The position numbers and the translations under genes are program-made. A stretch of 64,000 nt of DNA, taken from Planctomycetota bacterium (GTDB taxonomy: Bacteria; Planctomycetota; PLA2). Positions 1 to 64,000 of this stretch are shown here, in pieces. Under the pieces are notes generated by a model, which worked only from the letters and a program-made list of their open reading frames with translations, was not told where the DNA came from and ran no database searches. Each line of letters starts with the position of its first letter. Position 1 is the first letter of the stretch. The stretch spans positions 1,553 to 65,552 of the forward strand of contig JAZFYD010000249.1 in assembly GCA_036443405.1 (NCBI GenBank), written 5' to 3'.

Positions 1-1443
1 CAGCGCGGCCACGCCCGTCCGGTCGATCGCCCGCCAACCCTCTTCGCGCGCGATGTACGCCAGCACGCCCGCGAACTCGCGGACCGAATCGGGCGTCCGC
101 GGCAGCACGCTGTCGAAATCCGCGAGGACCTTGAACAGATTGCTGAAGTCCGGGTCGTTCTCGTCGAGCATCGCATACGTGTACGCGTCACCGATGAGGA
201 TCAGCTTCACGCGGAACTCGATCGGGTCGGGTTTCAACGTCTGAGGCAACCAGGGCGCCATCATCTCCGTCGGCACGATGTCCAGGCGGCCCGTTCGCAG
301 CGTGCGCATCAGGACGCGCCACGCGCCGGGTTCGCGAAGCAATTCCGCGACATCCATGATCAGGTATCCGCCGTCGGCGCGCAGAAGCGAGCCGGCCGAG
401 ATCATCGTGTGGTCGCTGCGCCCGACGCCGCCCGGCCCAATCTCGCGCCCGACGGTGCCCAGCAGGTTTTGGATCGACGGTGCGTTTTCGGTAATGACCG
501 GGCACTCATCCGACGACCGGTGCCAGTGCACGACGTTGACCCGGTAGATTTCGGTGAAGTCGCCGGACTTTTCGTCGCGCTCGCCGATGTGGTTCTCCGC
601 GACGTCGTCGATGACCTCGCTCAGGAAGCGTTGGACCTCCTCGCCCGGATAATCCGCGAGGATCTCCCGCGCAAGCTCGCCGAGTTCCGCGCGCACGACC
701 TCCTCCACGACCGCGTGAATCGCCTGCGAAAGTTGCCGGCGAACCTTGCGAACGCGCTCGGTGATGTCCTCGAGCTTGCTCGCGAAGGAGTCACGCCGCT
801 TCTTGTATAGCGCGTGCTCGGCCTCCGTGACCTTTTCCTGCGCGAGGAGCGAATCGAACTCCTCGGGCGGAACCGGCTTGCCCTCCACGACGGGGAAGAT
901 CGCCGTTTGCGGCACGAGGCCGCCCTGGATGGAAACCAGCGCCATGTCCGCAGCGCGCAGCGAATCCTCGAACGGCTTGGTCAGCTTCTCCATCTCGCGG
1001 GTCGCCCAGCTCTCGAGCGCTTCGCGGCGCGCTCGCAGCGCGTCCGACTTGATCTCCTCGGGAAGAGCGTCGCGAATGAAATCCGCGAAGTCGTTGACCA
1101 TGCGCCGGAAGACGCGCGCCTGATCCGCTTTCAACTCGATCTTGCGGGGCCGGTCCGGTGCGGCGAAGTTGTGCACGTAGCAGAGGTCGCGCAGCTCCGG
1201 GCAGGCGGGCCGCAGCTCCTCGAGCAACCGGCGGACGAGCCGCATGCGGCCGGTGCCGGTCAGGCCGCGGATGTAGATGTTCTGGCCGGGGCCGACACTC
1301 TCGATGCCGAAACGCAGCGCCTCGACGGCGTGCTCCTGACCGACCACACCGTCGATCGGGTCCACGTCATCCGTGGTTTCGAATTCGAAAACGGCGGGAT
1401 CGCACGACCACCGCAACTCCTCGGGCGTAAGGGGGTTGACCAT
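1..1443 (-). CDS. Lon-like AAA+ ATP-dependent protease, N-terminal part (C-terminus lies beyond the window start)
   Basis: Absent from the ORF track because it runs off the window. Reverse complement from ATG at 1443-1441 reads MVNPLTPEELRWSCDPAVFEFETTDDVDPIDGVVGQEHAVEALRFGIESVGPGQNIYIRGLTGTGRMRLVRRLLEEL... and stays open in frame to position 1. P-loop-like GLTGTGR plus a long charged helical insertion fit the COG1067/LonB-like family. Confidence 0.7.
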   Translation of the reverse strand, partial: MVNPLTPEELRWSCDPAVFEFETTDDVDPIDGVVGQEHAVEALRFGIESVGPGQNIYIRGLTGTGRMRLVRRLLEELRPACPELRDLCYVHNFAAPDRPRKIELKADQARVFRRMVNDFADFIRDALPEEIKSDALRARREALESWATREMEKLTKPFEDSLRAADMALVSIQGGLVPQTAIFPVVEGKPVPPEEFDSLLAQEKVTEAEHALYKKRRDSFASKLEDITERVRKVRRQLSQAIHAVVEEVVRAELGELAREILADYPGEEVQRFLSEVIDDVAENHIGERDEKSGDFTEIYRVNVVHWHRSSDECPVITENAPSIQNLLGTVGREIGPGGVGRSDHTMISAGSLLRADGGYLIMDVAELLREPGAWRVLMRTLRTGRLDIVPTEMMAPWLPQTLKPDPIEFRVKLILIGDAYTYAMLDENDPDFSNLFKVLADFDSVLPRTPDSVREFAGVLAYIAREEGWRAIDRTGVAAL

Positions 1444-1829
1444 CGCGGTCGGATTCTACCGCCGCGCGACCGAGCGAGGCGAGCCCCTAGCCCGGGTTAT
1501 TCATGAGGCGGGCGCGTTGCTCAAGCACCGCTTGACGAAACAGCCCCTACACGGGATCTCCTTCTGGGCCGTCCAGAACGCTCGTCTCGTGAATAATTCG
1601 GGCTCGTGCGGTTGCGCGGAATTCGTTGCGATCAGTGTGTGCGCTTGCTGCGCCGGTTCGCCACGAACCACCGGATCCAGGCGCGCGGGTCATCGCCGAG
1701 CCGTTTGCCTGTGACGCTGCGCAGCGTCTTCATGACGAATCGGGATTCCCGGGTTACATGCTTGTTTTGGATGTGCAGGACCGTACCGGTCTGCAGGACG
1801 CCGATCACCGGATCGGCGACAAAGGCGAA

Positions 1830-2471
1830 TCAAGCGATTTCGACATCGAAGTCTTGAACATACGCGGTCTGCCGGTTCTGCGAGATGTACTGCCCGCCGT
1901 CCGCGCTGTTGCTGTGTAGCTTCGCGAGGTGGTGCATGAGCGGGGCAACGGCGTGCCGGCCCGCATCCTTCGCCAGGTCCCGCACCGCGTGTGTGCGCAT
2001 GTCGGCGTTGGGGTTGCGAAGGAGGAGCGTCAACGCGCGCCGGCGCTCGGCCCGTTCCAGCGCGAGAACCAAGAAGCGGCCGCGCATTCGTTCGGCGGCT
2101 TCTTCGTGCAGCGTGCGGCGCAACGCCTCCTTGGCGCGGGCGCGTTCGGAAGGTTGCCGCACCCAGCGCGACGGGTTGCTGGCCCAACGCCTGACGGCGT
2201 TGGAGCGATGGTCCGGTTGCCCCTGTGACGCGCGGGTACGGCGGTAACCGAGTGCGCGCCGTGCCGCGCGGTGTTCCGGTTGGCGATCCAGCACCACGCG
2301 AAAGTGGTAGGCCGCGCGCTCGGGTTGTTCGCTCATTTTCGAACGCAGCCCAAGCCGGAAGTGTTCGTTCGTTTTCGGTGTTTCGGCGCCTGCGTCATCC
2401 GCGCGCGCCGCGATGTCGAGAGCGGCGAGCGCAAGAAGCAAAAGCGCGGGTGTCGTGATTCGTGTGCCCAT
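1830..2471 (-). CDS. Secreted HEAT-like repeat protein; its stop is an in-frame TGA followed by a 65-codon open extension to 1632
   Basis: ORF track 1830..2513. Signal-peptide-like MGTRITTPALLLLALAALDIAARA starts at ATG 2471 (start 2513 would sit 23 nt from the tRNA). Helical repeats such as RNPNADMRTHAVRDLAKDAGRHAVAPLMHHL. See the finding on the TGA at 1830-1832. Confidence 0.5.
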   Translation of the reverse strand: MGTRITTPALLLLALAALDIAARADDAGAETPKTNEHFRLGLRSKMSEQPERAAYHFRVVLDRQPEHRAARRALGYRRTRASQGQPDHRSNAVRRWASNPSRWVRQPSERARAKEALRRTLHEEAAERMRGRFLVLALERAERRRALTLLLRNPNADMRTHAVRDLAKDAGRHAVAPLMHHLAKLHSNSADGGQYISQNRQTAYVQDFDVEIA

Positions 2472-2535
2472 GCAGATGAAAACGCACCGCGAGACGCGCT
2501 TGCCCACAAACATCCAAATCCATCAAGGGGAAACC

Positions 2536-2609
2536 TAGGGCCGGCAGGACTCGAACCTGCAACCAACGAATTATGAGTTCGCTGCTCTAACCGATTGAGC
2601 TACGGCCCC
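2536..2609 (-). tRNA. tRNA-Met (anticodon CAT); could alternatively be lysidine-modified tRNA-Ile2
   Basis: Minus-strand read GGGGCCG-TA-GCTC-AATCGGTTA-GAGC-A-GCGAA-CTCATAA-TTCGT-TGGTT-GCAGG-TTCGAGT-CCTGC-CGGCCCT-A folds as a 74-nt cloverleaf with a GTTCGAGTC T-loop. Anticodon loop is CTCATAA. Position 1-72 is paired (G-U), so it is not an initiator. No CCA is encoded. Confidence 0.9.
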
Positions 2610-2992
2610 GAAGCGGCGACAGTCTACCGCTTGTGTTTGGTGTCGAGGGAGTTAGGGCGTCTACGGCGACCGCCTGCGCGAAGAACCAGCGGTGACTCTC
2701 CGGGTCCTCCGCGCGCACCCTTAGTTCGCCCAGACGCCGCCGAGGATCGTGCCCACGATGGACAAAAGCAGCGCGAACAGCACCACGCCGTACGTCATCC
2801 TGGCGATGTCGCGGTAAAGCGCCTTGTCGCCGCTGCGCCACCCGAGCGCGCGCGAGGACCAAGTGTCGTGCCCTCATGCGCGCCCATTCCATCGGAAAAC
2901 ATGCGTATTCGCCGGGATTATTGCGGAGCCGGCGAGCGCCGTTCGGTAATCTGAGCCGCGGCCTGATGCAACACAAGCCAGGAGAGTGACGT

Positions 2993-3505
2993 ATGCGAAG
3001 TTTCCTGTTGGGTTTCGTTTTGTTCGGGGTGTTGCTCCTCATCGCCCTGTCCGTCCAAGGCGGTCCGGCGGAGGAGGGAGACCCGACCGCGGGCGCCACC
3101 TACACCGGCGCCAGGAGCTGCACGAAGTGCCACTTGAAACAGTCGCGCAGTTGGAAAAAGACGAAGCACTCCAAGGCGTGGGTGGGGCTTCCCGAGAAGT
3201 ACCACGATCCCGCGCAGAAGGACGACAAGGGGCGGGCTTGCATCTCCTGCCACACGACCGGCTACGGCGACGATCGCGGGGGCTTCCAAGACGCCAAAGC
3301 TTCCAAGCACCTCCTCGGAGTTGGCTGCGAGTCCTGCCATGGACCGGGGAGCAAGCACATCGAGGCGGGCAAGAAGCTCGTGGCGGAAAAGCGCAAGAAG
3401 TTCAACGAGGGCGAGCCGAGCTACACGATCCTGCACCCGAAGACCTGCTCGACGTGCCACAACCCGCACATCAGCTACAAGGCGAAATACGGGGAAGAGA
3501 AGTAG
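2993..3505 (+). CDS. Periplasmic tetraheme c-type cytochrome (c554/NrfB-like small multiheme)
   Basis: AGGAG Shine-Dalgarno 6-7 nt upstream of ATG 2993. N-terminal signal peptide. Four CXXCH motifs (CTKCH, CISCH, CESCH, CSTCH) in 170 aa. Confidence 0.85.
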   Translation: MRSFLLGFVLFGVLLLIALSVQGGPAEEGDPTAGATYTGARSCTKCHLKQSRSWKKTKHSKAWVGLPEKYHDPAQKDDKGRACISCHTTGYGDDRGGFQDAKASKHLLGVGCESCHGPGSKHIEAGKKLVAEKRKKFNEGEPSYTILHPKTCSTCHNPHISYKAKYGEEK

Positions 3506-3508
3506 CTC

Positions 3509-5509
3509 GTGCCCGCTGCCGGGTGGTATCGGAGCCTTGTCGTCGTACTTCTTGTGTGCGCTGCAGCGCTGGGCAACGACGCCTGTCTGCGGTGCCACGC
3601 CGACGCGGCGGAACTCGCCAAGCATCAGACGAAGAAAGGCCGTCCGGTCGAACCGCTGCTCGTGGACGGCGCGAAGTTCGCGCGTTCCGTGCATGCGAGC
3701 ATCGACTGCGCGGACTGTCACGACGGCTACGACCGACATCCGCACCTGCGTGAGGCGGAGACCGTCGGCTGCGCGGAGTGCCATGAGGAGGCCGCCGACG
3801 TCTTCGCGAATTCCGTTCACGGCAAGGCCGGGAACGGCCGGGGCGACCTGCCGGTCAAATGCAGCTCCTGCCATGGCGCGCACGATGTCATGAAACCCGG
3901 CGACCGGGAGTCGCGGCTGCACCCGCTCAATGCAATCCGAACGTGCAGCCGCTGTCACGGGGACGCGAAAGACCAGATCTCGGACCGTGAACTTCTGGCC
4001 CTCCCTTACACGGACGACATTCACGCGCGCGGAATCGTGAAGCGCGGACTCGCCGTCAGCGCGAGCTGCGTTTCCTGCCACGGAGGCCACGCGATCCGCG
4101 CCCAGGGCGACCCGGATTCGCAGGTCTCCCGGCTCAACGTCCAGAACACCTGCGGCAAATGCCACGTCGGCATCCAGGAGCGGTACGCGGGCAGCGTGCA
4201 CTTCGACAAACTGCAGGAGGAAGGGCACACGGGGCCCTCCTGTAGCGACTGCCATCCGCCCCACGGCCTCAGGCGGGCGCGAAAGAACTTCAGCGTCGCC
4301 CCGGTGGCAACGTGCGGTCGGTGCCATGCGGAGCGATTGGGCACGTTCGAGCAGACCTACCACGGCAAGGTCTCCACGCTCGGCTTCGGCGAGAAGGTCG
4401 CAAACTGCGCCAGCTGCCACGGGACCCACGAAATCCGTGCGGCCGCGGATCCGAGTTCACGCGTTCACCCCGGCAACCTCGTGCAGACCTGCGGCGAGTG
4501 CCACGAGAACGCCCACTCCAGTTTCGTGCAGTATGACGTGCACGCGGACCCGACGGACGCGGAGAACTATCCAGCGTTGCACCTGATCGAGTCCGCCATG
4601 GTCTGGCTCCTGATCGGGACCTTCGGCTTCTTCGGCATCCACACACTGCTCTGGTTCGTGCGCTCCCTCGCCGCAGGCGAGCGGCCCTTGCGTAACACCA
4701 AGATCGGCTACGTACGCCGCTGGTCCAAGCTGTACGTGACGCTGCACGCGTTTTTCATGTCGGCGTTCCTACTGCTTGCGCTTACGGGACTGCCACTCCA
4801 CTTCTCCGACCGCGCGTGGGCAACGAGCATCATGGAGTTTTTCGGCGGGATCGTCGTGGCCGGCACGATCCACCGGCTCGCGGCGTTCACTCTGTTCGTC
4901 TGCTCGATCGTCTACCTGATCTACATCGTCAAGCTGATCCTGGCCAGCGGGTTGAAGGAGCTCCTGACCGGGCCGAGCACGATGCTGCCCCGCTGGAAGG
5001 ACTTCCAGGACTTCTTCCAGAACCTGGGTTGGTTCCTGTTCTTGCGCCCCAAACCGCGTTTCGACAGGTGGACCTACTGGGAGAAGTTCCACTTCTGGGC
5101 AATCGTGTGGGGGATGATGGTCATCGGCGCCTCCGGCATTCTGCTCTGGTTCCCGGAGACCATGACGCGGATCGTGCCCGGCTGGATGCTCAATTTCGCG
5201 GTCGTCGTCCACGGCCACGAGGCGCTCATCGCGGTCGGGTTCAGCTTTACGGTCCACATGTATCAGTCGAACCTGCGCCCCGAGCGCTTCCCGCTCGAAA
5301 CCTACGTCTTCACGGGGAGCATCACGGAAGAGACTTTCAAGGCGGAGCGACCGCTCGAATACGAGAGGCTGGTCAGCTCCGGAGCGTACGAAGAGCGGAA
5401 GGAAGAGCCGCCGGATCGCCGCACGATCTGGCGGGCTCGGCTCCTGGGGGCTCTGGTGATGATCGTGGGCATCGCGCTCACGCTCCTCATTCTGTTCATT
5501 AGGGAGTAG
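3509..5509 (+). CDS. Fusion of an 11-heme c-type cytochrome domain to a multi-TM b-type cytochrome-like membrane domain (CbcL-like quinol oxidoreductase candidate)
   Basis: GTG start 3 nt after the upstream stop. Signal/anchor helix. 11 CXXCH motifs (CLRCH, CADCH, CAECH, CSSCH, CSRCH, CVSCH, CGKCH, CSDCH, CGRCH, CASCH, CGECH). C-terminal ~300 aa has 5-6 hydrophobic helices carrying His (IHTLLW, TLHAFF, TIHRLAAF, FHFWAIVWG, VVHGHEAL, TVHMY), as in FdnI/HydC-type diheme cytochromes b. Confidence 0.75.
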   Translation: MPAAGWYRSLVVVLLVCAAALGNDACLRCHADAAELAKHQTKKGRPVEPLLVDGAKFARSVHASIDCADCHDGYDRHPHLREAETVGCAECHEEAADVFANSVHGKAGNGRGDLPVKCSSCHGAHDVMKPGDRESRLHPLNAIRTCSRCHGDAKDQISDRELLALPYTDDIHARGIVKRGLAVSASCVSCHGGHAIRAQGDPDSQVSRLNVQNTCGKCHVGIQERYAGSVHFDKLQEEGHTGPSCSDCHPPHGLRRARKNFSVAPVATCGRCHAERLGTFEQTYHGKVSTLGFGEKVANCASCHGTHEIRAAADPSSRVHPGNLVQTCGECHENAHSSFVQYDVHADPTDAENYPALHLIESAMVWLLIGTFGFFGIHTLLWFVRSLAAGERPLRNTKIGYVRRWSKLYVTLHAFFMSAFLLLALTGLPLHFSDRAWATSIMEFFGGIVVAGTIHRLAAFTLFVCSIVYLIYIVKLILASGLKELLTGPSTMLPRWKDFQDFFQNLGWFLFLRPKPRFDRWTYWEKFHFWAIVWGMMVIGASGILLWFPETMTRIVPGWMLNFAVVVHGHEALIAVGFSFTVHMYQSNLRPERFPLETYVFTGSITEETFKAERPLEYERLVSSGAYEERKEEPPDRRTIWRARLLGALVMIVGIALTLLILFIRE

Positions 5510-5511
5510 GA

Positions 5512-6993
5512 ATGGCGCGCGTGCTGGCGTTCGTTCTCCTCGCTCTAGGCGGAAGTTGTTCTACGGCGTGGGCCCAGGACGACGCCCCGCAGGAGGAACC
5601 CGTGGACACCGAGACGCCGGCGACGGACGCCGCCGAGGTGGACACCGTCGAGGGCGTCTCCACCGAGGAAGAGCTGGCAGCGATGGAAACCGGGCGGGAG
5701 AAGGCACTCGAGTGGGAAGTCGAGGGCTACCTCAACAATCGCTGGCGGTACCAAAACGCGGACGGGGAGAACAAATTCATCTGGTTCTTGGATCTAGCAG
5801 CCGACTTCGTCCACAAGGGCGGCGACCTCCCTGGTCGCGTCCGTGTGAACGGGCGGCTCGTCGCGCAATCGGGATCCGACGTTGGCGATCTTCTGTACAA
5901 CACGTGGGACACGTTCAGCGGCGCGGTGAACGGCCGCCTTTACGAGCTGTACGTGCAAACCGAGTCCAAGGGCAACGTGAACGGGAGGCTCGGACGCATG
6001 TTCTACGAGGAAGGCACCTGGATGCACTTCGACGGCGGACGCCTTGACCTCGATCTGAAGGATACGTCGCCCGGACTGCAGGCCTACCTCGTCGGCGGCG
6101 TACCCGTCCGGTTTGGGGACAACAACAACCGCAACGGGAACTGGCTCGTCGGCGGCGTCTTCAAGGGCCAGATCGAGACCCCGCGGACGCGCTGGCGGCT
6201 CGAATATCTGCACATCTCCGAGGAGTTCGAGGGCATCAACGACCCCGTCGTCGATCCCGTCTCGCAGCCGGTCTCGCTGCCGGCGGAGCAGTTCGACGAC
6301 GACTGGATGGGAGCGACTATCTGGCACCGGACCGAAGACAAGCGGCTGAGCCTGTTCGGACGGCTCTCGACGCTCAACTGGCAGTTGAACGAACTCCACC
6401 TGCGCGGTCGCTGGCGCACCGACGACGGCAAGTGGACCGTGCTAGGGGAGTGGTATCAGATGTTCGAACGGCTCATTGACGTCGTGAACGACCTCACGCC
6501 GTATGTGCCGATGCTCGGCTCCTACGAGCCCTTCGGACGCCTCACCGGCCGCGTCACCTACCGTGATCCGAAGTGGATCGCCCAAGCGGGCCTCTCCTAC
6601 CGGACGCTGCTCGACGACGGCATCGAGAGCCTCTTCAACCACGAGTACGTCAACTACTACTTCACCTTCACGCGCCTCGATCTGGAGCAAGGCAAGCTCG
6701 ACGCGACGTTCACGGCGACCGGCTACAGCACCGATCAGAACGAGACCCACGCCGTCGGCGGCAGCCTGGACTACCGGCTGCAAGTGGACTTGACGCTCAG
6801 CACGGGACTGGACTACTCCCTCTGGAAGTACGACTATTTCCGCGACACGGAGCACGAGGACGTCTGGTCCTTCTGGTTCCGTACACAGTGGAAGTTCAAG
6901 CAGAACACGACCGTGGAGGGCTTCGTTGAGATCGACGACGATCGGTTCGCGACCTATACTACTCTCGGCTTGCGGGTGACTTTGAGGTTCTGA
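5512..6993 (+). CDS. Predicted outer-membrane beta-barrel protein (porin component of the cytochrome operon)
   Basis: GGGAG Shine-Dalgarno upstream. Signal peptide MARVLAFVLLALGGSCSTAWA. Acidic D/E/T-rich linker. Alternating aromatic/hydrophilic pattern throughout. Ends ...TLGLRVTLRF with a terminal Phe, typical of OM barrels. Flanked by multiheme cytochrome genes. Confidence 0.6.
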   Translation: MARVLAFVLLALGGSCSTAWAQDDAPQEEPVDTETPATDAAEVDTVEGVSTEEELAAMETGREKALEWEVEGYLNNRWRYQNADGENKFIWFLDLAADFVHKGGDLPGRVRVNGRLVAQSGSDVGDLLYNTWDTFSGAVNGRLYELYVQTESKGNVNGRLGRMFYEEGTWMHFDGGRLDLDLKDTSPGLQAYLVGGVPVRFGDNNNRNGNWLVGGVFKGQIETPRTRWRLEYLHISEEFEGINDPVVDPVSQPVSLPAEQFDDDWMGATIWHRTEDKRLSLFGRLSTLNWQLNELHLRGRWRTDDGKWTVLGEWYQMFERLIDVVNDLTPYVPMLGSYEPFGRLTGRVTYRDPKWIAQAGLSYRTLLDDGIESLFNHEYVNYYFTFTRLDLEQGKLDATFTATGYSTDQNETHAVGGSLDYRLQVDLTLSTGLDYSLWKYDYFRDTEHEDVWSFWFRTQWKFKQNTTVEGFVEIDDDRFATYTTLGLRVTLRF

Positions 6994-8144
6994 TGGAGCG
7001 GCTCCGCGTACTCCTCGCTCTTCTACTCGCGGTCGCCGCGTGCAACCGCCAGGCGAACCGCCCCGCGGCGGAGCCCGAGCCTCCGCGGCCGACGGTGAAT
7101 CACGCACTGCATCTCTCCCGGGACCTGGTCTGCGCCGACTGCCACGACCCCGACGAGACCGGCACGCCGGTCATACCCGCGGCGGAGACCTGCTTCGAGT
7201 GCCATGAGGAGGATCTGACGGCCGAGAGCGAGGCCGTCCGCGCCTACTTCGACGCGGCGAAACAAGGCGACGGCGGCTACCGCTTCACGCGGCCGGCCTA
7301 CTGGTACGACATCGTCGTGAACCACAAGTCCCACGGGAAGTCCGACGTCTCGTGCGCCGACTGCCACGGCGAACCGCTCGAGACGGCGTTCCCCCGCCCC
7401 GCGCCGCTGCCGCTGATGAACACCTGCATGGGCTGCCATACGCAGCGCGGCGCGAGCAACGCGTGCGCAACTTGCCATACCGAGACGAACCAGTCCAAGC
7501 GCCCGCCGAGCCACGACCGCGCGTTCAAGAACAACCACGGACATGCCGCGCCGCGGCTCTGGCGCAACGGCCGCGGAGAGAGCTGTGCGATCTGTCACGA
7601 GGTTCCGCAGAACTGCAACTCCTGCCACAAGGCGGTGCAGCCGAAGTCGCACCGGACCCGCGCCTTCAAGAACACCCACGGTACGGACCTCGACTCGTGG
7701 GATTCGCCCTGGGACCAGGTCTCCTGCTCGTTGTGCCACGAGCGGCAGAGCTGCGTGCGCTGCCACCAGGTCGCGAAGCCGAAGTCGCACACGCGGCCCT
7801 TCGAGCGGCGGTTGCACGGCATCGCGGCGGAGATCGAGCGCGCGAGCTGCATGGTCTGCCACAAGCAGGACTCCTGCGTGCGCTGCCACCAGCAGCAAGA
7901 GCCGATCAGCCATCGCGGCCAGTGGGGCACCGGCCAGCAGTCGCACTGCATGGCGTGTCACGAGCCGCTGACCGCCACGGGTTGCTTTACCTGTCACAAG
8001 CAGACCCTCGGCCATCTTCAGGCGACGCCGCTGCCCGCAGACCAGGTTCACAACACGTCCACGGATCCGAGCGGTTGCGAGCAATGTCATCTCGTCGTGC
8101 CCCATTTTGACAGCGGCGGACGGTGCCGGAGCTGCCACCGATGA
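6993..8144 (+). CDS. 15-heme c-type cytochrome with a lipoprotein-like signal
   Basis: ATG overlaps the upstream TGA by 1 nt. Signal LLALLLAVAAC. 15 CXXCH motifs in 383 aa. Repeated unit CxxCH-x3-4-CxxCH-x5-P-x-SH-x3-F-x-N-x-HG, resembling cytochrome c3/c7-type multiheme arrays. Confidence 0.85.
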   Translation: MERLRVLLALLLAVAACNRQANRPAAEPEPPRPTVNHALHLSRDLVCADCHDPDETGTPVIPAAETCFECHEEDLTAESEAVRAYFDAAKQGDGGYRFTRPAYWYDIVVNHKSHGKSDVSCADCHGEPLETAFPRPAPLPLMNTCMGCHTQRGASNACATCHTETNQSKRPPSHDRAFKNNHGHAAPRLWRNGRGESCAICHEVPQNCNSCHKAVQPKSHRTRAFKNTHGTDLDSWDSPWDQVSCSLCHERQSCVRCHQVAKPKSHTRPFERRLHGIAAEIERASCMVCHKQDSCVRCHQQQEPISHRGQWGTGQQSHCMACHEPLTATGCFTCHKQTLGHLQATPLPADQVHNTSTDPSGCEQCHLVVPHFDSGGRCRSCHR

Positions 8145-9658
8145 GAAACCGGCTGTTGTGCATCTGGCTAGGCGTCGCTCTGTGGGGCGCCGCCTGCTCG
8201 CATGACAATCCGGCGTTCCCGATCCTGCTCGACCCTACGCCCTTCGAGGCCCAGACCGAGGGCCGGATCGAGACCGACGCGTTCCGCGACACCGTGGATA
8301 CGGGCAGCGCGACCCAGTTCGAGTGGACCGCGTCGGGCGCTGTCGGATTCGGCTGGACCCTCCAAACGCCCGACGGCTCCACGGCGGCGCTCGACAATCC
8401 GTTCGCGGCGCAGCCGATGTTCGTTCCCGATGTCGACGGACGGTATCTGGTTTCCGCGGACATCACGTTCAGCGACGGCAGCTCGGCATCGGAGACCCGG
8501 CGGATCACCGCAGGCACTTCCATCTCAGCCGCAGCCTGCACACCGTGCCACGTCGCGCGCGCCAACGATGTTGCGAACTCCGGCCACGCGAACTGCGAAC
8601 GCTGCCATGGCCCGGGAAGCGAGCACAACAGCGACCCGCGCAACATCGCCAACTCGTTGCGGGCGGGCGTCTGCCAGGGTTGCCACCCCGGCTCGGCTAC
8701 CCAGTGGAGGAACTCGCCCCACTCCGCCGAACCGTTCTCGTTCGTGCTGGCCCGCGAGGATTGCCAGAGGTGCCACACGGGCCGCGGATTCATCCGCGAG
8801 ACGCGCGGCCAGGCGTTCGAGGCAGATCCGCCCGGCGCGGTCGGCGCGACCTGCGGCGCCTGCCACGAGCCTCACAGCAACCGGAACGAGCCCCGCCTAC
8901 GCATCTTCGGCAACGTGCAACTCACGTCCCGAGGCGAATTCAACTTCGGGCGCGCCGCCGCTTGCGGCACGTGCCATCAGAGCACGGTCGCCGACCCGCT
9001 AGCGCACACGGCCACGAGCCACCGGTTCACGTTCGCGGTCCACGCCAACATGATCGCCACGCGCGGAGCCGTCGAGTACGGCATGAGCTTCTCCAGCTCG
9101 TTCCACGCAACGACGGTCATGCGGCTGCGCTCCTTCACGGGGGATCCGAACGATTCCGACACCCCGGATTCCTGCGTGATCTGCCACATGGCGCCGTCGG
9201 GCGCCTCCACGCGGCCGGACGAGATGGGCGAGCATGCGCTCGTGTTGCGGATCAACGCCGAGGAACTGGCCATCGGCAACTGCGACCGCTGCCACGCCGG
9301 GCTGAGCACCTTCGACCGGAACATCGGCAAGGACTATGACGGGGACGGCGTGGCGCGCGGCGTTCAGACCGAGGTGCGCAGCCTGATCGAGATCCTGTTC
9401 CAGGCGCTGCGGGCCGCGGACGTGAACAACGCGCTGGACCGGCCCGGCGGCGCGAATACGGAGGTCGACATCGATCCCGACCTCTCGCTGACGACGCCCG
9501 AACTGCGGCAGGCGGTCTGGAATTACAACTTCAACGTCAACGACGGGTCCGCGGGGATTCACAACACGAAGTACGCCGTACAGCTGCTCCAGCGCACCTA
9601 CTCACAGATCACCGGACGCGAGTTCGCGAACGACTTCCCGCTCGCGGATATTGAATGA
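8141..9658 (+). CDS. Octaheme c-type cytochrome with a lipoprotein-like signal and an N-terminal PKD/Ig-like domain
   Basis: ATG 8141 forms an ATGA overlap with the upstream stop (track start 8123 is also possible). Signal LGVALWGAACS. Eight CXXCH motifs (CTPCH, CERCH, CQGCH, CQRCH, CGACH, CGTCH, CVICH, CDRCH). DYDGDG motif. C-terminal helix motif WNYNFNVNDGSAGIHNTKY. Confidence 0.8.
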   Translation: MRNRLLCIWLGVALWGAACSHDNPAFPILLDPTPFEAQTEGRIETDAFRDTVDTGSATQFEWTASGAVGFGWTLQTPDGSTAALDNPFAAQPMFVPDVDGRYLVSADITFSDGSSASETRRITAGTSISAAACTPCHVARANDVANSGHANCERCHGPGSEHNSDPRNIANSLRAGVCQGCHPGSATQWRNSPHSAEPFSFVLAREDCQRCHTGRGFIRETRGQAFEADPPGAVGATCGACHEPHSNRNEPRLRIFGNVQLTSRGEFNFGRAAACGTCHQSTVADPLAHTATSHRFTFAVHANMIATRGAVEYGMSFSSSFHATTVMRLRSFTGDPNDSDTPDSCVICHMAPSGASTRPDEMGEHALVLRINAEELAIGNCDRCHAGLSTFDRNIGKDYDGDGVARGVQTEVRSLIEILFQALRAADVNNALDRPGGANTEVDIDPDLSLTTPELRQAVWNYNFNVNDGSAGIHNTKYAVQLLQRTYSQITGREFANDFPLADIE

Positions 9659-9671
9659 ACGGAGGGTGACC

Positions 9672-12077
9672 ATGCGGCTTTCACTCATGCTCGCAGGCCT
9701 CGCGTTGTTTCTCCCGGGCTGCAACGACGACAACGTTGGGGTTCCGGTGGTCGTAGTTTCCGGCCAGTCCGCCGTCACGCTCGGGCGGACCGAGCAGCTA
9801 ACCGCGACGACGAGGAACGCCAGCGACACCGGATATCTCTGGTCGACCTCGGACCCCGTAGTCGCGGGCATCGACCAGTCCGGCGTAGTCACCGGGCGTG
9901 CCACCGGCCAGGCCATGATCACCGCCACGGGGAACCGTACGAGCGCTCTCGGTAGCCTGCTCGTGACCGTGAGCGCCGTTCCCGGCACCGGCGCGCCCTT
10001 CGAGGACGAGTGGGGCAACTCCCCGCACAACGACATCACGTCCGAGGCCTTCGCGCGCTGGACGGGCCCGATCTCGACCTCCTGCGCGAAGTGCCATTCG
10101 ACCCACGGGTTCCGAGACTTCCTCGGAGACGACGGTTCCACGCCGGGACAGGTGGACCAAGCCGCCGCGATCGGGTCCACCGTGGAGTGCGCCGCCTGCC
10201 ACAATGCGGCCTCGGCCGGATGGGACACGATGGCGTTTCCGAGCGGCGCCGTGATTCCGAACAATTTCGCGCCGGACGCACTCGGGCGCGAGGCAACTTG
10301 CATGGAGTGCCACCAGGGCCGGGCCTCGACGGTAACCGTGGACGACGCGATCGCCGGCGCTGCGCCCGCCGACGACGACACCGTCATGCCCGGAGTAGGT
10401 GCGATCGACGTGCACTATCTGCCCGGCGCGGCCACGTTCTACGCCGGGCTCGCCCGCGGCGCGTACGTCTACGCAGGTGAACGGTACGACATCCTGTGGC
10501 GTCACGTTCCCGGCTACGACAACTGCCAGGGCTGTCACGAGCCGCACGGGACCAACATCCGATTGAACGACTGCGCGCAATGCCACAACGTCTCGACCAT
10601 GCAAGACCTCCGCGACATCCGGATGGAGTCGTCGAAGACCCGGGACTACGACGGCGACGGCAACCTCATCGAGGGCGTGTACTTCGAAGTCGAAGGGGTG
10701 AAGGCGCTGCTCCTCGCCGCGATCCAGGAGTACGCCCGCGAGGTCGTCGGCCAGGCGATCGCATACGACGGCCGCTGGCGCAACGACGATAACGACAACG
10801 GCATCGTCGACACGGGCGAGACGACTTCGTTCTCGATGTTCACGCCGCGCCTGCTGAAGGCGACCTACAACTACAACTACGCCGAGCGCGACGGCGGCGC
10901 GTACGCCCACAACGCCAAGTTCATGATCCAGTGTCTGCGCGACGGGATCGACGACCTGAACATGGCGATCACGAACAAGATTGATGTCTCCGCCGCGGAC
11001 CGGAACGACCGCGGCCACTTCGACTCCACGGAGGAGGCGTTCCGGCACTGGGACAGCTCGGGTACGGTGCCGGCGTCGTGCGCAAAGTGCCACAGCGCCT
11101 CGAGAGGTCTTGAGCAGTTCCTCGAAACCGGCGGAACCGGCGACCAGCCGGCTTCAAACGGGTTCGAATGCGCCGTCTGCCACACGACGTTCAACACGTT
11201 CGAGACGCGGCGTATCCTCCAGGTCACGTTCCCCGGAGGCAAGATGACGCCGATGCTCGATCCGGGGACGCCGACAGACGACCCCGAGATGCAGGCCAAC
11301 ACCTGCATCCAGTGCCACCAGGGCCGCACGTCGAAAAAGGACATCGACGACGCGATCGATGCCTTCATCGACGATCCTGCGGCCAACCCGCTCGGCTTCC
11401 TGAACATCCACAACCTCGCCGCCGCGGCGACGCTGTTCGGCACGGACGCGATGGTCGGCTACGAGTACGACGGGAACACGTATCGGGCGAAGTTCGGACA
11501 CTTCAGTGCCGAGTCGTCGGCCTGCGTTTTCTGCCACAGCCCGCTGAACACCCAGCACACCTTCTTGCCGAACGACAACCTCAACACGTGCAACGGCTGT
11601 CACCAGGATCTGGACGGATCGCCACTGACGGACGTGAAGAACATCCGGCGCAACCGGAACGACGACTACAACGGCAACGGCCTCTTCCCCGGCTCGGGCG
11701 CCGGCAACGAGATCCTCAACGACGAGTTGCAACCGATCGCCGCGGCGCTACTCCTCGCGATCCAGGACTACGCGGAGAACACGGGTACCGGATCGGAGGG
11801 CCAGACGCGCGCCCAGGATCCCATCGTCCATTGCCCGGACACCTTCCCGTACTACTTCAAGGACACGAACAACAACGGAACATGCGACGCGGGCGAGAAC
11901 AACTTCGGGAACCGTTACACGGACTGGGACGGTGACCTGCTGAGGGCCACCCATAACTACCAGCACAGCCAGAAGGAACCCGGGGCCTGGGCTCACAACT
12001 TCTTCTACATCCTGCAGCTGGTCATCGACTCCATCGACGACCTCGGAGGCGACACGGACGATTACACGCGCCCCTAG
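9672..12077 (+). CDS. Decaheme c-type cytochrome with a lipoprotein-like signal, an N-terminal Big_2-like Ig domain and two tandem pentaheme modules
   Basis: GGAGG Shine-Dalgarno 6 nt upstream of ATG 9672 (the track starts at TTG 9651). Signal LAGLALFLPGC. Big_2-like segment GQSAVTLGRTEQLTATT...VVAGIDQSGVVTGRATGQAMITATG. 10 CXXCH motifs arranged 5+5, each set followed by an NYN(Y/Q)...G(A/W)..AHN helix motif. Confidence 0.85.
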   Translation: MRLSLMLAGLALFLPGCNDDNVGVPVVVVSGQSAVTLGRTEQLTATTRNASDTGYLWSTSDPVVAGIDQSGVVTGRATGQAMITATGNRTSALGSLLVTVSAVPGTGAPFEDEWGNSPHNDITSEAFARWTGPISTSCAKCHSTHGFRDFLGDDGSTPGQVDQAAAIGSTVECAACHNAASAGWDTMAFPSGAVIPNNFAPDALGREATCMECHQGRASTVTVDDAIAGAAPADDDTVMPGVGAIDVHYLPGAATFYAGLARGAYVYAGERYDILWRHVPGYDNCQGCHEPHGTNIRLNDCAQCHNVSTMQDLRDIRMESSKTRDYDGDGNLIEGVYFEVEGVKALLLAAIQEYAREVVGQAIAYDGRWRNDDNDNGIVDTGETTSFSMFTPRLLKATYNYNYAERDGGAYAHNAKFMIQCLRDGIDDLNMAITNKIDVSAADRNDRGHFDSTEEAFRHWDSSGTVPASCAKCHSASRGLEQFLETGGTGDQPASNGFECAVCHTTFNTFETRRILQVTFPGGKMTPMLDPGTPTDDPEMQANTCIQCHQGRTSKKDIDDAIDAFIDDPAANPLGFLNIHNLAAAATLFGTDAMVGYEYDGNTYRAKFGHFSAESSACVFCHSPLNTQHTFLPNDNLNTCNGCHQDLDGSPLTDVKNIRRNRNDDYNGNGLFPGSGAGNEILNDELQPIAAALLLAIQDYAENTGTGSEGQTRAQDPIVHCPDTFPYYFKDTNNNGTCDAGENNFGNRYTDWDGDLLRATHNYQHSQKEPGAWAHNFFYILQLVIDSIDDLGGDTDDYTRP

Positions 12078-12261
12078 AGGGCCACCCTGTACCTGCGCGG
12101 CGAGAAGCGCCGCACGAGGAGGCCTCGGTCGACAGGTCGGGCCCCGTTGTGGCTCGTTCTCCCGCGCGGTCCGGCTCCACTGCGGCCATTCTTCCCACGG
12201 TTCGCCTTTGCGCACGGCCGCGCGCGATAGTAAAACGGCCCTCCACAAAAGGAGTGCCGAC

Positions 12262-13803
12262 ATGAGCGGATTCGTACGGACGTGCGTTTGTTGCGTGGCT
12301 ATTCTCGTTGCCTTTTCCGGGGTTGCCTCGGCGCAGGACAAAAAGCCGAACATCCTCGTCATCTGGGGCGATGACATCGGCCAGGGCAACATCAGCGCCT
12401 ACACGAAGGGCGTGATGGGCTATCGCACGCCCAACATCGATCGTGTCGCCAAGGAGGGCATGATCTTTACCGACTACTACGCCGAGCAGAGCTGCACGGC
12501 GGGACGCTCCTCCTTCATCATGGGGCAGAGCGTCTTTCGCACGGGCCTCAGCAAGGTCGGCCTCCCAGGCGCGGACCTGGGCATGCAGAAAGAAGACCCC
12601 ACGATCCCAGGATTGCTCAAGGCGCACGGCTACGCGTCGGGGCAGTTCGGCAAGAACCACCTGGGCGACAAGGACGCGCACCTGCCGACGAACCACGGCT
12701 TCGACGAGTTCCTCGGCAACCTCTATCACTTAAACGCCGAGGAGGAGCCGGAGAACGAGGACTACCCGAAGGGCGAGGATTTCCGCAAGCGGTTCGGACC
12801 GAGGGGCGTGATCAAGTCCTTCGCCGGCGGGACGATCGAGGACACCGGCCCGTTGACCAAGAAGCGCATGGAGACGATCGACGAAGAGACGATCTCCGCG
12901 GCGATCGACTTCATCAAGCGGCAGCACAAGGCGGGCAAGCCGTTTTTCTGCTGGTGGAACGGCACGCGCATGCACTTCCGGACCCACGTCAAGAAGTCGC
13001 TACGCGGCATCTCCGGCCAGGACGAGTACTCCGACGGCATGGTCGAGCACGACATGCACGTCGGCCAGCTCCTCAAGGTGCTGGACGACCTCGGCATCGC
13101 CGACAACACGATCGTTTTCTACAGCACCGACAACGGTCCCCACCAGAACACGTGGCCGGACGCGGGCACGACACCCTTCCGCAGCGAGAAGAACACCAAC
13201 TGGGAGGGCGCCTACCGGGTGCCGGCGATGGTTCGCTGGCCGGGCAAGATCAAGGCGGGCTCGGTCTCCAACGAGATCATGCACCACATGGACTGGCTGC
13301 CCACGTTCGTGGCTGCTGCGGGCGACGCCGATGTCAAGGCCAAGTTGCTCAAGGGCCACAAGGCCATGGGTCGCGACTACAAGGTCCATCTTGACGGCTA
13401 CAACTTCCTGCCGCATCTGACCGGCGCGGCCAAGAAGGGCCCGCGCAAGGAGTTCTTCTACTTCACCGACGACGGCGATCTGGCATGCCTGCGCTACGAG
13501 GACTGGAAGGTGGTCTTCTTGGAGCAGCGCGCCACGGGAACGCTGTTGCTGTGGGCCAATCCCTTCACGGTCCTGCGCGTCCCCAAGATCTTCAATCTGC
13601 GTCGCGACCCGTACGAGCGGGCGGACCGGACTTCGAACCTGTACTACGAGTGGCTTATCGATCGCGTTTACCTGCTCACGCCGGCCCAGGTCATCGTGGG
13701 AGAGTTCCTTGAGACGTTCAAGGAGTACCCGCCGCGCCAGAAGGCCGCGAGCTTCGCGTTCGAGCGGGTCATGGAAAAACTCACCGAGGGCCGTGGTGGC
13801 TAA
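12262..13803 (+). CDS. Arylsulfatase (formylglycine-dependent sulfatase family), secreted
   Basis: AAGGAG Shine-Dalgarno upstream of ATG 12262. Signal peptide. KKPNILVIWGDDIG followed by the sulfatase signature SCTAGRSSFIMG (C-x-A-x-R). Confidence 0.85.
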   Translation: MSGFVRTCVCCVAILVAFSGVASAQDKKPNILVIWGDDIGQGNISAYTKGVMGYRTPNIDRVAKEGMIFTDYYAEQSCTAGRSSFIMGQSVFRTGLSKVGLPGADLGMQKEDPTIPGLLKAHGYASGQFGKNHLGDKDAHLPTNHGFDEFLGNLYHLNAEEEPENEDYPKGEDFRKRFGPRGVIKSFAGGTIEDTGPLTKKRMETIDEETISAAIDFIKRQHKAGKPFFCWWNGTRMHFRTHVKKSLRGISGQDEYSDGMVEHDMHVGQLLKVLDDLGIADNTIVFYSTDNGPHQNTWPDAGTTPFRSEKNTNWEGAYRVPAMVRWPGKIKAGSVSNEIMHHMDWLPTFVAAAGDADVKAKLLKGHKAMGRDYKVHLDGYNFLPHLTGAAKKGPRKEFFYFTDDGDLACLRYEDWKVVFLEQRATGTLLLWANPFTVLRVPKIFNLRRDPYERADRTSNLYYEWLIDRVYLLTPAQVIVGEFLETFKEYPPRQKAASFAFERVMEKLTEGRGG

Positions 13804-13804
13804 T

Positions 13805-14812
13805 TTGAATCCCGGAGGGCGCCACATCTGCGGCGCCCTCCTTGCTCTTTTTGTTTCGGTCTCGGGCTGCCGGTCGCCGCAGGCCGCGGCCGACGACACC
13901 CTGGCGTCGTGGAACGACGGCCCGGCGAAACAAGCGGTCGTCGATTTCGTGCGCCGCGTCACGAAAGAGGGCGGCAGGGACTACGTCGTGCCCGCAGCGC
14001 GCATCGCCACCTTCGACAACGACGGCACGCTCTGGTCGGAGAAGCCGCTCTATTTCCAGTTGCTGTTCGCCATCGACCGCGTCAAGGCGCTGGCCGGCGA
14101 ACATCCCGAGTGGAAAGAGCAGCAGCCCTTCAAGGGAGTGTTGGAAGGGGACATGGATGCCGCGCTCGCCGGCGGGAAGAAGTCGGTGCTTCAGCTGGTC
14201 ATGGCGACGCACGCGGGCATGACCACGGAACAGTTCGAGCGCATCGTCAAGGACTGGCTGGCGACCGCCAAGCACCCGCGCTTCAAGCGCCCCTATTCCG
14301 AGCTGGTGTATCAGCCCATGCTCGAGCTGTTGGACTACCTGAGGCAAAACGGTTTCAAGACCTACATCGTCTCCGGCGGCGGCATCGAGTTCATGCGCCC
14401 GTTCACGGAGCGGGTCTACGGGATTCCACCCGAACAGGTCGTCGGTAGCAGCATCAAGGTCAGGCACGAGTTGCGCAAGGGCGCTCCTGTGCTCGTGCGG
14501 CTGCCCGAGATCGACTTCTTCGACGACCAGGCGGGCAAGCCGGTGGCCATCCACAAGTTCATCGGCCGTCGGCCCATCTTCTCGGCCGGCAACTCCGATG
14601 GCGACTTCCAGATGCTCGAATGGACGACGGCCGGCGAGGGCCCGCGCTTCTCCCTGATCGTCCATCACACCGACGCACGCCGGGAGTGGGCTTACGACCG
14701 CAATTCGCACGTGGGCAAGCTGGACAGGGCGCTCGACGAGGCTCCCGCGCGCGGCTGGCTCGTCGTCGACATGAAGCGAGACTGGAAGCGCGTCTACCCC
14801 GCGGCGAAGTAG
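13805..14812 (+). CDS. Periplasmic HAD-superfamily hydrolase (phosphatase-like) lipoprotein
   Basis: HAD motif I FDNDGTLW. Lipoprotein-like LALFVSVSGC. The track ORF starts at 13709 inside the sulfatase gene; I prefer the in-frame TTG at 13805 just after the sulfatase stop, but the start is uncertain. Confidence 0.65.
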   Translation: MNPGGRHICGALLALFVSVSGCRSPQAAADDTLASWNDGPAKQAVVDFVRRVTKEGGRDYVVPAARIATFDNDGTLWSEKPLYFQLLFAIDRVKALAGEHPEWKEQQPFKGVLEGDMDAALAGGKKSVLQLVMATHAGMTTEQFERIVKDWLATAKHPRFKRPYSELVYQPMLELLDYLRQNGFKTYIVSGGGIEFMRPFTERVYGIPPEQVVGSSIKVRHELRKGAPVLVRLPEIDFFDDQAGKPVAIHKFIGRRPIFSAGNSDGDFQMLEWTTAGEGPRFSLIVHHTDARREWAYDRNSHVGKLDRALDEAPARGWLVVDMKRDWKRVYPAAK

Positions 14813-14880
14813 CGCAAAGCCCGCGCGGCTGGAAGGCGCGCCGCGTCGTGCGAATGTGATTCCGAATGGAGATCCGGAAG

Positions 14881-15456
14881 CTACTCCTCGACAGTGATCG
14901 CGATCGCCTCGGTGTATGAGAGCTTCACGCGATCACCGACCTTGAGCCCGGCGATGAAGCGTCGGCCTTCGTCGCGCTCGGCACGCACGCTGTGCAACTC
15001 GCCCGCCGGCCGCCCCTTGCCCTTGAACACGACGATGTGCTGCTTGGTGTCGACGCTCTCGACGGTCACCGTCATCTCAACACCCGCTCCGACGTCGATG
15101 CCGGGCTTGCTCCCCTCTTCGGCCAAGCCGACAGCCAACTCGGCGGTCGGCTCCGGCCCCGCTTCGTCCGGTTTCAGGCGCTGCGCGGTCACCGACACGC
15201 GATAGCGCGCCTTGACCGTATCGCCGACGGCGATCTGAGCGAAGTTACGCACCTGCGGACCGGCGATCACGACCACCTTCGTTCCGTCCTCTCGCTGGAG
15301 CGTGATCTCGCGCGTCTCTGCGTTTACGGCTTGCACGGTCGACTCCACGACGACCTCGTGGGAAATCTCGGCCCGGGTGGGCGCTTCTGTCGACGCGCAT
15401 CCCGCGGCCAAGGCCGCCACGAACAGGGGAAACAGTGATCTCATTCTCTCTCGCAT
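14881..15456 (-). CDS. Small lipoprotein of unknown function with an internal tandem duplication
   Basis: Signal with lipobox FVAALAAGC. Two similar halves (VQAVNAETREITLQREDGTKVVV...VRNFAQIAVGDTVKARY and VESVDTKQHIVVFKG...RRFIAGLKVGDRVKLSY). Confidence 0.6.
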   Translation of the reverse strand: MRERMRSLFPLFVAALAAGCASTEAPTRAEISHEVVVESTVQAVNAETREITLQREDGTKVVVIAGPQVRNFAQIAVGDTVKARYRVSVTAQRLKPDEAGPEPTAELAVGLAEEGSKPGIDVGAGVEMTVTVESVDTKQHIVVFKGKGRPAGELHSVRAERDEGRRFIAGLKVGDRVKLSYTEAIAITVEE

Positions 15457-15586
15457 CCCTCGACCTCCTGCTGCGTTGCTACTCCGCGGCGAGCCGTCCC
15501 GGGCTCCGCGACGCGGGTGGAGATTCTATGCAATTGCGCCTCGTAGAGCGCGTGCTTCTTCCGGCGAGGTCTGGGCTCACGCGCTT

Positions 15587-16873
15587 TCAATTGACCTGGA
15601 TTGTCGTGACCGGAGCCGGCTGACTGCTCGGCGCCTTGATGGAGAGCTGCCAGAGGTCGTAGAGCGCGTTGAAGCTCATTTTCGACAACATGTCTTGGTC
15701 GTCGATGTAGAACCAAAGGTCCCGATATCGAACCACCTGGAATGCCGATTCCGGAGGGCCGTCGCTGTACTTGATGGCGAACCGCTTCGAGAGGTCTTCG
15801 ATCTCACCCTTCTCGACAGCGTCCTGGAATGAGCTCAAGTCGGTTGTGCGGCCCTGCAGTTCGTCCTCGGGGGGGGCGTCCACGCCGTACGCGTAGAGAT
15901 TGATTACGTTGTAGAGCGAGCGCATCCGGAGCTTGACCGTAGGTCTCGGTGTGTTGGGTTGATCCGCAAGGTCCGCTCCGCGGACGACTCGCGCCGGCTC
16001 CATGATCCAGATCTTCTTCTGGACGTTGGGCTGAACGTTGAGGAGCTTCATGAGCCGCTGCCCATCCGCTGACTGACGGGCGCTCGGTTCCAGCCAGATG
16101 GCCGGCGTCATCTCGTGGGTCGTGAAGTAAAACGTCTCGCCGCCGTCATAACTCTTCCAGCGACGAGCACCGGTGGAGAGCGTCGTGATCCACATCTCCG
16201 GCGTGATGGACGCGGCAGGGTACGCGTATGAGTTGTAGGGGTCGTTCCACCGGAACCGGTCGACGACCAGATCGCCGTCAGCGTAGAACTTGCCGATCAA
16301 GGCGATGGCCTCGCGCCACTCCGGGGATCCGGGCCGGAAGTTGTCGAATCTGAGGTCCGGACCGCGGAGGCTGTTGATGCCCTCGACCAGAATATTGAGT
16401 GCGGTATCGACCGGGTAACCTGCGGTCACGAGGTCCGCGACGACAGAAACTTTGAGGGGCTCGTGTAACTGGCTCGCGATGTCCTCGCCTTGTCTTGGCG
16501 TAAGCGTGATCGTGGGCGAATCGGAGAACGTCACGCTCCCGTCGATGCTGCCGCCCGAGATGTTGGCGTCACCCCATTCCGCGATCGTCGCCCCTGCGCC
16601 GAGGGTCTTCGATGTCGTGAAGTTCGAGCTGATGCTCGAGACGTTCAGAAACTGCGGCGCTTCCATGTACCGGCGTCGAACGATGTTGAGCAAGAGCTCC
16701 TCTTGGAGGACCTGGCTAACCGCCTTGTTGTAGGCGATGTGCGAGTTGACCACGAGCGCAGGTCCCTGCGTATGGGTACAGCCTCCCACGTTCGCAACAA
16801 GAACCATCGCGATGGCGGCGAGCCCCGCTCGTCGAAACGCGAGTGTGACGCAGCAGCATTTCTCTTGCTTCAT
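15587..16873 (-). CDS. Lipoprotein of unknown function (no family recognised)
   Basis: Start chosen at MKQEKCCCVTLAFRRAGLAAIAMVLVANVGGC (ATG 16873), which has a lipobox. Protein-like composition over 428 aa. The gene looks lower in GC than its neighbours. Confidence 0.6.
   Translation of the reverse strand: MKQEKCCCVTLAFRRAGLAAIAMVLVANVGGCTHTQGPALVVNSHIAYNKAVSQVLQEELLLNIVRRRYMEAPQFLNVSSISSNFTTSKTLGAGATIAEWGDANISGGSIDGSVTFSDSPTITLTPRQGEDIASQLHEPLKVSVVADLVTAGYPVDTALNILVEGINSLRGPDLRFDNFRPGSPEWREAIALIGKFYADGDLVVDRFRWNDPYNSYAYPAASITPEMWITTLSTGARRWKSYDGGETFYFTTHEMTPAIWLEPSARQSADGQRLMKLLNVQPNVQKKIWIMEPARVVRGADLADQPNTPRPTVKLRMRSLYNVINLYAYGVDAPPEDELQGRTTDLSSFQDAVEKGEIEDLSKRFAIKYSDGPPESAFQVVRYRDLWFYIDDQDMLSKMSFNALYDLWQLSIKAPSSQPAPVTTIQVN
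15869..15876. repeat. G8/C8 homopolymer inside the lipoprotein coding sequence
   Basis: Plus strand reads ctcggggggggcgtc. On the coding strand this is GCC CCC CCC GAG, encoding A-P-P-E. Confidence 0.9.
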
Positions 16874-17010
16874 GGCGGACGCCCTTTCGTTAACGTGATC
16901 TGGACGGCCATCGTATCCACTGGACAATCCGCCAGGAATACCCCTTGCCCACAGTTGCATCATGAGTCAGAATCCGCCGACCGACCATAGACGCGGCTCG
17001 GAGACCGGCA

Positions 17011-18675
17011 ATGCTCGAAACTCTCGACGGGTTCATACGTGGCAGTCCTGCCGCCTTGCTTTTCGCCGTGCTGGGTCTGGGAAGCCTGGTCGGCAGGGCA
17101 AACGTCCGTGGCATCGAGTTGGGCACGGTTTCGGGAGTGCTGTTCGTCGGCCTCGCCTTCGGTCATTTCGGGTACGAGTTCTCGTCGGCGGCACAAACGA
17201 TCGGATTCGTGCTGTTCATCTTTTCGGTGGGCCTGCAGGCCGGCCCGAGCTTCTTCAGCGTGTTGCGCCAGGATGGCCTCAGATACCTCGCGCTGGCCCT
17301 GGTCGTCGGGAGCACCGGCTTTCTTCTGGCATTGGGATTCGCGAAGGCTCTCGGACTCGCACCGGGCGCGGCCGCCGGCCTCCTCGCGGGTGGGCTGACC
17401 AGCTCGCCGACGCTGGCAGCGGCCCAAGACGCGGTGCGCGGCGGCAAGGTGCCCATCCCCGAGGGCTATGACGCCGATCAGCTGCTGACGAACATCTCGA
17501 CCGGGTACGCGATCACGTACATCTTCGGTCTCATCGGCCTCATCCTGATCATTCGCTTCCTGCCGCGCATCCTGGGCATCGATTTGGCCGCCGAGGCCGC
17601 AAAGCTCGAGGCCGGTCGCAAGGGCGGCGTCGAGGATCGCGTCTTCGGGCTCGCGGACATTCGGGCGCGGGCTTATCGCGTCACGGTCGACGAATACATC
17701 GGCAAGACGATCCGAGAGATGCACGCGCTGTTTCCGGGCAAGGGAACGATCGAGAAGCTCCGTCGCCGAGGCGAGATGATCGAACCGAGCCTCGAAACGA
17801 TGCTCGAGCGGGACGATGAGGTCTGTGTCGTCGGGCGCTTGGACGCGCTCATGTCCGCGCCGGTCGGCCCCGAGATCGCCGACCACGAGCTTCTCGACGT
17901 GCACATCGAGTCCTGCCGCGTCGTTGCGCTCCGATCCAAGGTCAAGGAGCTGACGTTCACGCCCGAGCAGGGGGTCCGGGAGTACGGTTGCTTCCTGTCG
18001 CGCATACAGCGACTGGGTGTCGACGTTCCGTTCGGAGAGACGATCTCCTTTCAGGCCGGTGACGTGCTGCACGTCACCGGGCCCGCTGCGCGTCTCAAAG
18101 CGCTGGGCGATACGATCGGCCACGTCGAGGGCGCCGCGGAACAGACCGACCTGACGACGTTCGCGATCGGGATTGCCTTGGGCTTGTTTGTCGGCACGCT
18201 CTCCGTGACGATCGGCGGCCTCTCCATCGGCCTCGGCTCGGCTGGCGGCCTGCTCACCGCGGGCCTGCTTATCGGATACCTGCGGGCGCTGCACCCGAGG
18301 TTCGGGCGCGTGCCCGGCGCGGCGCGGTGGATTTTCATGGAGCTTGGGCTCTTGATCTTCATGGCGGGCGTCGGGCTGCGCGCCGGTTCGGGGATCCTGG
18401 AGACGCTGGCCGAGACCGGGCCGAAGATGTTCCTGGCCGGCCTGGTCGTGACGGCGGTACCCGTCCTGGTGGGATATCTCTTCGGCTCGAAGTTCCTGAG
18501 GATCAACCCTGTGCTGTTGCTCGGCGCCATCACGGGCTCCATGACCAGCGGCGCTTCCTTGAGCATCGTCACGCGTGAAGCCAACAGTTCGATCCCCGCG
18601 CTCGGTTACACCGGCGCGTACGCGTTCGCGAACATCTTCTTGACGATCGCCGGTGGCGTAATCCTGCTGTTGTGA
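17011..18675 (+). CDS. YidE/YbjL-type transporter (AAE aspartate:alanine exchanger family) with a central TrkA-C/RCK_C pair
   Basis: N-terminus LLFAVLGLGSLVGRANVRGIELGTVSGVLFVGLAFG, with a duplicated membrane half (GLSIGLGSAGGLLTAGLLIG) separated by a soluble region of about 200 aa. Confidence 0.75.
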   Translation: MLETLDGFIRGSPAALLFAVLGLGSLVGRANVRGIELGTVSGVLFVGLAFGHFGYEFSSAAQTIGFVLFIFSVGLQAGPSFFSVLRQDGLRYLALALVVGSTGFLLALGFAKALGLAPGAAAGLLAGGLTSSPTLAAAQDAVRGGKVPIPEGYDADQLLTNISTGYAITYIFGLIGLILIIRFLPRILGIDLAAEAAKLEAGRKGGVEDRVFGLADIRARAYRVTVDEYIGKTIREMHALFPGKGTIEKLRRRGEMIEPSLETMLERDDEVCVVGRLDALMSAPVGPEIADHELLDVHIESCRVVALRSKVKELTFTPEQGVREYGCFLSRIQRLGVDVPFGETISFQAGDVLHVTGPAARLKALGDTIGHVEGAAEQTDLTTFAIGIALGLFVGTLSVTIGGLSIGLGSAGGLLTAGLLIGYLRALHPRFGRVPGAARWIFMELGLLIFMAGVGLRAGSGILETLAETGPKMFLAGLVVTAVPVLVGYLFGSKFLRINPVLLLGAITGSMTSGASLSIVTREANSSIPALGYTGAYAFANIFLTIAGGVILLL

Positions 18676-18751
18676 CTTTGTGGCGTCCGCTCGGGCTTTT
18701 CGACCTTGCGGGCGCTCTCCATTTCACCAATACTGCGCCCCAGATTCACGC

Positions 18752-19870
18752 GTGACCGAGCAGATCTCTTTTGCCCGGCCGGACAACGCAACGCTCGAGG
18801 TTCGGCTTGAGGGAAGCTGGCGCATGCGCGACGGCCTTCCCGATGCCGTCATCGTTACGGAGCAGATCGAGTCCGGGGCAACCCGACGACTGACGTTCGA
18901 CACCGGGAGCATCGCGGCCTGGGACAGTGCGCTCGTGTCCTTCCTGCTCAAAGTGCTCGTCGAGTGCGGCCGGCGCGACATTGAGGCGGACCAGAGTGGC
19001 TTCCCCGATGGCGTGCGGCGTCTCATCACGCTCGCCACCGCCGTTCCCGAGGCGGAGACACGCCCGGGGGAGGGCCACGGATCCCTGATTGCGCGTCTCG
19101 GCGTCAGGGTCATTCGTCTCGCCGCCGACGCCAAGGCGATGGTCACCTTCACGGGTGAGGTTGGGATCGCGATGGTCAGGCTGGCTCGGGGCAAGGCGCG
19201 TTTCCGGCGCTCCGATTTCACGCTGACGATCCAGGAGTGCGGCGCCCAGGCGCTGGGGATCGTCTCGTTGATCGGTTTCCTCATCGGCCTGATCCTGGGC
19301 TTCATCGGCGCGACGCAGCTCCAGAAGTTCGGCGCCGAGATCTACGTCGCCAACCTCGTCGGCATCGGCATGGCGCGCGAGATGGCAGCGGTGATGACGG
19401 CCATCATCATGGCGGGACGCACCGGCGCCGCGTTCGCCGCCCAGCTCGGGACGATGACCGTGAACGAGGAGATCGATGCGCTCAAATCGCTGGCGATTTC
19501 GCCCATGGAGTTCCTCGTCCTGCCGCGCATGATGGCGTTGGCCCTCATGATGCCGCTGCTCTGTCTCTACGCCATCGTCCTCGGGGCCCTGGGGGGTGCG
19601 CTCGTGGCGAGCATGCTCGGCATCAGTCTCACGATCTACTTCCAGCAGCTCATCGACTCGGTCACGGTCACCGACGTGGCGGTCGGTGTCGTCAAGGCCT
19701 CCGTTTTCGGCGTCATCGTCGCGTTCGCCGGTTGCCTACGCGGCATGCAGTGCGGCCGAAGCGCCGCCTCGGTTGGAGCCGCGACGACGTCGGCGGTTGT
19801 GACCAGCATCGTCCTGGTCATCTGCTCGGACGCGGCGATCAACGTGATCTTGACGGTGTTGGGTATCTAG
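18752..19870 (+). CDS. mlaE: MlaE-family ABC permease with an N-terminal STAS-like domain
   Basis: Permease core GIVSLIGFLIGLILGFIGATQLQKFGAEIYVANLVGIGMAREMAAVMTAIIMAGRTGAAFAAQLGTMTVNEEIDAL. N-terminal ~110 aa is STAS-like (TLEVRLEGSW...LTFDTGSIAAWDSALVSFLL). Start is GTG 18752 or GTG 18680. Confidence 0.8.
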   Translation: MTEQISFARPDNATLEVRLEGSWRMRDGLPDAVIVTEQIESGATRRLTFDTGSIAAWDSALVSFLLKVLVECGRRDIEADQSGFPDGVRRLITLATAVPEAETRPGEGHGSLIARLGVRVIRLAADAKAMVTFTGEVGIAMVRLARGKARFRRSDFTLTIQECGAQALGIVSLIGFLIGLILGFIGATQLQKFGAEIYVANLVGIGMAREMAAVMTAIIMAGRTGAAFAAQLGTMTVNEEIDALKSLAISPMEFLVLPRMMALALMMPLLCLYAIVLGALGGALVASMLGISLTIYFQQLIDSVTVTDVAVGVVKASVFGVIVAFAGCLRGMQCGRSAASVGAATTSAVVTSIVLVICSDAAINVILTVLGI

Positions 19871-19872
19871 CC

Positions 19873-20628
19873 ATGAGGGAGCCGGAAGCACAGGTGACGG
19901 TGAAGGACCTGACGATGGCCTACGGCGACTTCGTCATCCAGCACGACCTGACGTTCGAGATCGCGCGCGGCGAAGTGTTCATCATCATGGGTGGGAGCGG
20001 CTGCGGGAAGAGCACGCTGATGCGCCATCTCGTCGGCCTAAAGGCGCCGGCGAAGGGACAGATCTTCTATGGCGACGAGAGCTTCTGGGAGGCGCCGGAG
20101 CCCGACCGTCTGCGCATGATGCAGCACTTCGGCGTCATGTACCAGAGCGGCGCGCTGTGGAGCTCCATGACGCTGGCGGAGAACGTGATGCTCCCTCTGG
20201 GGGAGTACACGGACCTGAAGCCCAAGGAGATGCGCGAGATTGCGTCGCTGAAGCTGGCTTTGGTCGGGTTGGCCGGGTTCGAGGATTTCTACCCGTCCGA
20301 GATCAGCGGGGGGATGCAGAAACGCGTGGGCGTCGCGCGCGCCATGGCGCTCGACCCGGAGATCCTCTATTTCGACGAGCCGTCGGCGGGCCTCGATCCG
20401 ATCAGCTCGCGCCGCCTGGACGACCTCATCCTGGAGCTTCGTGACAGCCTCGGCACGACGATGGTCGTCGTCACGCACGAGTTGGCGAGCATCTTCGGCA
20501 TCGCCGACAACTCGGTCTACTTGGATGTGGAGACGCGGACGATGATCGCGCAGGGGGATCCGAAGACGCTCCGCGACGAGAGCGACATTCCCATGGTCCG
20601 CACGTTTCTGACGCGCGGGGAGGAGTGA
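19873..20628 (+). CDS. mlaF: ABC transporter ATP-binding protein (MlaF-like)
   Basis: Walker A GGSGCGKST, signature SGGMQKRV, Walker B ILYFDEP. ATG lies 2 nt after the permease stop. Confidence 0.85.
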   Translation: MREPEAQVTVKDLTMAYGDFVIQHDLTFEIARGEVFIIMGGSGCGKSTLMRHLVGLKAPAKGQIFYGDESFWEAPEPDRLRMMQHFGVMYQSGALWSSMTLAENVMLPLGEYTDLKPKEMREIASLKLALVGLAGFEDFYPSEISGGMQKRVGVARAMALDPEILYFDEPSAGLDPISSRRLDDLILELRDSLGTTMVVVTHELASIFGIADNSVYLDVETRTMIAQGDPKTLRDESDIPMVRTFLTRGEE

Positions 20629-20631
20629 GAC

Positions 20632-21714
20632 ATGAGCAAGCAAGCCAATCCCACGTTGATCGGCGGTTTTGTCCTGGTGGCCTGCGCCTTGGCGATCGCG
20701 ATGATCGTCGCCTTCGGTGGCGGAGATTTCTTCAAGCAGCGGCGCCTGTGGGTCTCCTACTTCGATGAGTCCTTGAAGGGCCTGCGGATCGGGTCGAGCG
20801 TCCTCTTCAACGGGGTCAGGATCGGCGAGGTCGTCGACTTCGCGGTCATCTTCGACAAGGACAATCTCACCGGACGAACGCCCGTCTACTTCGAGGTCGA
20901 TACCAACAAGATCCAAGGCCTCGCGGAGATCGGCGAAGGCGAGGCGAGACGGAAAATAGAGGAGGTTCTCATTCACAAACGAGGGCTGCGGGCGACCCTA
21001 TCCGTCGAGAGCATGGTGACCGGGCAGCTTCAGGTCGAGCTGAACTTCTACGACCCAGAGAAGGTCGGGCCGCCGCGCCTTGTCGCGATCGAAGAGACGG
21101 TGCCCGAGATGCCGACGATTCAAACCGGTTTCATGAAGAAATTCGAAACCGTGGCGGACAGGCTCGACGTGGCTCTCGATGATCTCCACGTCTACATCAA
21201 CGACCACCTCACGCCGGCCACCGACAGGATCGGCCCCCTGCTCGACGAATACAGGGAATTCGGGGGCCGGCTCAACAAGCGCATCGGTCCTCTCGTCGAC
21301 AACGTTGAGGGGACATTCGCCGAGGCGAAGGCGACGTTCGCCGAGGCGACGGCGACGCTGACGCAGATCAAGGACACAGTCGAGCGCGCGGAGGGAAAGA
21401 TCGACGAGGCCGTCGCCTCGCTCGACGCAACGCTGGTGAGCTGGAAGAAGGTCGGGGATACCCTCGAGCCCGAGATCAAGCCTGTGAGCAAGCAAGTAGA
21501 GGAGGCGGTGGCCGAGGCAAAGGCGGCGCTCGTCGATGCGAAGCGTACGTTCGCCAACATCAAGGCGCTCACGGCGGAGGATTCGCGCACGGTCGTCGAA
21601 CTCAACCGTGCGTTGAAGGAGATCGGTGTCGCGGCCCGCGCCATCGGCGAGCTCGCCGACCAGTTGGAGCGGCATCCCGAAAGTGTGCTCGGCGGCAAGA
21701 AGGGGAAACACTGA
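20632..21714 (+). CDS. MCE/MlaD-family substrate-binding protein with a long C-terminal coiled coil
   Basis: N-terminal TM helix followed by an MCE fold (GLRIGSSVLFNGVRIGEVVDF). C-terminus contains repeated ...AKATFAEATATL... helices. Confidence 0.75.
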   Translation: MSKQANPTLIGGFVLVACALAIAMIVAFGGGDFFKQRRLWVSYFDESLKGLRIGSSVLFNGVRIGEVVDFAVIFDKDNLTGRTPVYFEVDTNKIQGLAEIGEGEARRKIEEVLIHKRGLRATLSVESMVTGQLQVELNFYDPEKVGPPRLVAIEETVPEMPTIQTGFMKKFETVADRLDVALDDLHVYINDHLTPATDRIGPLLDEYREFGGRLNKRIGPLVDNVEGTFAEAKATFAEATATLTQIKDTVERAEGKIDEAVASLDATLVSWKKVGDTLEPEIKPVSKQVEEAVAEAKAALVDAKRTFANIKALTAEDSRTVVELNRALKEIGVAARAIGELADQLERHPESVLGGKKGKH

Positions 21715-22310
21715 TGAAACGACTCACATTGGCGATTCTCTTGGCCGGTCTCGCGGGCTGCGGCAGTTCGAAGGCGTCCAGGTTCTACTACCTGAAACCG
21801 ATTCCGGAGGCAGAGCGGGCGACGCAGTCCCCCGAGGACGCGCCGGTGATCGGCGTCGGTCCGATCACGATTCCCCAACGCTTCGACCGGCCCAACATTC
21901 TGACGACGACGGGCACGCACGAGCTCCGGCTGGCAGAGTTTCACCGCTGGGCGGAGCCGATGGAGGAGAACCTCGCGAACGTGCTCGGCGAGAATCTCGC
22001 CGCGCTCATCGGGACCGATTGGATCTACTACCACCCGTGGAGATCGACGACCCACATCGATTACCAAGTCAGCGTGCGCTTGCTGCAGGTCAGCGGCACA
22101 CCCGGCGGAACGGTCACGCTGACCGCCCGCTGGACTATCTATGGAAACCAGAAGGTGCTTGTCAACCGGAAGTCCGTCTTCTCAAGGGAGACGGCCGCCC
22201 CCAAGGACAAGGAAGACCATCCCTATGAGGAGCTGATCGCGGAGTTCAACGAACTTGTCAACGACTTGAGCCGAGAGATCGCGGAAGCGATTCGACAACA
22301 AAGGGACTAG
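21714..22310 (+). CDS. ABC-transport auxiliary lipoprotein (PqiC/YmbA-like, DUF330-type)
   Basis: ATG overlaps the upstream TGA by 1 nt. Lipobox LLAGLAGC, then SRFYYLKP, typical of this family. Sits last in the Mla/Pqi-like operon. Confidence 0.65.
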
Positions 22311-25300
22311 CCCCGGGCGCTCAGCACACGATCGATCTCTTCGAGCAGGGACTTCTGCTTCACCGGTTTGGCCAGGTACCCGTCCATCCCGGCGTCGAGA
22401 CACTTCTCGCGATCGCCCGTCATGGCGCTTGCGGTCATCGCGATGATCGGGACGTGCTCGGCGGTGTTGGTTTCCCGCCCGCGAATCGCGATCGTCGCCT
22501 GCAAGCCGTCCATCACGGGCATGTTGATGTCCATCAGGATGACGTCGTACGACGCGGTTCCCGACATGTCAACGGCCTCCCGCCCGTTCACGGCAACCTC
22601 AGCTCCGTGGCCTGCCTTTTCGATCGCGCGCAGCGCGAACCTGCGGTTCACCTCGTGATCTTCGACGAGGAGGATCCGCAGTACGCGCTCAGGCCTAGCC
22701 TGCTCCGGCCGCCGCGTCGCCGCGCGCCGCTCGATGGGTTTCGCACCCGAGAATACGCTTACGATCGTGTCGAGAAGCAGCGACTGCTTCACGGGCTTCA
22801 TGAGGTGCGCCGCGACCCCCATCTCGCGCCCGCGCCCGGCATCGCCGGCGTCCATCGCGGAGGTCAACAGGATCACGGGTATTTCCGCGTGAAGCGGATT
22901 TGACCGGACTCTCTGGAACAGCTCGAAACCGTCCATCTCCGGCATGTGGACGTCCGAGACGATTAGCTTGAATGGCTCACCGGCATTCGCGGCCCGATCC
23001 ACCGCCTCCAACGCGGCGGCCCCCGACGACGCCGTCTGTGGGACCAGGCGCCAGCGCTTCATCATCTCCTCGAGAATGCGGAGGTTCGTGGCATTGTCGT
23101 CGACGAGGAGCACCGGCAGGCCTTCGATCGATTCCACGGGCGTGTCGCCGGAGGCGGCGAATGTCTTGTCGCTGCGCCCGAAGACGGCCGTGAAGTGGAA
23201 GGTGGAGCCTTCGCCCTCCACGCTCTCCACCCAGAGCTTGCCACCCAAGAGCTGGCTGAGCTGCACGGAGATCGCCAGGCCCAGGCCCGTCCCTCCGAAG
23301 CGACGCGTCGTCGAGAGGTCGGCCTGCTCGAAGGGCCGCAGGATCGACTCGATCTTTTCGGCCGGAATGCCTATGCCGGTGTCGCGCACGGCGAAGTGAA
23401 GGCCGACGTCGTCGTCGTCGCGATCCTCTCTCCGGACGGTGACCGCGATCTCGCCCGCCTCCGTGAACTTGATGGCGTTGCCGACAAGGTTCACGAGGAC
23501 CTGACGCATGCGATAGATGTCCCCGAGGACGGCGTCCGGGATGTCGGGATCGAGCTCGTACACGAGCTCGAGGTGTTTGTCGTGAGCACGGTTCGCCAGC
23601 GTGTTGAGCGTGTCGGCAACCGCGTCGCGCAGCGCGAAGTCAATCGGATCGAGCCTAAGCTGACCCGCCTCGATCTTCGAGAAGTCGAGGATGTCGTTGA
23701 TCAGCGAAAGGAGTGCGTCGGCGGACGACTGAACCGTGCTCATGAAGTCGCGCTGCTCTGGGGTGAGTTCCGTATCGAGGGCGAGATCGGTCATGCCGAT
23801 GATCGCGTTCATCGGCGTCCGGATCTCGTGGCTCATGTTGGCAAGGAAGGAGCTCTTGGCCTGGTTTGCCTCGTCAGCCGCCTCGCGGGCGATCCGCAGC
23901 TCTTCGGCCGCCCGCTTGCGTTCAAAGACCCGACCGAGCTGCGCGCCCACGTGGCGCATGAGCCGGAGCAAGCCGTCATCCGGTGACATCTCGTCGTCGG
24001 TGAAGAACTCGAGAACGGCAATGGTGTCGGCGCCGATCCTGACGGGAAAGGCGAAGGCGCCCTTGACGGCGAGCTCACCGGCCATCCTGCGTGGAAAGTT
24101 CTCGTCCATCTGCACGTTGCTTATCCACGCGGGTTCACCCGATTCGAGAACCCGCCCGGGCAACCCCACGCCGATCCCGAAGTTGGTGCGCTCGGTGACG
24201 TCGCGAAAGACCCGGTAGCGCTGCGGTTCGGCCAGGTGCCAGATGGTGGTCGGCGCCAACTCACCCGCGTTGTCGGCAAGCGGAACATAGACATGACCGA
24301 CCGGCCAGCCCGTCATTTCACAGAGCAGGTCGATCACATGCTGAAGCGCTTCGTCAAACGAATCGGTCTCCGCGGCCATCTCCGCGCCGCGATGGAGGAG
24401 GTTGGCCTCCATGGACTGCCGCTGCAGCTCCGATGTCCTTGCCGCCACCTGCTCCTCGAGGCTGTCGCGGTGCGCCGCCAGCTCCCGGTTGGTCCGGGCG
24501 ATCACCCGCGCGCGGCGGCCGGCGGTCTGCGCGAGGTGGGCGACGAGCGCCAGCGCGATCGCGAGCAGGATTCCCACGATCAGCACGAGCGTCGCCAGGT
24601 TGCGGACGGAGGTGAGGTCCTCGTACTGCTCGCGCATCCGCGCGCCTTCCGCGGACAACGCTTGCCAGAGGCATACAGAGGCCGTCAGGACGCCGATCGC
24701 GATGGGGATCGGCATCCACCTGGGGATCCAGGACTCGGCCAGGTCGTCGCGCTGCCAGACGCGGGCCAGCAGCCCGCCGCTAACGAGGATGAACCCAATC
24801 GAGGTGTGAACGGCCATCCGTGTCAGGTTGCCCCACCCGTACGCCGTCTCGAGATGCGTGAAGTACCCCGCCAGGGCGACCGCACCCAACCCGAACGCCA
24901 ACGAAGCGAGGATCACGCGAAACAACCGCGCCCTTCCCTCCGACCCGCGCCGCGAGCGAAGCGCAAGGGCGAGGCCGACCAGCGTGAAGCACACCGCCGT
25001 GTTCGGTGCCATACGCCCGGGGTGAGACGTCTCGACGGTGATGTCGTGCTTCATGAGCAGCTCGTCGATGCCGAGGCTGATGCCCCCTACGTACTGCACC
25101 AGCGTCAGGCCGCCGACGAGCGTGGCGAGCGCCCCGGCCGCGCCCGCTGTGCGTTTCTTCCAAAACAGGTGCAGGAGAAGACCGCTGCCGCAGAACACGA
25201 ATCCGAGCGCGGTGTTGTATTGCATCGGGACGAACTGGGGCAGGACCTGGATGAGCGTACGGTTGCCGACATGCCACCCCACGATGACGGTCAGGCCGAG

Positions 25301-25381
25301 CGCCGTCGTCACCAACCCGAGGAGGAGGCTGCTGCACATGAGCACGCGCTTGAGCGTCGAAGAGGCGGAGAGATCAGCCAT
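22307..25381 (-). CDS. Hybrid sensor histidine kinase: multi-TM sensor, GAF, HisKA, HATPase_c and two receiver domains
   Basis: Start MADLSASS (ATG 25381) overlaps the upstream stop by 8 nt. About 8 TM helices with repeated M-x-x-NTA-x-x-F motifs. H-box [15 protein letters not shown], then N, G1 and G2 boxes (GTGLGL). Two REC domains ([18 protein letters not shown]). Confidence 0.85.
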
Positions 25382-26588
25382 GTGCAGCTCGGTCGTCCGG
25401 CCCTCGCCATTCGATCCCGACGAGTGACAGGTCGTCATCGAAGCTGTTCCGATCGGCCCACTTCGAGAGGTCCGCGACGACGGAGTCGATGCTCTCCTGC
25501 AGGGTCCGGCCCCGCGCCGCCGCCAACGTGCGACAGAGCCGGTCCTTACCGAACAGTCCGGCATCGGCGGCCCCCTGCTCGATGATCCCATCCGAGTAGA
25601 AATAGACTCGGTCGCCGGGGCACAGCTCGACGGAGGTGTTCTCGTAGTGCGGGTCTGGCTCGACGCCGATCATGAGCGCGGGCGATTCCATCGCCTCGGT
25701 CTCGCCGTTGCGCGTGACGCGAATCGGGCCCGGGTGGCCGGCGCAGCAGAACGTCAGCCGGCCGGTCTCGAGGTCGAGGAGGGAGTAGATCATTGTGAAG
25801 AACCGGTTCCCGTTCGCCTCGAACGGGAATCGCTCGTTCAGCCTCATCGCCACGTCCGCGGGAGTCCCGAACCGTCCGAAGCCGCAATCGCCGCGCGAGC
25901 TGTTGATCAGGGACGACGGATCGTCCGTCAGTTGCAGGCCCCGGGCGATCGCGACGGAGAGCAGCGCCGCAGGGACGCCGTGTCCGCTCACGTCGAGCAC
26001 GTACGCGCACAGGAGCCGCTCGTCAAGCGCGAGCACGTTCAGCGCGTCGCCCGCGAGCTCGTCGCACGGTTGGTAGCGCCAAGCGCTGGTGACGAAAGGC
26101 AGATCCGCCATTTGGTCCGGAAGGATCGACTGCTGCACGCGGGCGGCGGCGTCGAGATCACTCTTCATCCGCTTGTTCGCAGATTCGAGCGACCGATTCT
26201 GCTCCGCCAGCGCGCGCTCGAGCTGGATAACCCGCTCTCCGGCCCGTAGACGCACGCGTAGCTCGTTCTTCTCGAAGGGCTTGGTCACGAAGTCGTCGGC
26301 GCCCGTATCCATGCCCTTGACGAGATCGTCCTTGTCGGCGCGGGCGGTCAGCATGATCAGGTACACGTACCCGGGCCGGTCGTGATCACGGACGCGCCGC
26401 ATCAGTTCGAGCCCATCGACGTTGGGCATCTCCCAGTCGCTGATCACGACGTCGAAGGGCTCTTGCGTGTACAGGTCCCAGGCCCGCGCGCCGTCCTCGG
26501 CCGCCGCGACATCGTGTCCCCAGGACTCGAGCTGGCGCTGCAGCGACCGCCGCGTGAGCCGCTCGTCTTCGGCGAGCAAGATCCTCAT
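25374..26588 (-). CDS. Response regulator with a PP2C/SpoIIE-type serine phosphatase output domain
   Basis: REC domain MRILLAEDE...[16 protein letters not shown]...KPF. C-terminal SpoIIE/RsbU-like domain (GDALNVL...[11 protein letters not shown]...YSDGI). Confidence 0.8.
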
Positions 26589-26962
26589 TTCTGCAGATCC
26601 GTGATGAACTCCCGCAACGACTTCATGAGGAGGCTGGCCTCCGCGTCGAGCGACGAGATGGCGGCGTCGAGGCCCTCGGTTACGCCATCACGGCCGAGGG
26701 CCTCGACTCGCCTGGCAGCCTCCGCGGCGGAGTCGGCACAGAAGTTCGACACCAGCCCCTTGAAGGTGTGAGCCGCCCTCGCGACGCGTTCGCTGTCATT
26801 CGCGGACGCCGAGTCCCGGATCTCGCGCAGGAGCGGCGGACCGTCCTCGTCCAGCAACGCCACCGACTCCGCGAGGAACTCGGTGTCGCCGTCGACGCGA
26901 TCGATCAGGGCATCCCTATCGAAAGGCTGTGAAATGACGTGCCCTCCAGCGCTCCGGTTCAC
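26585..26962 (-). CDS. Hpt (histidine phosphotransfer) domain protein
   Basis: AAHTFKGLVSNF contains the HxxKG phosphotransfer motif. Its stop overlaps the downstream ATG (ATGA). Confidence 0.75.
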   Translation of the reverse strand: MNRSAGGHVISQPFDRDALIDRVDGDTEFLAESVALLDEDGPPLLREIRDSASANDSERVARAAHTFKGLVSNFCADSAAEAARRVEALGRDGVTEGLDAAISSLDAEASLLMKSLREFITDLQK

Positions 26963-27076
26963 GCGAGTCCATCACCTGCTGAGGATTGACCTGCCTCACG
27001 TTTTCAGTACCAAGTCCCATGTTAGCCAAACCGTTGTTTACCTTTCCTCTGCTCCCGCGTAACGGTGATGTCGACG

Positions 27077-27754
27077 CTAGTCTGGCTTGCTCGACTGCGC
27101 GATCTGCTTGCCAACCAGCATGGCGATGAGCACGACCATGATGACTTGTCCCAGGAGCGCCTCTACGACCGCGCACATGCGTGCGACGTCCGAATGAGGC
27201 ACGATGTCTCCGTAGCCGAGCGTGAACAGCGTGACGAAGCTGAAGTAGACCGTCTGCACGGTTGTCCGAGTGCTGGACGCGTCCATCATCAGGAGGCCGC
27301 GCTCGCCTTGGATGATGAACGCTTGATGGTCGGTGAGACCAATGAGCCCGTAGACGTAGCACCAGAAAATGCCGAGCAGCAGGTACAAACAAAGCGCTCC
27401 GGACACCACATTCGGCGACACTTGTTTTTGAGCGAAGATGTGCTTCAGGACAACAACGCAGAAATATCCGTGGTACCCCGCGGCGACCAGATGAGCGAGC
27501 ACTAGCACCGACGGGTCGCCCGGGATCAGGTTCGGTAACCAGATCAGGCCCACGGCCGGGGCCGCGATCAGCAACGCGAGTCTTCGCCGCCGGCTCAACG
27601 ACACGACGCCGGTCAGCAGAACCGCCGTGACAGTGACTTTCATCACGGCCGCCTCGATCGAACCCTGCTCCTTGCCCAACGGTATTCCAAGCAGCAGCGC
27701 GATCAGCGCGCCCAGGAGCACTCCGAAGCGGACCGGCTTACTTCGAGAGGGCAT
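27077..27754 (-). CDS. Potassium channel (pore-loop cation channel)
   Basis: Selectivity filter TLFTLGYGD preceded by a pore helix. Four or more TM helices upstream. ATG lies 3 nt after the OMF stop. Confidence 0.8.
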   Translation of the reverse strand: MPSRSKPVRFGVLLGALIALLLGIPLGKEQGSIEAAVMKVTVTAVLLTGVVSLSRRRRLALLIAAPAVGLIWLPNLIPGDPSVLVLAHLVAAGYHGYFCVVVLKHIFAQKQVSPNVVSGALCLYLLLGIFWCYVYGLIGLTDHQAFIIQGERGLLMMDASSTRTTVQTVYFSFVTLFTLGYGDIVPHSDVARMCAVVEALLGQVIMVVLIAMLVGKQIAQSSKPD

Positions 27755-27757
27755 TCT

Positions 27758-29221
27758 CTACTTCTTGTCCGGTTCGGTTCGCTTCTCCGCGCCCTCTTCG
27801 GAAGTTGTCTCGTCTTCCTCCTCCGTCCACCAACCGCCGCCGAGCGCCTTGTACAAGCGGATGACGTTGTCCGTGACCCGGCCGCGGCTGTCCGCGTGAA
27901 GATCCTGGATCTCGAGCTTCGAGCGCTCCGTATCGAGGACGTTCTGGAAGTCGGTGAGGCCCTTCGTATACAGGTCGCGCGAGAGCTCGGCCGCCCGCGA
28001 CGCGGATTCCGCCGCGCGTTGCAGGGCGTCGCGCCGCACCTGCTCTAAGGCGTAGGACGTCATCGCGCCCTCTACCTCCTCCAGGGCGAGCAGCACGGAC
28101 TGCTCGTAGGCGGCCAGGAGCGCCTCGGTGCGCGCATCCTGCACCTTGATGTTGGCGCGGATGCGCCCGCCGTCGAAGACGTTCCACTGGAAGGGCACGC
28201 CGATGGAAAACGCACGGCTCGACGACCCGAACAGGTCCCCCACATCCTCGGCGACCCAAGCAAAGGAGCCGGAGATGGAGAAACGCGGGTAGAGATCGGC
28301 GGTGGCGACGCCGATGCGCGCGGTCTGCGCAGCCAGTCGCCGCTCGCTGGATCGGATGTCGGGACGCTGCCGCAGCAGATTCGCCGGCACGCCCAGCATG
28401 ATTCGCTCGGGCGGGAGCGGGATCGGCATCGGCTTGGCCAGTTCCTTGTGAAGCGTGTGCGGCTGCTGCCCGACGAGCACGCCGAGGCGGTTGATCGCCA
28501 GAACGATGCCCTGGTCGAGACGCGGAATGCGAGCCTCGGTCGTGGCGAGGTTGGTCTCCGCCTGTTTCACGTCCAGTTCCGAGGTCAATCCGGCGTCGAA
28601 GCGGGACTGTGCCAGCTGGAGGGAGCTCCGCTGGGTTTCCACGTTGGACTCGGCGATCTGCCGGCGCTCCTGGAGCGCACGCAGCCCGACGTAGTTGAGC
28701 GCCACCTCGGAGTAGAGCGTGACGCGGACGTCGCGACGATCTTCGATGGAAGCCTGAAAGTTCCCGGTGGCAGCATCGACCTGCCGGTCGATGCGTCCCC
28801 AGACATCGATCTCCCACGCGGCGTCGACACCCACAGCGAAGATCGAGGTGTTGTCCGCGGCGACGGGCGGTGGGATTATGGGGTTGTCGGCGCTGAAACG
28901 TACGCGCGCGCCACCGCCGAAGGCGTTGAGGTCGGGAAGACGATCCGCTCCCGCGATCTTCAGTTGCGCCCGCGCTTCCATGATCCGGGCCAGCGCGATC
29001 TTGAGGTCCAGGTTGCCGTGTCCCGCGCGATCGATAAGGCTGTTGAGCGTGGGGTCGTTCAACACGGTCCACCAGCTCGCGAGATCCGACTCGCCCTGGA
29101 ACATGCCGCCGGTCAACTCCTGGTGCCACGCGTCGGCGGTCTGGATCTCCGGGCGCTCGTAGTCGGGTCCAACCGTCGTGCAGGCGGCGGCACCCAGTAG
29201 TACCCATGCGAGCCGCCTCAT
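27758..29221 (-). CDS. Outer-membrane efflux lipoprotein (NodT/OprM family OMF)
   Basis: Start MRRLAWVLLGAAACTTVGPDYERP (ATG 29221, ATGA overlap with the RND stop), the classic NodT N-terminus. The upstream 220 aa of the track ORF are an alternate-frame artefact inside the RND gene. Confidence 0.85.
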   Translation of the reverse strand: MRRLAWVLLGAAACTTVGPDYERPEIQTADAWHQELTGGMFQGESDLASWWTVLNDPTLNSLIDRAGHGNLDLKIALARIMEARAQLKIAGADRLPDLNAFGGGARVRFSADNPIIPPPVAADNTSIFAVGVDAAWEIDVWGRIDRQVDAATGNFQASIEDRRDVRVTLYSEVALNYVGLRALQERRQIAESNVETQRSSLQLAQSRFDAGLTSELDVKQAETNLATTEARIPRLDQGIVLAINRLGVLVGQQPHTLHKELAKPMPIPLPPERIMLGVPANLLRQRPDIRSSERRLAAQTARIGVATADLYPRFSISGSFAWVAEDVGDLFGSSSRAFSIGVPFQWNVFDGGRIRANIKVQDARTEALLAAYEQSVLLALEEVEGAMTSYALEQVRRDALQRAAESASRAAELSRDLYTKGLTDFQNVLDTERSKLEIQDLHADSRGRVTDNVIRLYKALGGGWWTEEEDETTSEEGAEKRTEPDKK

Positions 29222-32200
29222 GCCTTCACCGCCTTCAGTTTGTAGAAGAGTGAGTAGAGCACTGGAAGGATGAGCAACGTCAGGACGGTGCCGAACGCCA
29301 GGCCGAACATGATGGTCACGGCCATCGCCACCCAGAAGGGGTCCTGGAGCAGCGGGATGACGCCCAACACCGTCGTCCCCGCGGCGTTGGCGATAGGCCT
29401 CAGGCGCGAGACGGTGGAATCCACGACGGCGGTGTAGCGATCCTTGCCCTGGGAAACCTGCAAGTTGATCTCGTCGATGAGGACTATCGCGTTCTTGATC
29501 AGCATGCCTGCGAGGCTCATGAGCCCGAGCAGGGCGAGGAAGCCGAACGCCTCCTGAGTGATGAGGAACCCGATCGTCACGCCGATCATCGCGAACGGGA
29601 TCGTGGCGAAGATGATCAGCGGCGGCCGCAACGCGTTGAAGAGCCAGACGACCAAGAACAGGATGATCACCATCGCCGGGATGAGGCCGGGTCCGAGCGA
29701 CTTCTGCGCCACGATGGTGTCCGAGTACTCGCCCTCCCAGTTCAGTGTGTAGCCCGGCGGGAGTTCGATCTTCTCGAACTCGTCTCTCACGTCGGCCAAG
29801 ACCATGGGTGCGGTGACTCCGTCCCGGGGCGCGCACTGGACGCGCACCGAGCGGCGGCGATCCCAGCGACGAATGATCGGATCCTCCCACTCGACGCGAA
29901 TGTCGCGCGTGACTTGCGCCAAGGGCACCGTGTCAGTGGAGAGCATCGGCAGGACACCGAGTGTCCCGAGGTCGCCGGCGGCCTTCGCACGCTCCGCGGC
30001 CGTGTGGCGGACGAGGATCGGATAGAGGTCTTCCTTTTGCCGGTAGAGGCCGACCAATTGACCGTCGAACGCGCGGCGCGTGGCCTGACCGACGTCGCTG
30101 CGCGTCACCAGCGCCCAACGGCCGCGCTCCTGGCTGTACTCCGGGACGATCTTCGGGGTCTGCTGGCGCATGTTGTGCCGCGCTTCGCGCGTCAACGCCG
30201 AGTTGCGGAGAATCCGGGCGCCCTGATCGGCCAGGCTCCGCAGCGTGCCGAGATCGGCGTCGCCGGGGCCGCTGAATCGCGCTTCGATCGGCCAGGTGTT
30301 GGCGGGGCCGACACCGTATTTGCGAACGCGCGTGAGTCCCTCCGGGACGTTGGCGTTGAGCCATGGTTCTATGTCCGCGGCGAAGGCGAAAGCGTCCTGG
30401 AAGCTCTCGAAGTTAACGACGAACTGGGCGTATTCGGGATAGACGATCTCGGGATTGACCGGCAGATAGAACCGCGGCGGCCCCATGCCGACGAACGTCG
30501 AGAAGCTCTTGACCAGCGGATGCTCACCGAACTTGCTCTCGATCGGCTTGAGGTCCTCCATGACCTGCTCGATCCGCGTCCCCTGGGGCGCCCAGAAGTC
30601 GACCATCAGCTGCGGGCGCGACGAGGCTGGGAAGAACATCTGATTGACGCCGCCGAACGCCCCCATCGAGGCGACGAACAGTGCGATCATGCCGACAAGC
30701 ACGGGGACTTTGAACCGGATGGCGCCAACTAGCAACCAGCGAAACGCGTTGTAGAACTTTCCGCCGTACTCATCGGCCGTGTCCCCTTCCGCCTTCTTGG
30801 GCTCCGGCAGCATGGCGATGCACAGGAGCGGCACGACCGTCATCGACAGCGCCCAACTGACTAGCAGGGACGCGGCGACGACCATGAACAGCGTCCGGCA
30901 GTACTCGCCGGTATCCGACTGGGCCGCGAAGATCGGATAGAACGCGAGCGACGCGATGATTGTCGCGGTCAGGAGCGGAGTCGCCGGCTGCGACGCGGCC
31001 TCGATGGCCGCCTTCGTGCGATCCATGCCCCGCCTCATTCGAACGACGATGCCGTCCGCGACCACGATGGCGTTGTCCACCATCATGCCCATGGCGATGA
31101 TGAGCGCGCCGAGCGACATGCGTTGGAGATCGATGCCCCAGACAAACATGATCAAGAGCGTGCCGAGGATGGTCAGCACCAAGCCACCGATTCCGATGAT
31201 GACGGCCAGCCGCAGACCCATCGTGATCCACAGCACGATAAGGACGATCAGGACGGCTTCGACCAAGTTGACGACGAAGCCGACGATCGACTCGTCGACC
31301 AGATCCGCCTGCCAGGCGACCTTCTCGACCTCGATGCCGACGGGCAGTTCGGTCACGAGCTCTTGCACGCGGCGATCCACGGCCTTGCCGACTTCGACGA
31401 CGTTCGTGCCGCTTTGGGGCGAGAGATGGACGGCGAGCGCCGGCTCCCGTCCGTTCTGGCGCATCCAGGTCATGGGCGGGCGCATGTAGGTCGTCGTGAC
31501 GGTGGCCACGTCCTTGAGCCGGATCAAGTCGGAAGGCGCCGGAAGATGCGCGAGGTTGGCCGCCGCGCCGGCAAGAGTGCCGCGCAGGACCAGATTCCCG
31601 ATGTCGCCCGGGTTCTCGAACTCGCCCGTCGGCTCGACCCGCAGCCGATGGCTCAAGACGTCGATGCTGCCCGCGTCGACAACAAAATTCTGCTGGCGCA
31701 GCACGGAGATCACCGCTTCCGAGCTCAGGCCCAGCTCCGCGAGTTGCGCCGCCGACAGGTCGATGTAGACGGTCCGTATCGGCGCGCCCCAGATCTCGCA
31801 GCGGGCCACGCCCTCCACGAGGCTCAGCTCCTTTTTCATCGCGTCGGCGTAGCGATCCAACTCGAGCAGGTCGTATCCATCGCCGCTCATGGCCAGGACG
31901 AACCCGTACACCTCCGAGAAGTCGTCCTTGACGATCGGGGCGCCCGCGCCTGGCGGCAGTTGATCCTCGATGTTGCGAATCTTCTTGCGCACGCTGTCCC
32001 AAATCTGAGGCAGTACGTTGGCCCAGTACTTCTGCTTGATCTCGACGAAGATCATCGAGGATCCCGCCCGGGAGATGGAGTGCAGGTAGTCGAGCTCTTT
32101 CACCTCCTGCAACGCGCGCTCGACCACATCCGTGACCTCGAGCTCGACCTCTTCGGGGCTCGCGCCGGGATAGGTCGTGATGACGATCGCCGTCTTGACC

Positions 32201-32322
32201 GTGAACTCCGGATCCTCGAGCTGGCCCAGCGCGGTGAACGCGGCCAGGCCGCCCACCGTCATGAGGAATGCCGCGAAGTAGGTGACGGTCTTCTTCTTGA
32301 TCGCCGACTCGGCGAGGCTCAC
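29218..32322 (-). CDS. RND efflux transporter permease (AcrB family)
   Basis: 1034 aa. N-terminus AIKKKTVTYFAAFLMTVGGLAAF...PEFTVKTAIVITTYPGASPEEVE. 12-TM architecture with two large periplasmic loops. GTG start overlaps the MFP stop (GTGA). Confidence 0.9.
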   Translation of the reverse strand: MSLAESAIKKKTVTYFAAFLMTVGGLAAFTALGQLEDPEFTVKTAIVITTYPGASPEEVELEVTDVVERALQEVKELDYLHSISRAGSSMIFVEIKQKYWANVLPQIWDSVRKKIRNIEDQLPPGAGAPIVKDDFSEVYGFVLAMSGDGYDLLELDRYADAMKKELSLVEGVARCEIWGAPIRTVYIDLSAAQLAELGLSSEAVISVLRQQNFVVDAGSIDVLSHRLRVEPTGEFENPGDIGNLVLRGTLAGAAANLAHLPAPSDLIRLKDVATVTTTYMRPPMTWMRQNGREPALAVHLSPQSGTNVVEVGKAVDRRVQELVTELPVGIEVEKVAWQADLVDESIVGFVVNLVEAVLIVLIVLWITMGLRLAVIIGIGGLVLTILGTLLIMFVWGIDLQRMSLGALIIAMGMMVDNAIVVADGIVVRMRRGMDRTKAAIEAASQPATPLLTATIIASLAFYPIFAAQSDTGEYCRTLFMVVAASLLVSWALSMTVVPLLCIAMLPEPKKAEGDTADEYGGKFYNAFRWLLVGAIRFKVPVLVGMIALFVASMGAFGGVNQMFFPASSRPQLMVDFWAPQGTRIEQVMEDLKPIESKFGEHPLVKSFSTFVGMGPPRFYLPVNPEIVYPEYAQFVVNFESFQDAFAFAADIEPWLNANVPEGLTRVRKYGVGPANTWPIEARFSGPGDADLGTLRSLADQGARILRNSALTREARHNMRQQTPKIVPEYSQERGRWALVTRSDVGQATRRAFDGQLVGLYRQKEDLYPILVRHTAAERAKAAGDLGTLGVLPMLSTDTVPLAQVTRDIRVEWEDPIIRRWDRRRSVRVQCAPRDGVTAPMVLADVRDEFEKIELPPGYTLNWEGEYSDTIVAQKSLGPGLIPAMVIILFLVVWLFNALRPPLIIFATIPFAMIGVTIGFLITQEAFGFLALLGLMSLAGMLIKNAIVLIDEINLQVSQGKDRYTAVVDSTVSRLRPIANAAGTTVLGVIPLLQDPFWVAMAVTIMFGLAFGTVLTLLILPVLYSLFYKLKAVKA

Positions 32323-33557
32323 GGCTTCGTCTCCGACTGGATCCGCACCTTCTGCCCGTCCGTGAGCGAGTGCGCGCCGGCCGTTGCCACCCAGTCACCC
32401 TTCTTGATGCCGGAAACCACGATGCCGCGGGCGTGCAGCTTCCCGGTCTGCACCTCGCGTCGGCGGGCCGTTCCGGATCCTTCGTCGATAATCCAGACGT
32501 ACGTCTTGCCCTGATCGCGAAGGAGAGCCGAGAACGGGACGACGAACCCGGCCTTTTGCACCTCCCCCGGGACCTCGACGCGTGCGCGCGCCGTGCCCGC
32601 CATGCCCGGGAGGACCGTGAACTCCTTGGGTTGATCCATGATGATCGTCACGGGATAGGTGCGTGTCATCGTGGAGGCTTCCGTTCCGACCTCCTTGATG
32701 CGGGCGGAGATCGTCTTACCCGGAAACGCGTCGAACTCGCAGGTGAGTTCCGTGACGTAGGGCGCCAGCGAGATGTACTGCTCGGGGATGTCCACGGTCA
32801 TCTCGATCCGGGAGGTGTCGAGCAGGCGGAGGATCGGCTGCTTGGCCTGGACCGTCTGGTAGTTCTCGACAAATGTCGCGGAGACGGTGCCGTCGAACGG
32901 GGCCTTCAGCGTCGCGTAAGAAAGCTGATCGGCGGCCGCATCGCGCGCCGCTTCGAGCGAGCGAACCCGCGCCTTCTGCGCGTTGATGTCCTCCTTGCGC
33001 GCGCCCACCTCGCCGATGCGCAGATTCTCGCGGGCCGTCTTGAGAGCGGCATCGGCGAGCTCCGCGAGTTGGTACGCGCGGTCGACATCCGATTGGGAGA
33101 CCGCCTTGTTCTCGATCGCTTTTTTGAACCGCCCGTAGTCGTTCTTGGCGCGCGTGAACTCGGCCTCCGCGCTCTGCACGGCGGCTCTGAGTTTCTTGAT
33201 TTCCTCGGGTCGCGCGCCCGTCTCCATCGCTTCGAGCGTCGCGCGCGCATGCTCGAGTTGGCCGCTTGCATTCCGCAGCGCGACCTTGTAGTCGCGCGGA
33301 TCGATCTGAGCGAGCATCTGGCCGCGTTTGACCCGATCGCCGACGTTGACCGGACGCTCCACGAGCGGACCGGAGACGCGGAAGGAGAGATTGACCTCCT
33401 GGGTTGCTTCCGCCCGGCCCGTGAACGAGTCCTGCTGGAACCCTGCTATGTCGCCAATCAGGATCGCACGGACAGGCCGAACCAGCTCGGGCGCCCGAGC
33501 CTCCTCCTGGCCACACGCCGCAATCACCAATAGCGAAAGTACCGACATTCTGCGCAT
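32319..33557 (-). CDS. RND efflux periplasmic adaptor (membrane fusion protein)
   Basis: Start MRRMSVLSLLVIAAC (ATG 33557), a lipoprotein signal. Contains a coiled-coil hairpin and barrel-sandwich motifs (GRAEATQEVNLSFRVSGPL...GQMLAQIDPRDY). Confidence 0.85.
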   Translation of the reverse strand: MRRMSVLSLLVIAACGQEEARAPELVRPVRAILIGDIAGFQQDSFTGRAEATQEVNLSFRVSGPLVERPVNVGDRVKRGQMLAQIDPRDYKVALRNASGQLEHARATLEAMETGARPEEIKKLRAAVQSAEAEFTRAKNDYGRFKKAIENKAVSQSDVDRAYQLAELADAALKTARENLRIGEVGARKEDINAQKARVRSLEAARDAAADQLSYATLKAPFDGTVSATFVENYQTVQAKQPILRLLDTSRIEMTVDIPEQYISLAPYVTELTCEFDAFPGKTISARIKEVGTEASTMTRTYPVTIIMDQPKEFTVLPGMAGTARARVEVPGEVQKAGFVVPFSALLRDQGKTYVWIIDEGSGTARRREVQTGKLHARGIVVSGIKKGDWVATAGAHSLTDGQKVRIQSETKP

Positions 33558-33651
33558 GCCCGCCCTCCTTGGGACGCGACATCCTACTAATTTGGAGACC
33601 GGAGTGCGACAGAGCACCACGGCGCGGCGTACACGAACTGTTGCAGTCCGC

Positions 33652-33662
33652 GGGGGGGGGGG
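33652..33662. repeat. G11 homopolymer in the 518-bp divergent intergenic region
   Basis: Plus strand reads tccgcgggggggggggagagg. Confidence 0.9.
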
Positions 33663-33770
33663 AGAGGCGTTGGCCGGCGTTCTGATACGCATCGGCGACG
33701 CTTCTTTGGGCACTCCAGTGGCAACTCTCGGTCGTATGTCCTTAGGAGTTCTAGGCCTGGTCGCTGGGCC

Positions 33771-33808
33771 ATGAGTCCGCTGCTCCAAACCGATTGAGCT
33801 CCGACCCG
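33771..33808 (-). pseudogene. Degenerate copy of the 5-prime half (acceptor 5-prime strand, D arm, anticodon stem/loop) of the tRNA-Met(CAT) gene
   Basis: Plus strand ATGAGTCCGCTGCTCCAAACCGATTGAGCTCCGACCC aligns with 2573-2609 ATGAGTTCGCTGCTCT-AACCGATTGAGCTACGGCCCC. My hand count is 32 identities, 4 mismatches and 1 indel. No complementary anticodon-stem strand or T arm follows, so it is not a functional tRNA. Confidence 0.7.
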
Positions 33809-34075
33809 ACGCGACCGGATGTGTTTGCACACTCGCGAGTTAGGGCGTACCTGCGCCTTGCAGATCCCAACGGCGTTCCGTCCGTTCTGCTGCCGTTGCC
33901 CGAGGGCTTCGCGCGTCGCGGATTGCGGATTGCTGAGGACCGCTCCGCAGCTATCGCCAACAGGCTGGAGCACAGATGGAACGACGGGCCCCACGCGCCC
34001 CGCCCTCCCCCGCGAGACTCGCGTCAACCGGTATCGTGCTCTGTGTAGACTGTGTCCCTCAAGGGAGGCTCCCGG

Positions 34076-35095
34076 ATGTTGCAATACTCTCGCGCGCTTT
34101 TGTTTGTGTTCGTTTCGCTCCTCGTGGTGAGGACTGCAACCGCCCAGGACGCGATGGCGGCGGAGGAGCGGGTGCGCTGGATTCAGGAGCAGATCAGCAT
34201 CGTCGCCGAGGGCAACGAGCGCGATCGCCAAGCCGCGCTCGTTCGACTGATGCAGCGAGACAAGGACGGGGATTGCACGACGCCGGTCATCGGCCTGCTC
34301 CTTGAGACCAAGAAGAACACGCCGCTGCTCGTCGATCTCATCCGCGCGCTCGGCCGCGATCAATTGGCCGTCGCCGCGCCGCCGATCGCGAAGCATCTAT
34401 CGCACAGGGACGAGAAGGTGCGCGGCAACGCAGCGGTGAGCCTCGAGTACATCGGAAGCAGTCACAAGGAAGTAGTCGGCGCGCTCAAGAAGTCGGCCGA
34501 ACGGGAAAAAGACCTCTCGATCGCGAATCACATGTATCGCGCGCTCGGGCGGTGCGGTATCGAGGATAAGAAGGCTCGCGCTTTGTTGATCAAGAAGTGC
34601 GGAAGCGCCAAGAGTGAGTTTGCCACCTACGGCCCGACGATCGGCCTCGCGTATTTCGAGGGCGACGAAAAGGCCGCGCGTGGCGTCGAGAAGGTGCTGA
34701 AGAGAATCGGTGTGCCGGGCGGAAGGCGCGGTGGCGGCCAGAATACGGTCAAGCGCGGTCTGCTCTGCTGGACCCTCGCGTCGATCGGCGACAAGAAGAG
34801 CGGCCCGTTCATGCGCGAAGAACTGATCGCGAAGCTCAAGAACGTCAAGGCGTTCTGGGTGGAGGGGTTGAAAACCTTCTATCAGATGGTCGCCCGCAAA
34901 TGCGAAGGCGAGGCGGGCGAGATGGCCGGCATCACCGCGGGAGTCGGGAACTTCGCGGCCTTCGCCAGGAATGCGGATCTCGAACGCTACGGAGCTGAGG
35001 TTCGCAACCTGATGGACGACTACCGCATCGGACGCGAGGCCGCGACTTTCAGGCCCAAGGGCGACGGCCTGCTCGGCAAGCCTGCGGGCATGTAG
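34076..35095 (+). CDS. Secreted HEAT-repeat protein
   Basis: GGGAGG Shine-Dalgarno 7 nt upstream of ATG 34076. Signal peptide MLQYSRALLFVFVSLLVVRTATA. HEAT/PBS-lyase-like repeats (HRDEKVRGNAAVSLEYIG...). Confidence 0.65.
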   Translation: MLQYSRALLFVFVSLLVVRTATAQDAMAAEERVRWIQEQISIVAEGNERDRQAALVRLMQRDKDGDCTTPVIGLLLETKKNTPLLVDLIRALGRDQLAVAAPPIAKHLSHRDEKVRGNAAVSLEYIGSSHKEVVGALKKSAEREKDLSIANHMYRALGRCGIEDKKARALLIKKCGSAKSEFATYGPTIGLAYFEGDEKAARGVEKVLKRIGVPGGRRGGGQNTVKRGLLCWTLASIGDKKSGPFMREELIAKLKNVKAFWVEGLKTFYQMVARKCEGEAGEMAGITAGVGNFAAFARNADLERYGAEVRNLMDDYRIGREAATFRPKGDGLLGKPAGM

Positions 35096-35357
35096 AGCCG
35101 GTCGGCACCGGCCGCGGAACGTCCGGAGGTCGACACCCACTCCCGCAAAGACTGAAGCCGCCGCCGAATGTGTTTCGGGATGAGACGTTCGGCGCGGCAC
35201 AGGGCCACTTCTGTCCGCCACGCGGCACCCGTTCCATGGCGATCTCGGCCGATAGGGTTGAGGCATACTCCGGCGTCCGGTCCCGAGAACGGATCGCCGG
35301 CATGAATGAATGGAGTGTCGTTTCGGGCGGTGGGGCGCTTGAGCAGGAGCGAAGTGG

Positions 35358-36872
35358 ATGCAAAAGAAGGGCAAAGGGTCGGAGCAGGATCGCCGAACGG
35401 CGAGGCGCCTTGAGCGCGCGCACGTTGTGAAAGCCATCGGGGACCACGGCATCTACTCCGCCGTCTTGGGCAACCTCTCCTTCGAGGGTGCCTTGCTCAC
35501 GATCACGGATGAAGCGTTTGGCTCGTCCGATTTCAATGGGTCCATCACGAAGTACGCCCGTCGGGTCACGAACGAGTTCGCCAACGGAGTGAAAGTTCGT
35601 TTCATGGAGTCCGATGTTCGTGTTCAGGCAAGCGTCGTTCGAATCGACGAGACGAGCGAAACTCCGGCCATTGGCCTTCGTTTTCAGCGTCCGCTCAATC
35701 CTGCGGAATGCAAGACGCTGGACATCCCGAGTCCCGTCGATCAAGACGACCCGCGCTGGGATTCGAAGGCCGAGGTCTCCAAATACGATGGCGCGTACAT
35801 CCTCAAGCTGATGGACGAGATGCGCAACCATCGCGCGACCGATCTGCACATCAAGGTCGGTTCACCTCCGCGTATCCGTGTGGACGGGGAGCTGCTGGAT
35901 GTCGACAAGGATCTGCTCGATGAACTCACCGTTGAGGCGATGGTTCACGCGCTGCTCAGCACCGATCAGACTGACATGTTCGATCAGGTCGGCGATCTGG
36001 ACCTCGCGTGCAGCATCGACGGAAGCGGCCGTTTTCGCATCAACGTCATGCGCCAGCGCGGGCTACCGGGGCTCGCGATTCGACGCATCCCCGAGGACGT
36101 GCCCAGCCTCAAGGCCCTCGATCTGACGCCGCACTGCATCACGCTCGCCGAGCGGCCGCGCGGCCTCGTGCTCGTCACGGGTCCCACCGGATCCGGAAAG
36201 TCCACGACGCTGGCCGCGATGATCAAACACATCAACCAAACGCGGCGCTGTCACATCCTGACGATGGAAGATCCGATCGAGTACCTCCACGCCGACATCA
36301 AGGCGCACGTCACGCAGCGCGAGATCGGCAAGGACACACCCGATTTCGCGTCGTCGCTACGTCGCGCGTTGCGGCAGGATCCCGACGTGATCCTCGTCGG
36401 TGAGATGCGTGATCTCGAGACGATCGCGCTCGCGATCACCGCGGCGGAGACCGGCCACCTCGTGTTCGCGACGCTACACACCACGTCCGCGCCGCTCACG
36501 GTGGATCGCATCATTGACGTGTTCCCGCCCAATCAGCAGGCGCAGATTCGAATGCAGCTCGCCGACTGCCTTCAGGGCGTCCTGTCGCAGATGCTGCTGC
36601 CGAAGGCCAGCGGCGGCGTCGTGTGTGTCCAGGAGGTGTTGGTCGCGACCGACGCCGTGCGTGCGCTGATCCGCGAGGGCAAGGCGCATCAGATCTCAAA
36701 CTTCATGCAGACCGGCGGCAAGTCGGGAATGCAGACGCTGGAGTCGGTGTTGAACGATCTCGTCGCCCGCCGCAAGGTCACGTATCAGATGGCGGTCTCG
36801 AAGGCCAACCACCCCGCGCACATCCGCCGCGGCGGCGAGCGCATGCACAAACACGCGCCCGCCGTGGTCTGA
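35358..36872 (+). CDS. pilT: PilZ-domain / PilT-family type IV pilus retraction ATPase fusion
   Basis: N-terminal ~135 aa carries both PilZ c-di-GMP motifs: RRTAR (RxxxR) and NLSFEG (D/N-x-S-x-x-G). C-terminal PilT core has Walker A GPTGSGKST, Walker B ILVGEMRD, His box GHLVFATLHT and the PilT-type AVRALIRE motif. Confidence 0.85.
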   Translation: MQKKGKGSEQDRRTARRLERAHVVKAIGDHGIYSAVLGNLSFEGALLTITDEAFGSSDFNGSITKYARRVTNEFANGVKVRFMESDVRVQASVVRIDETSETPAIGLRFQRPLNPAECKTLDIPSPVDQDDPRWDSKAEVSKYDGAYILKLMDEMRNHRATDLHIKVGSPPRIRVDGELLDVDKDLLDELTVEAMVHALLSTDQTDMFDQVGDLDLACSIDGSGRFRINVMRQRGLPGLAIRRIPEDVPSLKALDLTPHCITLAERPRGLVLVTGPTGSGKSTTLAAMIKHINQTRRCHILTMEDPIEYLHADIKAHVTQREIGKDTPDFASSLRRALRQDPDVILVGEMRDLETIALAITAAETGHLVFATLHTTSAPLTVDRIIDVFPPNQQAQIRMQLADCLQGVLSQMLLPKASGGVVCVQEVLVATDAVRALIREGKAHQISNFMQTGGKSGMQTLESVLNDLVARRKVTYQMAVSKANHPAHIRRGGERMHKHAPAVV

Positions 36873-36983
36873 ACCGGCGCCCCTGTTCGACCTGGCACTG
36901 GAGTCGTTCAAGGATTCTTGAACGCTGCCGCGTCCGCGATTTGACGCCTCGGGGACAGTGGTTCTGTCGAAATCGACAGGAGC

Positions 36984-37895
36984 ATGAACATGAACACTCT
37001 GGTGATCGGCGCGAGCGGTTTTGTGGGCAAGCATCTCGTGCGCGCGTTGCGCGAGCGTGGCGACGAGGTTTCGGTCACCGGCCGCAATCTCGCGAAGCTG
37101 CAGAAGACGTTTCGCGACGGCGTGCAAACGACCGAGTGGGACCCGAACGGTGGCCCGATTCCGCAGGCCGCGCTCGCGGGCGTGGATGCCGTGATCAACC
37201 TCGCGGGCGACAACGTCGGCAAGGGACGCTGGAGCAAGCGCAAGAAGGAGCGCATCCGGGCGAGCCGCGTTGATGGAACGCGGAACCTGGTCGCAGGCAT
37301 CGCGGCGTCGGAGCACAGGCCCGCCGTGTTGGTGAACGCGTCTGCTATCGGCTATTACGGCGACGGCGGCAGTTCGGTCTTCAATGAGGGCTCGCTGCCC
37401 GGCCGCGACTTTCTCGCGCGGGTCTGTGAGGCGTGGGAGGGCGAGGCGTCGCGTGCACGCGGACACGGCGTCAAGGTCGCGATCGCGCGCCTCGGTGTCG
37501 TGCTCGGCAAAGACGACGGCGCGTATCCGCAGATGTCGCGGCCGTTCAAGATGTTTCTCGGCGGGCCGATCGGCATGGGCCGGCGTTGGTTCAGTTGGAT
37601 CCATGTGGACGATGTCGTCGGTATCCTCTCGCACCTGGCCGCGACCAACGCCGACGGCATCTTCAACGCGACGGCGCCCGGAGTGGTGACGAACGAGGAG
37701 TTCTCGCACACCCTCGGCTCGGTCCTTCACCGCCCGTCGTTTGCGCGCGTCCCGCCGCTCGCGCTGCGAGTTGTGCTCGGCGGCTTCGCCACCGTGATCT
37801 GCTCCAGCACGCGCGCAACGCCGTTGCGCACCATCGGCACGGGGTACGAGTTCAAGTACCCCGAAGTCCGTCCCGCCCTCGAGGCGCTGCGTTAG
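36984..37895 (+). CDS. SDR-family epimerase-like protein (YfcH/TIGR01777 type with a DUF1731-like C-terminus)
   Basis: Rossmann motif VIGASGFVGKHL. C-terminal ...TGYEFKYPEVRPALEAL. The start may be the second ATG at 36990. Confidence 0.7.
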   Translation: MNMNTLVIGASGFVGKHLVRALRERGDEVSVTGRNLAKLQKTFRDGVQTTEWDPNGGPIPQAALAGVDAVINLAGDNVGKGRWSKRKKERIRASRVDGTRNLVAGIAASEHRPAVLVNASAIGYYGDGGSSVFNEGSLPGRDFLARVCEAWEGEASRARGHGVKVAIARLGVVLGKDDGAYPQMSRPFKMFLGGPIGMGRRWFSWIHVDDVVGILSHLAATNADGIFNATAPGVVTNEEFSHTLGSVLHRPSFARVPPLALRVVLGGFATVICSSTRATPLRTIGTGYEFKYPEVRPALEALR

Positions 37896-39208
37896 TCCGA
37901 TCCGTTTACGTGGCGCAGGATCGTCTCGCGGATCTCGGTCATGTCGCGCGGGCGGTCGCCGTCGCCGAGCAGGATCGGGCCCTCCGCTGGCGAGTCGGGC
38001 AAACGCCCGTGGGAGCCGCCGACAACCGACGGATCCAGCGGCACCACCTCGAACAGCGTTCGGAAGCCGAGCTTCTTCTTCAACAGCGTCCACGCGATCG
38101 ACGCCTTTGAAACACGCTCGTCGAAAAACAGCTCGCACGGGTCGTAGCCGGGCTTGCGGTGGATGTCCACCGTGCGCGCGAAGTCGGGCGCCGCGGCGTC
38201 GTCGAGCCAGTAGGGATATGCGAACCAGCGGTCCTTGGCCGATAACACCACAAGCTCGCCCGACCGCTCGTGGTCGAGGCCCGTCGCGATTTTGTCGAGA
38301 ATGCGATCCACGCCGTCGAGCCCCTCGATGACCTTGCGCGCGGCGGCGACGTCTCCTGACTCGCGAACGTATACGTGCGCGAGTTGGTGATCGCACACCG
38401 CGAATGCGCGCGACCGAAACGGGTCGAGGATCTCCCCAGTTGCGTTTCTTTGGACGTCGAGCAACCCCGCCTGGCGCAGCGCGCGATTGATCATCACCGC
38501 GCCGCTCACGTTTGTGATCCCGTACTCCGACGCGACGAGAACCTTGTAGTCGGGCACGGCGTCCATCAGCCGGCCCGCCTCCGCGTCGACCGCACGGACC
38601 TGCTCCGCGATGCGCGAATCATCCGGGCCGAAGCGCTGCAGGTCGTAATCGAGATGCGGGAGGTACACGAGCGCCAGCTTGGGCCTGCGTTTCGCGAGCA
38701 CGTCCTTCGCAGCTTTCACGATCCATTGCGTCGATTGGATGCCGGAGGTCGGCCCCCAGAAATGGAACAGCGGGAATCGTCCGTGGGTTTCCTGGAGCTC
38801 GACCCCGAGCTCGGGCGGGTTCGTGTAGAGGTCGGGGATCTTGCGGCCGTCCGCTGGGTACGCGGGACGCTCGGCTACGCTGATCGCGGCGTCGGTCGCC
38901 ATGTTGAATCGCCAGAAGAGCACCGCGGTTTCGCCCGGCACGTCCTCCCAGATCTTGCGCCCGGCGACGAGCCGGTTGGAGTGGCGCCAGAACATGATCT
39001 CGTTGAGGTCGCGGAAATACCAGCCGTTGGCGACCACACCGTGGTCCCGCGGGGCCGTCCCGGTGAGCATCGTCGCCTCGCACGTGCTGGTGACGGCCGG
39101 CAGCGGCGGCGTCAGCGGCGCCGGGGGGCCGAGCGCCGAAAGTCGCGGCGCGTGCGCCAGGAGCTCCGGAGTGAGCCCGACGATGTTCAAGAATAAGACG
39201 TTCGGCAC
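37892..39208 (-). CDS. Alkaline-phosphatase-superfamily protein (nucleotide pyrophosphatase/phosphodiesterase-like)
   Basis: 438 aa. N-terminus MPNVLFLNIVGLTPELL... and the overall pattern resemble type I phosphodiesterase family members. Assignment is by resemblance only. Confidence 0.5.
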   Translation of the reverse strand: MPNVLFLNIVGLTPELLAHAPRLSALGPPAPLTPPLPAVTSTCEATMLTGTAPRDHGVVANGWYFRDLNEIMFWRHSNRLVAGRKIWEDVPGETAVLFWRFNMATDAAISVAERPAYPADGRKIPDLYTNPPELGVELQETHGRFPLFHFWGPTSGIQSTQWIVKAAKDVLAKRRPKLALVYLPHLDYDLQRFGPDDSRIAEQVRAVDAEAGRLMDAVPDYKVLVASEYGITNVSGAVMINRALRQAGLLDVQRNATGEILDPFRSRAFAVCDHQLAHVYVRESGDVAAARKVIEGLDGVDRILDKIATGLDHERSGELVVLSAKDRWFAYPYWLDDAAAPDFARTVDIHRKPGYDPCELFFDERVSKASIAWTLLKKKLGFRTLFEVVPLDPSVVGGSHGRLPDSPAEGPILLGDGDRPRDMTEIRETILRHVNGSD

Positions 39209-39331
39209 TGCGTCAGGTTACCCGCGGCCTTTCTAACCGGCCATGACCTGCGTATCCTTGGGGGTTAACGGAACGGAAGGCCTCTTGGCCCAAGATCGCC
39301 GGCGGAAAATGACCGGCGCGGAGGATTGGCA

Positions 39332-40387
39332 ATGTCGCTTGGAAAGATCCAGGAAGTGCTCGGCGATCACGCCGATTCGTTGCTCGGCCACACCTGCAAG
39401 ACGATCTCGAAGGACTCGCTCAATCTGCCGGGGCCGGATTTCATCGATCGGGTGTTTGTTGCGTCGGATCGCAAGCCGGCGGTTCTCCGGAACCTGCAAT
39501 CGCTTTACGGCCACGGCCGCCTCGCGGGAACCGGTTACGTTTCGATCCTGCCCGTGGATCAGGGCATCGAGCACGCGGCCGGCGCCAGTTTCGCGCCCAA
39601 CCCGATCTACTTCGATCCCGAGAACATCGTGAAGCTCGCGATCGAAGGCGGATGCAACGGTGTCGCGTCGACGCTCGGCGTGCTCGGCATCGTCGCGAGC
39701 CGGTACGCGCACAGGATTCCGTTCATCCTCAAATTCAATCACAACGAGTTGCTCACCTACCCGGCCACGTTCGACCAGGTGAATTTCGCCAGCATCGACC
39801 AGGCGTTCGACATGGGCTGCGTCGGCGTGGGTGCGACGATCTACTGGGGTTCCGATGAGGCGTGCCGCCAGCTTCAGGAGGTCGGCCAGGCGTTCGAGCG
39901 TGCGCACGACCTCGGCATGTTCACGATCCTGTGGTGCTACCTGCGCAACCCGGCGTTCAAGAAGGACGGGACGGACTACCACGACGCGGCCGACATCACC
40001 GGGCAGGCCAACCACCTCGGCGCGACGCTTGGCGCGGACATCGTGAAACAGAAGTTGCAGACCAAGAACGGCGGTTATCCCGCGATCTCGTTCGGCAAGA
40101 CGCACGACAAGGTCTACAGCGAGTTGACGAGCGATCACCCGATCGATCTTTGCCGCTACCAGGTTGCGAACTGCTACATGGGCCGCATCGGATTGATCAA
40201 CTCCGGCGGCGCGTCCGGCGGCAACGACCTGCAGGACGCGACGATCACCGCCGTGATCAACAAACGCGCGGGCGGCACCGGCCTCATCTCCGGTCGCAAG
40301 GCGTTCCAGAAACCGATGCGCGACGGCGTGACGCTCCTGAACACGATTCAGGACGTCTACCTCTGCAAGGAGATCGCGCCCGCGTAG
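39332..40387 (+). CDS. fbaB: Class I fructose-bisphosphate aldolase (FbaB/DhnA type)
   Basis: GGAGGA Shine-Dalgarno 6 nt upstream of ATG 39332. [20 protein letters not shown]...[16 protein letters not shown]...DIVKQK is typical of the FbaB family. Confidence 0.8.
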
Positions 40388-40439
40388 CGACACCCGAGTT
40401 TCGACACGACGCGCCACGTATCCGTGAAACACTGGATGC

Positions 40440-42167
40440 GTGGCGCGTGTTCGTTTGTCGATCATTGGTCTGACGCTCGGCGTTGTTTTCATCTGGATGA
40501 TGCGAGAGCCCGAGCGGACCGGACGACTGGCCGACCCTCCGTTGGAGGCCGCGTTCAAGGGTGGGACGACACCTAAAATCGGTCCGGGCAACGGTGATCC
40601 GATCGACTACGGCGATCAACCCGATGTCGACGACGCCCTGCTCGATCTCGTCTATGAGTTCTGGCTGGGGATCGACTTCAAAAGACTGGACCTTCTGATC
40701 CGCGATCTGCGCGGGTCCGACGACGCCGCGCGCAAAGCAGCGCTCGCGGAGGTCCAACACCTAGTGCGGTGGCCTCATTCGCGCTGGGAGAGCAACACTT
40801 GGCCGCCGAGCGTGAGCACCGACCACTTCCTGCGCTTTGATTTCAAGGTGCGTTTTGTCGCGCGCAGCATCGTGTCGGCGCTGGACGGTGTGTTCGAATC
40901 CAAGGATCGAGACGTTCGTGTGCTGGCGGCGATCGTGCTCGCGGAGCTGGGTCCGTCATCGTCCGACGCCGGACCGGTTCTCGCAAAGGCACTCGAAGAT
41001 CCCGATTTCGAAGTGCGGTTCGAAGCGGCCGCAGGCCACTACCGCGACGAGCGCACCGTGCCGACGCTGGCCCATGCCGTGAACCGCGTCGAATATCGGT
41101 CGAAGGCACTGCTCGCGCTCTCGGAACTTGGGCCGAGAGCGCGGGACGCAATCCCGGTGCTCGCGAAGATTGAGCCGGACTTCGAGGTGGTGCGGGCACT
41201 GGCCGCGATCGGCGCACCCGCAAACACCTTCCTCCCGGTACTCGACCGGGCGCTTCGTTCCCGGTGTCACTACACCCGAGCCGAGGCGCTGACCGTGCTC
41301 GGCGAAATGGAGTTGCCGGAGGAGCTCAGCGGCGCCACGGCCGAAGCGATAGAACGAATCAAGTCCCGGCTTGACGAGCAGCGAGACGGCGTCCGTGAAA
41401 GCGCAGTGCTCTCCCGCCTCGACCCCGCGCATGAACCGAATCTGTCGGCCTGCGTTTCCGCGTTGTCTTCGGGCTCCGAGTGGCGCATCTGTTCCGGCGC
41501 CGCCGCATGCGCCGTGATGGGCGAGCGCGCCCGCTCCGCGGCACCGGAGCTGATCTCCGTCCTTCTCGAATCGGGCATGAGCGAGGAGTACTTGGCCGCC
41601 GCGCGGGCACTGGGCGCGATCCGGCCACCGCCGGAGACCGCGGTACCGGCGATCACCCAAAAGCTCGCGGACACCTACAACTACGGCGACTGGTTACACC
41701 GTCCGCTCATCGAGGCTCTGGCGGCCGCGACCAGCCACGCCGACGATGCGGCCCGCGCGCTGCTCGATCGGCTCGCCATGGAGCCGCCAAGCGATGACGA
41801 TTTCTTCTGGCGCAACGTCGATCCGACGCGTGTCGTGCGCTACATGGGTTGGCTGGCCGACGAGTCGGCTCTGGCTCGCGATTACGTCCTTGACGCTGCC
41901 GCGCGCGGCGGCGGCATCGAACGGTGCGAGGCTCTTTTGGCGCTCGCGAAGTTCCGGCAGGAGCGGAGTACCGCGATCGACCTGCTCGAGACCGGTCTGG
42001 AAGCTCCCGACTTCCTCGTTCGAATGGTAGCCGCGCGTGCCCTCGGAGACATTGGCCCCGCGGCGGCTCGCGCGCGCCAAACGCTCGAGAACATCGTCAT
42101 GGATCCCGACGAGCGCTCGGAACTGCGCGGCGAAGCCCGCGAAGCGCTGCGGCGCATCGGCTCCTGA
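40440..42167 (+). CDS. HEAT-repeat protein with an N-terminal membrane anchor or signal
   Basis: Multiple HEAT/PBS-lyase repeats (DRDVRVLAAIVLAELGP..., DPDFEVRFEAA, FLVRMVAARALGDIGP...). Confidence 0.65.
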   Translation: MARVRLSIIGLTLGVVFIWMMREPERTGRLADPPLEAAFKGGTTPKIGPGNGDPIDYGDQPDVDDALLDLVYEFWLGIDFKRLDLLIRDLRGSDDAARKAALAEVQHLVRWPHSRWESNTWPPSVSTDHFLRFDFKVRFVARSIVSALDGVFESKDRDVRVLAAIVLAELGPSSSDAGPVLAKALEDPDFEVRFEAAAGHYRDERTVPTLAHAVNRVEYRSKALLALSELGPRARDAIPVLAKIEPDFEVVRALAAIGAPANTFLPVLDRALRSRCHYTRAEALTVLGEMELPEELSGATAEAIERIKSRLDEQRDGVRESAVLSRLDPAHEPNLSACVSALSSGSEWRICSGAAACAVMGERARSAAPELISVLLESGMSEEYLAAARALGAIRPPPETAVPAITQKLADTYNYGDWLHRPLIEALAAATSHADDAARALLDRLAMEPPSDDDFFWRNVDPTRVVRYMGWLADESALARDYVLDAAARGGGIERCEALLALAKFRQERSTAIDLLETGLEAPDFLVRMVAARALGDIGPAAARARQTLENIVMDPDERSELRGEAREALRRIGS

Positions 42168-42176
42168 ACGTCCACG

Positions 42177-42207
42177 AAAAAAGGGCCGCGGCGTGTTGCC
42201 GCAGCCC
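42177..42207 (-). terminator. Rho-independent terminator downstream of the thiolase gene (possibly bidirectional)
   Basis: Minus-strand read GGGCTGCGGC-AACAC-GCCGCGGCCC followed by TTTTTT. A 10-bp GC-rich stem with one mismatch, 20 nt after the thiolase stop and 10-15 nt after the convergent HEAT gene stop. Confidence 0.65.
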
Positions 42208-42227
42208 TGGGTTCGATCGGGTTGTCG

Positions 42228-43415
42228 CTAGACCTTGAGGACGACCGCCGCCGCCGTGTCGCCTGCGGCGCAGCCGGCGAAGAGCACGTAGCCGCCGCCT
42301 TCCAGCCGGGCCTCTTCGATGCCTTCGCACATCAGCCGCGCGCCGGTCGGACCCTGCGGGTGGCCGAACACGAGCGACGAGCCGTAGTTGTTGAAGGACT
42401 CCGCGTCGATGCCGAGTTCACGCGCCATGTAGAGGTCGTTGACCGCGAACGGGTTGTGCGTCTTGATGACCTTGCAGTCGCTGATGCTGATCCCGGCGGC
42501 GTCGAGCGCCTGTTTCGCGGCGGGGACGACGGCTTTGGCCATGTAACCCTTCTCCACGCGCGCCGAACCGAACGAGATCACCTGCACCGGATCGCCGCCG
42601 CGGCTCCACGCCTTCGCTCGATCGTGCGAGCAAACCACCATGCCGGCGCTGCCGTCCGCGGGGAACGTCTGCGTGCCGAACGTGATCGTGCCCTCGGGCA
42701 TGACGGGCTTGAGTTTCGCCAGCCCCTCCGGCGTCGTCGGGAACACGCCCTCGTCGCCTTCGATCGTCGCGACGACCTTGCGTCCGCTCGGGTTGACTTC
42801 GTAAGGCGTGAGCATGTAGCGCTTGTGGAAGCCCGTTTCGACGGCCTTTTGATACTGCGCGTTGCGATGCAACGTGAGCGCGTCCATCTCCTCGCGACCG
42901 ATGCCCGCCTCCTTCGCGACGTTCTCGGCCGTCTGGATCATCGAACCCTTCGCCCACGGATCGAAACTGAAGTTGTCCCAGACCCAATCCTCGCTGTCGC
43001 CCTTGCCGCCGGGGCCGTTCGGGTTCGGGTGGTACAGGTGCGCACCGTTGCTGCACTTGTCCGCCGTGACGACAACCGTAGCTTCGCCGCCGCCGCACTC
43101 GATGCCCTGGGCCGCGTGCGCGAGCGCCGCGGCGCTTGTCGCGCACGCCTGGCTGATCATCGCGCCGGAGATGCCGGGTGCGCCGATCATGCCGGCGATC
43201 CACGACGCGCCGTAGAAGACGCGCTTGGCCGGAATCGTCCAGCCGAAAACGAGCGAGTCGAGTTCGCCGGCGGGGATTTCGCGAGCCGCGAGTCCCTTTG
43301 TCGTAACGTCGGCGGCGAACTTGACCATGTGCAGTCCGGCGAGATTGCCCTGCCATTTGCAAAACGGTGAGGACCAGTAACCGCCGGCGGGGAGGTAGGC
43401 CTTTTCAAAGCGCAT
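42228..43415 (-). CDS. Thiolase-family acetyl-CoA C-acyltransferase
   Basis: Active-site Cys context SQACATS, then GHPQGPTG and GCAAGD near the C-terminus. Confidence 0.85.
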   Translation of the reverse strand: MRFEKAYLPAGGYWSSPFCKWQGNLAGLHMVKFAADVTTKGLAAREIPAGELDSLVFGWTIPAKRVFYGASWIAGMIGAPGISGAMISQACATSAAALAHAAQGIECGGGEATVVVTADKCSNGAHLYHPNPNGPGGKGDSEDWVWDNFSFDPWAKGSMIQTAENVAKEAGIGREEMDALTLHRNAQYQKAVETGFHKRYMLTPYEVNPSGRKVVATIEGDEGVFPTTPEGLAKLKPVMPEGTITFGTQTFPADGSAGMVVCSHDRAKAWSRGGDPVQVISFGSARVEKGYMAKAVVPAAKQALDAAGISISDCKVIKTHNPFAVNDLYMARELGIDAESFNNYGSSLVFGHPQGPTGARLMCEGIEEARLEGGGYVLFAGCAAGDTAAAVVLKV

Positions 43416-43597
43416 CGTCTTCTCCTGATGGCCCCGGATTCGTATTCAGGGGCTTGTTTTGGGCGATTTGAGCGTGAACCGGCGATCCTATCACGACCGG
43501 CCAGAAGCCCCTTGGGCCCGCGAACCCGCTGAGGCCGCCGCGCGCCTACCGGCGCCCCCTTGGCCTGAGCATCCGATTGGTCGATAGGCAGAGCGGC

Positions 43598-44509
43598 ATG
43601 GCGATCGTCAAGGAGGAGTGCCGGCGTTGCGGCGGGCCCACGCGGCCCGGCGAGAGCGTCTGCGAAGGTTGCGCGGGTGGGTTTGTACGCGCCGTTCGTC
43701 GCCCGCGCGTGCGTCCGGAGACACATCCGTCAGCGCAAACGTTTCACGGCCAGCACGAAATCCCGGTGGTCGAACGACCGGCCCGTGGGCCCCTAGGCCT
43801 GCCCGAGGACTGGCTCTACCTGATCTGCGGCGCGTTGCTGGCGCCCGTCTTCACGTTCACGCCAATCCTGAAATACATGGGTTGGTTCTTGGCGTCGCTC
43901 GTTCACGAGATGGGGCATGCGCTGGTGGCGTGGCTCTGCGGCTGCCCCGCGGTCCCTGCAATCCGGTTGGACGGTCACGCGTGGGCCACGCATCAATCGC
44001 AAGTCATGATTCTTGCGCTGCTCGTGTGGGCCGGCCTTGGCTACTTGACCTGGCAACAGCGGCACAGGAAACCGCTCTCGATCGCGCTCGGGATCGCGAC
44101 GCTCGCGTACCCGGCGATCGCGTTCACCGGCGCACGCGATTCGTTGTTCCTGCTCGCGGGCCAGTCCGGCGAGATGGCTTTCGCCGCGATCTGTCTTTGG
44201 CGCGCCATGACCGGCGGGTTCACCGCATCGCGTGCGGAACGCGTTGCCTACGGTGCGGCGGGGTGGTTTCTCCTGGGCAGGAACATCCACTTGGCCGGCG
44301 GCCTCGTGTTCAGCGACAGCGTGCGCGCGTGGTATCAGCGCAGCGGCTCCCTCGGTATGGAAAACGACTATCTGCGTCTCGCGCGTGCGTGGGGCATGTC
44401 CATCGAGAGTGTCGGTACGCTGATGCTGCTGGTCGCGCTGGCGATCTTCCCGACCGTGTGGTGGATCACGCGGAGGATCCGACTCGTTCCGTTCGAGCAC
44501 CGGTCATAG
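43598..44509 (+). CDS. Integral-membrane zinc metalloprotease-like protein (M50B-like) with an N-terminal CxxC...CxxC zinc-ribbon
   Basis: CRRCGG...CEGC ribbon. HEMGH motif at the end of a TM helix (LASLVHEMGHALVAWLCG). About 6 TM helices. Confidence 0.6.
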   Translation: MAIVKEECRRCGGPTRPGESVCEGCAGGFVRAVRRPRVRPETHPSAQTFHGQHEIPVVERPARGPLGLPEDWLYLICGALLAPVFTFTPILKYMGWFLASLVHEMGHALVAWLCGCPAVPAIRLDGHAWATHQSQVMILALLVWAGLGYLTWQQRHRKPLSIALGIATLAYPAIAFTGARDSLFLLAGQSGEMAFAAICLWRAMTGGFTASRAERVAYGAAGWFLLGRNIHLAGGLVFSDSVRAWYQRSGSLGMENDYLRLARAWGMSIESVGTLMLLVALAIFPTVWWITRRIRLVPFEHRS

Positions 44510-45235
44510 GCGTTCGCCGTCGGTGTCCTTGTCGGTGTCACCGTCGGCGGGCGCGCTAGCATCGGTCCGGAACGGGGACGCGGAGTCCGCCCGGTTCGCG
44601 AGCAACGACAGGTTGATCAACAGCGCGGGAATTCCGAGCAGCACGGTGAGGCGCGGAACCAGGTCGGCGTTGGGCGCGGTCACGAGCACGTCGTAGACGC
44701 CGTGCGCAAGAACCGCGAACAGCAGGCCACGGAACTTGTACAAGCGGCGTTCGTGCGGCGGTTTCAGCAGCGCGAACCCGAAGTGGTATCCGATGATGCC
44801 GGTGAAGCCGACGTGCGCGAGCGTGGCGGTGAACGCACGCTGCAAGAGGATGCCCTCGTTGAGCCAGAGCGCGTAGAGCACGTTCTCGACGGTGGCGAAT
44901 CCGAGGGCGACCGCCGTCCCGTACACGATCCCGTCCATCGGCTCGTCGAACTCCCGATGGCGGTACGCGAAGATCCAGACGATCGCGAACTTCGCCGCCT
45001 CTTCGACGAACGCGATGCGCACGAAGTTGTCATAGAGCCGCGCGGTCCAGCCGTCCCCCGGCAGCGGTATCGCCATCTCGAGGAAGTACGCGGGCGCGGC
45101 GACCAACGCGCCGAGTACGTACAGCTTCAGGACGACCAGCTTCGGCTCGCGCTGCCAGCGGTCGCGCTTCCAGAACAACCACAGCCAGAACAGCGCCGGA
45201 GCGGACGCTCCCAGGAGGATCCGCAGATACTGCAC
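44504..45235 (-). CDS. PrsW-family intramembrane metalloprotease
   Basis: FVEEAAKF (EExxK) and HxxxD (LAHGVYD) motifs in a polytopic membrane protein. Confidence 0.7.
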   Translation of the reverse strand: MQYLRILLGASAPALFWLWLFWKRDRWQREPKLVVLKLYVLGALVAAPAYFLEMAIPLPGDGWTARLYDNFVRIAFVEEAAKFAIVWIFAYRHREFDEPMDGIVYGTAVALGFATVENVLYALWLNEGILLQRAFTATLAHVGFTGIIGYHFGFALLKPPHERRLYKFRGLLFAVLAHGVYDVLVTAPNADLVPRLTVLLGIPALLINLSLLANRADSASPFRTDASAPADGDTDKDTDGERL

Positions 45236-45238
45236 GCG

Positions 45239-45778
45239 TCAGCTCTTCTTGAGCCCGAGGTACCAGCCCGCCATGAACGCCGCGGCGGACGGGAGTTTGT
45301 GCTTCACGATCGCGCCGACACCGGTGTCCGACGAGATGTTCAGGACAAAGTCGTGCAGCACCTTCGCAAACGCGCCCCAGTCGATGCTGACGACGCCCTG
45401 GTAAGCGAGCACTTGAAGCAGCACGAAGAAGATCGCGAGCAGGATGAGCGCCCATCGCATCGCGGTGCGCGCGGCGATACCGACCGCGATCCCGAGCAGC
45501 ATCGAGATGCCACCCTCGGTGAGAAACGGCAGCAGCTTGACGACCGGGCCGGGTTCGGGCGCCACGGCGGGTTCAGGTTCGGCGGGTGTGCCGTCGGGCA
45601 GGAACGACGTCGCGTGCGGCTGGCCGGGTTGGGGAGTCGGATCCTGCTCCGCGGGGTGCGCCCAGACGACGCGGCCGAGCACCGAGAACGCGACGACGCC
45701 GAACAGGACCATGACCAGGCGTCGCCGCCAGGTCAAAGGCGCAACGGATTCGGGCTGGGTGTCGGCTGTTGTCGTCAT
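45239..45778 (-). CDS. Membrane protein, FUN14-like
   Basis: Pro-rich linker followed by GGISMLLGIAVGIAARTAMRWALILLAIFFVLLQVLAYQGVVSIDW, resembling the FUN14 family. Confidence 0.45.
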   Translation of the reverse strand: MTTTADTQPESVAPLTWRRRLVMVLFGVVAFSVLGRVVWAHPAEQDPTPQPGQPHATSFLPDGTPAEPEPAVAPEPGPVVKLLPFLTEGGISMLLGIAVGIAARTAMRWALILLAIFFVLLQVLAYQGVVSIDWGAFAKVLHDFVLNISSDTGVGAIVKHKLPSAAAFMAGWYLGLKKS

Positions 45779-45854
45779 CTTTTCGGCGGCGGTGCAAGGC
45801 TACCAGAGCGAACCGCCGCGCCGGGTCGCTTTGCCGTGGTGTTAGCTTTGGCGC

Positions 45855-46328
45855 GTGCGAGTTCTCGTCGACGGCCACAACGCGATGTACGCGCTAGGTG
45901 TGTCCGGAAAGGACCACGAGGCGCGGCGCTTGGCACTCTTGCAGCGCGTGGCGACGGTCGCACCCGAGGCGATCGTGTTTTTCGACGCGCGCAACGCGTC
46001 CGAACGCCAGGGGTTCGACCGGACGCGCGAGGCCGGTGTGAGCGTGCGGTACTGCCGCCACCGCGAGGCGGACGCGGCGATCCTCGAGGCGGTACGCGGC
46101 GAGAGCAACCCCGGTCGCATCATCGTCGTGACAAAGGACCGCGAGGTGGCCGGCCGTTGCGCGCAACTCGGCGCGCGGCCCGTTTCTCCGGAGGACTTCT
46201 TCGCGCAGGCGGAAGAGCCCGCGTCGCAACCCACGCGACGATTCCCGACCATGCGGTTCACACCCGCAGACTTCGGCCTGCCGGACTACGTCGATCTCGA
46301 CGACCCGGATCCGGATCTCGTGGAGTAG
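45855..46328 (+). CDS. NYN/PIN-like YacP-family (DUF901) putative RNase
   Basis: VLVDGHNAMYA...IVFFDA...VVTKDREVA pattern. Confidence 0.6.
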   Translation: MRVLVDGHNAMYALGVSGKDHEARRLALLQRVATVAPEAIVFFDARNASERQGFDRTREAGVSVRYCRHREADAAILEAVRGESNPGRIIVVTKDREVAGRCAQLGARPVSPEDFFAQAEEPASQPTRRFPTMRFTPADFGLPDYVDLDDPDPDLVE

Positions 46329-46330
46329 CG

Positions 46331-49294
46331 TCAGCGCACCTCGAGCACGACCGGTGTTTCGCGGCCCTCGGCGATCTCGATGCGCTCGTGTTTCCTGCGA
46401 TTGGCCGGGAGTTGATCGGGGGTGGTGACCCGGTAGCGGCCGGCTTTCATGCCTGGCAGGACGAACTCGCCCTGGTCGTTGCAGCGCGCGACGGCGATGC
46501 GCCCGCTTGTTGCGTACACGACCGCGCCTGGCACCGGCCGTTTCCTGCGCACGACCTTGCCGCGCAACACGCCCGCTTCGTGCACTGTCACGGTGGGGTT
46601 GGTCGTCTTGCGGCCCGGCCGGCAGAGCAGGTTGATCGATCGGAAGTACGCCGCACCGCTTAGCTGCAACAACCGCGTTCGCCCCGGCGGGACCCCCTCG
46701 GCGACGAGCCGGCCCTTCGCGGAGACCGCGCGCGCTTCCGTATCGACCCACCGGTTGCGCACGACCGTCTGAATCCGGGCGACGATCCCATCGGGGATCG
46801 CACGGCTGTTCCCGTCCCGCCAGCGCATCGGGAGATCGATCCGCGCCAGACGCAGGAGTTTGATTTCCGTGAACGAACGCTCACCGGGTCTTAGGTCCAG
46901 GGTGAACTCCGTGAACTGAAATCCGGGGCGGCTCGCGCGGCAGTTCAGTTGGAGCTTGCGATAGATCGGGATGTTGAACGCGAAGCGGCCGCCGGCGTTC
47001 GTGCGCGCGGGCGGGCGGCCCATTCCGGGTCGAGCGCGGCCCGACCGGGAGTTCACGACATCGATGATGGCGTCGGCGACGGGTTTTCCGTTTTCGTCCA
47101 GCACGCGGCCGCCGATGATCGGTGTGAGACCGACGGTCATGCGCACGTTGTTTCGGCCGAGCGTCAGCGTCATCCGCGAGAGCCCGTACCCCACGCCGTC
47201 CTTGTCCGCGTGAAGGAGCCAGGCACCGGGGCGCAGACCCTCCACGACGATGCGGCCACCGGCCCCGGTCAGCGCGCGAAACGTCGAGTGGCCCGGGGGC
47301 GCCTTGGGCTCGCTCACCGCGTTGCCCTGCACCCAGACGCCGACTTGCGGGACGCCGCGCCGCGCGACCTCCAGAGCGAGCGTCGTGCGTTCGATTGCGG
47401 GCGCGAACAGTTCCACGTCGAGTTGATATTGCGGGCCGTCGCCGTGGATGACTCGCGTCACCGCGTCGAAGCCGGGCGCCGCGACTTGAATCTCGTTGGG
47501 GTCGGTGCGCATCCAGCGCGTTTCAAACGTGCCGTCACCGGTGCGCCGCCACGCGGTCGGCCGCGGCCGAAGTTTCACGCGGTGATCGATCGGGAAACCG
47601 GACTCGCTGTCGTGCACCGTGACCACGAGCGTCGAGGCCTCCTCCCAGACGAGGTCGATCGCGTTCCGTCCCGCTAGTTCGATCGCGGGATCCCCGCTCG
47701 CGAGGCTCGGCCGCGCCAGATGAATCACGGCGTCGTCCGGCATCGCGGGGAGCTTGGCGTACCCGTCATCGCCGGTCGTGCGCGGATCGGTGGGACTCAC
47801 GTACACGCGCGCACCCTGGACCGGCACTCCGTCGGCCGTGACCACGCGCACGACCCGCGTCTGCGCGCGCCCGGGGTCTTTCGCTTTCTCCTCCTCGTCG
47901 GGTTCGGAGGTTTCCCCCGGCATCATGCCGAGATGCCGCGCATCGGACTCGCGCAACCGGTCGAGGAGGATGGTTGCCGCCCCCTCGCGTTTCTCATCGA
48001 TCCCCTGCACCTCGACGTGGAGCCAGTGCGCGCCGCAGCGCGGAATCCGGAGCCGGCCTTCCGCGTCGGTCCTAGTCGTGACCGTCCGCCACTGCTTGGG
48101 TGCGTACAAGGAAGTACCCGAGATGTGAACGCGTACCCGTTGGTTCGCGAAAGGCAGGGGCGGCTTCGGTGGTTTTGCGGGCGGTCGTGGGTGCTTGTAC
48201 AAAGCCACCGGAACCGTCGGCAGCGTCCATGTGAAGAATCGGTATTCGTCGGAGCCCACGTGGGGCCGGGCGTCCTCGTAGGCCGCGCCGTCGGCGGTGC
48301 GGACGAATAGCGCGTAGGTGCCGAGAGGGAGTTGCGGAATCGTGGCGAGGCCGTCGGAGTCGGTCGTGGCGTGCGCGGGTCGCAGGAGGTTCTCGTGGGC
48401 CAGTGGTTCGAGATCACGATCGGCCGGTTGCGGGACGAGTGAGATCGCCGCGCCGGTCACCGGCTCGCCGGCGGTGTTGTATACCCGCAGCCTGAAGTCT
48501 GAACCCGACATGAGCGGTAGCACGAGTGTTCCCTGCTGCGGGAGCACCACCGGCGCACGCAGCAGGCGGCGCCCGTCCGGCGCTACGCCTTGCACGACAA
48601 ACGAACCGCGCGGCAGGCGGTCGAACCGGAACTTGCCCTCGGAGTCCGTTGTCGCGCGATCGAGGATGCCCTTGCCTGGATGCAGGAGACCGAACTGTTG
48701 CACGATGACGCTCGCGCCTGCGACGGGTTCGTTGCGCTCGTTCACGACGAGGCCCGCAAGCGCGGACTCGCCGGTGAGCACGACGTTGCCGAGATACGTC
48801 GTCGCCCGTTTGGCGGCGACATTGAGCGGGACGATGGCGACCTCGGCGTCGGGCGAGCGCAGAATGAGGCGGAGGTCGCCCGCTTTTTCATCAACGCCGT
48901 TCAGCGTGGCGTCGAAACGGCCACGCTCGCGGCCCTTGGGTTGCGGGAACTCGCGGCGTTGGCCATTCTCGCCGATCTGTTCGACGGTCACCTCGACGCC
49001 GGCGACCGCTTCCCGATTGGACGCGCGGATCGCGAAGCCGTACCAAGTGAATCGGCCGCTCGTATCCGTCGCTTCGTTCGCGCGCCCGGTCACGTCGTCC
49101 TGCGGTACGCGCGCGATTCCGTCGATGACGCGGAGCCCGCCGCTGAATCGCTCGGCCGGTTCGGAGTTGCCGCCGGCGTCTTTGGAGGCGTCGCGGTGGG
49201 TGCGGCCCATGCCGCCGCCGTTGTCATCCGCGGCGCTCAGCAGGAGGAGTGCCACGGCGCCGACCGCCAGAGCAACGACCACAACAACGCGCAT
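46331..49294 (-). CDS. Large membrane-anchored protein built of carboxypeptidase-regulatory-like (transthyretin-fold) repeats
   Basis: Start MRVVVVVALAVGAVALLLLSA (ATG 49294). Repeats of the form G-x-V-x-(D/N)-x-x-G-x-P-V-x-G-A-x-V, e.g. GLVVNERNEPVAGASVIV, GRVLDENGKPVADAIIDV, GKVVRRKRPVPGAVVYA. Confidence 0.7.
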   Translation of the reverse strand: MRVVVVVALAVGAVALLLLSAADDNGGGMGRTHRDASKDAGGNSEPAERFSGGLRVIDGIARVPQDDVTGRANEATDTSGRFTWYGFAIRASNREAVAGVEVTVEQIGENGQRREFPQPKGRERGRFDATLNGVDEKAGDLRLILRSPDAEVAIVPLNVAAKRATTYLGNVVLTGESALAGLVVNERNEPVAGASVIVQQFGLLHPGKGILDRATTDSEGKFRFDRLPRGSFVVQGVAPDGRRLLRAPVVLPQQGTLVLPLMSGSDFRLRVYNTAGEPVTGAAISLVPQPADRDLEPLAHENLLRPAHATTDSDGLATIPQLPLGTYALFVRTADGAAYEDARPHVGSDEYRFFTWTLPTVPVALYKHPRPPAKPPKPPLPFANQRVRVHISGTSLYAPKQWRTVTTRTDAEGRLRIPRCGAHWLHVEVQGIDEKREGAATILLDRLRESDARHLGMMPGETSEPDEEEKAKDPGRAQTRVVRVVTADGVPVQGARVYVSPTDPRTTGDDGYAKLPAMPDDAVIHLARPSLASGDPAIELAGRNAIDLVWEEASTLVVTVHDSESGFPIDHRVKLRPRPTAWRRTGDGTFETRWMRTDPNEIQVAAPGFDAVTRVIHGDGPQYQLDVELFAPAIERTTLALEVARRGVPQVGVWVQGNAVSEPKAPPGHSTFRALTGAGGRIVVEGLRPGAWLLHADKDGVGYGLSRMTLTLGRNNVRMTVGLTPIIGGRVLDENGKPVADAIIDVVNSRSGRARPGMGRPPARTNAGGRFAFNIPIYRKLQLNCRASRPGFQFTEFTLDLRPGERSFTEIKLLRLARIDLPMRWRDGNSRAIPDGIVARIQTVVRNRWVDTEARAVSAKGRLVAEGVPPGRTRLLQLSGAAYFRSINLLCRPGRKTTNPTVTVHEAGVLRGKVVRRKRPVPGAVVYATSGRIAVARCNDQGEFVLPGMKAGRYRVTTPDQLPANRRKHERIEIAEGRETPVVLEVR

Positions 49295-49314
49295 GGCTCT
49301 TGGACGAGGTTGGG

Positions 49315-49785
49315 CTAACCGTTCCTCCATTTGGTGAACGGTTGCCGGCTCAGCTGTGAAACGCGGTAGCGCACATCCAGGGAGATGTCTTCGCCGACCC
49401 ATTCGGGCAGTTCGACCTCGGCGTCCTCAGCGGGCAGTTCGACCTCGGCGATGACCAGGCCGTCGTTCACTCCGTGAAAGACATCGACCTCCCAGGTGCG
49501 GCCGCCGAACTCGCGTTTGTAGCGCGTCTTTTCGATGACCACCGGGCAGAGGCTCTCGAGCATCGCTTCGGCGTCCGCTACCGGGATCTCGTATTCGAAC
49601 TCGTCGCGGGTCAGGCCGCGCTGGGCGCTCTTGATCGACAGAGTGGCGCGGTCCCCCTCGATGCGCGTGCGCACAACACCGTGATCCTCGATCGCGATGT
49701 AGCCCTGCCGCTGCAGGACACCGTCTGCGCCCGCCCGCCAACCGTCGCCGCTCACCAGAAACTTGCGTTCGATCTCATGCGCCAT
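49315..49785 (-). CDS. CYTH-domain protein (triphosphate tunnel metalloenzyme / class IV adenylate cyclase-like)
   Basis: Start MAHEIERKFLV carries the ExExK signature. About 156 aa. Confidence 0.75.
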   Translation of the reverse strand: MAHEIERKFLVSGDGWRAGADGVLQRQGYIAIEDHGVVRTRIEGDRATLSIKSAQRGLTRDEFEYEIPVADAEAMLESLCPVVIEKTRYKREFGGRTWEVDVFHGVNDGLVIAEVELPAEDAEVELPEWVGEDISLDVRYRVSQLSRQPFTKWRNG

Positions 49786-49865
49786 CGCGCGCGATTGTGG
49801 CACATTCCCGGCCGCTCCGAGATCCCCCAAGAACCCCGGGGTCACCAGTGAACCCGGACGCGCCG

Positions 49866-52800
49866 TTACTCAGGGAATCTGACGGCGACGTCGGTCGAAC
49901 CCGAACGCACTTCGCCCGCCTCCGCTTTCGTGCTCTTGCCCTGGTTCCAGCGGTGCGCCTGCAGCTTGTAGACACCCTTCTCCAGACCCTTGATTTCGAA
50001 TTTTCCGTCATTGCCCTGGATGAACGTGTGGCCGGACGACTTGCCGTCCGCTGTCGTTGCGGTCACGGTCACGAAACCCGCGGGCTGTCCGTCGGCGAGA
50101 TACACGGTGCCCGAGATCGTCTCGCCGACCGTGGCGATCAACTGGACCGTGTGCTGACCGGGGGCCACTTTGACGGATGTCTTGATGAATCCCTTGCCGG
50201 ACTCCTCGATGGACACCGTCAACTCCCCTTCGCTCGCGATGCCGGCGATGCGGAAGGTGCCGTCCGCGCCCGAGGTTGCGCTGCGGGTGCCGCTGCGGCC
50301 CATCGGCGATGCGATCTGCCGTGGCGTGTTCGGTGTCGTCACCATCACCAAAGCGCCCTCGACAGGCGCTCTCCCGCTATTCACGACGCGGCCGGTGATT
50401 ACACGACCTGCATTCAGGCGGAACTCGCGCACACCCGCGCCGGCTTCGACGTTTTTGACGGTTAGTTCCACGTAATCGGAGTGTGTGATGCGCAGCGTGA
50501 ACGGCTTCTGCGGCAGGCCCGTCAACTCGAAGCCGCCGTCGGCGTCGGTTTGCGCGTTTCCACCGCGCATCCATCGACCCGGTGTGTCCGCGAAGGTGGC
50601 CCGCACGTTCGCGCCGGCGACCCGCGTACCACCCGCGAGCACGCGCCCGCGCATCGTCCCGCCCTTCAGGACAACGATGCGAACCTCCGTCTGTCCGGTG
50701 CGCGCCTTGACCGTCTCGCCGTACATGCCCTCGGCGTAGACGTTGATGTCGTAGTTGCCGTCGGCCAGTCCGTACTGTTCGAAACGGCCGTTCGCGTCGC
50801 TGCGTCCGTTGAAGTAGGTCCGGCCACGGCTGCCGCCCGCGCCGCCGCCTTGGCCCTGCGCCGCGCCCGCGTCCTGGGACCAGGCGTTGAACTGGATGCC
50901 CTCGAGCGGTTGGCCGTCTCCATCGACTACGATGCCGGAGATGCCCAAGCCGCGCTCGAGCGTCACCTCCGGGAGTTTCTCCTCGGCTTTGCCCGGCGCG
51001 AGCGCGATCGACTCGCTCTTCTCCATGTAGCCGTTGTGGGCGTAGGAGACCTCGACCTGGCCGATCGGCGCGTTGCGCACGGTGAAGATGCCGTTGATAT
51101 CCGTCACACCGGGTTTGGTTCCGCCGGATCCCATCATCTGTTCCATCTGGCGCCGCATCGGGTTGTTGCCTTTTTGCTCCTCGCGGTCGATTGTGACGCG
51201 CACGCCCTGAATGGGCTCACCCTGTTCGTCGAGAACTTTGCCCGTCACGTTGAGCGGCTCGCTCAGCGAGATGCGCAGTTCGGCGCCGCTGCCCGGGGTT
51301 GTCTTGGTCGGCTCCGCCGGACCGTAGTCGCGATGGGATACCGCCAGGGAAATCGCTTTGTCGCGAGCGAACGGACCGAGCGAGAACGTCCCGTCGGCGT
51401 TGCTGTGCGTTTTCGGCGGGCCTCCGAGCATCATCATGCGAATCATGCCCATGCCCATGCCGCCGCCATCGGGGAGTTGCGTCACTTGCGCGCCCGCAAC
51501 GGGGTCCCCCTTGATGTCCACGACGATGCCGTTGACCGTGGCGCCCGGCGTGAGCAGAACCTCTTTTGTGATCTCGTTGGTGCCGGACGGGAACATCGAG
51601 CTGGCGCCACCTTGGTTGCGGCCAAACATTGCCATCATGTTGATGTTCAGTTCGGGCACGAAGTCCTTGTGCAGCGCGGCGACCGACGACGCCTTCAGCG
51701 GAACGCCGAAGAGTTCGTACTCGCCTTTCTCGTTGGAGAGGACGGTATTGCCGCCGAGGAACATGAGTTCGCGATCGAGGCCGCCCATCGCCCGCACGAT
51801 CGCGCCGGTGACGGGTTTTTGCGTCTCGCGGTTCTTGACGAGGCCGCGGACCACGCCACCCGGTTCGACCTCGACATCGCCGACATCGATCACGCCCTCT
51901 TTGATCTCGATCGCCGCGAGCTGCTTGATCTGCGGGACAAAACGGTCCGCCGTGAGGAACGCAGACTTCTGCTGGCCCATGCCGCCTGATTTCGTCGGGA
52001 GGTGTTCGATGACGACCTCGCCCGCGGCGTTGGAACTGCCGGTGCCGAAACCGCCGCCGTAGATCACCGCGACGCGTACGCCTTCCGCGGGTTTCTCCGT
52101 GTCCTTCAGAATCGTGCGCATGCGCAGCGTCACGCCAGGTTCGAGCTTGATGCGGACGTTGGTGGCGGGAACGGAGATGTCGGACTTGACGTGCGCCGCG
52201 AAACCGACGGCGCGCGCGACCAGGATCATGTTGCCCCGGCCCGACGTCGCGGTGGCTGGCAGCGAAAACGCCCCGTTGGCATCCGTCACGCTTTCGATCT
52301 TGGTGCCGCCGCGGAACATCGTCATCGCGTTGGCGAGCATCACGCGCGCGCCGGGCACTGGGTTGTCGCCCGGGTCCACGACGACACCGGACACGATGGC
52401 GGCGCCGAACAGATGAAAGTCGAGGCCGGTGAGGTCTTTGACGATCGGACGCGCAGGTTCGGTTTCCTGGCCGTGGCGCGGTGAGAACGCGCGGAACATG
52501 TATTGGTTCGCGCCCGGCAGCGTGAGTTCGTAGTTGCCGTCGTCGCCGGCTTTGGCGAACGCGATGACATCGTCGGGATTGCCGAGCCGCTGGAACAACT
52601 TGCTCGGGTCGATCGAGAGGCTCGCGCCGGTCGCCGTCACGGCTTCGACGGTGGCCCCGACGATCGGTTTGCCGCGCGCGTCGAGCACGCGACCCGACAC
52701 CGTGATCCCGTCGGTCAGTCGCAGTTCGCCAAGGTCGCCGGAGTGCTCCAGCAGGAAGTTGCGCGCGCCGACCGCCTTGCCGCTACGCGCCGCAAGGAGG

Positions 52801-53147
52801 TAGAACCCCGCGGCGAGCCCTTTGAGATCGAGGACGCCGTCGTCGCCGGCGTGCGTGGCGGTCTCATCCCCGCGCGGGTGGCGCAGAATGATCTCCGCGC
52901 CGCCGGCCGCGGCACCGTCGGGCGCGACGATCTTCATCGTGAAGCTCAGGTCGCCGCGCTTTTCGCCTTCGGCGTCCTTGTCTTCCGTCGCGTCGTCTGC
53001 GCCATCCTCCTGAGCGGTCATGCCCGAATCGGTGTCACGCGAGGAGTCAGACCGGCCTTCGCGACCCGAGTCCGAGTTCATCATGATCAGCAACAGCCCG
53101 CCGACACAGAGCGCGGCGACGAGAATGAGGAGGTTGAGCGGTTTCAT
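49866..53147 (-). CDS. Large membrane-anchored protein with about 12 carboxypeptidase-regulatory-like repeats carrying Met/Gly-rich loop insertions
   Basis: N-terminal anchor MKPLNLLILVAALCVGGLLLIMM. Repeats GRVLDARGKPIVGATVEAV, GVVVDPGDNPVPGARVML, GIVVDIKGDPVAGAQVTQL, GKVLDEQGEPIQGVRVTI, GIVVDGDGQPLEGIQFNA, GRVVNSGRAPVEGALVMV and others. Confidence 0.75.
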   Translation of the reverse strand: MKPLNLLILVAALCVGGLLLIMMNSDSGREGRSDSSRDTDSGMTAQEDGADDATEDKDAEGEKRGDLSFTMKIVAPDGAAAGGAEIILRHPRGDETATHAGDDGVLDLKGLAAGFYLLAARSGKAVGARNFLLEHSGDLGELRLTDGITVSGRVLDARGKPIVGATVEAVTATGASLSIDPSKLFQRLGNPDDVIAFAKAGDDGNYELTLPGANQYMFRAFSPRHGQETEPARPIVKDLTGLDFHLFGAAIVSGVVVDPGDNPVPGARVMLANAMTMFRGGTKIESVTDANGAFSLPATATSGRGNMILVARAVGFAAHVKSDISVPATNVRIKLEPGVTLRMRTILKDTEKPAEGVRVAVIYGGGFGTGSSNAAGEVVIEHLPTKSGGMGQQKSAFLTADRFVPQIKQLAAIEIKEGVIDVGDVEVEPGGVVRGLVKNRETQKPVTGAIVRAMGGLDRELMFLGGNTVLSNEKGEYELFGVPLKASSVAALHKDFVPELNINMMAMFGRNQGGASSMFPSGTNEITKEVLLTPGATVNGIVVDIKGDPVAGAQVTQLPDGGGMGMGMIRMMMLGGPPKTHSNADGTFSLGPFARDKAISLAVSHRDYGPAEPTKTTPGSGAELRISLSEPLNVTGKVLDEQGEPIQGVRVTIDREEQKGNNPMRRQMEQMMGSGGTKPGVTDINGIFTVRNAPIGQVEVSYAHNGYMEKSESIALAPGKAEEKLPEVTLERGLGISGIVVDGDGQPLEGIQFNAWSQDAGAAQGQGGGAGGSRGRTYFNGRSDANGRFEQYGLADGNYDINVYAEGMYGETVKARTGQTEVRIVVLKGGTMRGRVLAGGTRVAGANVRATFADTPGRWMRGGNAQTDADGGFELTGLPQKPFTLRITHSDYVELTVKNVEAGAGVREFRLNAGRVITGRVVNSGRAPVEGALVMVTTPNTPRQIASPMGRSGTRSATSGADGTFRIAGIASEGELTVSIEESGKGFIKTSVKVAPGQHTVQLIATVGETISGTVYLADGQPAGFVTVTATTADGKSSGHTFIQGNDGKFEIKGLEKGVYKLQAHRWNQGKSTKAEAGEVRSGSTDVAVRFPE

Positions 53148-53396
53148 CTGGGATCGACTCTCTTGCGTATCTGCCTTAGGCGGCGGCTACACGAATCCGC
53201 CCGGCCGCGCAACGCAAAGCATAGTCCGAAGTGGCTCGCGGCGCGGCATGCGGTTTCATCGCCCGGGCGGTGTACGGATCTCCCACACCGGCGCGAAATT
53301 GGGGCGGTGCGGTTGCAGTCGCACTCCCGATCGGAGACTCTAGCCACGTGGAGCCTCCAGGGGACCGTCGCAAACCCGTCGGGCACGTCACAAGGA

Positions 53397-53876
53397 ATGG
53401 CGGCGAAGGAAAGAGACATGGTTGTCGACCACGAAACGCGGATCGCGGACAGAGTTCGAAGCTGCAAGATCGAGCGCAGGTCATACGAAATCTGGCTGGG
53501 GAGCCTGAGACCAGCCAATTTCCTGTTGGTTGGTGTCGGGGGCACCTTGTCGCTTCTTGCCGGGATGTCCATCGTCACTCAGGCAAATCTGATCGATGCA
53601 AATACCGCGGGCTGGATAACTGTTGGTGGTGCGTTGCTGACGGGGCTCCACAACCGGCTCAGGTGCGACCCGCACCAAGCAGAGTGCTGGAAGCTGGCAA
53701 CTCAGTTTGCCGAACTACAAACGGACTACGAACGCCTAGAGCTTGAAACGCAGGAACAACCGCGGAAGGAGATGTTGATGGCAGTGGAGCAGAAGTTGGC
53801 TGCTGTTCGTGCCGGTAGGGGGGCGTTTCCGAGCGCAGGTGCCCGGAAACAGGCGGAACAAGAAGCCCAGGCGTGA
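53397..53876 (+). CDS. Small 2-TM protein, SLATT/DUF4231-like architecture (unverified)
   Basis: Only the last 160 codons of track ORF 52503..53876 lie outside the big minus-strand gene. Start is ATG 53397 or ATG 53418 (AAGGA Shine-Dalgarno). N-terminal amphipathic helix, TM hairpin (ANFLLVGVGGTLSLLAGMSIV / AGWITVGGALLTGL), then a helix with Trp (AECWKLATQFAELQTDYERLE). Rich in A/T-ending codons, unlike its neighbours. Confidence 0.55.
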   Translation: MAAKERDMVVDHETRIADRVRSCKIERRSYEIWLGSLRPANFLLVGVGGTLSLLAGMSIVTQANLIDANTAGWITVGGALLTGLHNRLRCDPHQAECWKLATQFAELQTDYERLELETQEQPRKEMLMAVEQKLAAVRAGRGAFPSAGARKQAEQEAQA

Positions 53877-53877
53877 A

Positions 53878-55026
53878 CTAACCCTCGTCCGACGCCTCGG
53901 CGTCTTCCGCTTCGGGGGAGAGTTCGCCCTCGGGGATCTCGAGGGGGGCGGCCTGTTCCGGCGACGAGGCCTCCTCGCTCACGTAGGTGTTCAACTCATT
54001 GACGAGTTGGCGCAACCGGCCGGTCGACCGGCGGTTGTACTGCAGCAGAACGCGGCCGAACTCCGGGCACTCGCCGTCTTCCCCGGGTAGCGGCGCGCCG
54101 GTTTCGATCGTTCCGTCGGTCAGGATGTCGGCAAAGTTCGTGTTGAGCGCGTCGAGTTGCTCGTCGTTCGGTGTTTGACGCACGCGCACGCTGAGGCGGC
54201 CGTCCACGAACCGGCTCGAATGGTAGTTCGAGTAGAAGTTGAGGATCTCGCGCACCGCCTCGTCGGCGTCGTCGGTGACCTTGTAGAGGTGAATGTCGTC
54301 GGGACTGATCATGCCGCGCGCCAAAAGGTGCTCGCGCACGTACTCGTCCAGGTCCTTCCAGTACGTGCCGCCCTTCGGCTCGAGGTAGACGATCGGCAGG
54401 AGCTGCGCTTTGCCGGTCTGCACGAGCGTCAGGGTCTCGAACCCTTCATCATGCGTTCCGAAGCCACCGGGGAACAGCACGACGGCGTGCGACTCCTTGA
54501 TGAAGATCACCTTGCGCGTGAAGAAGTAGCGGAAGTTCACCAGCTTCTTGTCGCCCGCGATGGTCTCGTTGGCCGACTGCTCGAACGGCAGGCGGATGTT
54601 CACGCCGAAGGACTGGTCGCGGCCGGCGCCACCCTGCGCGGCGCCCATGATGCCGTCGCCGGCGCCGGTGATGACCATCCAACCCGCTTCGCGGATGCGC
54701 TCGGCAAACTCGTAGGCCATGTTCCACTCGGGATGGTCCTCCGGCGTGCGGGCACTGCCGAAAACCGAGACCTTGCGCACGTGCTCGAACGGCTGAAAGA
54801 CGCGGAAAGCGTGCCGCATCTCCTTGAACGCGCTGTTGAGCAACTTCACGTCCCCACGCGGCGTTCCGTCCTTGATGAGCCGGATCGCAGTGACGATCAG
54901 CTCCTGGACGAAATCTCGCGGTAGCTCCTCGCCGTACTCTGCCTGGGCGTTCTTGACCAGCTCTTCGATCTGCGCATCGAGTCCCGCATGTCGGAGTCGA
55001 TATCGTCGCGGCGTTCGTTTGCCCAT
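53878..55026 (-). CDS. LOG-family (TIGR00730 / SLOG superfamily) nucleotide-binding Rossmann protein, long form with N- and C-terminal extensions
   Basis: Start MGKRTPRRYRLRHAG (ATG 55026). The remaining 880 aa of track ORF 53878..57660 are antisense artefact. Motifs VSVFGSAR, ITGAGDGIMGAA, and the LOG signature PGGFGTHDE (PGGxGTxxE). Confidence 0.8.
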   Translation of the reverse strand: MGKRTPRRYRLRHAGLDAQIEELVKNAQAEYGEELPRDFVQELIVTAIRLIKDGTPRGDVKLLNSAFKEMRHAFRVFQPFEHVRKVSVFGSARTPEDHPEWNMAYEFAERIREAGWMVITGAGDGIMGAAQGGAGRDQSFGVNIRLPFEQSANETIAGDKKLVNFRYFFTRKVIFIKESHAVVLFPGGFGTHDEGFETLTLVQTGKAQLLPIVYLEPKGGTYWKDLDEYVREHLLARGMISPDDIHLYKVTDDADEAVREILNFYSNYHSSRFVDGRLSVRVRQTPNDEQLDALNTNFADILTDGTIETGAPLPGEDGECPEFGRVLLQYNRRSTGRLRQLVNELNTYVSEEASSPEQAAPLEIPEGELSPEAEDAEASDEG

Positions 55027-55134
55027 CGCGCGTAGGGTACCCCACCGTTCGAGTTGCGCGATGTTGGGTTGCGCCGAAATCGACGCGCCGCACCGCGAAC
55101 CGGCGGTCCCCGCGCCCGGATACGCTTGGCCAAA

Positions 55135-56082
55135 ATGACTGGGATCCTCGAGGTCGATCTCGCGCGGTTCGATACCGGCGGCGCCGCGGAGCGCCGGGCG
55201 GTTGTGGACGGGGTCCGCCGCAGCCTGGAGACGGGGTTCGTGTTCCTGTCTTCGGCGATCGACCCTTCGCTCATCGACCGGGCGTACGCGCTGCTCGGGG
55301 ACTTCTTCCGTAAGCCGGTCGAAGAAAAAGATCGGCTCGCGGTTCCCGGTTCGAAAGGCCAAGTGGGTTACACCGGGACGCTGGTCGAGACCGCCGCGCA
55401 ATCCGACCATGCGGACTGGAAGGAAATGCTGAACTGGGGTCGCACGCCAGCGCCTGGCCACCCGCTGCGCGAGCGGTACCCGCACCGGTACATGGATGCG
55501 CTGCTGCCGGAGGAGACGGTCCCCGGCATTCACGACGCGCTCCTCGACCTGCACGACAAGATGCAGGAGTGCCAGCGTCTGTTCCTGCGCATCGTTGCCC
55601 TCGGGCTCGGCTGCGCCGAGGGGTATTTCGACACGCTCCTGGAAAACGGCCCGACGCTGACGCGCGCGATCCGGTATCCGCCGATGGCCGCGGCGCCCGC
55701 CGACGGGCACGTATGGGCGGAGGAGCACCTCGACATCAATCTGACGACGCTCCTCCCGCGGGCAACGGCGCGCGGCCTGCAGATGAGGGGTCCCAACGGC
55801 TGGGAGGACGTGGCGCCGCCGGAAGGAGCAGCGATCCTGAACACCGGGATGATGCTCGAACGAATCACGAACGGACGCATCTCGGCCGGGGTCCATCGGG
55901 TCGTCGGCGAGCCGGGTTCGAGTGCCGAGCGGATGAGCGTCGTGCAGTTTTGCCACCCGACACCCTGGTCCGTTCTCGCGCCGCTGCCGACTTGCATCGA
56001 CGCCGAACACCCGATCCGCTGGCCGCCGATCACAGCCGCCGACTGGCTCGACCAAGTCCTCCACGAGATCGGAATGGCGTAA
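55135..56082 (+). CDS. 2-oxoglutarate/Fe(II)-dependent oxygenase (isopenicillin-N-synthase-like)
   Basis: Start MTGILEVDLARF (ATG 55135). HxD facial-triad motif EHLDIN, a distal His and RxS in GRISAGVHRV. Confidence 0.75.
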   Translation: MTGILEVDLARFDTGGAAERRAVVDGVRRSLETGFVFLSSAIDPSLIDRAYALLGDFFRKPVEEKDRLAVPGSKGQVGYTGTLVETAAQSDHADWKEMLNWGRTPAPGHPLRERYPHRYMDALLPEETVPGIHDALLDLHDKMQECQRLFLRIVALGLGCAEGYFDTLLENGPTLTRAIRYPPMAAAPADGHVWAEEHLDINLTTLLPRATARGLQMRGPNGWEDVAPPEGAAILNTGMMLERITNGRISAGVHRVVGEPGSSAERMSVVQFCHPTPWSVLAPLPTCIDAEHPIRWPPITAADWLDQVLHEIGMA

Positions 56083-56127
56083 CCGCGATGTGGTGGCGCC
56101 GCCGATCGCTGGCGATAACCCTATAAT

Positions 56128-57396
56128 GTGGCCCGTCCCGATGAGGTAGCAACTTTGCGATGGATCATTGTCTTGGTAGTGGGGGTTTGCATCGGGGCGG
56201 CCCTTCCCGGTCTTCTTGACGGTTCGAACGACGGCGTCCCCGCACGCACGGCGAGTGAGTCCTCCGACGGACTCCCCGGCCTGAACGTCACGGCCAACCC
56301 CGACGACGCCGAGTTGCTCGCGCGTATCGCCGAGCTCCAGGCGCTCATCGAGAAGCTCCGTGCGAACCCGTTCCCGAAACCGAAGGAGTGGGAGGCCGAT
56401 ACGCCCGAGTCGCTCAAGAAGCTGCTCGAGGAGGCGTATGCGGAGAACAACGTCGATTGGCTGGTCGAGGTCATCCGGCGCCTGCTCGCGATGGGCGACG
56501 AGGGTTATCCGATCCTGCGCCGCCTGATCGAGGACATCGCGTTCCGCGGGAAATTCCTGCCGACCGGTGCGGACTTCCGCGTCGACCAGGCTTACGAGTT
56601 CGGCAAGATCTTCACCAACCAGGAAGAAGACATCATCGGGTTCCTGAACTTCCTGCTGCGCGAGAAGCGGACCATCCCGATCATGAAGCAAATCGCGATG
56701 ATGGGTGCGGCCTACTTCGTCGGCTCGAAGGCGAAGGGCACGGAGGAGCTGCAACAGACGTTGTTGCAGATCTTCATGGAGCAGGGTGCAACAGGTGGAG
56801 CCGGCGCGATGATGGGCGGGATGCCGGCGAACGCCGCGCAGAAGATGCAGGTGTTTGCGATGGCCATGTCGGGCGACCCGGCGATGGTCGGGCCGTTGCG
56901 GGCGCAACTCGCTGCGACCAAGGACAAGGGCGTGCAGGGCGACATCATCGGCGCTCTCGCGTACCTCGGTGATCCCACGATGGTGCCGCTCATCAAGGAG
57001 CGCCTCGATCCGACCAAGGGAGACTTCAGTCGCGAACTCGATGCGCTCGGTCGTGTCGGCACGCCGGAGGCACACGACACCGCGGCCGGATTCCTGAAGG
57101 CAATTCCGGACTCGAAGCGCTTCTATCGCCATGCGCGCCGGTACATGAGGTCGGGTGGCGGCATCTCCGCCGTGATGCTCATGCAGGAGCGCATCAAGGC
57201 GAACCCGAACGATCCGGAGGTCGCGCGCACGATCGGATCGCTGCGGCGTTTCCCGACGACCGAGAGCCGCGACACGTTGGCGTTCGTTCGTGACAGCGCA
57301 GGCGACGCGAAGGTGAGAAAGCGCGCCGACGATGCGGTGCAGGAGATCGACCGCACACTGCGTGGCGAGATCCCCGAGAGGTTCCAGGCGAAGTAG
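56128..57396 (+). CDS. Secreted or anchored alpha-helical repeat (HEAT-like) protein of unknown function
   Basis: N-terminal hydrophobic helix WIIVLVVGVCIGAALPGLL, followed by helical repeats. Start uncertain. Confidence 0.5.
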   Translation: MARPDEVATLRWIIVLVVGVCIGAALPGLLDGSNDGVPARTASESSDGLPGLNVTANPDDAELLARIAELQALIEKLRANPFPKPKEWEADTPESLKKLLEEAYAENNVDWLVEVIRRLLAMGDEGYPILRRLIEDIAFRGKFLPTGADFRVDQAYEFGKIFTNQEEDIIGFLNFLLREKRTIPIMKQIAMMGAAYFVGSKAKGTEELQQTLLQIFMEQGATGGAGAMMGGMPANAAQKMQVFAMAMSGDPAMVGPLRAQLAATKDKGVQGDIIGALAYLGDPTMVPLIKERLDPTKGDFSRELDALGRVGTPEAHDTAAGFLKAIPDSKRFYRHARRYMRSGGGISAVMLMQERIKANPNDPEVARTIGSLRRFPTTESRDTLAFVRDSAGDAKVRKRADDAVQEIDRTLRGEIPERFQAK

Positions 57397-57398
57397 AC

Positions 57399-58925
57399 GT
57401 GCCGTTGCGCGCGTCGATTCTCGCTGGGCTGCTCGTAGGGTTGCTCGCGGCGGGCGCTCATGCCGAGGGACAGGACGCGGAGGAACGTCCGGGGCTGCAA
57501 AACGCATCGTTCGAACAGGCCGGCGGCGGCGTTCCCGGCTGGACGTTGACGCAGGGCGCGACGACCGACGGCTCGGGGGCGAGTTCCAAGCTCGTGATCG
57601 ATCGCACCGTGGCGTCGGCGGGTTCGGCGTCGCTGCGGGTCGAAGGGCGCGCCGACACATCGCTTTGGAACTTGGCGGAGCAGAAACTCGTCGCGCGTGC
57701 CGGCGATCGAGTATCGCTCCGCGCGCGCGCGAAGTGCATTGGCGTGAAGCGCGAGGGGCATCAGTTCGGCAACGCGCATGTGCATCTGATATTTGTGGAC
57801 GCCGCCGGAAAGAGGTTGGCGTTCGTGACGTCTTTGGCGCTGTCGGGTGAGACCGATTGGACCACTCTCGGGGTTACAGCGATCGCACCGCCGGGCACGA
57901 CGCACCTGCGCGCCGGCTTGTTCTTTTCGATGACCGGCACGATGTGGTTCGACGGCGTCAAGGTGACGCGGGCCGCGACGGAGCCGTTCGACAGGGCCGT
58001 GCGTGAAGCGGCGCTGCGCGATCTCTTCGAACACCTCGGTCGCACTTACACATTCTTCGGGTATCGCGGCAAGCCGACACTGTCCGGATTGCGCAAGAAG
58101 CACGAAGCGAGTGTGACCGCCGCGAAGGCGCGACCGGAGTTCCAGGCAGCGCTCGTCCGCATGCTTGCTGAGTTGACGGACATGCACGTTTGGCTGAAGA
58201 CGCCGGAGGGCATCGAGCCGACCATGCGAGAGCAGCATCCGAAGAACTGGAACATCCAGGCGATCCGGAACGCGCTGACGAAGACGTATCTCACGGAGAA
58301 CAACCTGCTTGCTGGCGAGATCGGATCCGTCGCGTACCTCGGCCTGGGTTCGTTTCAGTACGGTGGCCCAATTCAGCAAGCGATGCTGCACAGTGCCCTC
58401 GACCAGATGAAAGACGCGACCGCCATCGTGATCGACGTGCGTTTCAACATGGGGGGCAACGAGGCCATCGCGCAAGGGGTGGCCGCGCGCTTTTGCGCGA
58501 AGCGGGTGCTCTATGCGAAGAACGCGCGTCGTGACGGCGCCGGATTTCGCGAGTCAGGCCGGCGCTTTGTCGTGCCGAGTAGCCGCACGCCCTACACCAA
58601 GCCTGTCGTCGTGCTGCAGGGGCGCAACTGCGTCAGCAGCGGCGAGGGGTTCGTGGCGATGATGCGAGTGCTCGACAGCGTGACGACCGTTGGGCAACCG
58701 ACGCGCGGATCGAGTGGCAACCCGCAGCCGTTTCCGCTGCTGCCCGGCCTCGAGGTGTGGAGTTCGACTTGGCGCAGCCTCACGCCCGATGGAAAGTGCC
58801 ACGAGGGTGTCGGTTTGCCGCCCGACGTGGAGTTCGATCCGCCGCCGGCCGAGTTCGCGACCAGCGACCCGCTGCTTGAAAAGGCGTTGGCGATCTTGGG
58901 CAAGAAGACCGGCGCGCCGAAATGA
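57399..58925 (+). CDS. S41-family peptidase with an N-terminal carbohydrate-binding-like (CBM4/9-type) domain
   Basis: Signal peptide. NASFEQAGGGVPGWTL...SLRVEG jelly-roll-like N-domain. S41 core IVIDVRFNMGGN and VLQGRNCVSSGEGF (catalytic Ser context). Confidence 0.7.
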   Translation: MPLRASILAGLLVGLLAAGAHAEGQDAEERPGLQNASFEQAGGGVPGWTLTQGATTDGSGASSKLVIDRTVASAGSASLRVEGRADTSLWNLAEQKLVARAGDRVSLRARAKCIGVKREGHQFGNAHVHLIFVDAAGKRLAFVTSLALSGETDWTTLGVTAIAPPGTTHLRAGLFFSMTGTMWFDGVKVTRAATEPFDRAVREAALRDLFEHLGRTYTFFGYRGKPTLSGLRKKHEASVTAAKARPEFQAALVRMLAELTDMHVWLKTPEGIEPTMREQHPKNWNIQAIRNALTKTYLTENNLLAGEIGSVAYLGLGSFQYGGPIQQAMLHSALDQMKDATAIVIDVRFNMGGNEAIAQGVAARFCAKRVLYAKNARRDGAGFRESGRRFVVPSSRTPYTKPVVVLQGRNCVSSGEGFVAMMRVLDSVTTVGQPTRGSSGNPQPFPLLPGLEVWSSTWRSLTPDGKCHEGVGLPPDVEFDPPPAEFATSDPLLEKALAILGKKTGAPK

Positions 58926-59614
58926 CCGAGTTGCCGCAGCCGGTGTGGCTCGAGGGGGCGATGCCGCTGCCGGATCCGCGGCACGCGCCGGCCGACGGGC
59001 CGCTCGCCATCGGTGGCACTCTTTCGAAGAAACGGTTGCTGGAGGCGTATCGCGCCGGCATCTTCCCCTGGTACGAGGAGGGATTGCCCGTGCTCTGGTG
59101 GTCGCCGGACCCGCGGTTCCTGTTGGACCCGGCGTCGCTCGTGGTTCGACGTTCGGTGGCGCAGCGCATCCGCTCCGGTGTGTTCGAGGTCCGTTACGAC
59201 ACCGCTTTCGAGCGGGTGATGCGCGGCTGCGCAGAGACGCCGCGAAAACACGAAGCCGGCACGTGGATCACGCCGGACATGATCGAAGCGTACTGCGGGC
59301 TCTTTGACGCCGGCACGGCGCACAGTGTCGAGTGCTGGAAGGACGACGAACTCGTCGGTGGTCTTTACGGCGTGTCCTTGGGCGCGGCATTTTTCGGCGA
59401 GTCGATGTTCACACGGACGACGGATGCGTCCAAGGTCGCGTTTGTGCATCTCGCCGAGCGCGCAAAGGGCTGGGGCTTTCACTTCGTCGATTGCCAGATG
59501 CGCACCGAACACCTCGCGACGTTCGGCGCCGTGGACGTGCCGCGGGAAGAGTTCCTGGAGCGGTTGGCGGTGGCGGTTGGGCAGCCCACGCGTGAGGGGT
59601 CTTGGGCGGAGTAG
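58922..59614 (+). CDS. aat: Leucyl/phenylalanyl-tRNA--protein transferase
   Basis: LLEAYRAGIFPWY...VLWWSPDPR...LVGGLYGVSLGAAFFGESMF. ATGA overlap with the upstream stop. Confidence 0.85.
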   Translation: MTELPQPVWLEGAMPLPDPRHAPADGPLAIGGTLSKKRLLEAYRAGIFPWYEEGLPVLWWSPDPRFLLDPASLVVRRSVAQRIRSGVFEVRYDTAFERVMRGCAETPRKHEAGTWITPDMIEAYCGLFDAGTAHSVECWKDDELVGGLYGVSLGAAFFGESMFTRTTDASKVAFVHLAERAKGWGFHFVDCQMRTEHLATFGAVDVPREEFLERLAVAVGQPTREGSWAE

Positions 59615-59773
59615 TCCCCCCGGTCCCTGGAAGATCGTCCAACTAGACGTCGGACGTCTTTGGTTGCGCAAAGGTGCCAGGTGGCGCGGCGGTCGACTCT
59701 GGTTGCGGCGTGCGAAGCCCCGTTCCGCCGCTTACCAGGCACCGATCGCGGGTTAGTCGTTGTTGCCGGTGGA

Positions 59774-60922
59774 CTAACCCAACGCGCAGGCGTTCCTGCC
59801 GATCTCGAGGATCTGTTCCTCCTCCTCCGGCAATTTCAGGAGGCCGAGGTTGATCGCCTTGATCGAACGGTACGCCTCGGGGAACGAGCCCGTGCGGCGC
59901 ATGACCCAGTCGGTGAATGTCTCCTCGTCCTCGATGCGCAGCGGGCGGTTGTCCTCGCGTAGGCGTGACAGCGTGCGAAAGACCGTGCGGTCGCTGTTTC
60001 GCTCCTCGTCGCTCGCGTAGTGCGCCGGCATGATCATCAGCGCGCCGGGCCACTCGGCTTTGGTGCGCTCGAGGCTCTTCCATAGAATCTTGGTCCACGC
60101 TTCGGTCTTGTCGCCGAGGTCCGGCCGGCCGACCGAGTCGATGAAGATGAAATCGCCTGTGAATACGACGCGGCGACCGAGCCGGAACGAGCAACTGCCC
60201 TCGGTGTGACCCGGCGTGTGGTCGATCTCGATTTCGGCGTCGCCGACCGGGATGGCGTCGAAGTGCTCCATCGGGACGAAGTCGATGACACCCTTGCGAC
60301 CGTCGTACGGATACACCGCGTCTTTGGCGTGCAGGTAGTACGGCACTCCGAGATGCGCCGACAGGAGCGGGCCGCCGCTGATGTAGTCCGCGTGCGCGTG
60401 GGTGTCCGCGACGCCGATAACCCGTGCCCCGAGCCGAGCTGCGGCCTCGAGCATGCCGAGCCCCTTCTTGGGCGGATCGATGAGCAGCGCTTCACCGTGG
60501 CGCACGAGGACGTAGCTGAGCGAACCCTTGCCGATGCGGTCGAACTGGATGAGGTGGTCAAGCCCCTCGGGGGCAACCAGCGGCCGTTCGACGAGCGCGG
60601 TCATCCAAGCGGCCATGCCGCCGCGAACCGATGCGGCCTCGTATCCCTGGCTGCGGAGCAGTTGCGTGACCGGTCTGCTTTGGATGCCTCTGTTGCAGAT
60701 CACCGCCAGTTGGTCGTCGTGTTCGACGCCGACCACGTGCGGTTCGATCATCGAGAGCAGGTCGTCGCCGACGACTTGATGCGAGCGCTCCGGCGGAACG
60801 AGCTCGATCCTCATCGTGGCGATGCGGTCGGGCGTTCGGATGTCCAGGAGGTGGAGGTTTTTGCCCGCCTCGAGGCTCCGCGCCAACTCCTCGCAGGTGA
60901 TCTCGGGGATGCTGTCTTCCAT
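59774..60922 (-). CDS. Rhodanese domain fused to an MBL-fold hydrolase (persulfide-dioxygenase-like)
   Basis: Start MEDSIPEITCEEL (ATG 60922). Rhodanese loop VICNRGIQSR. MBL motif DTHAHADYISG plus a downstream HTPGHT. Confidence 0.75.
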   Translation of the reverse strand: MEDSIPEITCEELARSLEAGKNLHLLDIRTPDRIATMRIELVPPERSHQVVGDDLLSMIEPHVVGVEHDDQLAVICNRGIQSRPVTQLLRSQGYEAASVRGGMAAWMTALVERPLVAPEGLDHLIQFDRIGKGSLSYVLVRHGEALLIDPPKKGLGMLEAAARLGARVIGVADTHAHADYISGGPLLSAHLGVPYYLHAKDAVYPYDGRKGVIDFVPMEHFDAIPVGDAEIEIDHTPGHTEGSCSFRLGRRVVFTGDFIFIDSVGRPDLGDKTEAWTKILWKSLERTKAEWPGALMIMPAHYASDEERNSDRTVFRTLSRLREDNRPLRIEDEETFTDWVMRRTGSFPEAYRSIKAINLGLLKLPEEEEQILEIGRNACALG

Positions 60923-60954
60923 TGCAGAGATTTTCGCGTGCCCGGTCCGTCCCG

Positions 60955-61593
60955 TCAAACGACAGCTGTGGTATTCGGGCCGATTGCGGGCTTCTTGGCA
61001 GCGCGATGCATGGACAGCCGGCCCAGCATCTCTGCCGCGAGACCGCAGAGAGCGCCGGTGAGATGCGCCTCGCCGACCGGAACGCCGCTCAACCCGATGC
61101 CCGCGGTGAACAGGCGTGTGTCCAAAACAGTCTCCGCGACCGCCTTCAGGATCACGATCGCACCGAGTCCGTACGCGGCAGCACGCCGGCGTCTCGAGGC
61201 ACCTGGTTCGGCGGCCAGTTCGAATGCTTGCAACACCGCGAGCCCGTGCAGCACGCCGGACAGCCCGGCGTAACTCGCGAGGTCCGGCCGCGAGAGCAGG
61301 ACGCCGATGCCGACCAGCGGCGGCATCCACAAGAGAGCGTGCAGGCGGCGCAGGCGGCAGAGAATGATCGCGGCGGCGCCCGCATCCAGGAGCAGGTGCG
61401 CGGGATCGAGGTGCACGAAGTGCCCGGTCCACAGTTGCCACCAGCCGCTGCCGCCCGCGCCCGGTGGCACGAGCGCGAGGGGCGCGCCGAGGCCGGCGGC
61501 CCACGTCAGCGCGACCGCGGCCAGCGTGCACGCGATCGCCGGGACGAGGCGGACGCCGCCCGGGCGCCCGCCTCCAAGAAGTTGTCGGTTCAA
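60955..61593 (-). CDS. rrtA: Rhombosortase (rhomboid-family intramembrane serine protease, GlyGly-CTERM processing)
   Basis: WQLWTGHFVHLDPAHLLLD, catalytic GLSGVLHGL, and a distal AHLTGALCG. The TTG start overlaps the stop of the GlyGly-CTERM gene (TTGA); start uncertain. Confidence 0.75.
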   Translation of the reverse strand: MNRQLLGGGRPGGVRLVPAIACTLAAVALTWAAGLGAPLALVPPGAGGSGWWQLWTGHFVHLDPAHLLLDAGAAAIILCRLRRLHALLWMPPLVGIGVLLSRPDLASYAGLSGVLHGLAVLQAFELAAEPGASRRRRAAAYGLGAIVILKAVAETVLDTRLFTAGIGLSGVPVGEAHLTGALCGLAAEMLGRLSMHRAAKKPAIGPNTTAVV

Positions 61594-63644
61594 CGGCGTC
61601 TCCGCCGGCGGGCTGCGACCAACGCGAGCCCCGCAAACGGCAGCAATCCGAGCGGGCCGATCGCGCCGCCCCCGGATCCCCCGCCTCCAGATCCGCCGCC
61701 GCCGTTGTAGCTCCCGCCGCCGCGGTTTCTACGCGACGGTGCGTGGGCGGCCGTCCGCCCGGCCAACGGTTGGTGCTGCGTGTGTGTCAGCGCCGTGTTG
61801 CCACGTTGCGTGCGATTCGCGGCGGCGCGTCGCTCGCGCGCACGGCGTTTCGCGTTGGCGTCACCGATGCCGTAGTGGTTCTTGCGATCCGGGCCGACTA
61901 CGACCATCGACGTGTAGTCCGTGACAAGCGAGTAGGCCAACGCGATGTCGGTCACAGCTTGCGCCTTTTCCACATCGCTCTTCTCCTGCAACCACGCCTC
62001 GCGCTGGATGTCGCCGATGGCGCTGAGCGCGTACAGCCGTTCGATCTCAGGATTGCCATCCTCGGCGGCGGGCAGCGTCACGGGCAAATCCCATGTTTGT
62101 TTCTTGCCGGAGATGCGCGCGCTGACCTTCAATCTGGTCGCACCCGGTTTGTTGTAACGGCCAAAGACAACAAGCTGTTGTCCCACGTAGAGGTTCGGCA
62201 GGCGTTTGGGGTGTATGACCGTCGCACCGTCGAGTTCGAAGGTCACGTCGTGCATGGCCTCGTGGAACATGCGATCCCGCGCGAGCAGGAGGTGGGCGCC
62301 GATCTCGTCGTGGACGGACACCGCTTTGGCGAAACCGCCGCTGAGCACAGCCAAATCCTCGAGGAGCGGCCGGTTGGCGCTGTTGCCCATGATGAACGTG
62401 AAGAGCCGCATATCGTGGCCGCGGACCTGATTGATGAAGTCGCGATAGTGGTGCGGGCCGGCGTTGGCGACACCGTCACTGACCAGCACGATGGCCGCCG
62501 GGCGGTCGTCATCCGCGCACCGGTACGCTGCGTCGAGTGCCCCGAAGATGTTGGTGCCGCCGCCGGATTCGATCTTGCGCACGCGGTTGGCAAGCTCCTG
62601 GAACCCGGTTGCGTTCACCCACCGCGTCGTGAGTGCGCGTGACGTGTTGTTGAACAGGATGACCTGGACGCGGTCCTTCGCTCCGAGACCCTCGATCGCG
62701 GTGCCGACGCCTTCGCGCAGCACGCGGATCTTCTCGCCCTGCATCGACCCGGAGATGTCGAGCACGAACATCCAGTCCGTGCCGTTTTTTACCGGCGCCA
62801 AATCGGAGCCGGGGGTCACCACGGCCATGAAGGTTCCTTCGCCTTTGCCTTCGCGGTTGGTGAGCAACTCGACCCGCGCGGGGACGTTCTTGTCCAGGCG
62901 GTAGAGCAGCACGAAGTCGCGATCGAGCGCTGCGTTTGGCTGCTCGAAGCGCGCCGTCCATGCCGATTCGCCTTGTTGAGCCTGAACGCCGGGATGGCTG
63001 GGGGAGTGCAGCGCGTCCACCGGGAACGACGTCTTCAGCGTTACGCCGATCTCCAGTCTGCCCGCGACTTTGTCCATCGTCCAAAAGGAGCTGTTCATCG
63101 TCTCCTTCGTGTTGCCCGGCGTGAGCGGGTAGAGGTAGCGTCCGATGCCGCCGTCGATCTCCAGCGCCTGGTAATAGAGCACCGTCACGTCGACGGTGCC
63201 GCCCGCCGGCACGCGCGCCAGCGACACGCGGTACTCATAGAATCGATCCTGTTCCGCGAGCGCGGCCTGGCGCCCGCCGTCGCGTTCTTCGCGGTAGATG
63301 CGGCGGGCCTTTTCCTTCGCGACGACTTCGCCGATGTGGGTCTTCTGGTCGATCGTGTAGCTGAGTTCGCTGAGCGCGGCCTTTTGCGGCATGGGGAACG
63401 ACCAAGTGGCCTCGACCGTTGCCGCCGTCGTGTTCGTCAGGGTCTGGGTGATCTTGGTTTCGGCAAAGCCGTTGTTGATCACGACCTTGACGCGGTGGCT
63501 CTTGAGCGAGAGGCGTCCCGCCACGGGCCCGGGTTCCACCTCTTCGGTTTGGAGTTTTCGTTCCGCGCCGGGCGGAGCGGCGGTCACCTGGAGCGTGAGC
63601 GCGCCGATCGCGCCCAGCAGGAACAGCGTCTTGATGCGATTCAT
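61590..63644 (-). CDS. Secreted VIT + von Willebrand factor A domain protein with a GlyGly-CTERM sorting signal
   Basis: Signal peptide MNRIKTLFLLGAIGALTLQVTA. VIT-like N-domain. vWA MIDAS motif DISGS. C-terminus GGGGSGGGGSGGGAIGPLGLLPFAGLALVAARRRRRR (Gly-rich, then a hydrophobic helix, then an Arg cluster). Confidence 0.85.
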   Translation of the reverse strand: MNRIKTLFLLGAIGALTLQVTAAPPGAERKLQTEEVEPGPVAGRLSLKSHRVKVVINNGFAETKITQTLTNTTAATVEATWSFPMPQKAALSELSYTIDQKTHIGEVVAKEKARRIYREERDGGRQAALAEQDRFYEYRVSLARVPAGGTVDVTVLYYQALEIDGGIGRYLYPLTPGNTKETMNSSFWTMDKVAGRLEIGVTLKTSFPVDALHSPSHPGVQAQQGESAWTARFEQPNAALDRDFVLLYRLDKNVPARVELLTNREGKGEGTFMAVVTPGSDLAPVKNGTDWMFVLDISGSMQGEKIRVLREGVGTAIEGLGAKDRVQVILFNNTSRALTTRWVNATGFQELANRVRKIESGGGTNIFGALDAAYRCADDDRPAAIVLVSDGVANAGPHHYRDFINQVRGHDMRLFTFIMGNSANRPLLEDLAVLSGGFAKAVSVHDEIGAHLLLARDRMFHEAMHDVTFELDGATVIHPKRLPNLYVGQQLVVFGRYNKPGATRLKVSARISGKKQTWDLPVTLPAAEDGNPEIERLYALSAIGDIQREAWLQEKSDVEKAQAVTDIALAYSLVTDYTSMVVVGPDRKNHYGIGDANAKRRARERRAAANRTQRGNTALTHTQHQPLAGRTAAHAPSRRNRGGGSYNGGGGSGGGGSGGGAIGPLGLLPFAGLALVAARRRRRR

Positions 63645-63747
63645 GGTTCCGGGGTCCTTTCCGCCGCACCGGGACGCCTCGGCCCCGGGTGCGGCAAGCG
63701 TGTTTCTTGTCCACCTAGAGCTTCGCCCGGAATCCGCATCGCGCCAC

Positions 63748-63790
63748 GTATTAACAATGCTTCTATCAATAAGCTATGCTTATCGAAATG
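63748..63790. promoter_or_regulatory. AT-rich patch with an imperfect direct repeat in the divergent LysR / vWA-rhombosortase promoter region
   Basis: gtattaacaATGCTTCTATCAAtaagctATGCTTATCGAAatg stands out in GC-rich DNA. The second repeat overlaps the first candidate LysR ATG. Confidence 0.3.
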
Positions 63791-64000
63791 CAGTTGCACC
63801 GGCTCGAGGGCTTTCATTGGGTGGCGCGCACGGGCGGCTATGCGCGGGCCGCGCGCGCGTTTCCGTATCCGATCACGCAGCCGGCGGTGCATCAGCAGAT
63901 CCGAAAGCTCGAGTCGGACCTCGGCGTCGTGCTATTCGAGCGCGTGGCGAAGGATCGCGTCATCCTGACGCCGGCGGGCCGGCGCCTCCACGAATTCATC
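63776..64000 (+). CDS. LysR-family transcriptional regulator, N-terminal HTH part (continues beyond the window end)
   Basis: Read directly from the sequence: MLIEMQLHRLEGFHWVARTGGYARAARAFPYPITQPAVHQQIRKLESDLGVVLFERVAKDRVILTPAGRRLHEFI. This is the LysR winged-HTH signature (TQPAVHQQIRKLE). An alternative ATG lies at 63788. Confidence 0.8.
   Translation, partial: MLIEMQLHRLEGFHWVARTGGYARAARAFPYPITQPAVHQQIRKLESDLGVVLFERVAKDRVILTPAGRRLHEFI

Follow-up and report, generated by a model that had tools for sequence, protein, structure and literature searches.

A six-gene multiheme cytochrome cluster of an uncultured planctomycete with the predicted components of a trans-envelope electron conduit

Layout and heme content of the cluster

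The window analysed was a 64,000-nt stretch of DNA from a Planctomycetota bacterium (assembly GCA_036443405.1, contig JAZFYD010000249.1), in which the cluster occupies nt 2993 to 12077 of the forward strand (Table 1). An earlier examination of the letters alone (the sequence-only reading) had described six co-directional genes, referred to here as g1 to g6, with junctions of +3, +2, -1, -4 and +13 nt and a total of 48 heme-binding motifs. The open reading frame coordinates and spacings were reproduced, and a recount on the translations again found 48 CXXCH motifs in the 3018 aa of the cluster, with 4, 11, 0, 15, 8 and 10 motifs in g1 to g6, respectively. None was present in the 14,743 aa of the other 30 called open reading frames of the window, and the concentration of motifs in the cluster is far beyond chance. 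A motif scan of the six proteins detected no CX3-4CH or CXXCK motifs.

The cluster is a discrete unit because it is flanked by a tRNA-Met gene on the 5' side and by an unrelated sulfatase gene on the 3' side. A Shine-Dalgarno-like GGAG was located immediately 5' of the g1 ATG, and the start of g4 overlaps the stop of g3 by 1 nt. Consensus scans detected neither a sigma-70-like promoter in the gap 5' of g1 nor a terminator in the gap 3' of g6, and hence it was from spacing only that we inferred a single transcription unit, in which the six genes would form one translationally coupled operon. Gene order in relatives was examined in a sample of 8 close loci, with barrel (g3) identities of 41 to 46%, and 4 distant loci.

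TABLE 1 Features of the cluster and its flanks (positions are those of the window)
Feature	Position (nt)	Strand	Length	Description
tRNA-Met	2536-2609	minus		5' flank
Upstream intergenic region	2610-2992	+		Presumed operon promoter region, between tRNA-Met and g1
g1	2993-3505	+	170 aa	Tetraheme c554-like cytochrome
g2	3509-5509	+	666 aa	11-heme c domain fused to predicted b-type membrane domain
g2, N-terminal part	3509-4555	+		Signal peptide and 11-heme c-type domain, predicted periplasmic
g2, C-terminal part	4556-5509	+		Predicted polytopic b-type cytochrome domain, HydC/FdnI-like
g3	5512-6993	+	493 aa	Predicted outer-membrane beta-barrel
g3, modelled strands	5713-6987			22 strands in AF2 model
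g4	6993-8144	+	383 aa	15-heme cytochrome with lipobox
g5	8141-9658 (alternative GTG start 8123)	+	~505 aa	8-heme lipobox cytochrome
g6	9672-12077 (alternative TTG start 9651)	+	~801 aa	10-heme lipobox cytochrome
g6, Big_2 domain	9756-9938			Ig-like domain
g6, first module	9981-10970			Pentaheme-plus-helical module
g6, second module	10971-12074			Pentaheme-plus-helical module
Sulfatase gene	12208-13803			3' flank

The putative quinone module, the predicted barrel and its 15-heme partner

The assignment of g1 as a 4-heme cytochrome was borne out by its four CXXCH motifs and a match to Cytochrome_C554 (Pfam PF13435; 66.8 bits). Hydropathy analysis indicated an N-terminal hydrophobic segment (aa 3 to 21) that would act as a signal or anchor, and the protein may be a periplasmic electron shuttle. 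Homologues of g1 with four hemes adjoin g2 homologues in four related loci (L001, L004, L005 and L007) and the barrel gene in another (L003). Among NCBIfam families, a UshA-like selenoprotein family has a tetraheme tail to which g1 is similar.

The g2 protein had been read as an 11-heme domain joined to a b-type membrane domain of the CbcL type, and the results supported this reading. The 11 CXXCH motifs span aa 26 to 328, behind a signal peptide, in a domain with Pfam matches to Cytochrome_C7, c3_2 and Paired_CXXCH, and all 11 were retained in 5/5 homologues of 45 to 50% identity. Residues 404 to 585 matched Ni_hydr_CYTB (PF01292; 33.7 bits against a cut-off of 30.1), and the protein also matched the NCBIfam formate dehydrogenase gamma model TIGR01583 (E = 6.8e-7). 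A simple hydropathy scan detected approximately six hydrophobic helices, five of them clear and a weaker one carrying His568 and His583; these two residues, together with His413 and His455, were invariant in 7 aligned homologues. The combination supports a predicted CbcL/MtoC/MtrH architecture, with a quinol/quinone site probably residing in the C-terminal b domain.

For g3, an AF2 model (pLDDT 78.9, pTM 0.73) contained 22 strands over aa 68 to 492, preceded by a signal peptide, whose hydrophobic leader ends AWA/QDD, and a disordered acidic N-terminal stretch. The C terminus reads RVTLRF, and the terminal residue, F493, was invariant in 31 sequences. Every one of the top 50 PDB matches in Foldseek was an outer-membrane barrel (porins or ushers), the best being diffusion porins of 16 to 18 strands with TM-scores of only 0.35 to 0.47. 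Searches with the protein found no Pfam or NCBIfam family at E<=0.1, and its profile found no PDB chain at E<=10, MtrB (6R2Q) included. The signal peptide, the even number of modelled strands and the C-terminal aromatic residue agree with the proposed assignment of g3 as a putative outer-membrane beta-barrel.

The 15 hemes of g4 are carried at a density of one per 25.5 aa; MtrA, with ~33 aa per heme, is less heme-dense (PMC5566968). The heme motifs were conserved across 64 homologues, as was Cys17 of the VAAC lipobox (>=90% conserved), and 16 spare His residues are available for the 15 hemes. The structure model was poor (pLDDT 69.6, and <50 over most of aa 196 to 338). The best PDB sequence matches were ActA subunits of alternative complex III rather than MtrA; the resemblance to this pentaheme subunit covers aa 30 to 152 (E = 1.2e-8), and Foldseek agreed. 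The g4 protein may be a wire inserted in the g3 barrel, with a topology made uncertain by its lipobox, a feature that sets it apart from MtrA and OmaB, which are soluble.

The sequence-only reading had named a split of the operon in close relatives as an argument against its proposal, and one gene pair was consistently kept together. The barrel and g4 genes were adjacent in 8/8 close loci and in three of the four distant loci (11/12 in total), and at many of these junctions the stop and start codons overlapped, whereas the six genes in the order of the window were found in just one of the eight close loci. The distant loci L009, L011 and L012 retained the adjacency at 23 to 24% barrel identity, which indicates that the g3-g4 pair holds across a large sequence divergence; the distant g4 relatives have 337 to 341 aa and 13 hemes. 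The conserved core is therefore the barrel and g4 pair only. Beside the same core, some relatives replace the CbcL-like module by NrfD and 4Fe-4S proteins (NrfCD-like). The inner-membrane module thus differs among loci in position or in kind, which agrees with a conduit that electrons can enter through alternative inner-membrane proteins.

The ActA-like N terminus of g4 raised the question of whether the cytochromes belong to a respiratory chain of the periplasm or inner membrane, for example as an accessory of a bc-type complex or of one like alternative complex III, beside a barrel that is an ordinary diffusion or export porin. At locus L010, a g4-like 13-heme protein is encoded beside Rieske/cytochrome b genes with no accompanying barrel gene, indicating that g4 relatives can serve purely periplasmic chains; at L001, Rieske/cytochrome b genes divergently adjoin the cluster, and the structural matches of the barrel itself are generic porins. 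An unrelated porin, however, would hardly explain an adjacency maintained in 11/12 loci and down to 23% barrel identity, and the 22 strands of g3 exceed the number in the diffusion porins that it matched with such low TM-scores. The lipoboxes of g5 and g6, and an Ig-like domain in g6 of a kind typical of surface proteins, also argue against this explanation, which we consider quite unlikely.

The predicted lipoprotein cytochromes

Lipoboxes were detected within the first 20 residues of g4, g5 and g6 (GAAC in g5 and LPGC in g6), and all three were classed as predicted lipoproteins on the basis of a signal peptide plus the [LVI][ASTVI][GAS]C pattern only. To our knowledge, sequence does not predict how lipoproteins are sorted, or whether they are exposed at the surface, in Planctomycetota. 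The g5 and g6 proteins may be surface-exposed terminal reductases.

The g5 protein consists of an N-terminal beta-rich region, 3 hemes and one pentaheme-plus-helical module. A PKD-like domain claimed for it was not found by Pfam, even with the N-terminal fragment alone at E<=10, and PKD matches were confined to larger paralogues in related loci. The g6 protein was confirmed as a 10-heme cytochrome with a Big_2 domain (29.8 bits against a cut-off of 22.8), followed by two pentaheme-plus-helical modules that arose by internal duplication (32% identity, E = 2e-39) and are paralogous to the module of g5 (27% identity, E = 4e-16). Homologues of g6 with 10 hemes were present in L004, L006 and L008. 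The MtrC/MtrF II/IV domain (PF22113) scored above its Pfam cut-off of 30 bits in g5 (40.9), g6 (32.1) and g4 (35.0). Against PDB sequences, g5 gave a short match to OcwA of Thermincola (6i5b, E = 4e-4), and the Big_2 part alone of g6 found matches.

The OcwA match could indicate that g5, g6 or both are multiheme enzymes that turn over a soluble compound (for example, nitrite, hydroxylamine, sulfite, tetrathionate or an oxyanion of a chalcogen), with the remaining proteins as electron supply. Paralogues of 1165 to 1180 aa with weak matches to PF02335 (Cytochrom_C552/NrfA) in L001, L005 and L006 would agree with such a role, as would the selenoprotein-tail likeness of g1. The signatures of such enzymes, which the sequence-only reading had set against its own proposal, were absent: neither CXXCK nor any other unusual heme motif was present, His residues outside the motifs are numerous enough for bis-His ligation of every heme, and the pentaheme module of g6 had no detectable relative among solved enzymes in the PDB sequence search. 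Pfam detected no NrfA (PF02335) or hydroxylamine oxidoreductase family in any protein of the window, and NrfB/NrfH appeared in NCBIfam only far below the cut-offs. An assignment of the cluster to catalytic multiheme enzymes (NrfA, hydroxylamine oxidoreductase or octaheme reductases) was rejected, as no special heme motif and no family above cut-off was found, and we regard a catalytic role for g5 or g6 as very unlikely.

Proposed electron path and comparison with known systems

The operon probably encodes a self-contained porin-cytochrome conduit that moves electrons across the envelope, most likely outward. Gene order, motifs, domains, the predicted barrel fold and the conservation of neighbourhoods are results of the sequence analysis; with regard to cellular locations, the insertion of g4 in g3, the electron path, substrates and direction, we infer the following scheme. 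The di-heme b membrane domain of g2, a protein of the CbcL/MtoC/MtrH type, would be the site of electron exchange with the quinone pool, and the 11 periplasmic c-hemes of g2 would lead the electrons onward; the c554-like tetraheme g1 would ferry them over the periplasm; the 15-heme lipoprotein g4, inside the 22-strand g3 barrel, would carry them across the outer membrane; and g5 and g6 would act at the cell surface as terminal reductases. Outward flow to insoluble or extracellular acceptors (oxides of Fe(III) or Mn(IV), humic material or an electrode, for instance) appears most likely, and the hardware would also permit inward flow. Systems of this kind are familiar from bacteria that respire metals, and the present genes would place one in an uncultured planctomycete.

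Run inward, the same hardware would draw electrons from Fe(II), Mn(II), reduced humic matter, a cathode or a partner organism in syntrophy, with quinone reduced by g2. Multiheme conduits are reversible in principle, and no feature separates the CbcL/MtoC/MtrH homologues of Fe(III) reducers from those of Fe(II) oxidisers (PMC6295460). Metagenome-assembled genomes (MAGs) of non-anammox Planctomycetota are reported to contain genes for Fe and Mn oxidation (PMC10732223), and L006 and L008 have genes for diheme c or cbb3-type cytochrome c in the vicinity of the cluster. Known oxidising Mto/Pio clusters, however, are usually without surface cytochromes (PMC4245776), whereas two large predicted lipoprotein cytochromes with MtrC-type domains are encoded here, and carbon-fixation, cyc2 and oxidase genes were absent from the window. 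We consider uptake of electrons to be unlikely as the main direction and favour the outward conduit.

The sequence-only reading had found no obvious orthologues of MtrA, MtrB or MtrC, and the family models agreed. Against the MtrA/DmsE model TIGR03508 (cut-off 192.2 bits), g4 scored 29.0, g2 56.4 and g6 51.3 bits, and g4 was rejected as a member on this score and on its 15 rather than ten hemes. Against the OmcA/MtrC model TIGR03507 (cut-off 209.3 bits), g5 scored 16.4 bits and g6 was not listed; both were rejected as members of this family, which is marked by a staggered-cross architecture of four domains, with no significant PDB match to MtrC, OmcA or MtrF. The g3 protein was rejected as MtrB/PioB since it matched no family model or PDB chain, has 22 rather than 26 to 28 modelled strands and did not retrieve MtrB in the Foldseek top 50. 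The g2 protein matched no NCBIfam model for CbcL. By these searches, this version of the conduit appears to belong to no curated protein family.

Geobacter-type porin-cytochrome (Pcc) systems consist of a porin of 18 to 22 strands, a periplasmic multiheme cytochrome of 5 to 14 hemes and, usually, an outer-membrane lipoprotein cytochrome (Shi et al., 2014; PMC4245776). The order in ombB-omaB-omcB (porin, cytochrome, lipoprotein cytochrome or cytochromes) is that of g3-g4-g5-g6, and the 22 modelled strands of g3 fall within the range, in a comparison that covered order, size and strand count. Like g4, the Pcc partner cytochromes pack many hemes into a short chain: those of Kuenenia and Anaeromyxobacter have 338 to 344 aa and 12 to 14 hemes, and that of Ignavibacterium has 400 aa and 14 hemes (PMC4245776). 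The 13-heme g4 relatives of 337 to 341 aa resemble the Kuenenia and Anaeromyxobacter partners in size only. The cluster differs from Pcc systems in that the 15 hemes of g4 lie just outside the range, in the conserved lipobox of g4, which contrasts with the description of Pcc partners as soluble proteins of the periplasm, in the presence of two putative surface cytochromes derived from a duplicated pentaheme module and in the inclusion of a quinol module and a periplasmic shuttle within the same operon.

With MtrCAB of Shewanella (PDB 6R2Q) and MtoAB/PioAB, the predicted conduit shares the logic of a heme wire in a barrel and a decaheme lipoprotein at the surface. Likeness to MtrC is seen in the two pentaheme units of g6 and in the PF22113 matches of g4, g5 and g6, but Big_2 Ig-like and helical modules stand where MtrC has its beta-barrel domains I and III, and g3 differs from the 26- to 28-strand barrels in strand number and has no sequence match to MtrB.

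CbcL/MtoC/MtrH proteins combine a multiheme c domain of 3 to 23 hemes with a HydC/FdnI-like di-heme b domain of approximately six helices and are known from 15 phyla, including 2 from Planctomycetes; some of their genes are clustered with mtrAB/mtoAB (Zhong and Shi, 2018; PMC6295460). Compared by architecture, g2 has both the multiheme c domain and a b-type domain with conserved His residues; it has 11 hemes where CbcL of G. sulfurreducens (GSU0274) has 9, and the barrel of its cluster is not of the Mtr kind. The PCC3 and PCC4 systems of Fe(II) oxidisers have a ~300-aa, five-helix inner-membrane protein with two WX3HX13H motifs, and PCC3 cytochromes are large and of low complexity, with a median of 21 to 34 hemes (PMC5566968). 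The inner-membrane protein here is instead a CbcL-type fusion, and membership in PCC3 or PCC4 was rejected: the sole membrane protein is the 666-aa PF01292 fusion of g2, His568 and His583 form HX14H, and the cytochromes have 8 to 15 hemes and are not of low complexity.

The sequence-only reading had suggested that the module may be undescribed. The family of a barrel with a 15-heme lipoprotein is not described in PMC5566968, PMC5615132, PMC10732223 or bioRxiv 10.64898/2026.05.27.727921, but the novelty had been overstated, given that CbcL/MtoC genes beside porin-cytochrome genes (PMC6295460) and divergent clusters (PMC4245776, PMC5615132, PMC5566968) have been published. Close parallels in kind are the genome-mined porin-multiheme clusters of uncultured lineages (PMC5566968, among others), which include the porin-multiheme systems of Verrucomicrobia with an 8-heme partner cytochrome (PMC5615132), EET1-4 of Acidobacteriota/Verrucomicrobiota (bioRxiv 10.64898/2026.05.27.727921) and FeGenie PCC calls in MAGs of Planctomycetota (PMC10732223). 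As in the present cluster, an uncurated porin lies beside multiheme cytochromes, and a conduit for extracellular electron transfer was predicted by like reasoning.

Organization and borders of the operon

The sequence-only reading had described six co-directional, closely packed genes with 48 heme-binding motifs, and its ORFs, gaps and motif counts were all reproduced. The genes, designated g1 to g6, were separated by +3, +2, -1, -4 and +13 nt, and stop and start nucleotides were common to both genes at the g3/g4 and g4/g5 junctions, which suggests that these pairs are translationally coupled. The numbers of CXXCH motifs in g1 to g6 were 4, 11, 0, 15, 8 and 10, respectively, while the 14,743 aa encoded by the 30 remaining called ORFs contained none, indicating that the clustering of heme motifs is not due to chance.

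Window coordinates of the operon genes and of other features of the window
Feature	Position	Strand	Type or remark
tRNA-Met	2536-2609	-	upstream border of the operon; sole Rfam match in the window
g1	2993-3505	+	ORF
g2	3509-5509	+	ORF
g3	5512-6993	+	ORF
g4	6993-8144	+	ORF
g5	8141-9658	+	ORF; start alternatively 8123
g6	9672-12077	+	ORF; start alternatively 9651
Transporter, Mla-like and RND genes	17011-21714; 29218-33830	+; -	
Hybrid sensor kinase	22307-25591	-	1094 aa
Paralogue 1	46331-49402	-	1023 aa
Paralogue 2	49866-53147	-	1093 aa
LOG/SLOG protein	53878-57660	-	1260 aa

The downstream neighbors of the operon were sulfatase and HAD hydrolase genes, which are unrelated to it, and no match to respiratory families was obtained among the 30 other scanned ORFs. 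A scan of the flanking gaps for promoters and terminators gave nothing usable; the sigma-70 consensus may not suit this phylum. The adjacent tRNA gene raised the idea of a mobile island, but no sign of one was seen: the G+C content was uniform (∼65% along the whole window), and the scanned flanking ORFs matched no integrase or transposase family.

Elsewhere in the window, the two adjacent paralogues contain repeated CarboxypepD_reg/prealbumin-like domains and are probably cell-surface proteins. The sole domain of the LOG/SLOG protein was a C-terminal LOG/'lysine decarboxylase'-SLOG domain (aa ∼963 to 1138), and its first ∼950 residues had no Pfam match. At ∼10 kb from the operon is the sensor kinase, in which a GAF domain and HisKA/HATPase are accompanied by two receiver domains. 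Ordinary envelope functions are encoded by the genes for an Asp-Al_Ex/TrkA-C transporter, for the Mla-like proteins MlaE and MlaD and for an AcrB-type/HlyD-type RND efflux pair.

The g3 barrel and its 15-heme partner

The 493-aa product of g3 had no match in Pfam or NCBIfam. An AlphaFold2 model based on 31 homologues (pLDDT, 78.9; pTM, 0.73) contained 22 beta-strands across residues 68 to 492, behind a disordered acidic N-terminal stretch. The top matches of this model in a Foldseek search of the PDB were all outer-membrane barrels (MOMP, OccK/OprD, OmpM1, chitoporin, AlgE and the PapC/FimD ushers), with modest TM-scores of 0.35 to 0.47, as expected from the differing strand numbers. The C-terminal Phe was invariant. 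These results agreed with the earlier proposal of an outer-membrane beta-barrel.

Searches among 5.8 billion clustered proteins detected 35 close relatives of the barrel (40 to 62% identity), all of which were unnamed or 'hypothetical' and, where deposited at NCBI, derived from Planctomycetota MAGs. A word-indexed search with a profile of the barrel alignment gave no gain over these 35 matches. An exhaustive HMM search revealed a wider family of 669 representatives (clusters at 50% identity) at an E value of ≤1e-3 and 275 at ≤1e-30, with scores falling sharply beyond the close clade. Cluster look-up indicated that nearly all members of this wider family were unnamed, the few names being 'hypothetical', and the taxon labels obtained were only Planctomycetota and Ca. 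Omnitrophota. The barrel profile had no match among PDB sequences, MtrB included, and provides a marker for a family missed by Pfam, NCBIfam and PDB sequences.

The g4 protein (383 aa) carries 15 hemes (one per 25.5 aa) and has 16 His residues outside the motifs; past residue 198, the hemes form close pairs 9 to 16 residues apart, repeated every ∼35 to 45 residues. Its leader ends in VAAC, and conservation of this Cys and of the heme motifs was at least 90% across 64 homologues. Residues 30 to 152 (window 7080-7450), which span the first four heme motifs, resembled the pentaheme ActA of alternative complex III (6lod, 8k9e and 6f0k; best E value, 1.2e-8; range, 1e-8 to 2e-6). The AlphaFold2 model of g4 was unreliable over most of residues 196 to 338, and its C-terminal two thirds were unusable; in a Foldseek search, the N terminus retrieved nothing other than the ActA subunit. 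The resemblance may reflect grafting of modules between inner- and outer-membrane electron chains.

The neighborhoods of eight close barrel relatives (loci L001 to L008) were then compared. A g4 homologue followed the barrel in all eight, with 15 CXXCH motifs in seven and 17 in one, and always with a lipobox-like leader. Both g1 and g2 were directly upstream of the barrel in L001, L004 and L005. In L002, L003 and L007 they occupied other parts of the locus, and in L006 and L008 neither was present within 10 kb. Surface cytochromes were either g5/g6-like or paralogues of 1165 to 1180 aa with PKD-type domains. Synteny was thus retained for the barrel and g4 in each of these eight loci, but the whole six-gene order was present only in L004, from the 'Planctomycetaceae bacterium PLA2' MAG. 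In L001 (1675-6806), a divergent Rieske/cytochrome b/multiheme cytochrome cluster adjoins the operon, and in L005 (2737-5788), genes of the System II pathway of cytochrome c maturation (ResB and CcsA-like) are directly upstream of the cluster.

More distant g4 homologues (28 to 33% identity) had 13 hemes in 337 to 341 aa or 11 in 323 aa. At loci L009, L011 and L012, these were preceded by a barrel of the family (23 to 24% identity; 119 to 151 bits to the profile). Locus L009 (3791-8972), on a low-GC (49%) contig of an unclassified MAG, has a slim set in which a distant barrel and an 11-heme lipoprotein are accompanied by a g5-like protein with 9 hemes and a c554-like protein with 4, indicating that the family reaches past high-GC planctomycetes. 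In two loci lacking a CbcL-like gene, NrfD-like and 4Fe-4S genes were located beside the barrel/cytochrome core, in L008 (17183-19726), together with a multiheme cytochrome gene, and in L012 (8623-10870), which suggests that quinol modules are interchangeable between loci.

Predicted inner-membrane entry, shuttle and surface cytochromes

The g1 protein (170 aa) matched Cytochrome_C554 (PF13435; 66.8 bits) and has one strongly hydrophobic segment at its N terminus. In g2 (666 aa), a signal peptide and 11 c-heme motifs precede a PF01292 domain (prokaryotic cytochrome b561/HydC-FdnI type), detected at 33.7 bits (cut-off, 30.1) and supported by a match to the formate dehydrogenase gamma model. Hydropathy analysis indicated five clear helices and a weaker sixth bearing two His residues. 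An alignment with six homologues showed His413, His455, His568 and His583 to be invariant, a number that is enough for the putative ligation of two b-hemes. The arrangement matches that described for the quinol-quinone oxidoreductases CbcL/MtoC/MtrH, which contain 3 to 23 c-hemes and, in most cases, six helices with conserved His residues, occur in 15 phyla, Planctomycetes among them, and are sometimes encoded with mtrAB/mtoAB (PMC6295460). The assignment of g2 as a CbcL-type fusion of an 11-heme and a b-type membrane domain was thus supported.

Both g5 and g6 have lipoboxes (GAAC and LPGC, respectively) and scored above the cut-off for PF22113, the MtrC/MtrF domain II/IV model (40.9 and 32.1 bits). 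The Big_2 Ig-like domain claimed for g6 was present at its N terminus, whereas Pfam was empty for the PKD-like domain claimed for g5, even with an isolated N-terminal fragment. In g6, the Big_2 domain is followed by two tandem ∼330-aa units (window 9981-12074; 32% identical; E value, 2e-39), each combining five hemes and an acidic loop (DYDGDG-like) with a helical tail that ends in a conserved N-Y-x-x-S/A-x-K/R-D/E-x-G-A-x-A-H-N motif. One copy of this unit was detected in g5 (window 8700-9655; 27% identity; E value, 4e-16), with three extra hemes ahead of it. Pfam gave only generic heme models for the unit, and it had no relative among solved structures. Searches of PDB sequences with g5 and g6 produced informative matches only to Big_2 and a short stretch of OcwA; membership of the MtrC/OmcA family by sequence was rejected, PDB sequence and profile searches having yielded no supporting match.

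A candidate electron conduit and its relation to known systems

The best-supported reading, in keeping with the earlier interpretation, is that g1 to g6 probably encode a porin-cytochrome conduit that includes an inner-membrane entry of its own. We infer the cellular locations, the threading of g4 through g3 and the substrates. Electrons would be exchanged between the quinone pool and the di-heme b domain of g2 and pass along its 11 c-hemes; g1 would act as periplasmic shuttle, g4, inside the g3 barrel, would cross the outer membrane, and g5 and g6 would be the receivers at the cell surface. Several features argue for this reading. The barrel/g4 pair has been kept together over deep divergence, and the inner-membrane module is swapped among relatives. 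The heme density of g4 is extreme, and it has bis-His capacity. The 22 modeled strands of g3 would fall inside the 18 to 22 published for Pcc porins (PMC4245776), and the gene order, by analogy, is that of ombB-omaB-omcB. Lipoprotein signals are present on the distal cytochromes, and g6 has an Ig-like domain. The alternative that the cytochromes form a catalytic periplasmic enzyme system was weakened by the absence of CXXCK and CX3-4CH motifs, and of any catalytic signature, from g1 to g6. The main caveat to the conduit is L010 (8001-13795), in which no barrel accompanies the 13-heme g4-like lipoprotein, which clusters with genes for TPR, Rieske and cytochrome b proteins. The direction of transfer is not decidable from sequence, as CbcL/MtoC homologues work both ways (PMC6295460); outward transfer is favored by the two surface cytochromes, which are usually missing from Mto/Pio oxidizer clusters (PMC4245776).

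If the conduit operates as proposed, the operon is a compact candidate for heterologous 'plug-in' electroactivity. The usual view of non-anammox Planctomycetota is that they degrade polysaccharides, either aerobically or by fermentation. In 2023, a MAG study presented its FeGenie hits as the first report of Fe/Mn cycling potential in this group (PMC10732223). The conserved barrel and 15-heme pair, and equally the placing of quinone module, shuttle and surface cytochromes within one 9-kb operon, would give that potential a concrete, testable form.

The working principle resembles that of MtrCAB and the Geobacter Pcc. By every measure of membership, however, g1 to g6 fell outside Mtr: the MtrA/DmsE model scored 29 to 56 bits against a cut-off of 192 and OmcA/MtrC 16 against 209, and MtrB did not match g3, which has 22 strands rather than 26 to 28, in agreement with the earlier view that no MtrA/B/C orthologue is obvious. 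In size and heme number, the Pcc cytochromes of Kuenenia and Anaeromyxobacter (338 to 344 aa, 12 to 14 hemes) and that of Ignavibacterium (400 aa, 14 hemes) bear a striking likeness to g4 and its 13-heme relatives (PMC4245776), so that common ancestry is plausible. The cluster is not PCC3/PCC4, as the five-helix inner-membrane protein of those systems is missing (PMC5566968). There are repeated reports of divergent porin-multiheme-cytochrome clusters, from Verrucomicrobia (PMC5615132) and from Acidobacteriota and Verrucomicrobiota (bioRxiv 10.64898/2026.05.27.727921). Among the PCCs that FeGenie called in MAGs of Planctomycetota is one that adjoins an NrfD-type cluster, an arrangement very similar to those of L008 and L012 (PMC10732223).

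The suggestion of an undescribed module was therefore borne out in part: the literature search found no description of the g3-type barrel and 15-heme lipoprotein family, but systems of this kind are well known, and precedents exist for all-in-one clusters that include a CbcL/MtoC-type gene. The new elements are an uncurated barrel family, its 15-heme partner, predicted from its lipobox to be lipid anchored, the duplicated pentaheme-plus-helical module of the predicted surface cytochromes and the occurrence in non-anammox Planctomycetota. A bolder proposal, which we regard as possible but rather doubtful, is that the barrel/lipoprotein-cytochrome pair represents an unannotated, Planctomycetota/Omnitrophota-centered lineage independent of Mtr and the Geobacter Pcc. 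If so, the trans-membrane wire would be lipid anchored, the inner-membrane entry would alternate between CbcL-like and NrfCD-like modules, and six genes would supply non-anammox planctomycetes with a complete, portable route to the respiration of minerals or humic matter. As a concept, extracellular electron transfer is unchanged by this system, which joins a growing list as a further independent-looking solution.

Follow-up and report, generated by a model that had tools for sequence, protein, structure and literature searches.

A solo SLATT-like membrane protein gene beside a planctomycete LOG gene is probably cargo of a variable slot rather than half of a signalling pair

SLATT effectors partner SLOG, SMODS or TIR proteins, according to the passages on Burroughs 2015 in 10.64898/2026.04.29.721553 and PMC7159879. 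In a 64,000-nucleotide stretch of a Planctomycetota genome (contig JAZFYD010000249.1; hereafter the window), a gene for a two-transmembrane (2TM) protein lies tail to tail with a gene of the LOG family, and the original prediction read the two as a functional SLOG-SLATT pair, with a CYTH gene nearby. Do these genes belong to one nucleotide-signalling system, or do they merely adjoin? Our analysis indicates that the 2TM and LOG genes are adjacent by accident and are not a signalling pair. The likely explanation of the locus as a whole is that the genes are unrelated and that a solo SLATT-like cassette was inserted into a hypervariable slot adjoining the 3' end of LOG. The features on which the argument draws are collected in Table 1.

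Table 1 Coordinates of the features discussed, as positions in the window; residue numbers follow the 159-aa reading of the 2TM protein.
Feature	Position	Strand	Basis or remark
Single-gene cassette of ~590 bp, variable between strains, bounded by the LOG stop and the shared intergenic DNA 5' of a 1093-aa repeat-protein gene	53290..53877	.	
Cassette 5' leader/promoter region, without recognisable element	53290..53417	+	
2TM gene, solo SLATT-like membrane protein, 152 aa	53418..53876	+	Alternative start 53397 gives 159 aa
Partner residue C23, N-terminal helix of 2TM protein	53463-53465	+	
TM helix 1, residues 39-62, Gly/Ser-rich (GVGGTLSLLAG)	53511..53582	+	AF2, hydropathy
TM helix 2, residues 68-88, weakly hydrophobic, runs on into cytoplasmic helix	53598..53660	+	AF2, hydropathy
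Signature H85-x4-C90-[DE]-x-[HY]93-Q94-x-E96-C97, immediately 3' of TM helix 2	53649..53687	+	Conservation
Type-II LOG family gene, 382 aa, housekeeping-type neighbour	53878..55026	-	PF03641, TIGR00730, PGGFGTHDE
2OG-Fe(II) oxygenase, conserved divergent LOG neighbour, outside the 2TM unit	55054..56082	+	Pfam

The 2TM reading frame (53397-53876, forward strand) is open throughout and translates without internal stops into the 159 aa first proposed. The likely start, however, is the ATG at 53418, which gives 152 aa. Both the public gene call and the relatives start at this codon, and an AGGA (53407-53410) lies 7 nt 5' of it, while the upstream ATG at 53397 is directly abutted by AAGGA. The stop (TGA, 53874-53876) is separated by 1 nt from that of the convergent LOG gene (53878-53880), exactly as had been reported. 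Because ~25 clusters of ~154 aa share 58-73% identity with the protein, and because the dN/dS of its family is ~0.1 (0.08-0.13, from pairs with unsaturated dS only), the ORF is a genuine gene under purifying selection. A search for RNA runs as evidence of expression returned none, the runs found being of sediment DNA only. The suggestion of a foreign composition and of horizontal acquisition held up: its GC3 of 0.656 is the lowest in the window (mean 0.83, SD 0.044 across 42 ORFs) and compares with 0.81-0.86 in nine adjoining genes. The relatives, too, have a G+C content equal to or under that of their host contigs.

An AF2 model of the protein (mean pLDDT 79) contains helices at residues 2-36, 39-62, 68-116, 120-139 and 147-158. 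The hydropathy profile agrees with this arrangement, confirming the layout originally described, in which a helix at the N terminus and helices at the C terminus enclose two TM helices. Hydropathy reaches its maximum, 1.85, in TM helix 1, where G56 is kept in 61 of 70 superfamily members; TM helix 2 is part of the single modelled helix 68-116 and reaches only 0.6-0.8. Across 70 representatives clustered at ≤50% identity, Q94 is retained in 68, H85 in 66, C90 in 65, C23 in 58 and C97 in 57, and the full set of conserved residues comprises R19, C23, G56, H85, C90, D/E91, H/Y93, Q94, E96 and C97. The tryptophan that had looked conserved, W98, is replaced by R/K in relatives. We know of no description of the H-x4-C-[DE]-x-[HY]-Q-x-E-C motif for SLATT families.

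Is this protein a SLATT effector? The nearest known systems are the SLATT-domain effectors (Pfam SLATT_1-6, SLATT_fungal and DUF4231), among them the CBASS 2TM effectors, the type VII Thoeris protein ThsH and, from DRT10/UG17, the SLATT-5 protein. The window protein had no SLATT or DUF4231 match in Pfam even at E≤10, and no match in NCBIfam. Twenty close relatives yielded one match to SLATT_6 (E 0.049) and one to SLATT_1 (E 0.13). Seventy distant relatives yielded matches to DUF4231 (17, best E 0.0025), HALZ (8), SLATT_6 (6), SLATT_fungal (5) and SLATT_4 (4), with best E values among the DUF4231 and SLATT matches of only 0.0013-0.0031; three DUF4231 matches scored 13-14 bits against a cut-off of 24.7 bits. 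No SLATT or DUF4231 model of Pfam or NCBIfam was thus reached at threshold by the window protein or by the 20 close or 70 distant relatives. The CBASS 2TM effector models of PADLOC, for which no curated cut-off is given (PDLC00706, PDLC00710 and PDLC00712), behaved differently: PDLC00706 and PDLC00712 matched 20 of 20 close relatives and PDLC00710 19 of 20, with best E values per model of 3e-7 to 1e-6. The window protein itself matched at E 8.4e-6, its residues 20-132 aligning with positions 16-127 of a 172-position model.

When the AF2 model was compared with BFVD by Foldseek, a search in which chance matches between simple helical hairpins may arise, SLATT-annotated proteins stood at the top (probability 1.00, TM 0.5-0.62, E 0.025-0.1), and nine of the top 30 carried a SLATT annotation (probability 0.82-1.00, TM 0.41-0.62, with weak E values of 0.025-0.56). 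Foldseek against the PDB gave nothing under E 0.44, and the family profile had no match among PDB sequences, where there is no solved SLATT structure for comparison. The protein has the SLATT architecture, with two TM helices between cytoplasmic N- and C-terminal helices. Taken together, architecture and PADLOC profiles and, more tentatively, the predicted fold support a SLATT-like protein at the superfamily level only; this much of the original assignment stands, while membership of a Pfam SLATT or DUF4231 family is not supported.

A profile search of 1.84 billion representatives retrieved 132 clusters (50% identity), nearly all of 145-170 aa, and the longer members carry no fused Pfam domain. 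The family is therefore small (~130 clusters), almost always single-domain and without a Pfam or NCBIfam model, and its kinship with SLATT and CBASS 2TM effectors is distant. Its distribution is patchy across phyla, taking in the Planctomycetota of the window, Dehalococcoidia, Caballeronia and Methylomonas. Neither LOG nor any other common neighbour was found near relatives (0 of 16 loci, made up of 15 loci covering 56.9 kb and a Methylomonas locus). No SMODS/CD-NTase, SLOG, TIR, GTPase or RT partner was present among the window neighbours or in these 16 loci, and no CD-NTase cyclase, as in a CBASS operon, flanks the relatives or the window gene, which lies between LOG and a CarboxypepD_reg repeat protein. 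Scans of ~35 neighbour proteins with Pfam, NCBIfam and PADLOC revealed no defence partner. Since the gene is solo in every context seen, absence of a partner is the normal state of the family, not an accident of this locus. Candidates for a conserved downstream partner were rejected: the 238-aa and 301-aa proteins in two loci (L001 and L004, respectively) are unrelated, and the downstream genes in Methylomonas have no homologue in any other locus.

Several relatives lie in DNA of mobile character. A low-GC Caballeronia island carries an integrase, MNT/HepT, Fic and an Abi_alpha fragment along with its 2TM gene; another relative is accompanied by a serine recombinase, an IS66 fragment and PRiA4; and a WapI immunity protein and an rve-type transposase also occur near relatives. 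Other contexts look ordinary, with an ICMT methyltransferase and a His phosphatase in one case and an abhydrolase in another. ICMT/PEMT methyltransferases lie 5' of the 2TM gene in two separate loci. A phage or plasmid origin was considered and set aside, as there was no IMG/VR match, no phage match and one marginal plasmid match (E 0.2). Two closely similar copies (L015 and L019) are each disrupted independently, so loss of the gene appears to be tolerated. A selenocysteine at the TGA in L015, at the C23 codon, was rejected as an explanation, as L019 has TGT there plus a frameshift of its own.

The 2TM protein probably acts as an effector that perturbs membranes, in defence or as a toxin, a role suggested by neighbours in a few short contigs and by the alternative cargo of the slot, PDC-S14, itself a defence candidate. 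The protein, predicted to sit in the inner membrane with the helices at both ends in the cytoplasm and a Gly/Ser-rich two-helix hairpin in the bilayer, would oligomerise in the membrane and perturb it by pore formation or depolarisation, as SLATT effectors do, and could constitute a self-contained unit, serving in defence or abortive infection or resembling a toxin. Any structural Zn site, or redox- or metal-sensing gate, built into the protein would most plausibly be the invariant cytoplasmic juxtamembrane cluster of C23, H85, C90, H/Y93, Q94 and C97, which may replace the nucleotide-sensing partner of canonical SLATT systems. Since only 1 nt and no terminator separate the stops, read-through from the convergent LOG gene may damp 2TM expression.

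The protein might instead have no role in conflict, being a non-lethal accessory membrane protein, such as a metal or redox anchor or a stress protein, or a selfish addiction-type toxin without a function in defence. The invariant Cys/His cluster, which suggests metal or redox chemistry, would suit such a protein, as would the metabolic neighbourhoods with methyltransferases, His phosphatase or abhydrolase, the failure to find the family in the phage and plasmid collections searched, and the tolerated loss of the gene. We nonetheless consider this unlikely in view of the patchy spread across phyla, the foreign composition, the company of integrases, IS elements, TA modules and defence candidates, and the resemblance in sequence and fold to pore-type effectors. 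The effector reading can itself be sharpened: the protein could be a self-contained SLATT-like pore whose Cys3-His/Gln cluster senses redox state, a metal or an electrophile and gates permeabilisation without a nucleotide messenger or partner, a one-protein abortive-infection or stress-suicide switch moving across phyla as a ~0.6-kb cassette. In this specific form it is a long shot.

The protein could also act in trans, answering a cyclic-nucleotide or ADPR-type signal whose generator, a CD-NTase or TIR protein, is encoded at another place in the genome; or it could be the stranded remnant of such a system. Its homology to CBASS 2TM effector profiles is in keeping with this, and the SLATT protein ThsH of type VII Thoeris responds to cADPR (10.64898/2025.12.03.692087); according to the DRT10 preprint, how SLATT effectors are activated is still an open question. 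An orphaned effector is, however, hard to reconcile with a family that is solo in all contexts seen and with persisting purifying selection, and no generator gene is found among the immediate neighbours. We therefore regard it as very unlikely, and return to the self-contained effector as the preferred reading.

The LOG gene was correctly described as encoding 382 aa with a PGGFGTHDE signature. Its product scored 95.7 bits against PF03641 (cut-off 27), 104.1 bits against TIGR00730 (cut-off 96.35) and 45.6 bits against PF18306, 'SLOG cluster4' (cut-off 26.3). The N- and C-terminal extensions, initially taken to be unusual, proved to be standard for the family, in which at least 8,000 clusters, each of ~380 aa, align over 95-100% of the length; a C-terminal alpha/beta domain (residues ~268-346, pLDDT >90) is followed by an acidic disordered tail. 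The closest PDB entries by sequence (phmmer) were 5zi9, 5wq3, 9us2 and 1wek, at E 1e-32 to 1e-40, compared with E ~1e-6 for the PDB sequences of type-I LOG and PpnN, and Foldseek returned type-II LOGs from the PDB at E 1e-9 to 1e-12 in the same order. By closest PDB sequence and by fold, the protein groups with housekeeping type-II LOGs whatever its neighbourhood. A 2OG-Fe(II) oxygenase adjoins LOG in five other loci (L008, L009, L010, L011 and L020), and the synteny with this gene and with those for a HEAT protein, Aat and a rhodanese-MBL protein persists without the 2TM gene. LOG is a typical member of its family, lies in conserved housekeeping synteny and shows neither the linkage to effectors nor the patchy, mobile spread of SLOG conflict sensors.

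The proposed pairing fails on co-occurrence: the 2TM gene was found in one of eight loci with LOG orthologues, that of a 99%-identical strain, and LOG, as noted above, beside none of the relatives. This absence from the other LOG loci, the grouping of LOG with housekeeping type-II proteins and the lack of Pfam SLATT/DUF4231 matches at threshold are outcomes that the original prediction had itself listed as refuting it. The CYTH gene is present (49315-49782) but belongs to a co-directional operon of its own, flanked there by two genes for ~1000-aa repeat proteins, and shows no connection to the 2TM gene. The idea of a two-gene conflict system, in which LOG would gate the adjoining SLATT-like pore after sensing or processing a nucleotide signal, is invited by the closeness of the genes, the PF18306 score and the SLATT partnerships already cited. 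It is largely refuted by this lack of co-occurrence and scarcely credible, given also the convergent orientation, the exchange of the 2TM gene for PDC-S14 or other DNA in close relatives, the ~60% identity of LOG across phyla in a family of housekeeping type, and the contrast between its native GC3 (0.86) and that of the 2TM gene (0.66).

Comparison of strains shows the 2TM gene to be strain-specific cargo of a hypervariable slot. The 99%-identical strain (L008) carries it. In a relative with a 91%-identical LOG (L009), homology to the window ends right after the LOG stop and resumes near 53290, and the slot holds PDC-S14 (E 5e-91) in place of the 2TM gene. Contigs from sediment metagenomes break at 53289/53298 and 53877/53878 and continue into unlike sequence, and read depth was 0 across 53340-53825 in four sediment runs. 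No sigma-70-like promoter and no Rfam match was found in the cassette leader, and no conserved upstream DNA in an alignment of 10 relatives; the cassette borders bear no meaningful repeats. The 2TM and LOG genes probably stand side by side because an accessory cassette was inserted at the 3' end of a conserved LOG gene.

These results remove as false a tempting SLOG-SLATT inference, and adjacency to LOG is no evidence of a signalling pair where LOG is core and its neighbour strain-specific cargo. They also define a small, unmodelled, always-solo relative of SLATT and CBASS 2TM proteins, marked by a distinctive signature of Cys and His. Should it prove toxic or protective alone, it would show how SLATT-type membrane effectors can be triggered without a nucleotide-generating partner. 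The 3' end of LOG in this sediment lineage is a hypervariable slot that could be mined for further single-gene cargo.

Among known systems, the LOG protein is closest to the type-II LOGs of S. coelicolor (5ZI9), C. glutamicum (5WQ3), T. thermophilus (TT1465, 1WEK) and N. meningitidis (YgdH, 9US2), with which it shares PGGxGTxxE, the TIGR00730/PF03641 core and the N-terminal helical extension, whereas no solved LOG has the extra C-terminal alpha/beta domain and acidic disordered tail of the window protein and its ~380-aa family. PpnN, the (p)ppGpp-regulated nucleotide 5'-monophosphate nucleosidase of the E. coli YgdH type, likewise consists of a LOG-fold core flanked by accessory domains at both termini, but these domains are unlike those of the window protein, whose similarity to PpnN is marginal (28.5 bits against NF038390, cut-off 450). 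The SLATT effectors resemble the 2TM protein in size (~150-170 aa), in the order of N-terminal helix, two-TM hairpin and cytoplasmic C-terminal helices, in common PADLOC profile matches shared with CBASS 2TM effectors, in the SLATT annotation, at weak E values, of the best viral fold matches and in residence in accessory, defence-type DNA. They differ in their SMODS/CD-NTase, SLOG, TIR or RT partners, which the 2TM family lacks in ~16 contexts, and the family in turn has its own invariant motif and N-terminal Cys. PDC-S14, a single-gene 'phage defence candidate' of PADLOC containing DUF4357, is a soluble protein of 256 aa without sequence similarity to the 2TM protein, yet in the relative with the 91%-identical LOG it occupies the identical slot in the same orientation, and it too is a single-gene accessory cassette.

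On the plus strand, 53397-53876 forms an open frame that yields the 159 aa of the original prediction, and its TGA (53874-53876) lies 1 nt from the minus-strand stop (53878-53880) of the convergent LOG-family gene, whose translation likewise shows the expected length and signature (Table). The frame is the 3' end of a spurious high-GC ORF of 457 aa starting at 52503, so that ORF length alone is misleading here and the start codon is a matter of choice. In relatives, as in the public gene call P0003 (152 aa), the protein begins at the residue equivalent to M8; AGGA lies 7 nt 5' of the ATG at 53418, and AAGGA directly abuts the ATG at 53397. On the basis of the relatives, P0003 and the AGGA spacing, we therefore took the shorter, 152-aa frame as the two-TM-helix (2TM) gene. 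Very long spurious ORFs are typical of 65% G+C DNA, and two of them overrun real genes here (52503-53876, plus strand, 457 aa; 53878-57660, minus strand, 1260 aa). The 2TM gene has a third-position G+C content (GC3) of 0.656, compared with 0.81-0.86 in nine neighbouring genes and a window mean of 0.83 (SD 0.044; 42 ORFs picked by codon-position G+C pattern), placing it ~4 SD lower, the lowest of the window, in line with the claim that it is compositionally foreign. Values this low occur in at most 3% of 153-codon windows inside the 42 ORFs; the true share may be smaller, as two of these ORFs are spurious. The remaining window genes look native in composition; the anomaly is thus one gene and no island.

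The gene sits in a strain-variable slot (~53290-53877) between the LOG stop and the DNA upstream of a repeat-protein gene. Locus L008 (LOG 99% identical) is nearly identical to the window in DNA alignment and carries the same 152-aa 2TM gene. In L009 (LOG 91% identical), the alignment is lost directly past the LOG stop and regained near window position 53290; the same slot there holds, in the same orientation and also convergent with LOG, a gene (3331-4101, minus strand) for a 256-aa DUF4357 protein matching PADLOC PDC-S14 (E 5e-91). Contigs of four sediment-metagenome runs span both slot flanks, one from run X2 being 99.2% identical to the window over 53878-54400. They break at 53289/53298 and 53877/53878 and then run into unlike sequence. 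This is not the same in X2 as in X3, and at the junction with LOG it is also distinct from that of L009; none of the four runs has any depth over 53340-53825. The 2TM gene, the PDC-S14-like gene and the X2 and X3 sequences therefore amount to at least three or four slot fillings in related populations. The LOG-adjacent slot is thus hypervariable and alternatively houses a defence candidate. Its borders lack repeats, tRNA-like elements and recombinase genes, and the simplest guess is exchange by homologous recombination in the conserved flanks.

The locus had been attractive as a putative SLOG-SLATT signalling pair of LOG and the 2TM protein. The 2TM gene accompanies LOG only at L008: other genes fill the slot in L010, L011 and L020 (LOG identity 72%, 64% and 70%), and in L021-L023 (Deltaproteobacteria, Myxococcales) LOG sits amid housekeeping genes. 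Conversely, tblastn found no LOG in 15 loci with 2TM relatives (56.9 kb), nor in the 20-kb Methylomonas locus L024. This lack of co-occurrence in both directions refutes the pairing, and we consider it very probable that the two genes are accidental neighbours, the 2TM gene being a solo SLATT-like accessory gene. The CYTH gene cited alongside (49315-49782) lies between two co-directional, minus-strand genes for CarboxypepD_reg repeat proteins of ~1000 aa; its GC3 of 0.81 is native, and nothing seen here ties it to the 2TM cassette.

LOG itself is an ordinary family member. It passes TIGR00730 (104.1 bits; cut-off 96.35), PF03641 and PF18306 'SLOG cluster4'. At least 8,000 candidate relatives of ~380 aa were found, all at E<=1e-10; the 120 matches listed, with source names including Planctomycetota, Myxococcales and Deltaproteobacteria, show 58-99% identity over 91-100% of the length (at least 95% in all but seven). 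The N- and C-terminal extensions, thought unusual, are therefore standard in this family. The nearest solved structures in sequence are the type-II LOGs 5zi9, 5wq3, 9us2 and 1wek (E 1e-32 to 1e-40), whereas PpnN and type-I LOG match at just ~1e-6; the Foldseek order agrees, with type-II LOGs first. Unlike the window protein and its family, none of the solved LOG or PpnN structures has a counterpart of the C-terminal domain or acidic tail, a region (window 53878-54225, residues ~268-382) for which there is no Pfam model. A DIOX_N/2OG-Fe(II) oxygenase gene is divergent to LOG in all five lineage relatives (L008-L011, L020; LOG identity 64-99%; window 53878-56082), and L010 and L011 also share with the window the HEAT protein, Leu/Phe-tRNA protein transferase (Aat) and rhodanese-MBL genes beyond it. 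The arrangement is missing from L021-L023, and LOG and the oxygenase may form a lineage-specific functional pair.

Among 5.8 billion proteins, a word-indexed search returned 25 clusters at 58-73% identity to the 2TM protein, almost all of 152-160 aa, all called 'hypothetical' and lacking Pfam annotation. Among relatives, dN is 0.16-0.35 with dS saturated; where dS was measurable, dN/dS is 0.08-0.13. When 1.84 billion representatives at 50% identity were searched with a profile, only 132 clusters came up at E<=1e-3. Almost all of these are 145-170 aa long with a single matched stretch, and the ten longest members contain no extra Pfam domain. Named hosts are a Dehalococcoidia MAG, Caballeronia mineralivorans and Methylomonas sp. 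BW4-1. The window's own closest LOG relatives point to a Planctomycetota-like source, sampled in sediment metagenomes. The family was not found in 50,697 phage records or IMG/VR, and 72,556 plasmids gave nothing beyond one marginal match. No neighbour recurs across the family loci, and alignment of the upstream DNA revealed no conservation. The 2TM gene of L012/L014 also occurs in L013 in a different context. The ICMT/PEMT-type methyltransferases of L015/L019 and of L018 are 36% identical over the catalytic part; their upstream placement in two different loci may be coincidental or hint at a loose functional tie with the Cys-rich 2TM protein. The L024 islet adjoins a contractile-injection-system cluster (Pvc16_N, sheath, tube, gp19, GPD); 3 nt beyond its 2TM gene lies a gene for a 352-aa membrane protein, and genes for 226-aa and 468-aa proteins come next, none of the three proteins having a Pfam match on record. 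L015 and L019 carry closely similar 2TM copies in the same context, each disrupted differently: L015 by a TGA (1704-1706) at the invariant C23 codon, which is TGT in L019, and L019 by a frameshift in an A-run (~2920-2935, codons 5-7). Separate inactivations of this kind would fit a gene that is toxic or costly to carry.

Features of the 2TM and LOG genes and proteins and of loci with 2TM relatives (window or locus coordinates; 2TM residues in 159-aa numbering; AF2, AlphaFold2 model)
Feature	Position	Strand	Description
2TM gene	53418-53876	+	152 aa; relatives' starts, P0003, AGGA
N-terminal helix	residues 2-36		AF2
TM1	residues 39-62		AF2; then short loop
TM2 + cytoplasmic continuation	residues 68-116		AF2; one long helix
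C-terminal helices	residues 120-139, 147-158		AF2
Conserved residues	R19, C23, G56, H85, C90		kept in 53, 58, 61, 66, 65 of 70 representatives
Conserved residues	D/E91, H/Y93, Q94, E96, C97		kept in 66, 64, 68, 58, 57 of 70 representatives
LOG gene	53878-55026	-	382 aa, PGGFGTHDE
LOG three-helix unit	residues 14-80		AF2; N-terminal
LOG Rossmann core			AF2
LOG C-terminal domain	residues ~268-346		AF2, pLDDT above 90; beta-beta-alpha-beta-beta-alpha
LOG acidic tail	C-terminus		AF2; disordered
Caballeronia mineralivorans L001	6095-10930		low-GC island: tyrosine integrase, MNT/HepT toxin-antitoxin pair, Fic fragment, Abi_alpha/PDC-S47-like fragment
L002			large serine recombinase, IS66 fragment, PRiA4_ORF3
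L012/L014			WapI-like immunity protein, rve-type transposase
L015/L019, L018	L015:35-802, L019:1326-2057, L018:1808-2554		ICMT/PEMT-type membrane methyltransferases just upstream of 2TM relatives
L016			sigma-54 activator fragment, abhydrolase
Methylomonas sp. BW4-1 L024	9154-13874		remote 2TM member in low-GC islet

The AlphaFold2 model of the 2TM protein was built with a 20-sequence alignment (mean pLDDT 79). Its TM segments are rich in Gly/Ser/Thr (GVGGTLSLLAG, GWITVGGALLTG), and TM2 is weakly hydrophobic by hydropathy. Conservation was counted over 70 representatives clustered at <=50% identity; the Trp singled out as conserved, W98, is R/K in relatives. C90, H93/Q94 and C97, spaced i, i+3/4, i+7, fall on one helix face just past the membrane, and R19, C23, E26, Y30 and W33 share one face of the N-terminal helix. 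These shared faces make it plausible that a Cys3-His/Gln cluster bridges the two cytoplasmic helices; Cys loss patterns among relatives show no clear pairing.

The SLATT assignment stood as a remote resemblance and failed as a formal one. The window protein matches neither the Pfam SLATT and DUF4231 models nor any NCBIfam model, and the PDB holds nothing comparable by fold or sequence-profile search. Among 20 close relatives, one matches SLATT_6 and another SLATT_1 (E 0.05-0.13). All 20 are matched by the PADLOC CBASS 'Effector 2TM' models PDLC00706 and PDLC00712, and 19 by PDLC00710; the best E of each model lies between 3e-7 and 1e-6. For the window protein itself, E is 8.4e-6 over residues 20-132, beyond the TM hairpin. 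The 70 distant relatives give sub-threshold Pfam matches, most often to DUF4231 (17), HALZ (8), SLATT_6 (6), SLATT_fungal (5) and SLATT_4 (4). Top BFVD fold matches are SLATT-annotated giant-virus proteins (probability 1.00, TM 0.5-0.62, weak E of 0.025-0.1). PADLOC, the distant-relative Pfam matches and BFVD are three independent, if weak, lines pointing in the same direction. The 2TM protein lies outside every modelled family and is not formally a SLATT member; profiles and, more tentatively, fold suggest that it is probably a remote homologue of the SLATT and CBASS-2TM effectors and may work like them. Taken together, the 2TM gene is real, foreign, strain-specific and selectively maintained, has no partner, and is SLATT-like in profile and perhaps in fold.

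The protein might oligomerise in the membrane and permeabilise it, acting as a one-gene unit for defence or toxicity. Its Cys/His cluster might hold a structural Zn or form a redox/metal gate, and convergent LOG transcription could damp its expression. Such a defence or pore function is a tentative prediction, at best evenly balanced. Published work treats SLATT proteins as effectors predicted to form pores and respond to signals (PMC7159879; DRT10 preprint 10.64898/2026.04.29.721553; ThsH of type VII Thoeris, 10.64898/2025.12.03.692087; CBASS membrane effector classes, PMC12480259). Beside these systems, the 2TM protein adds a solo form akin to an effector kind already described, and its function is a prediction.
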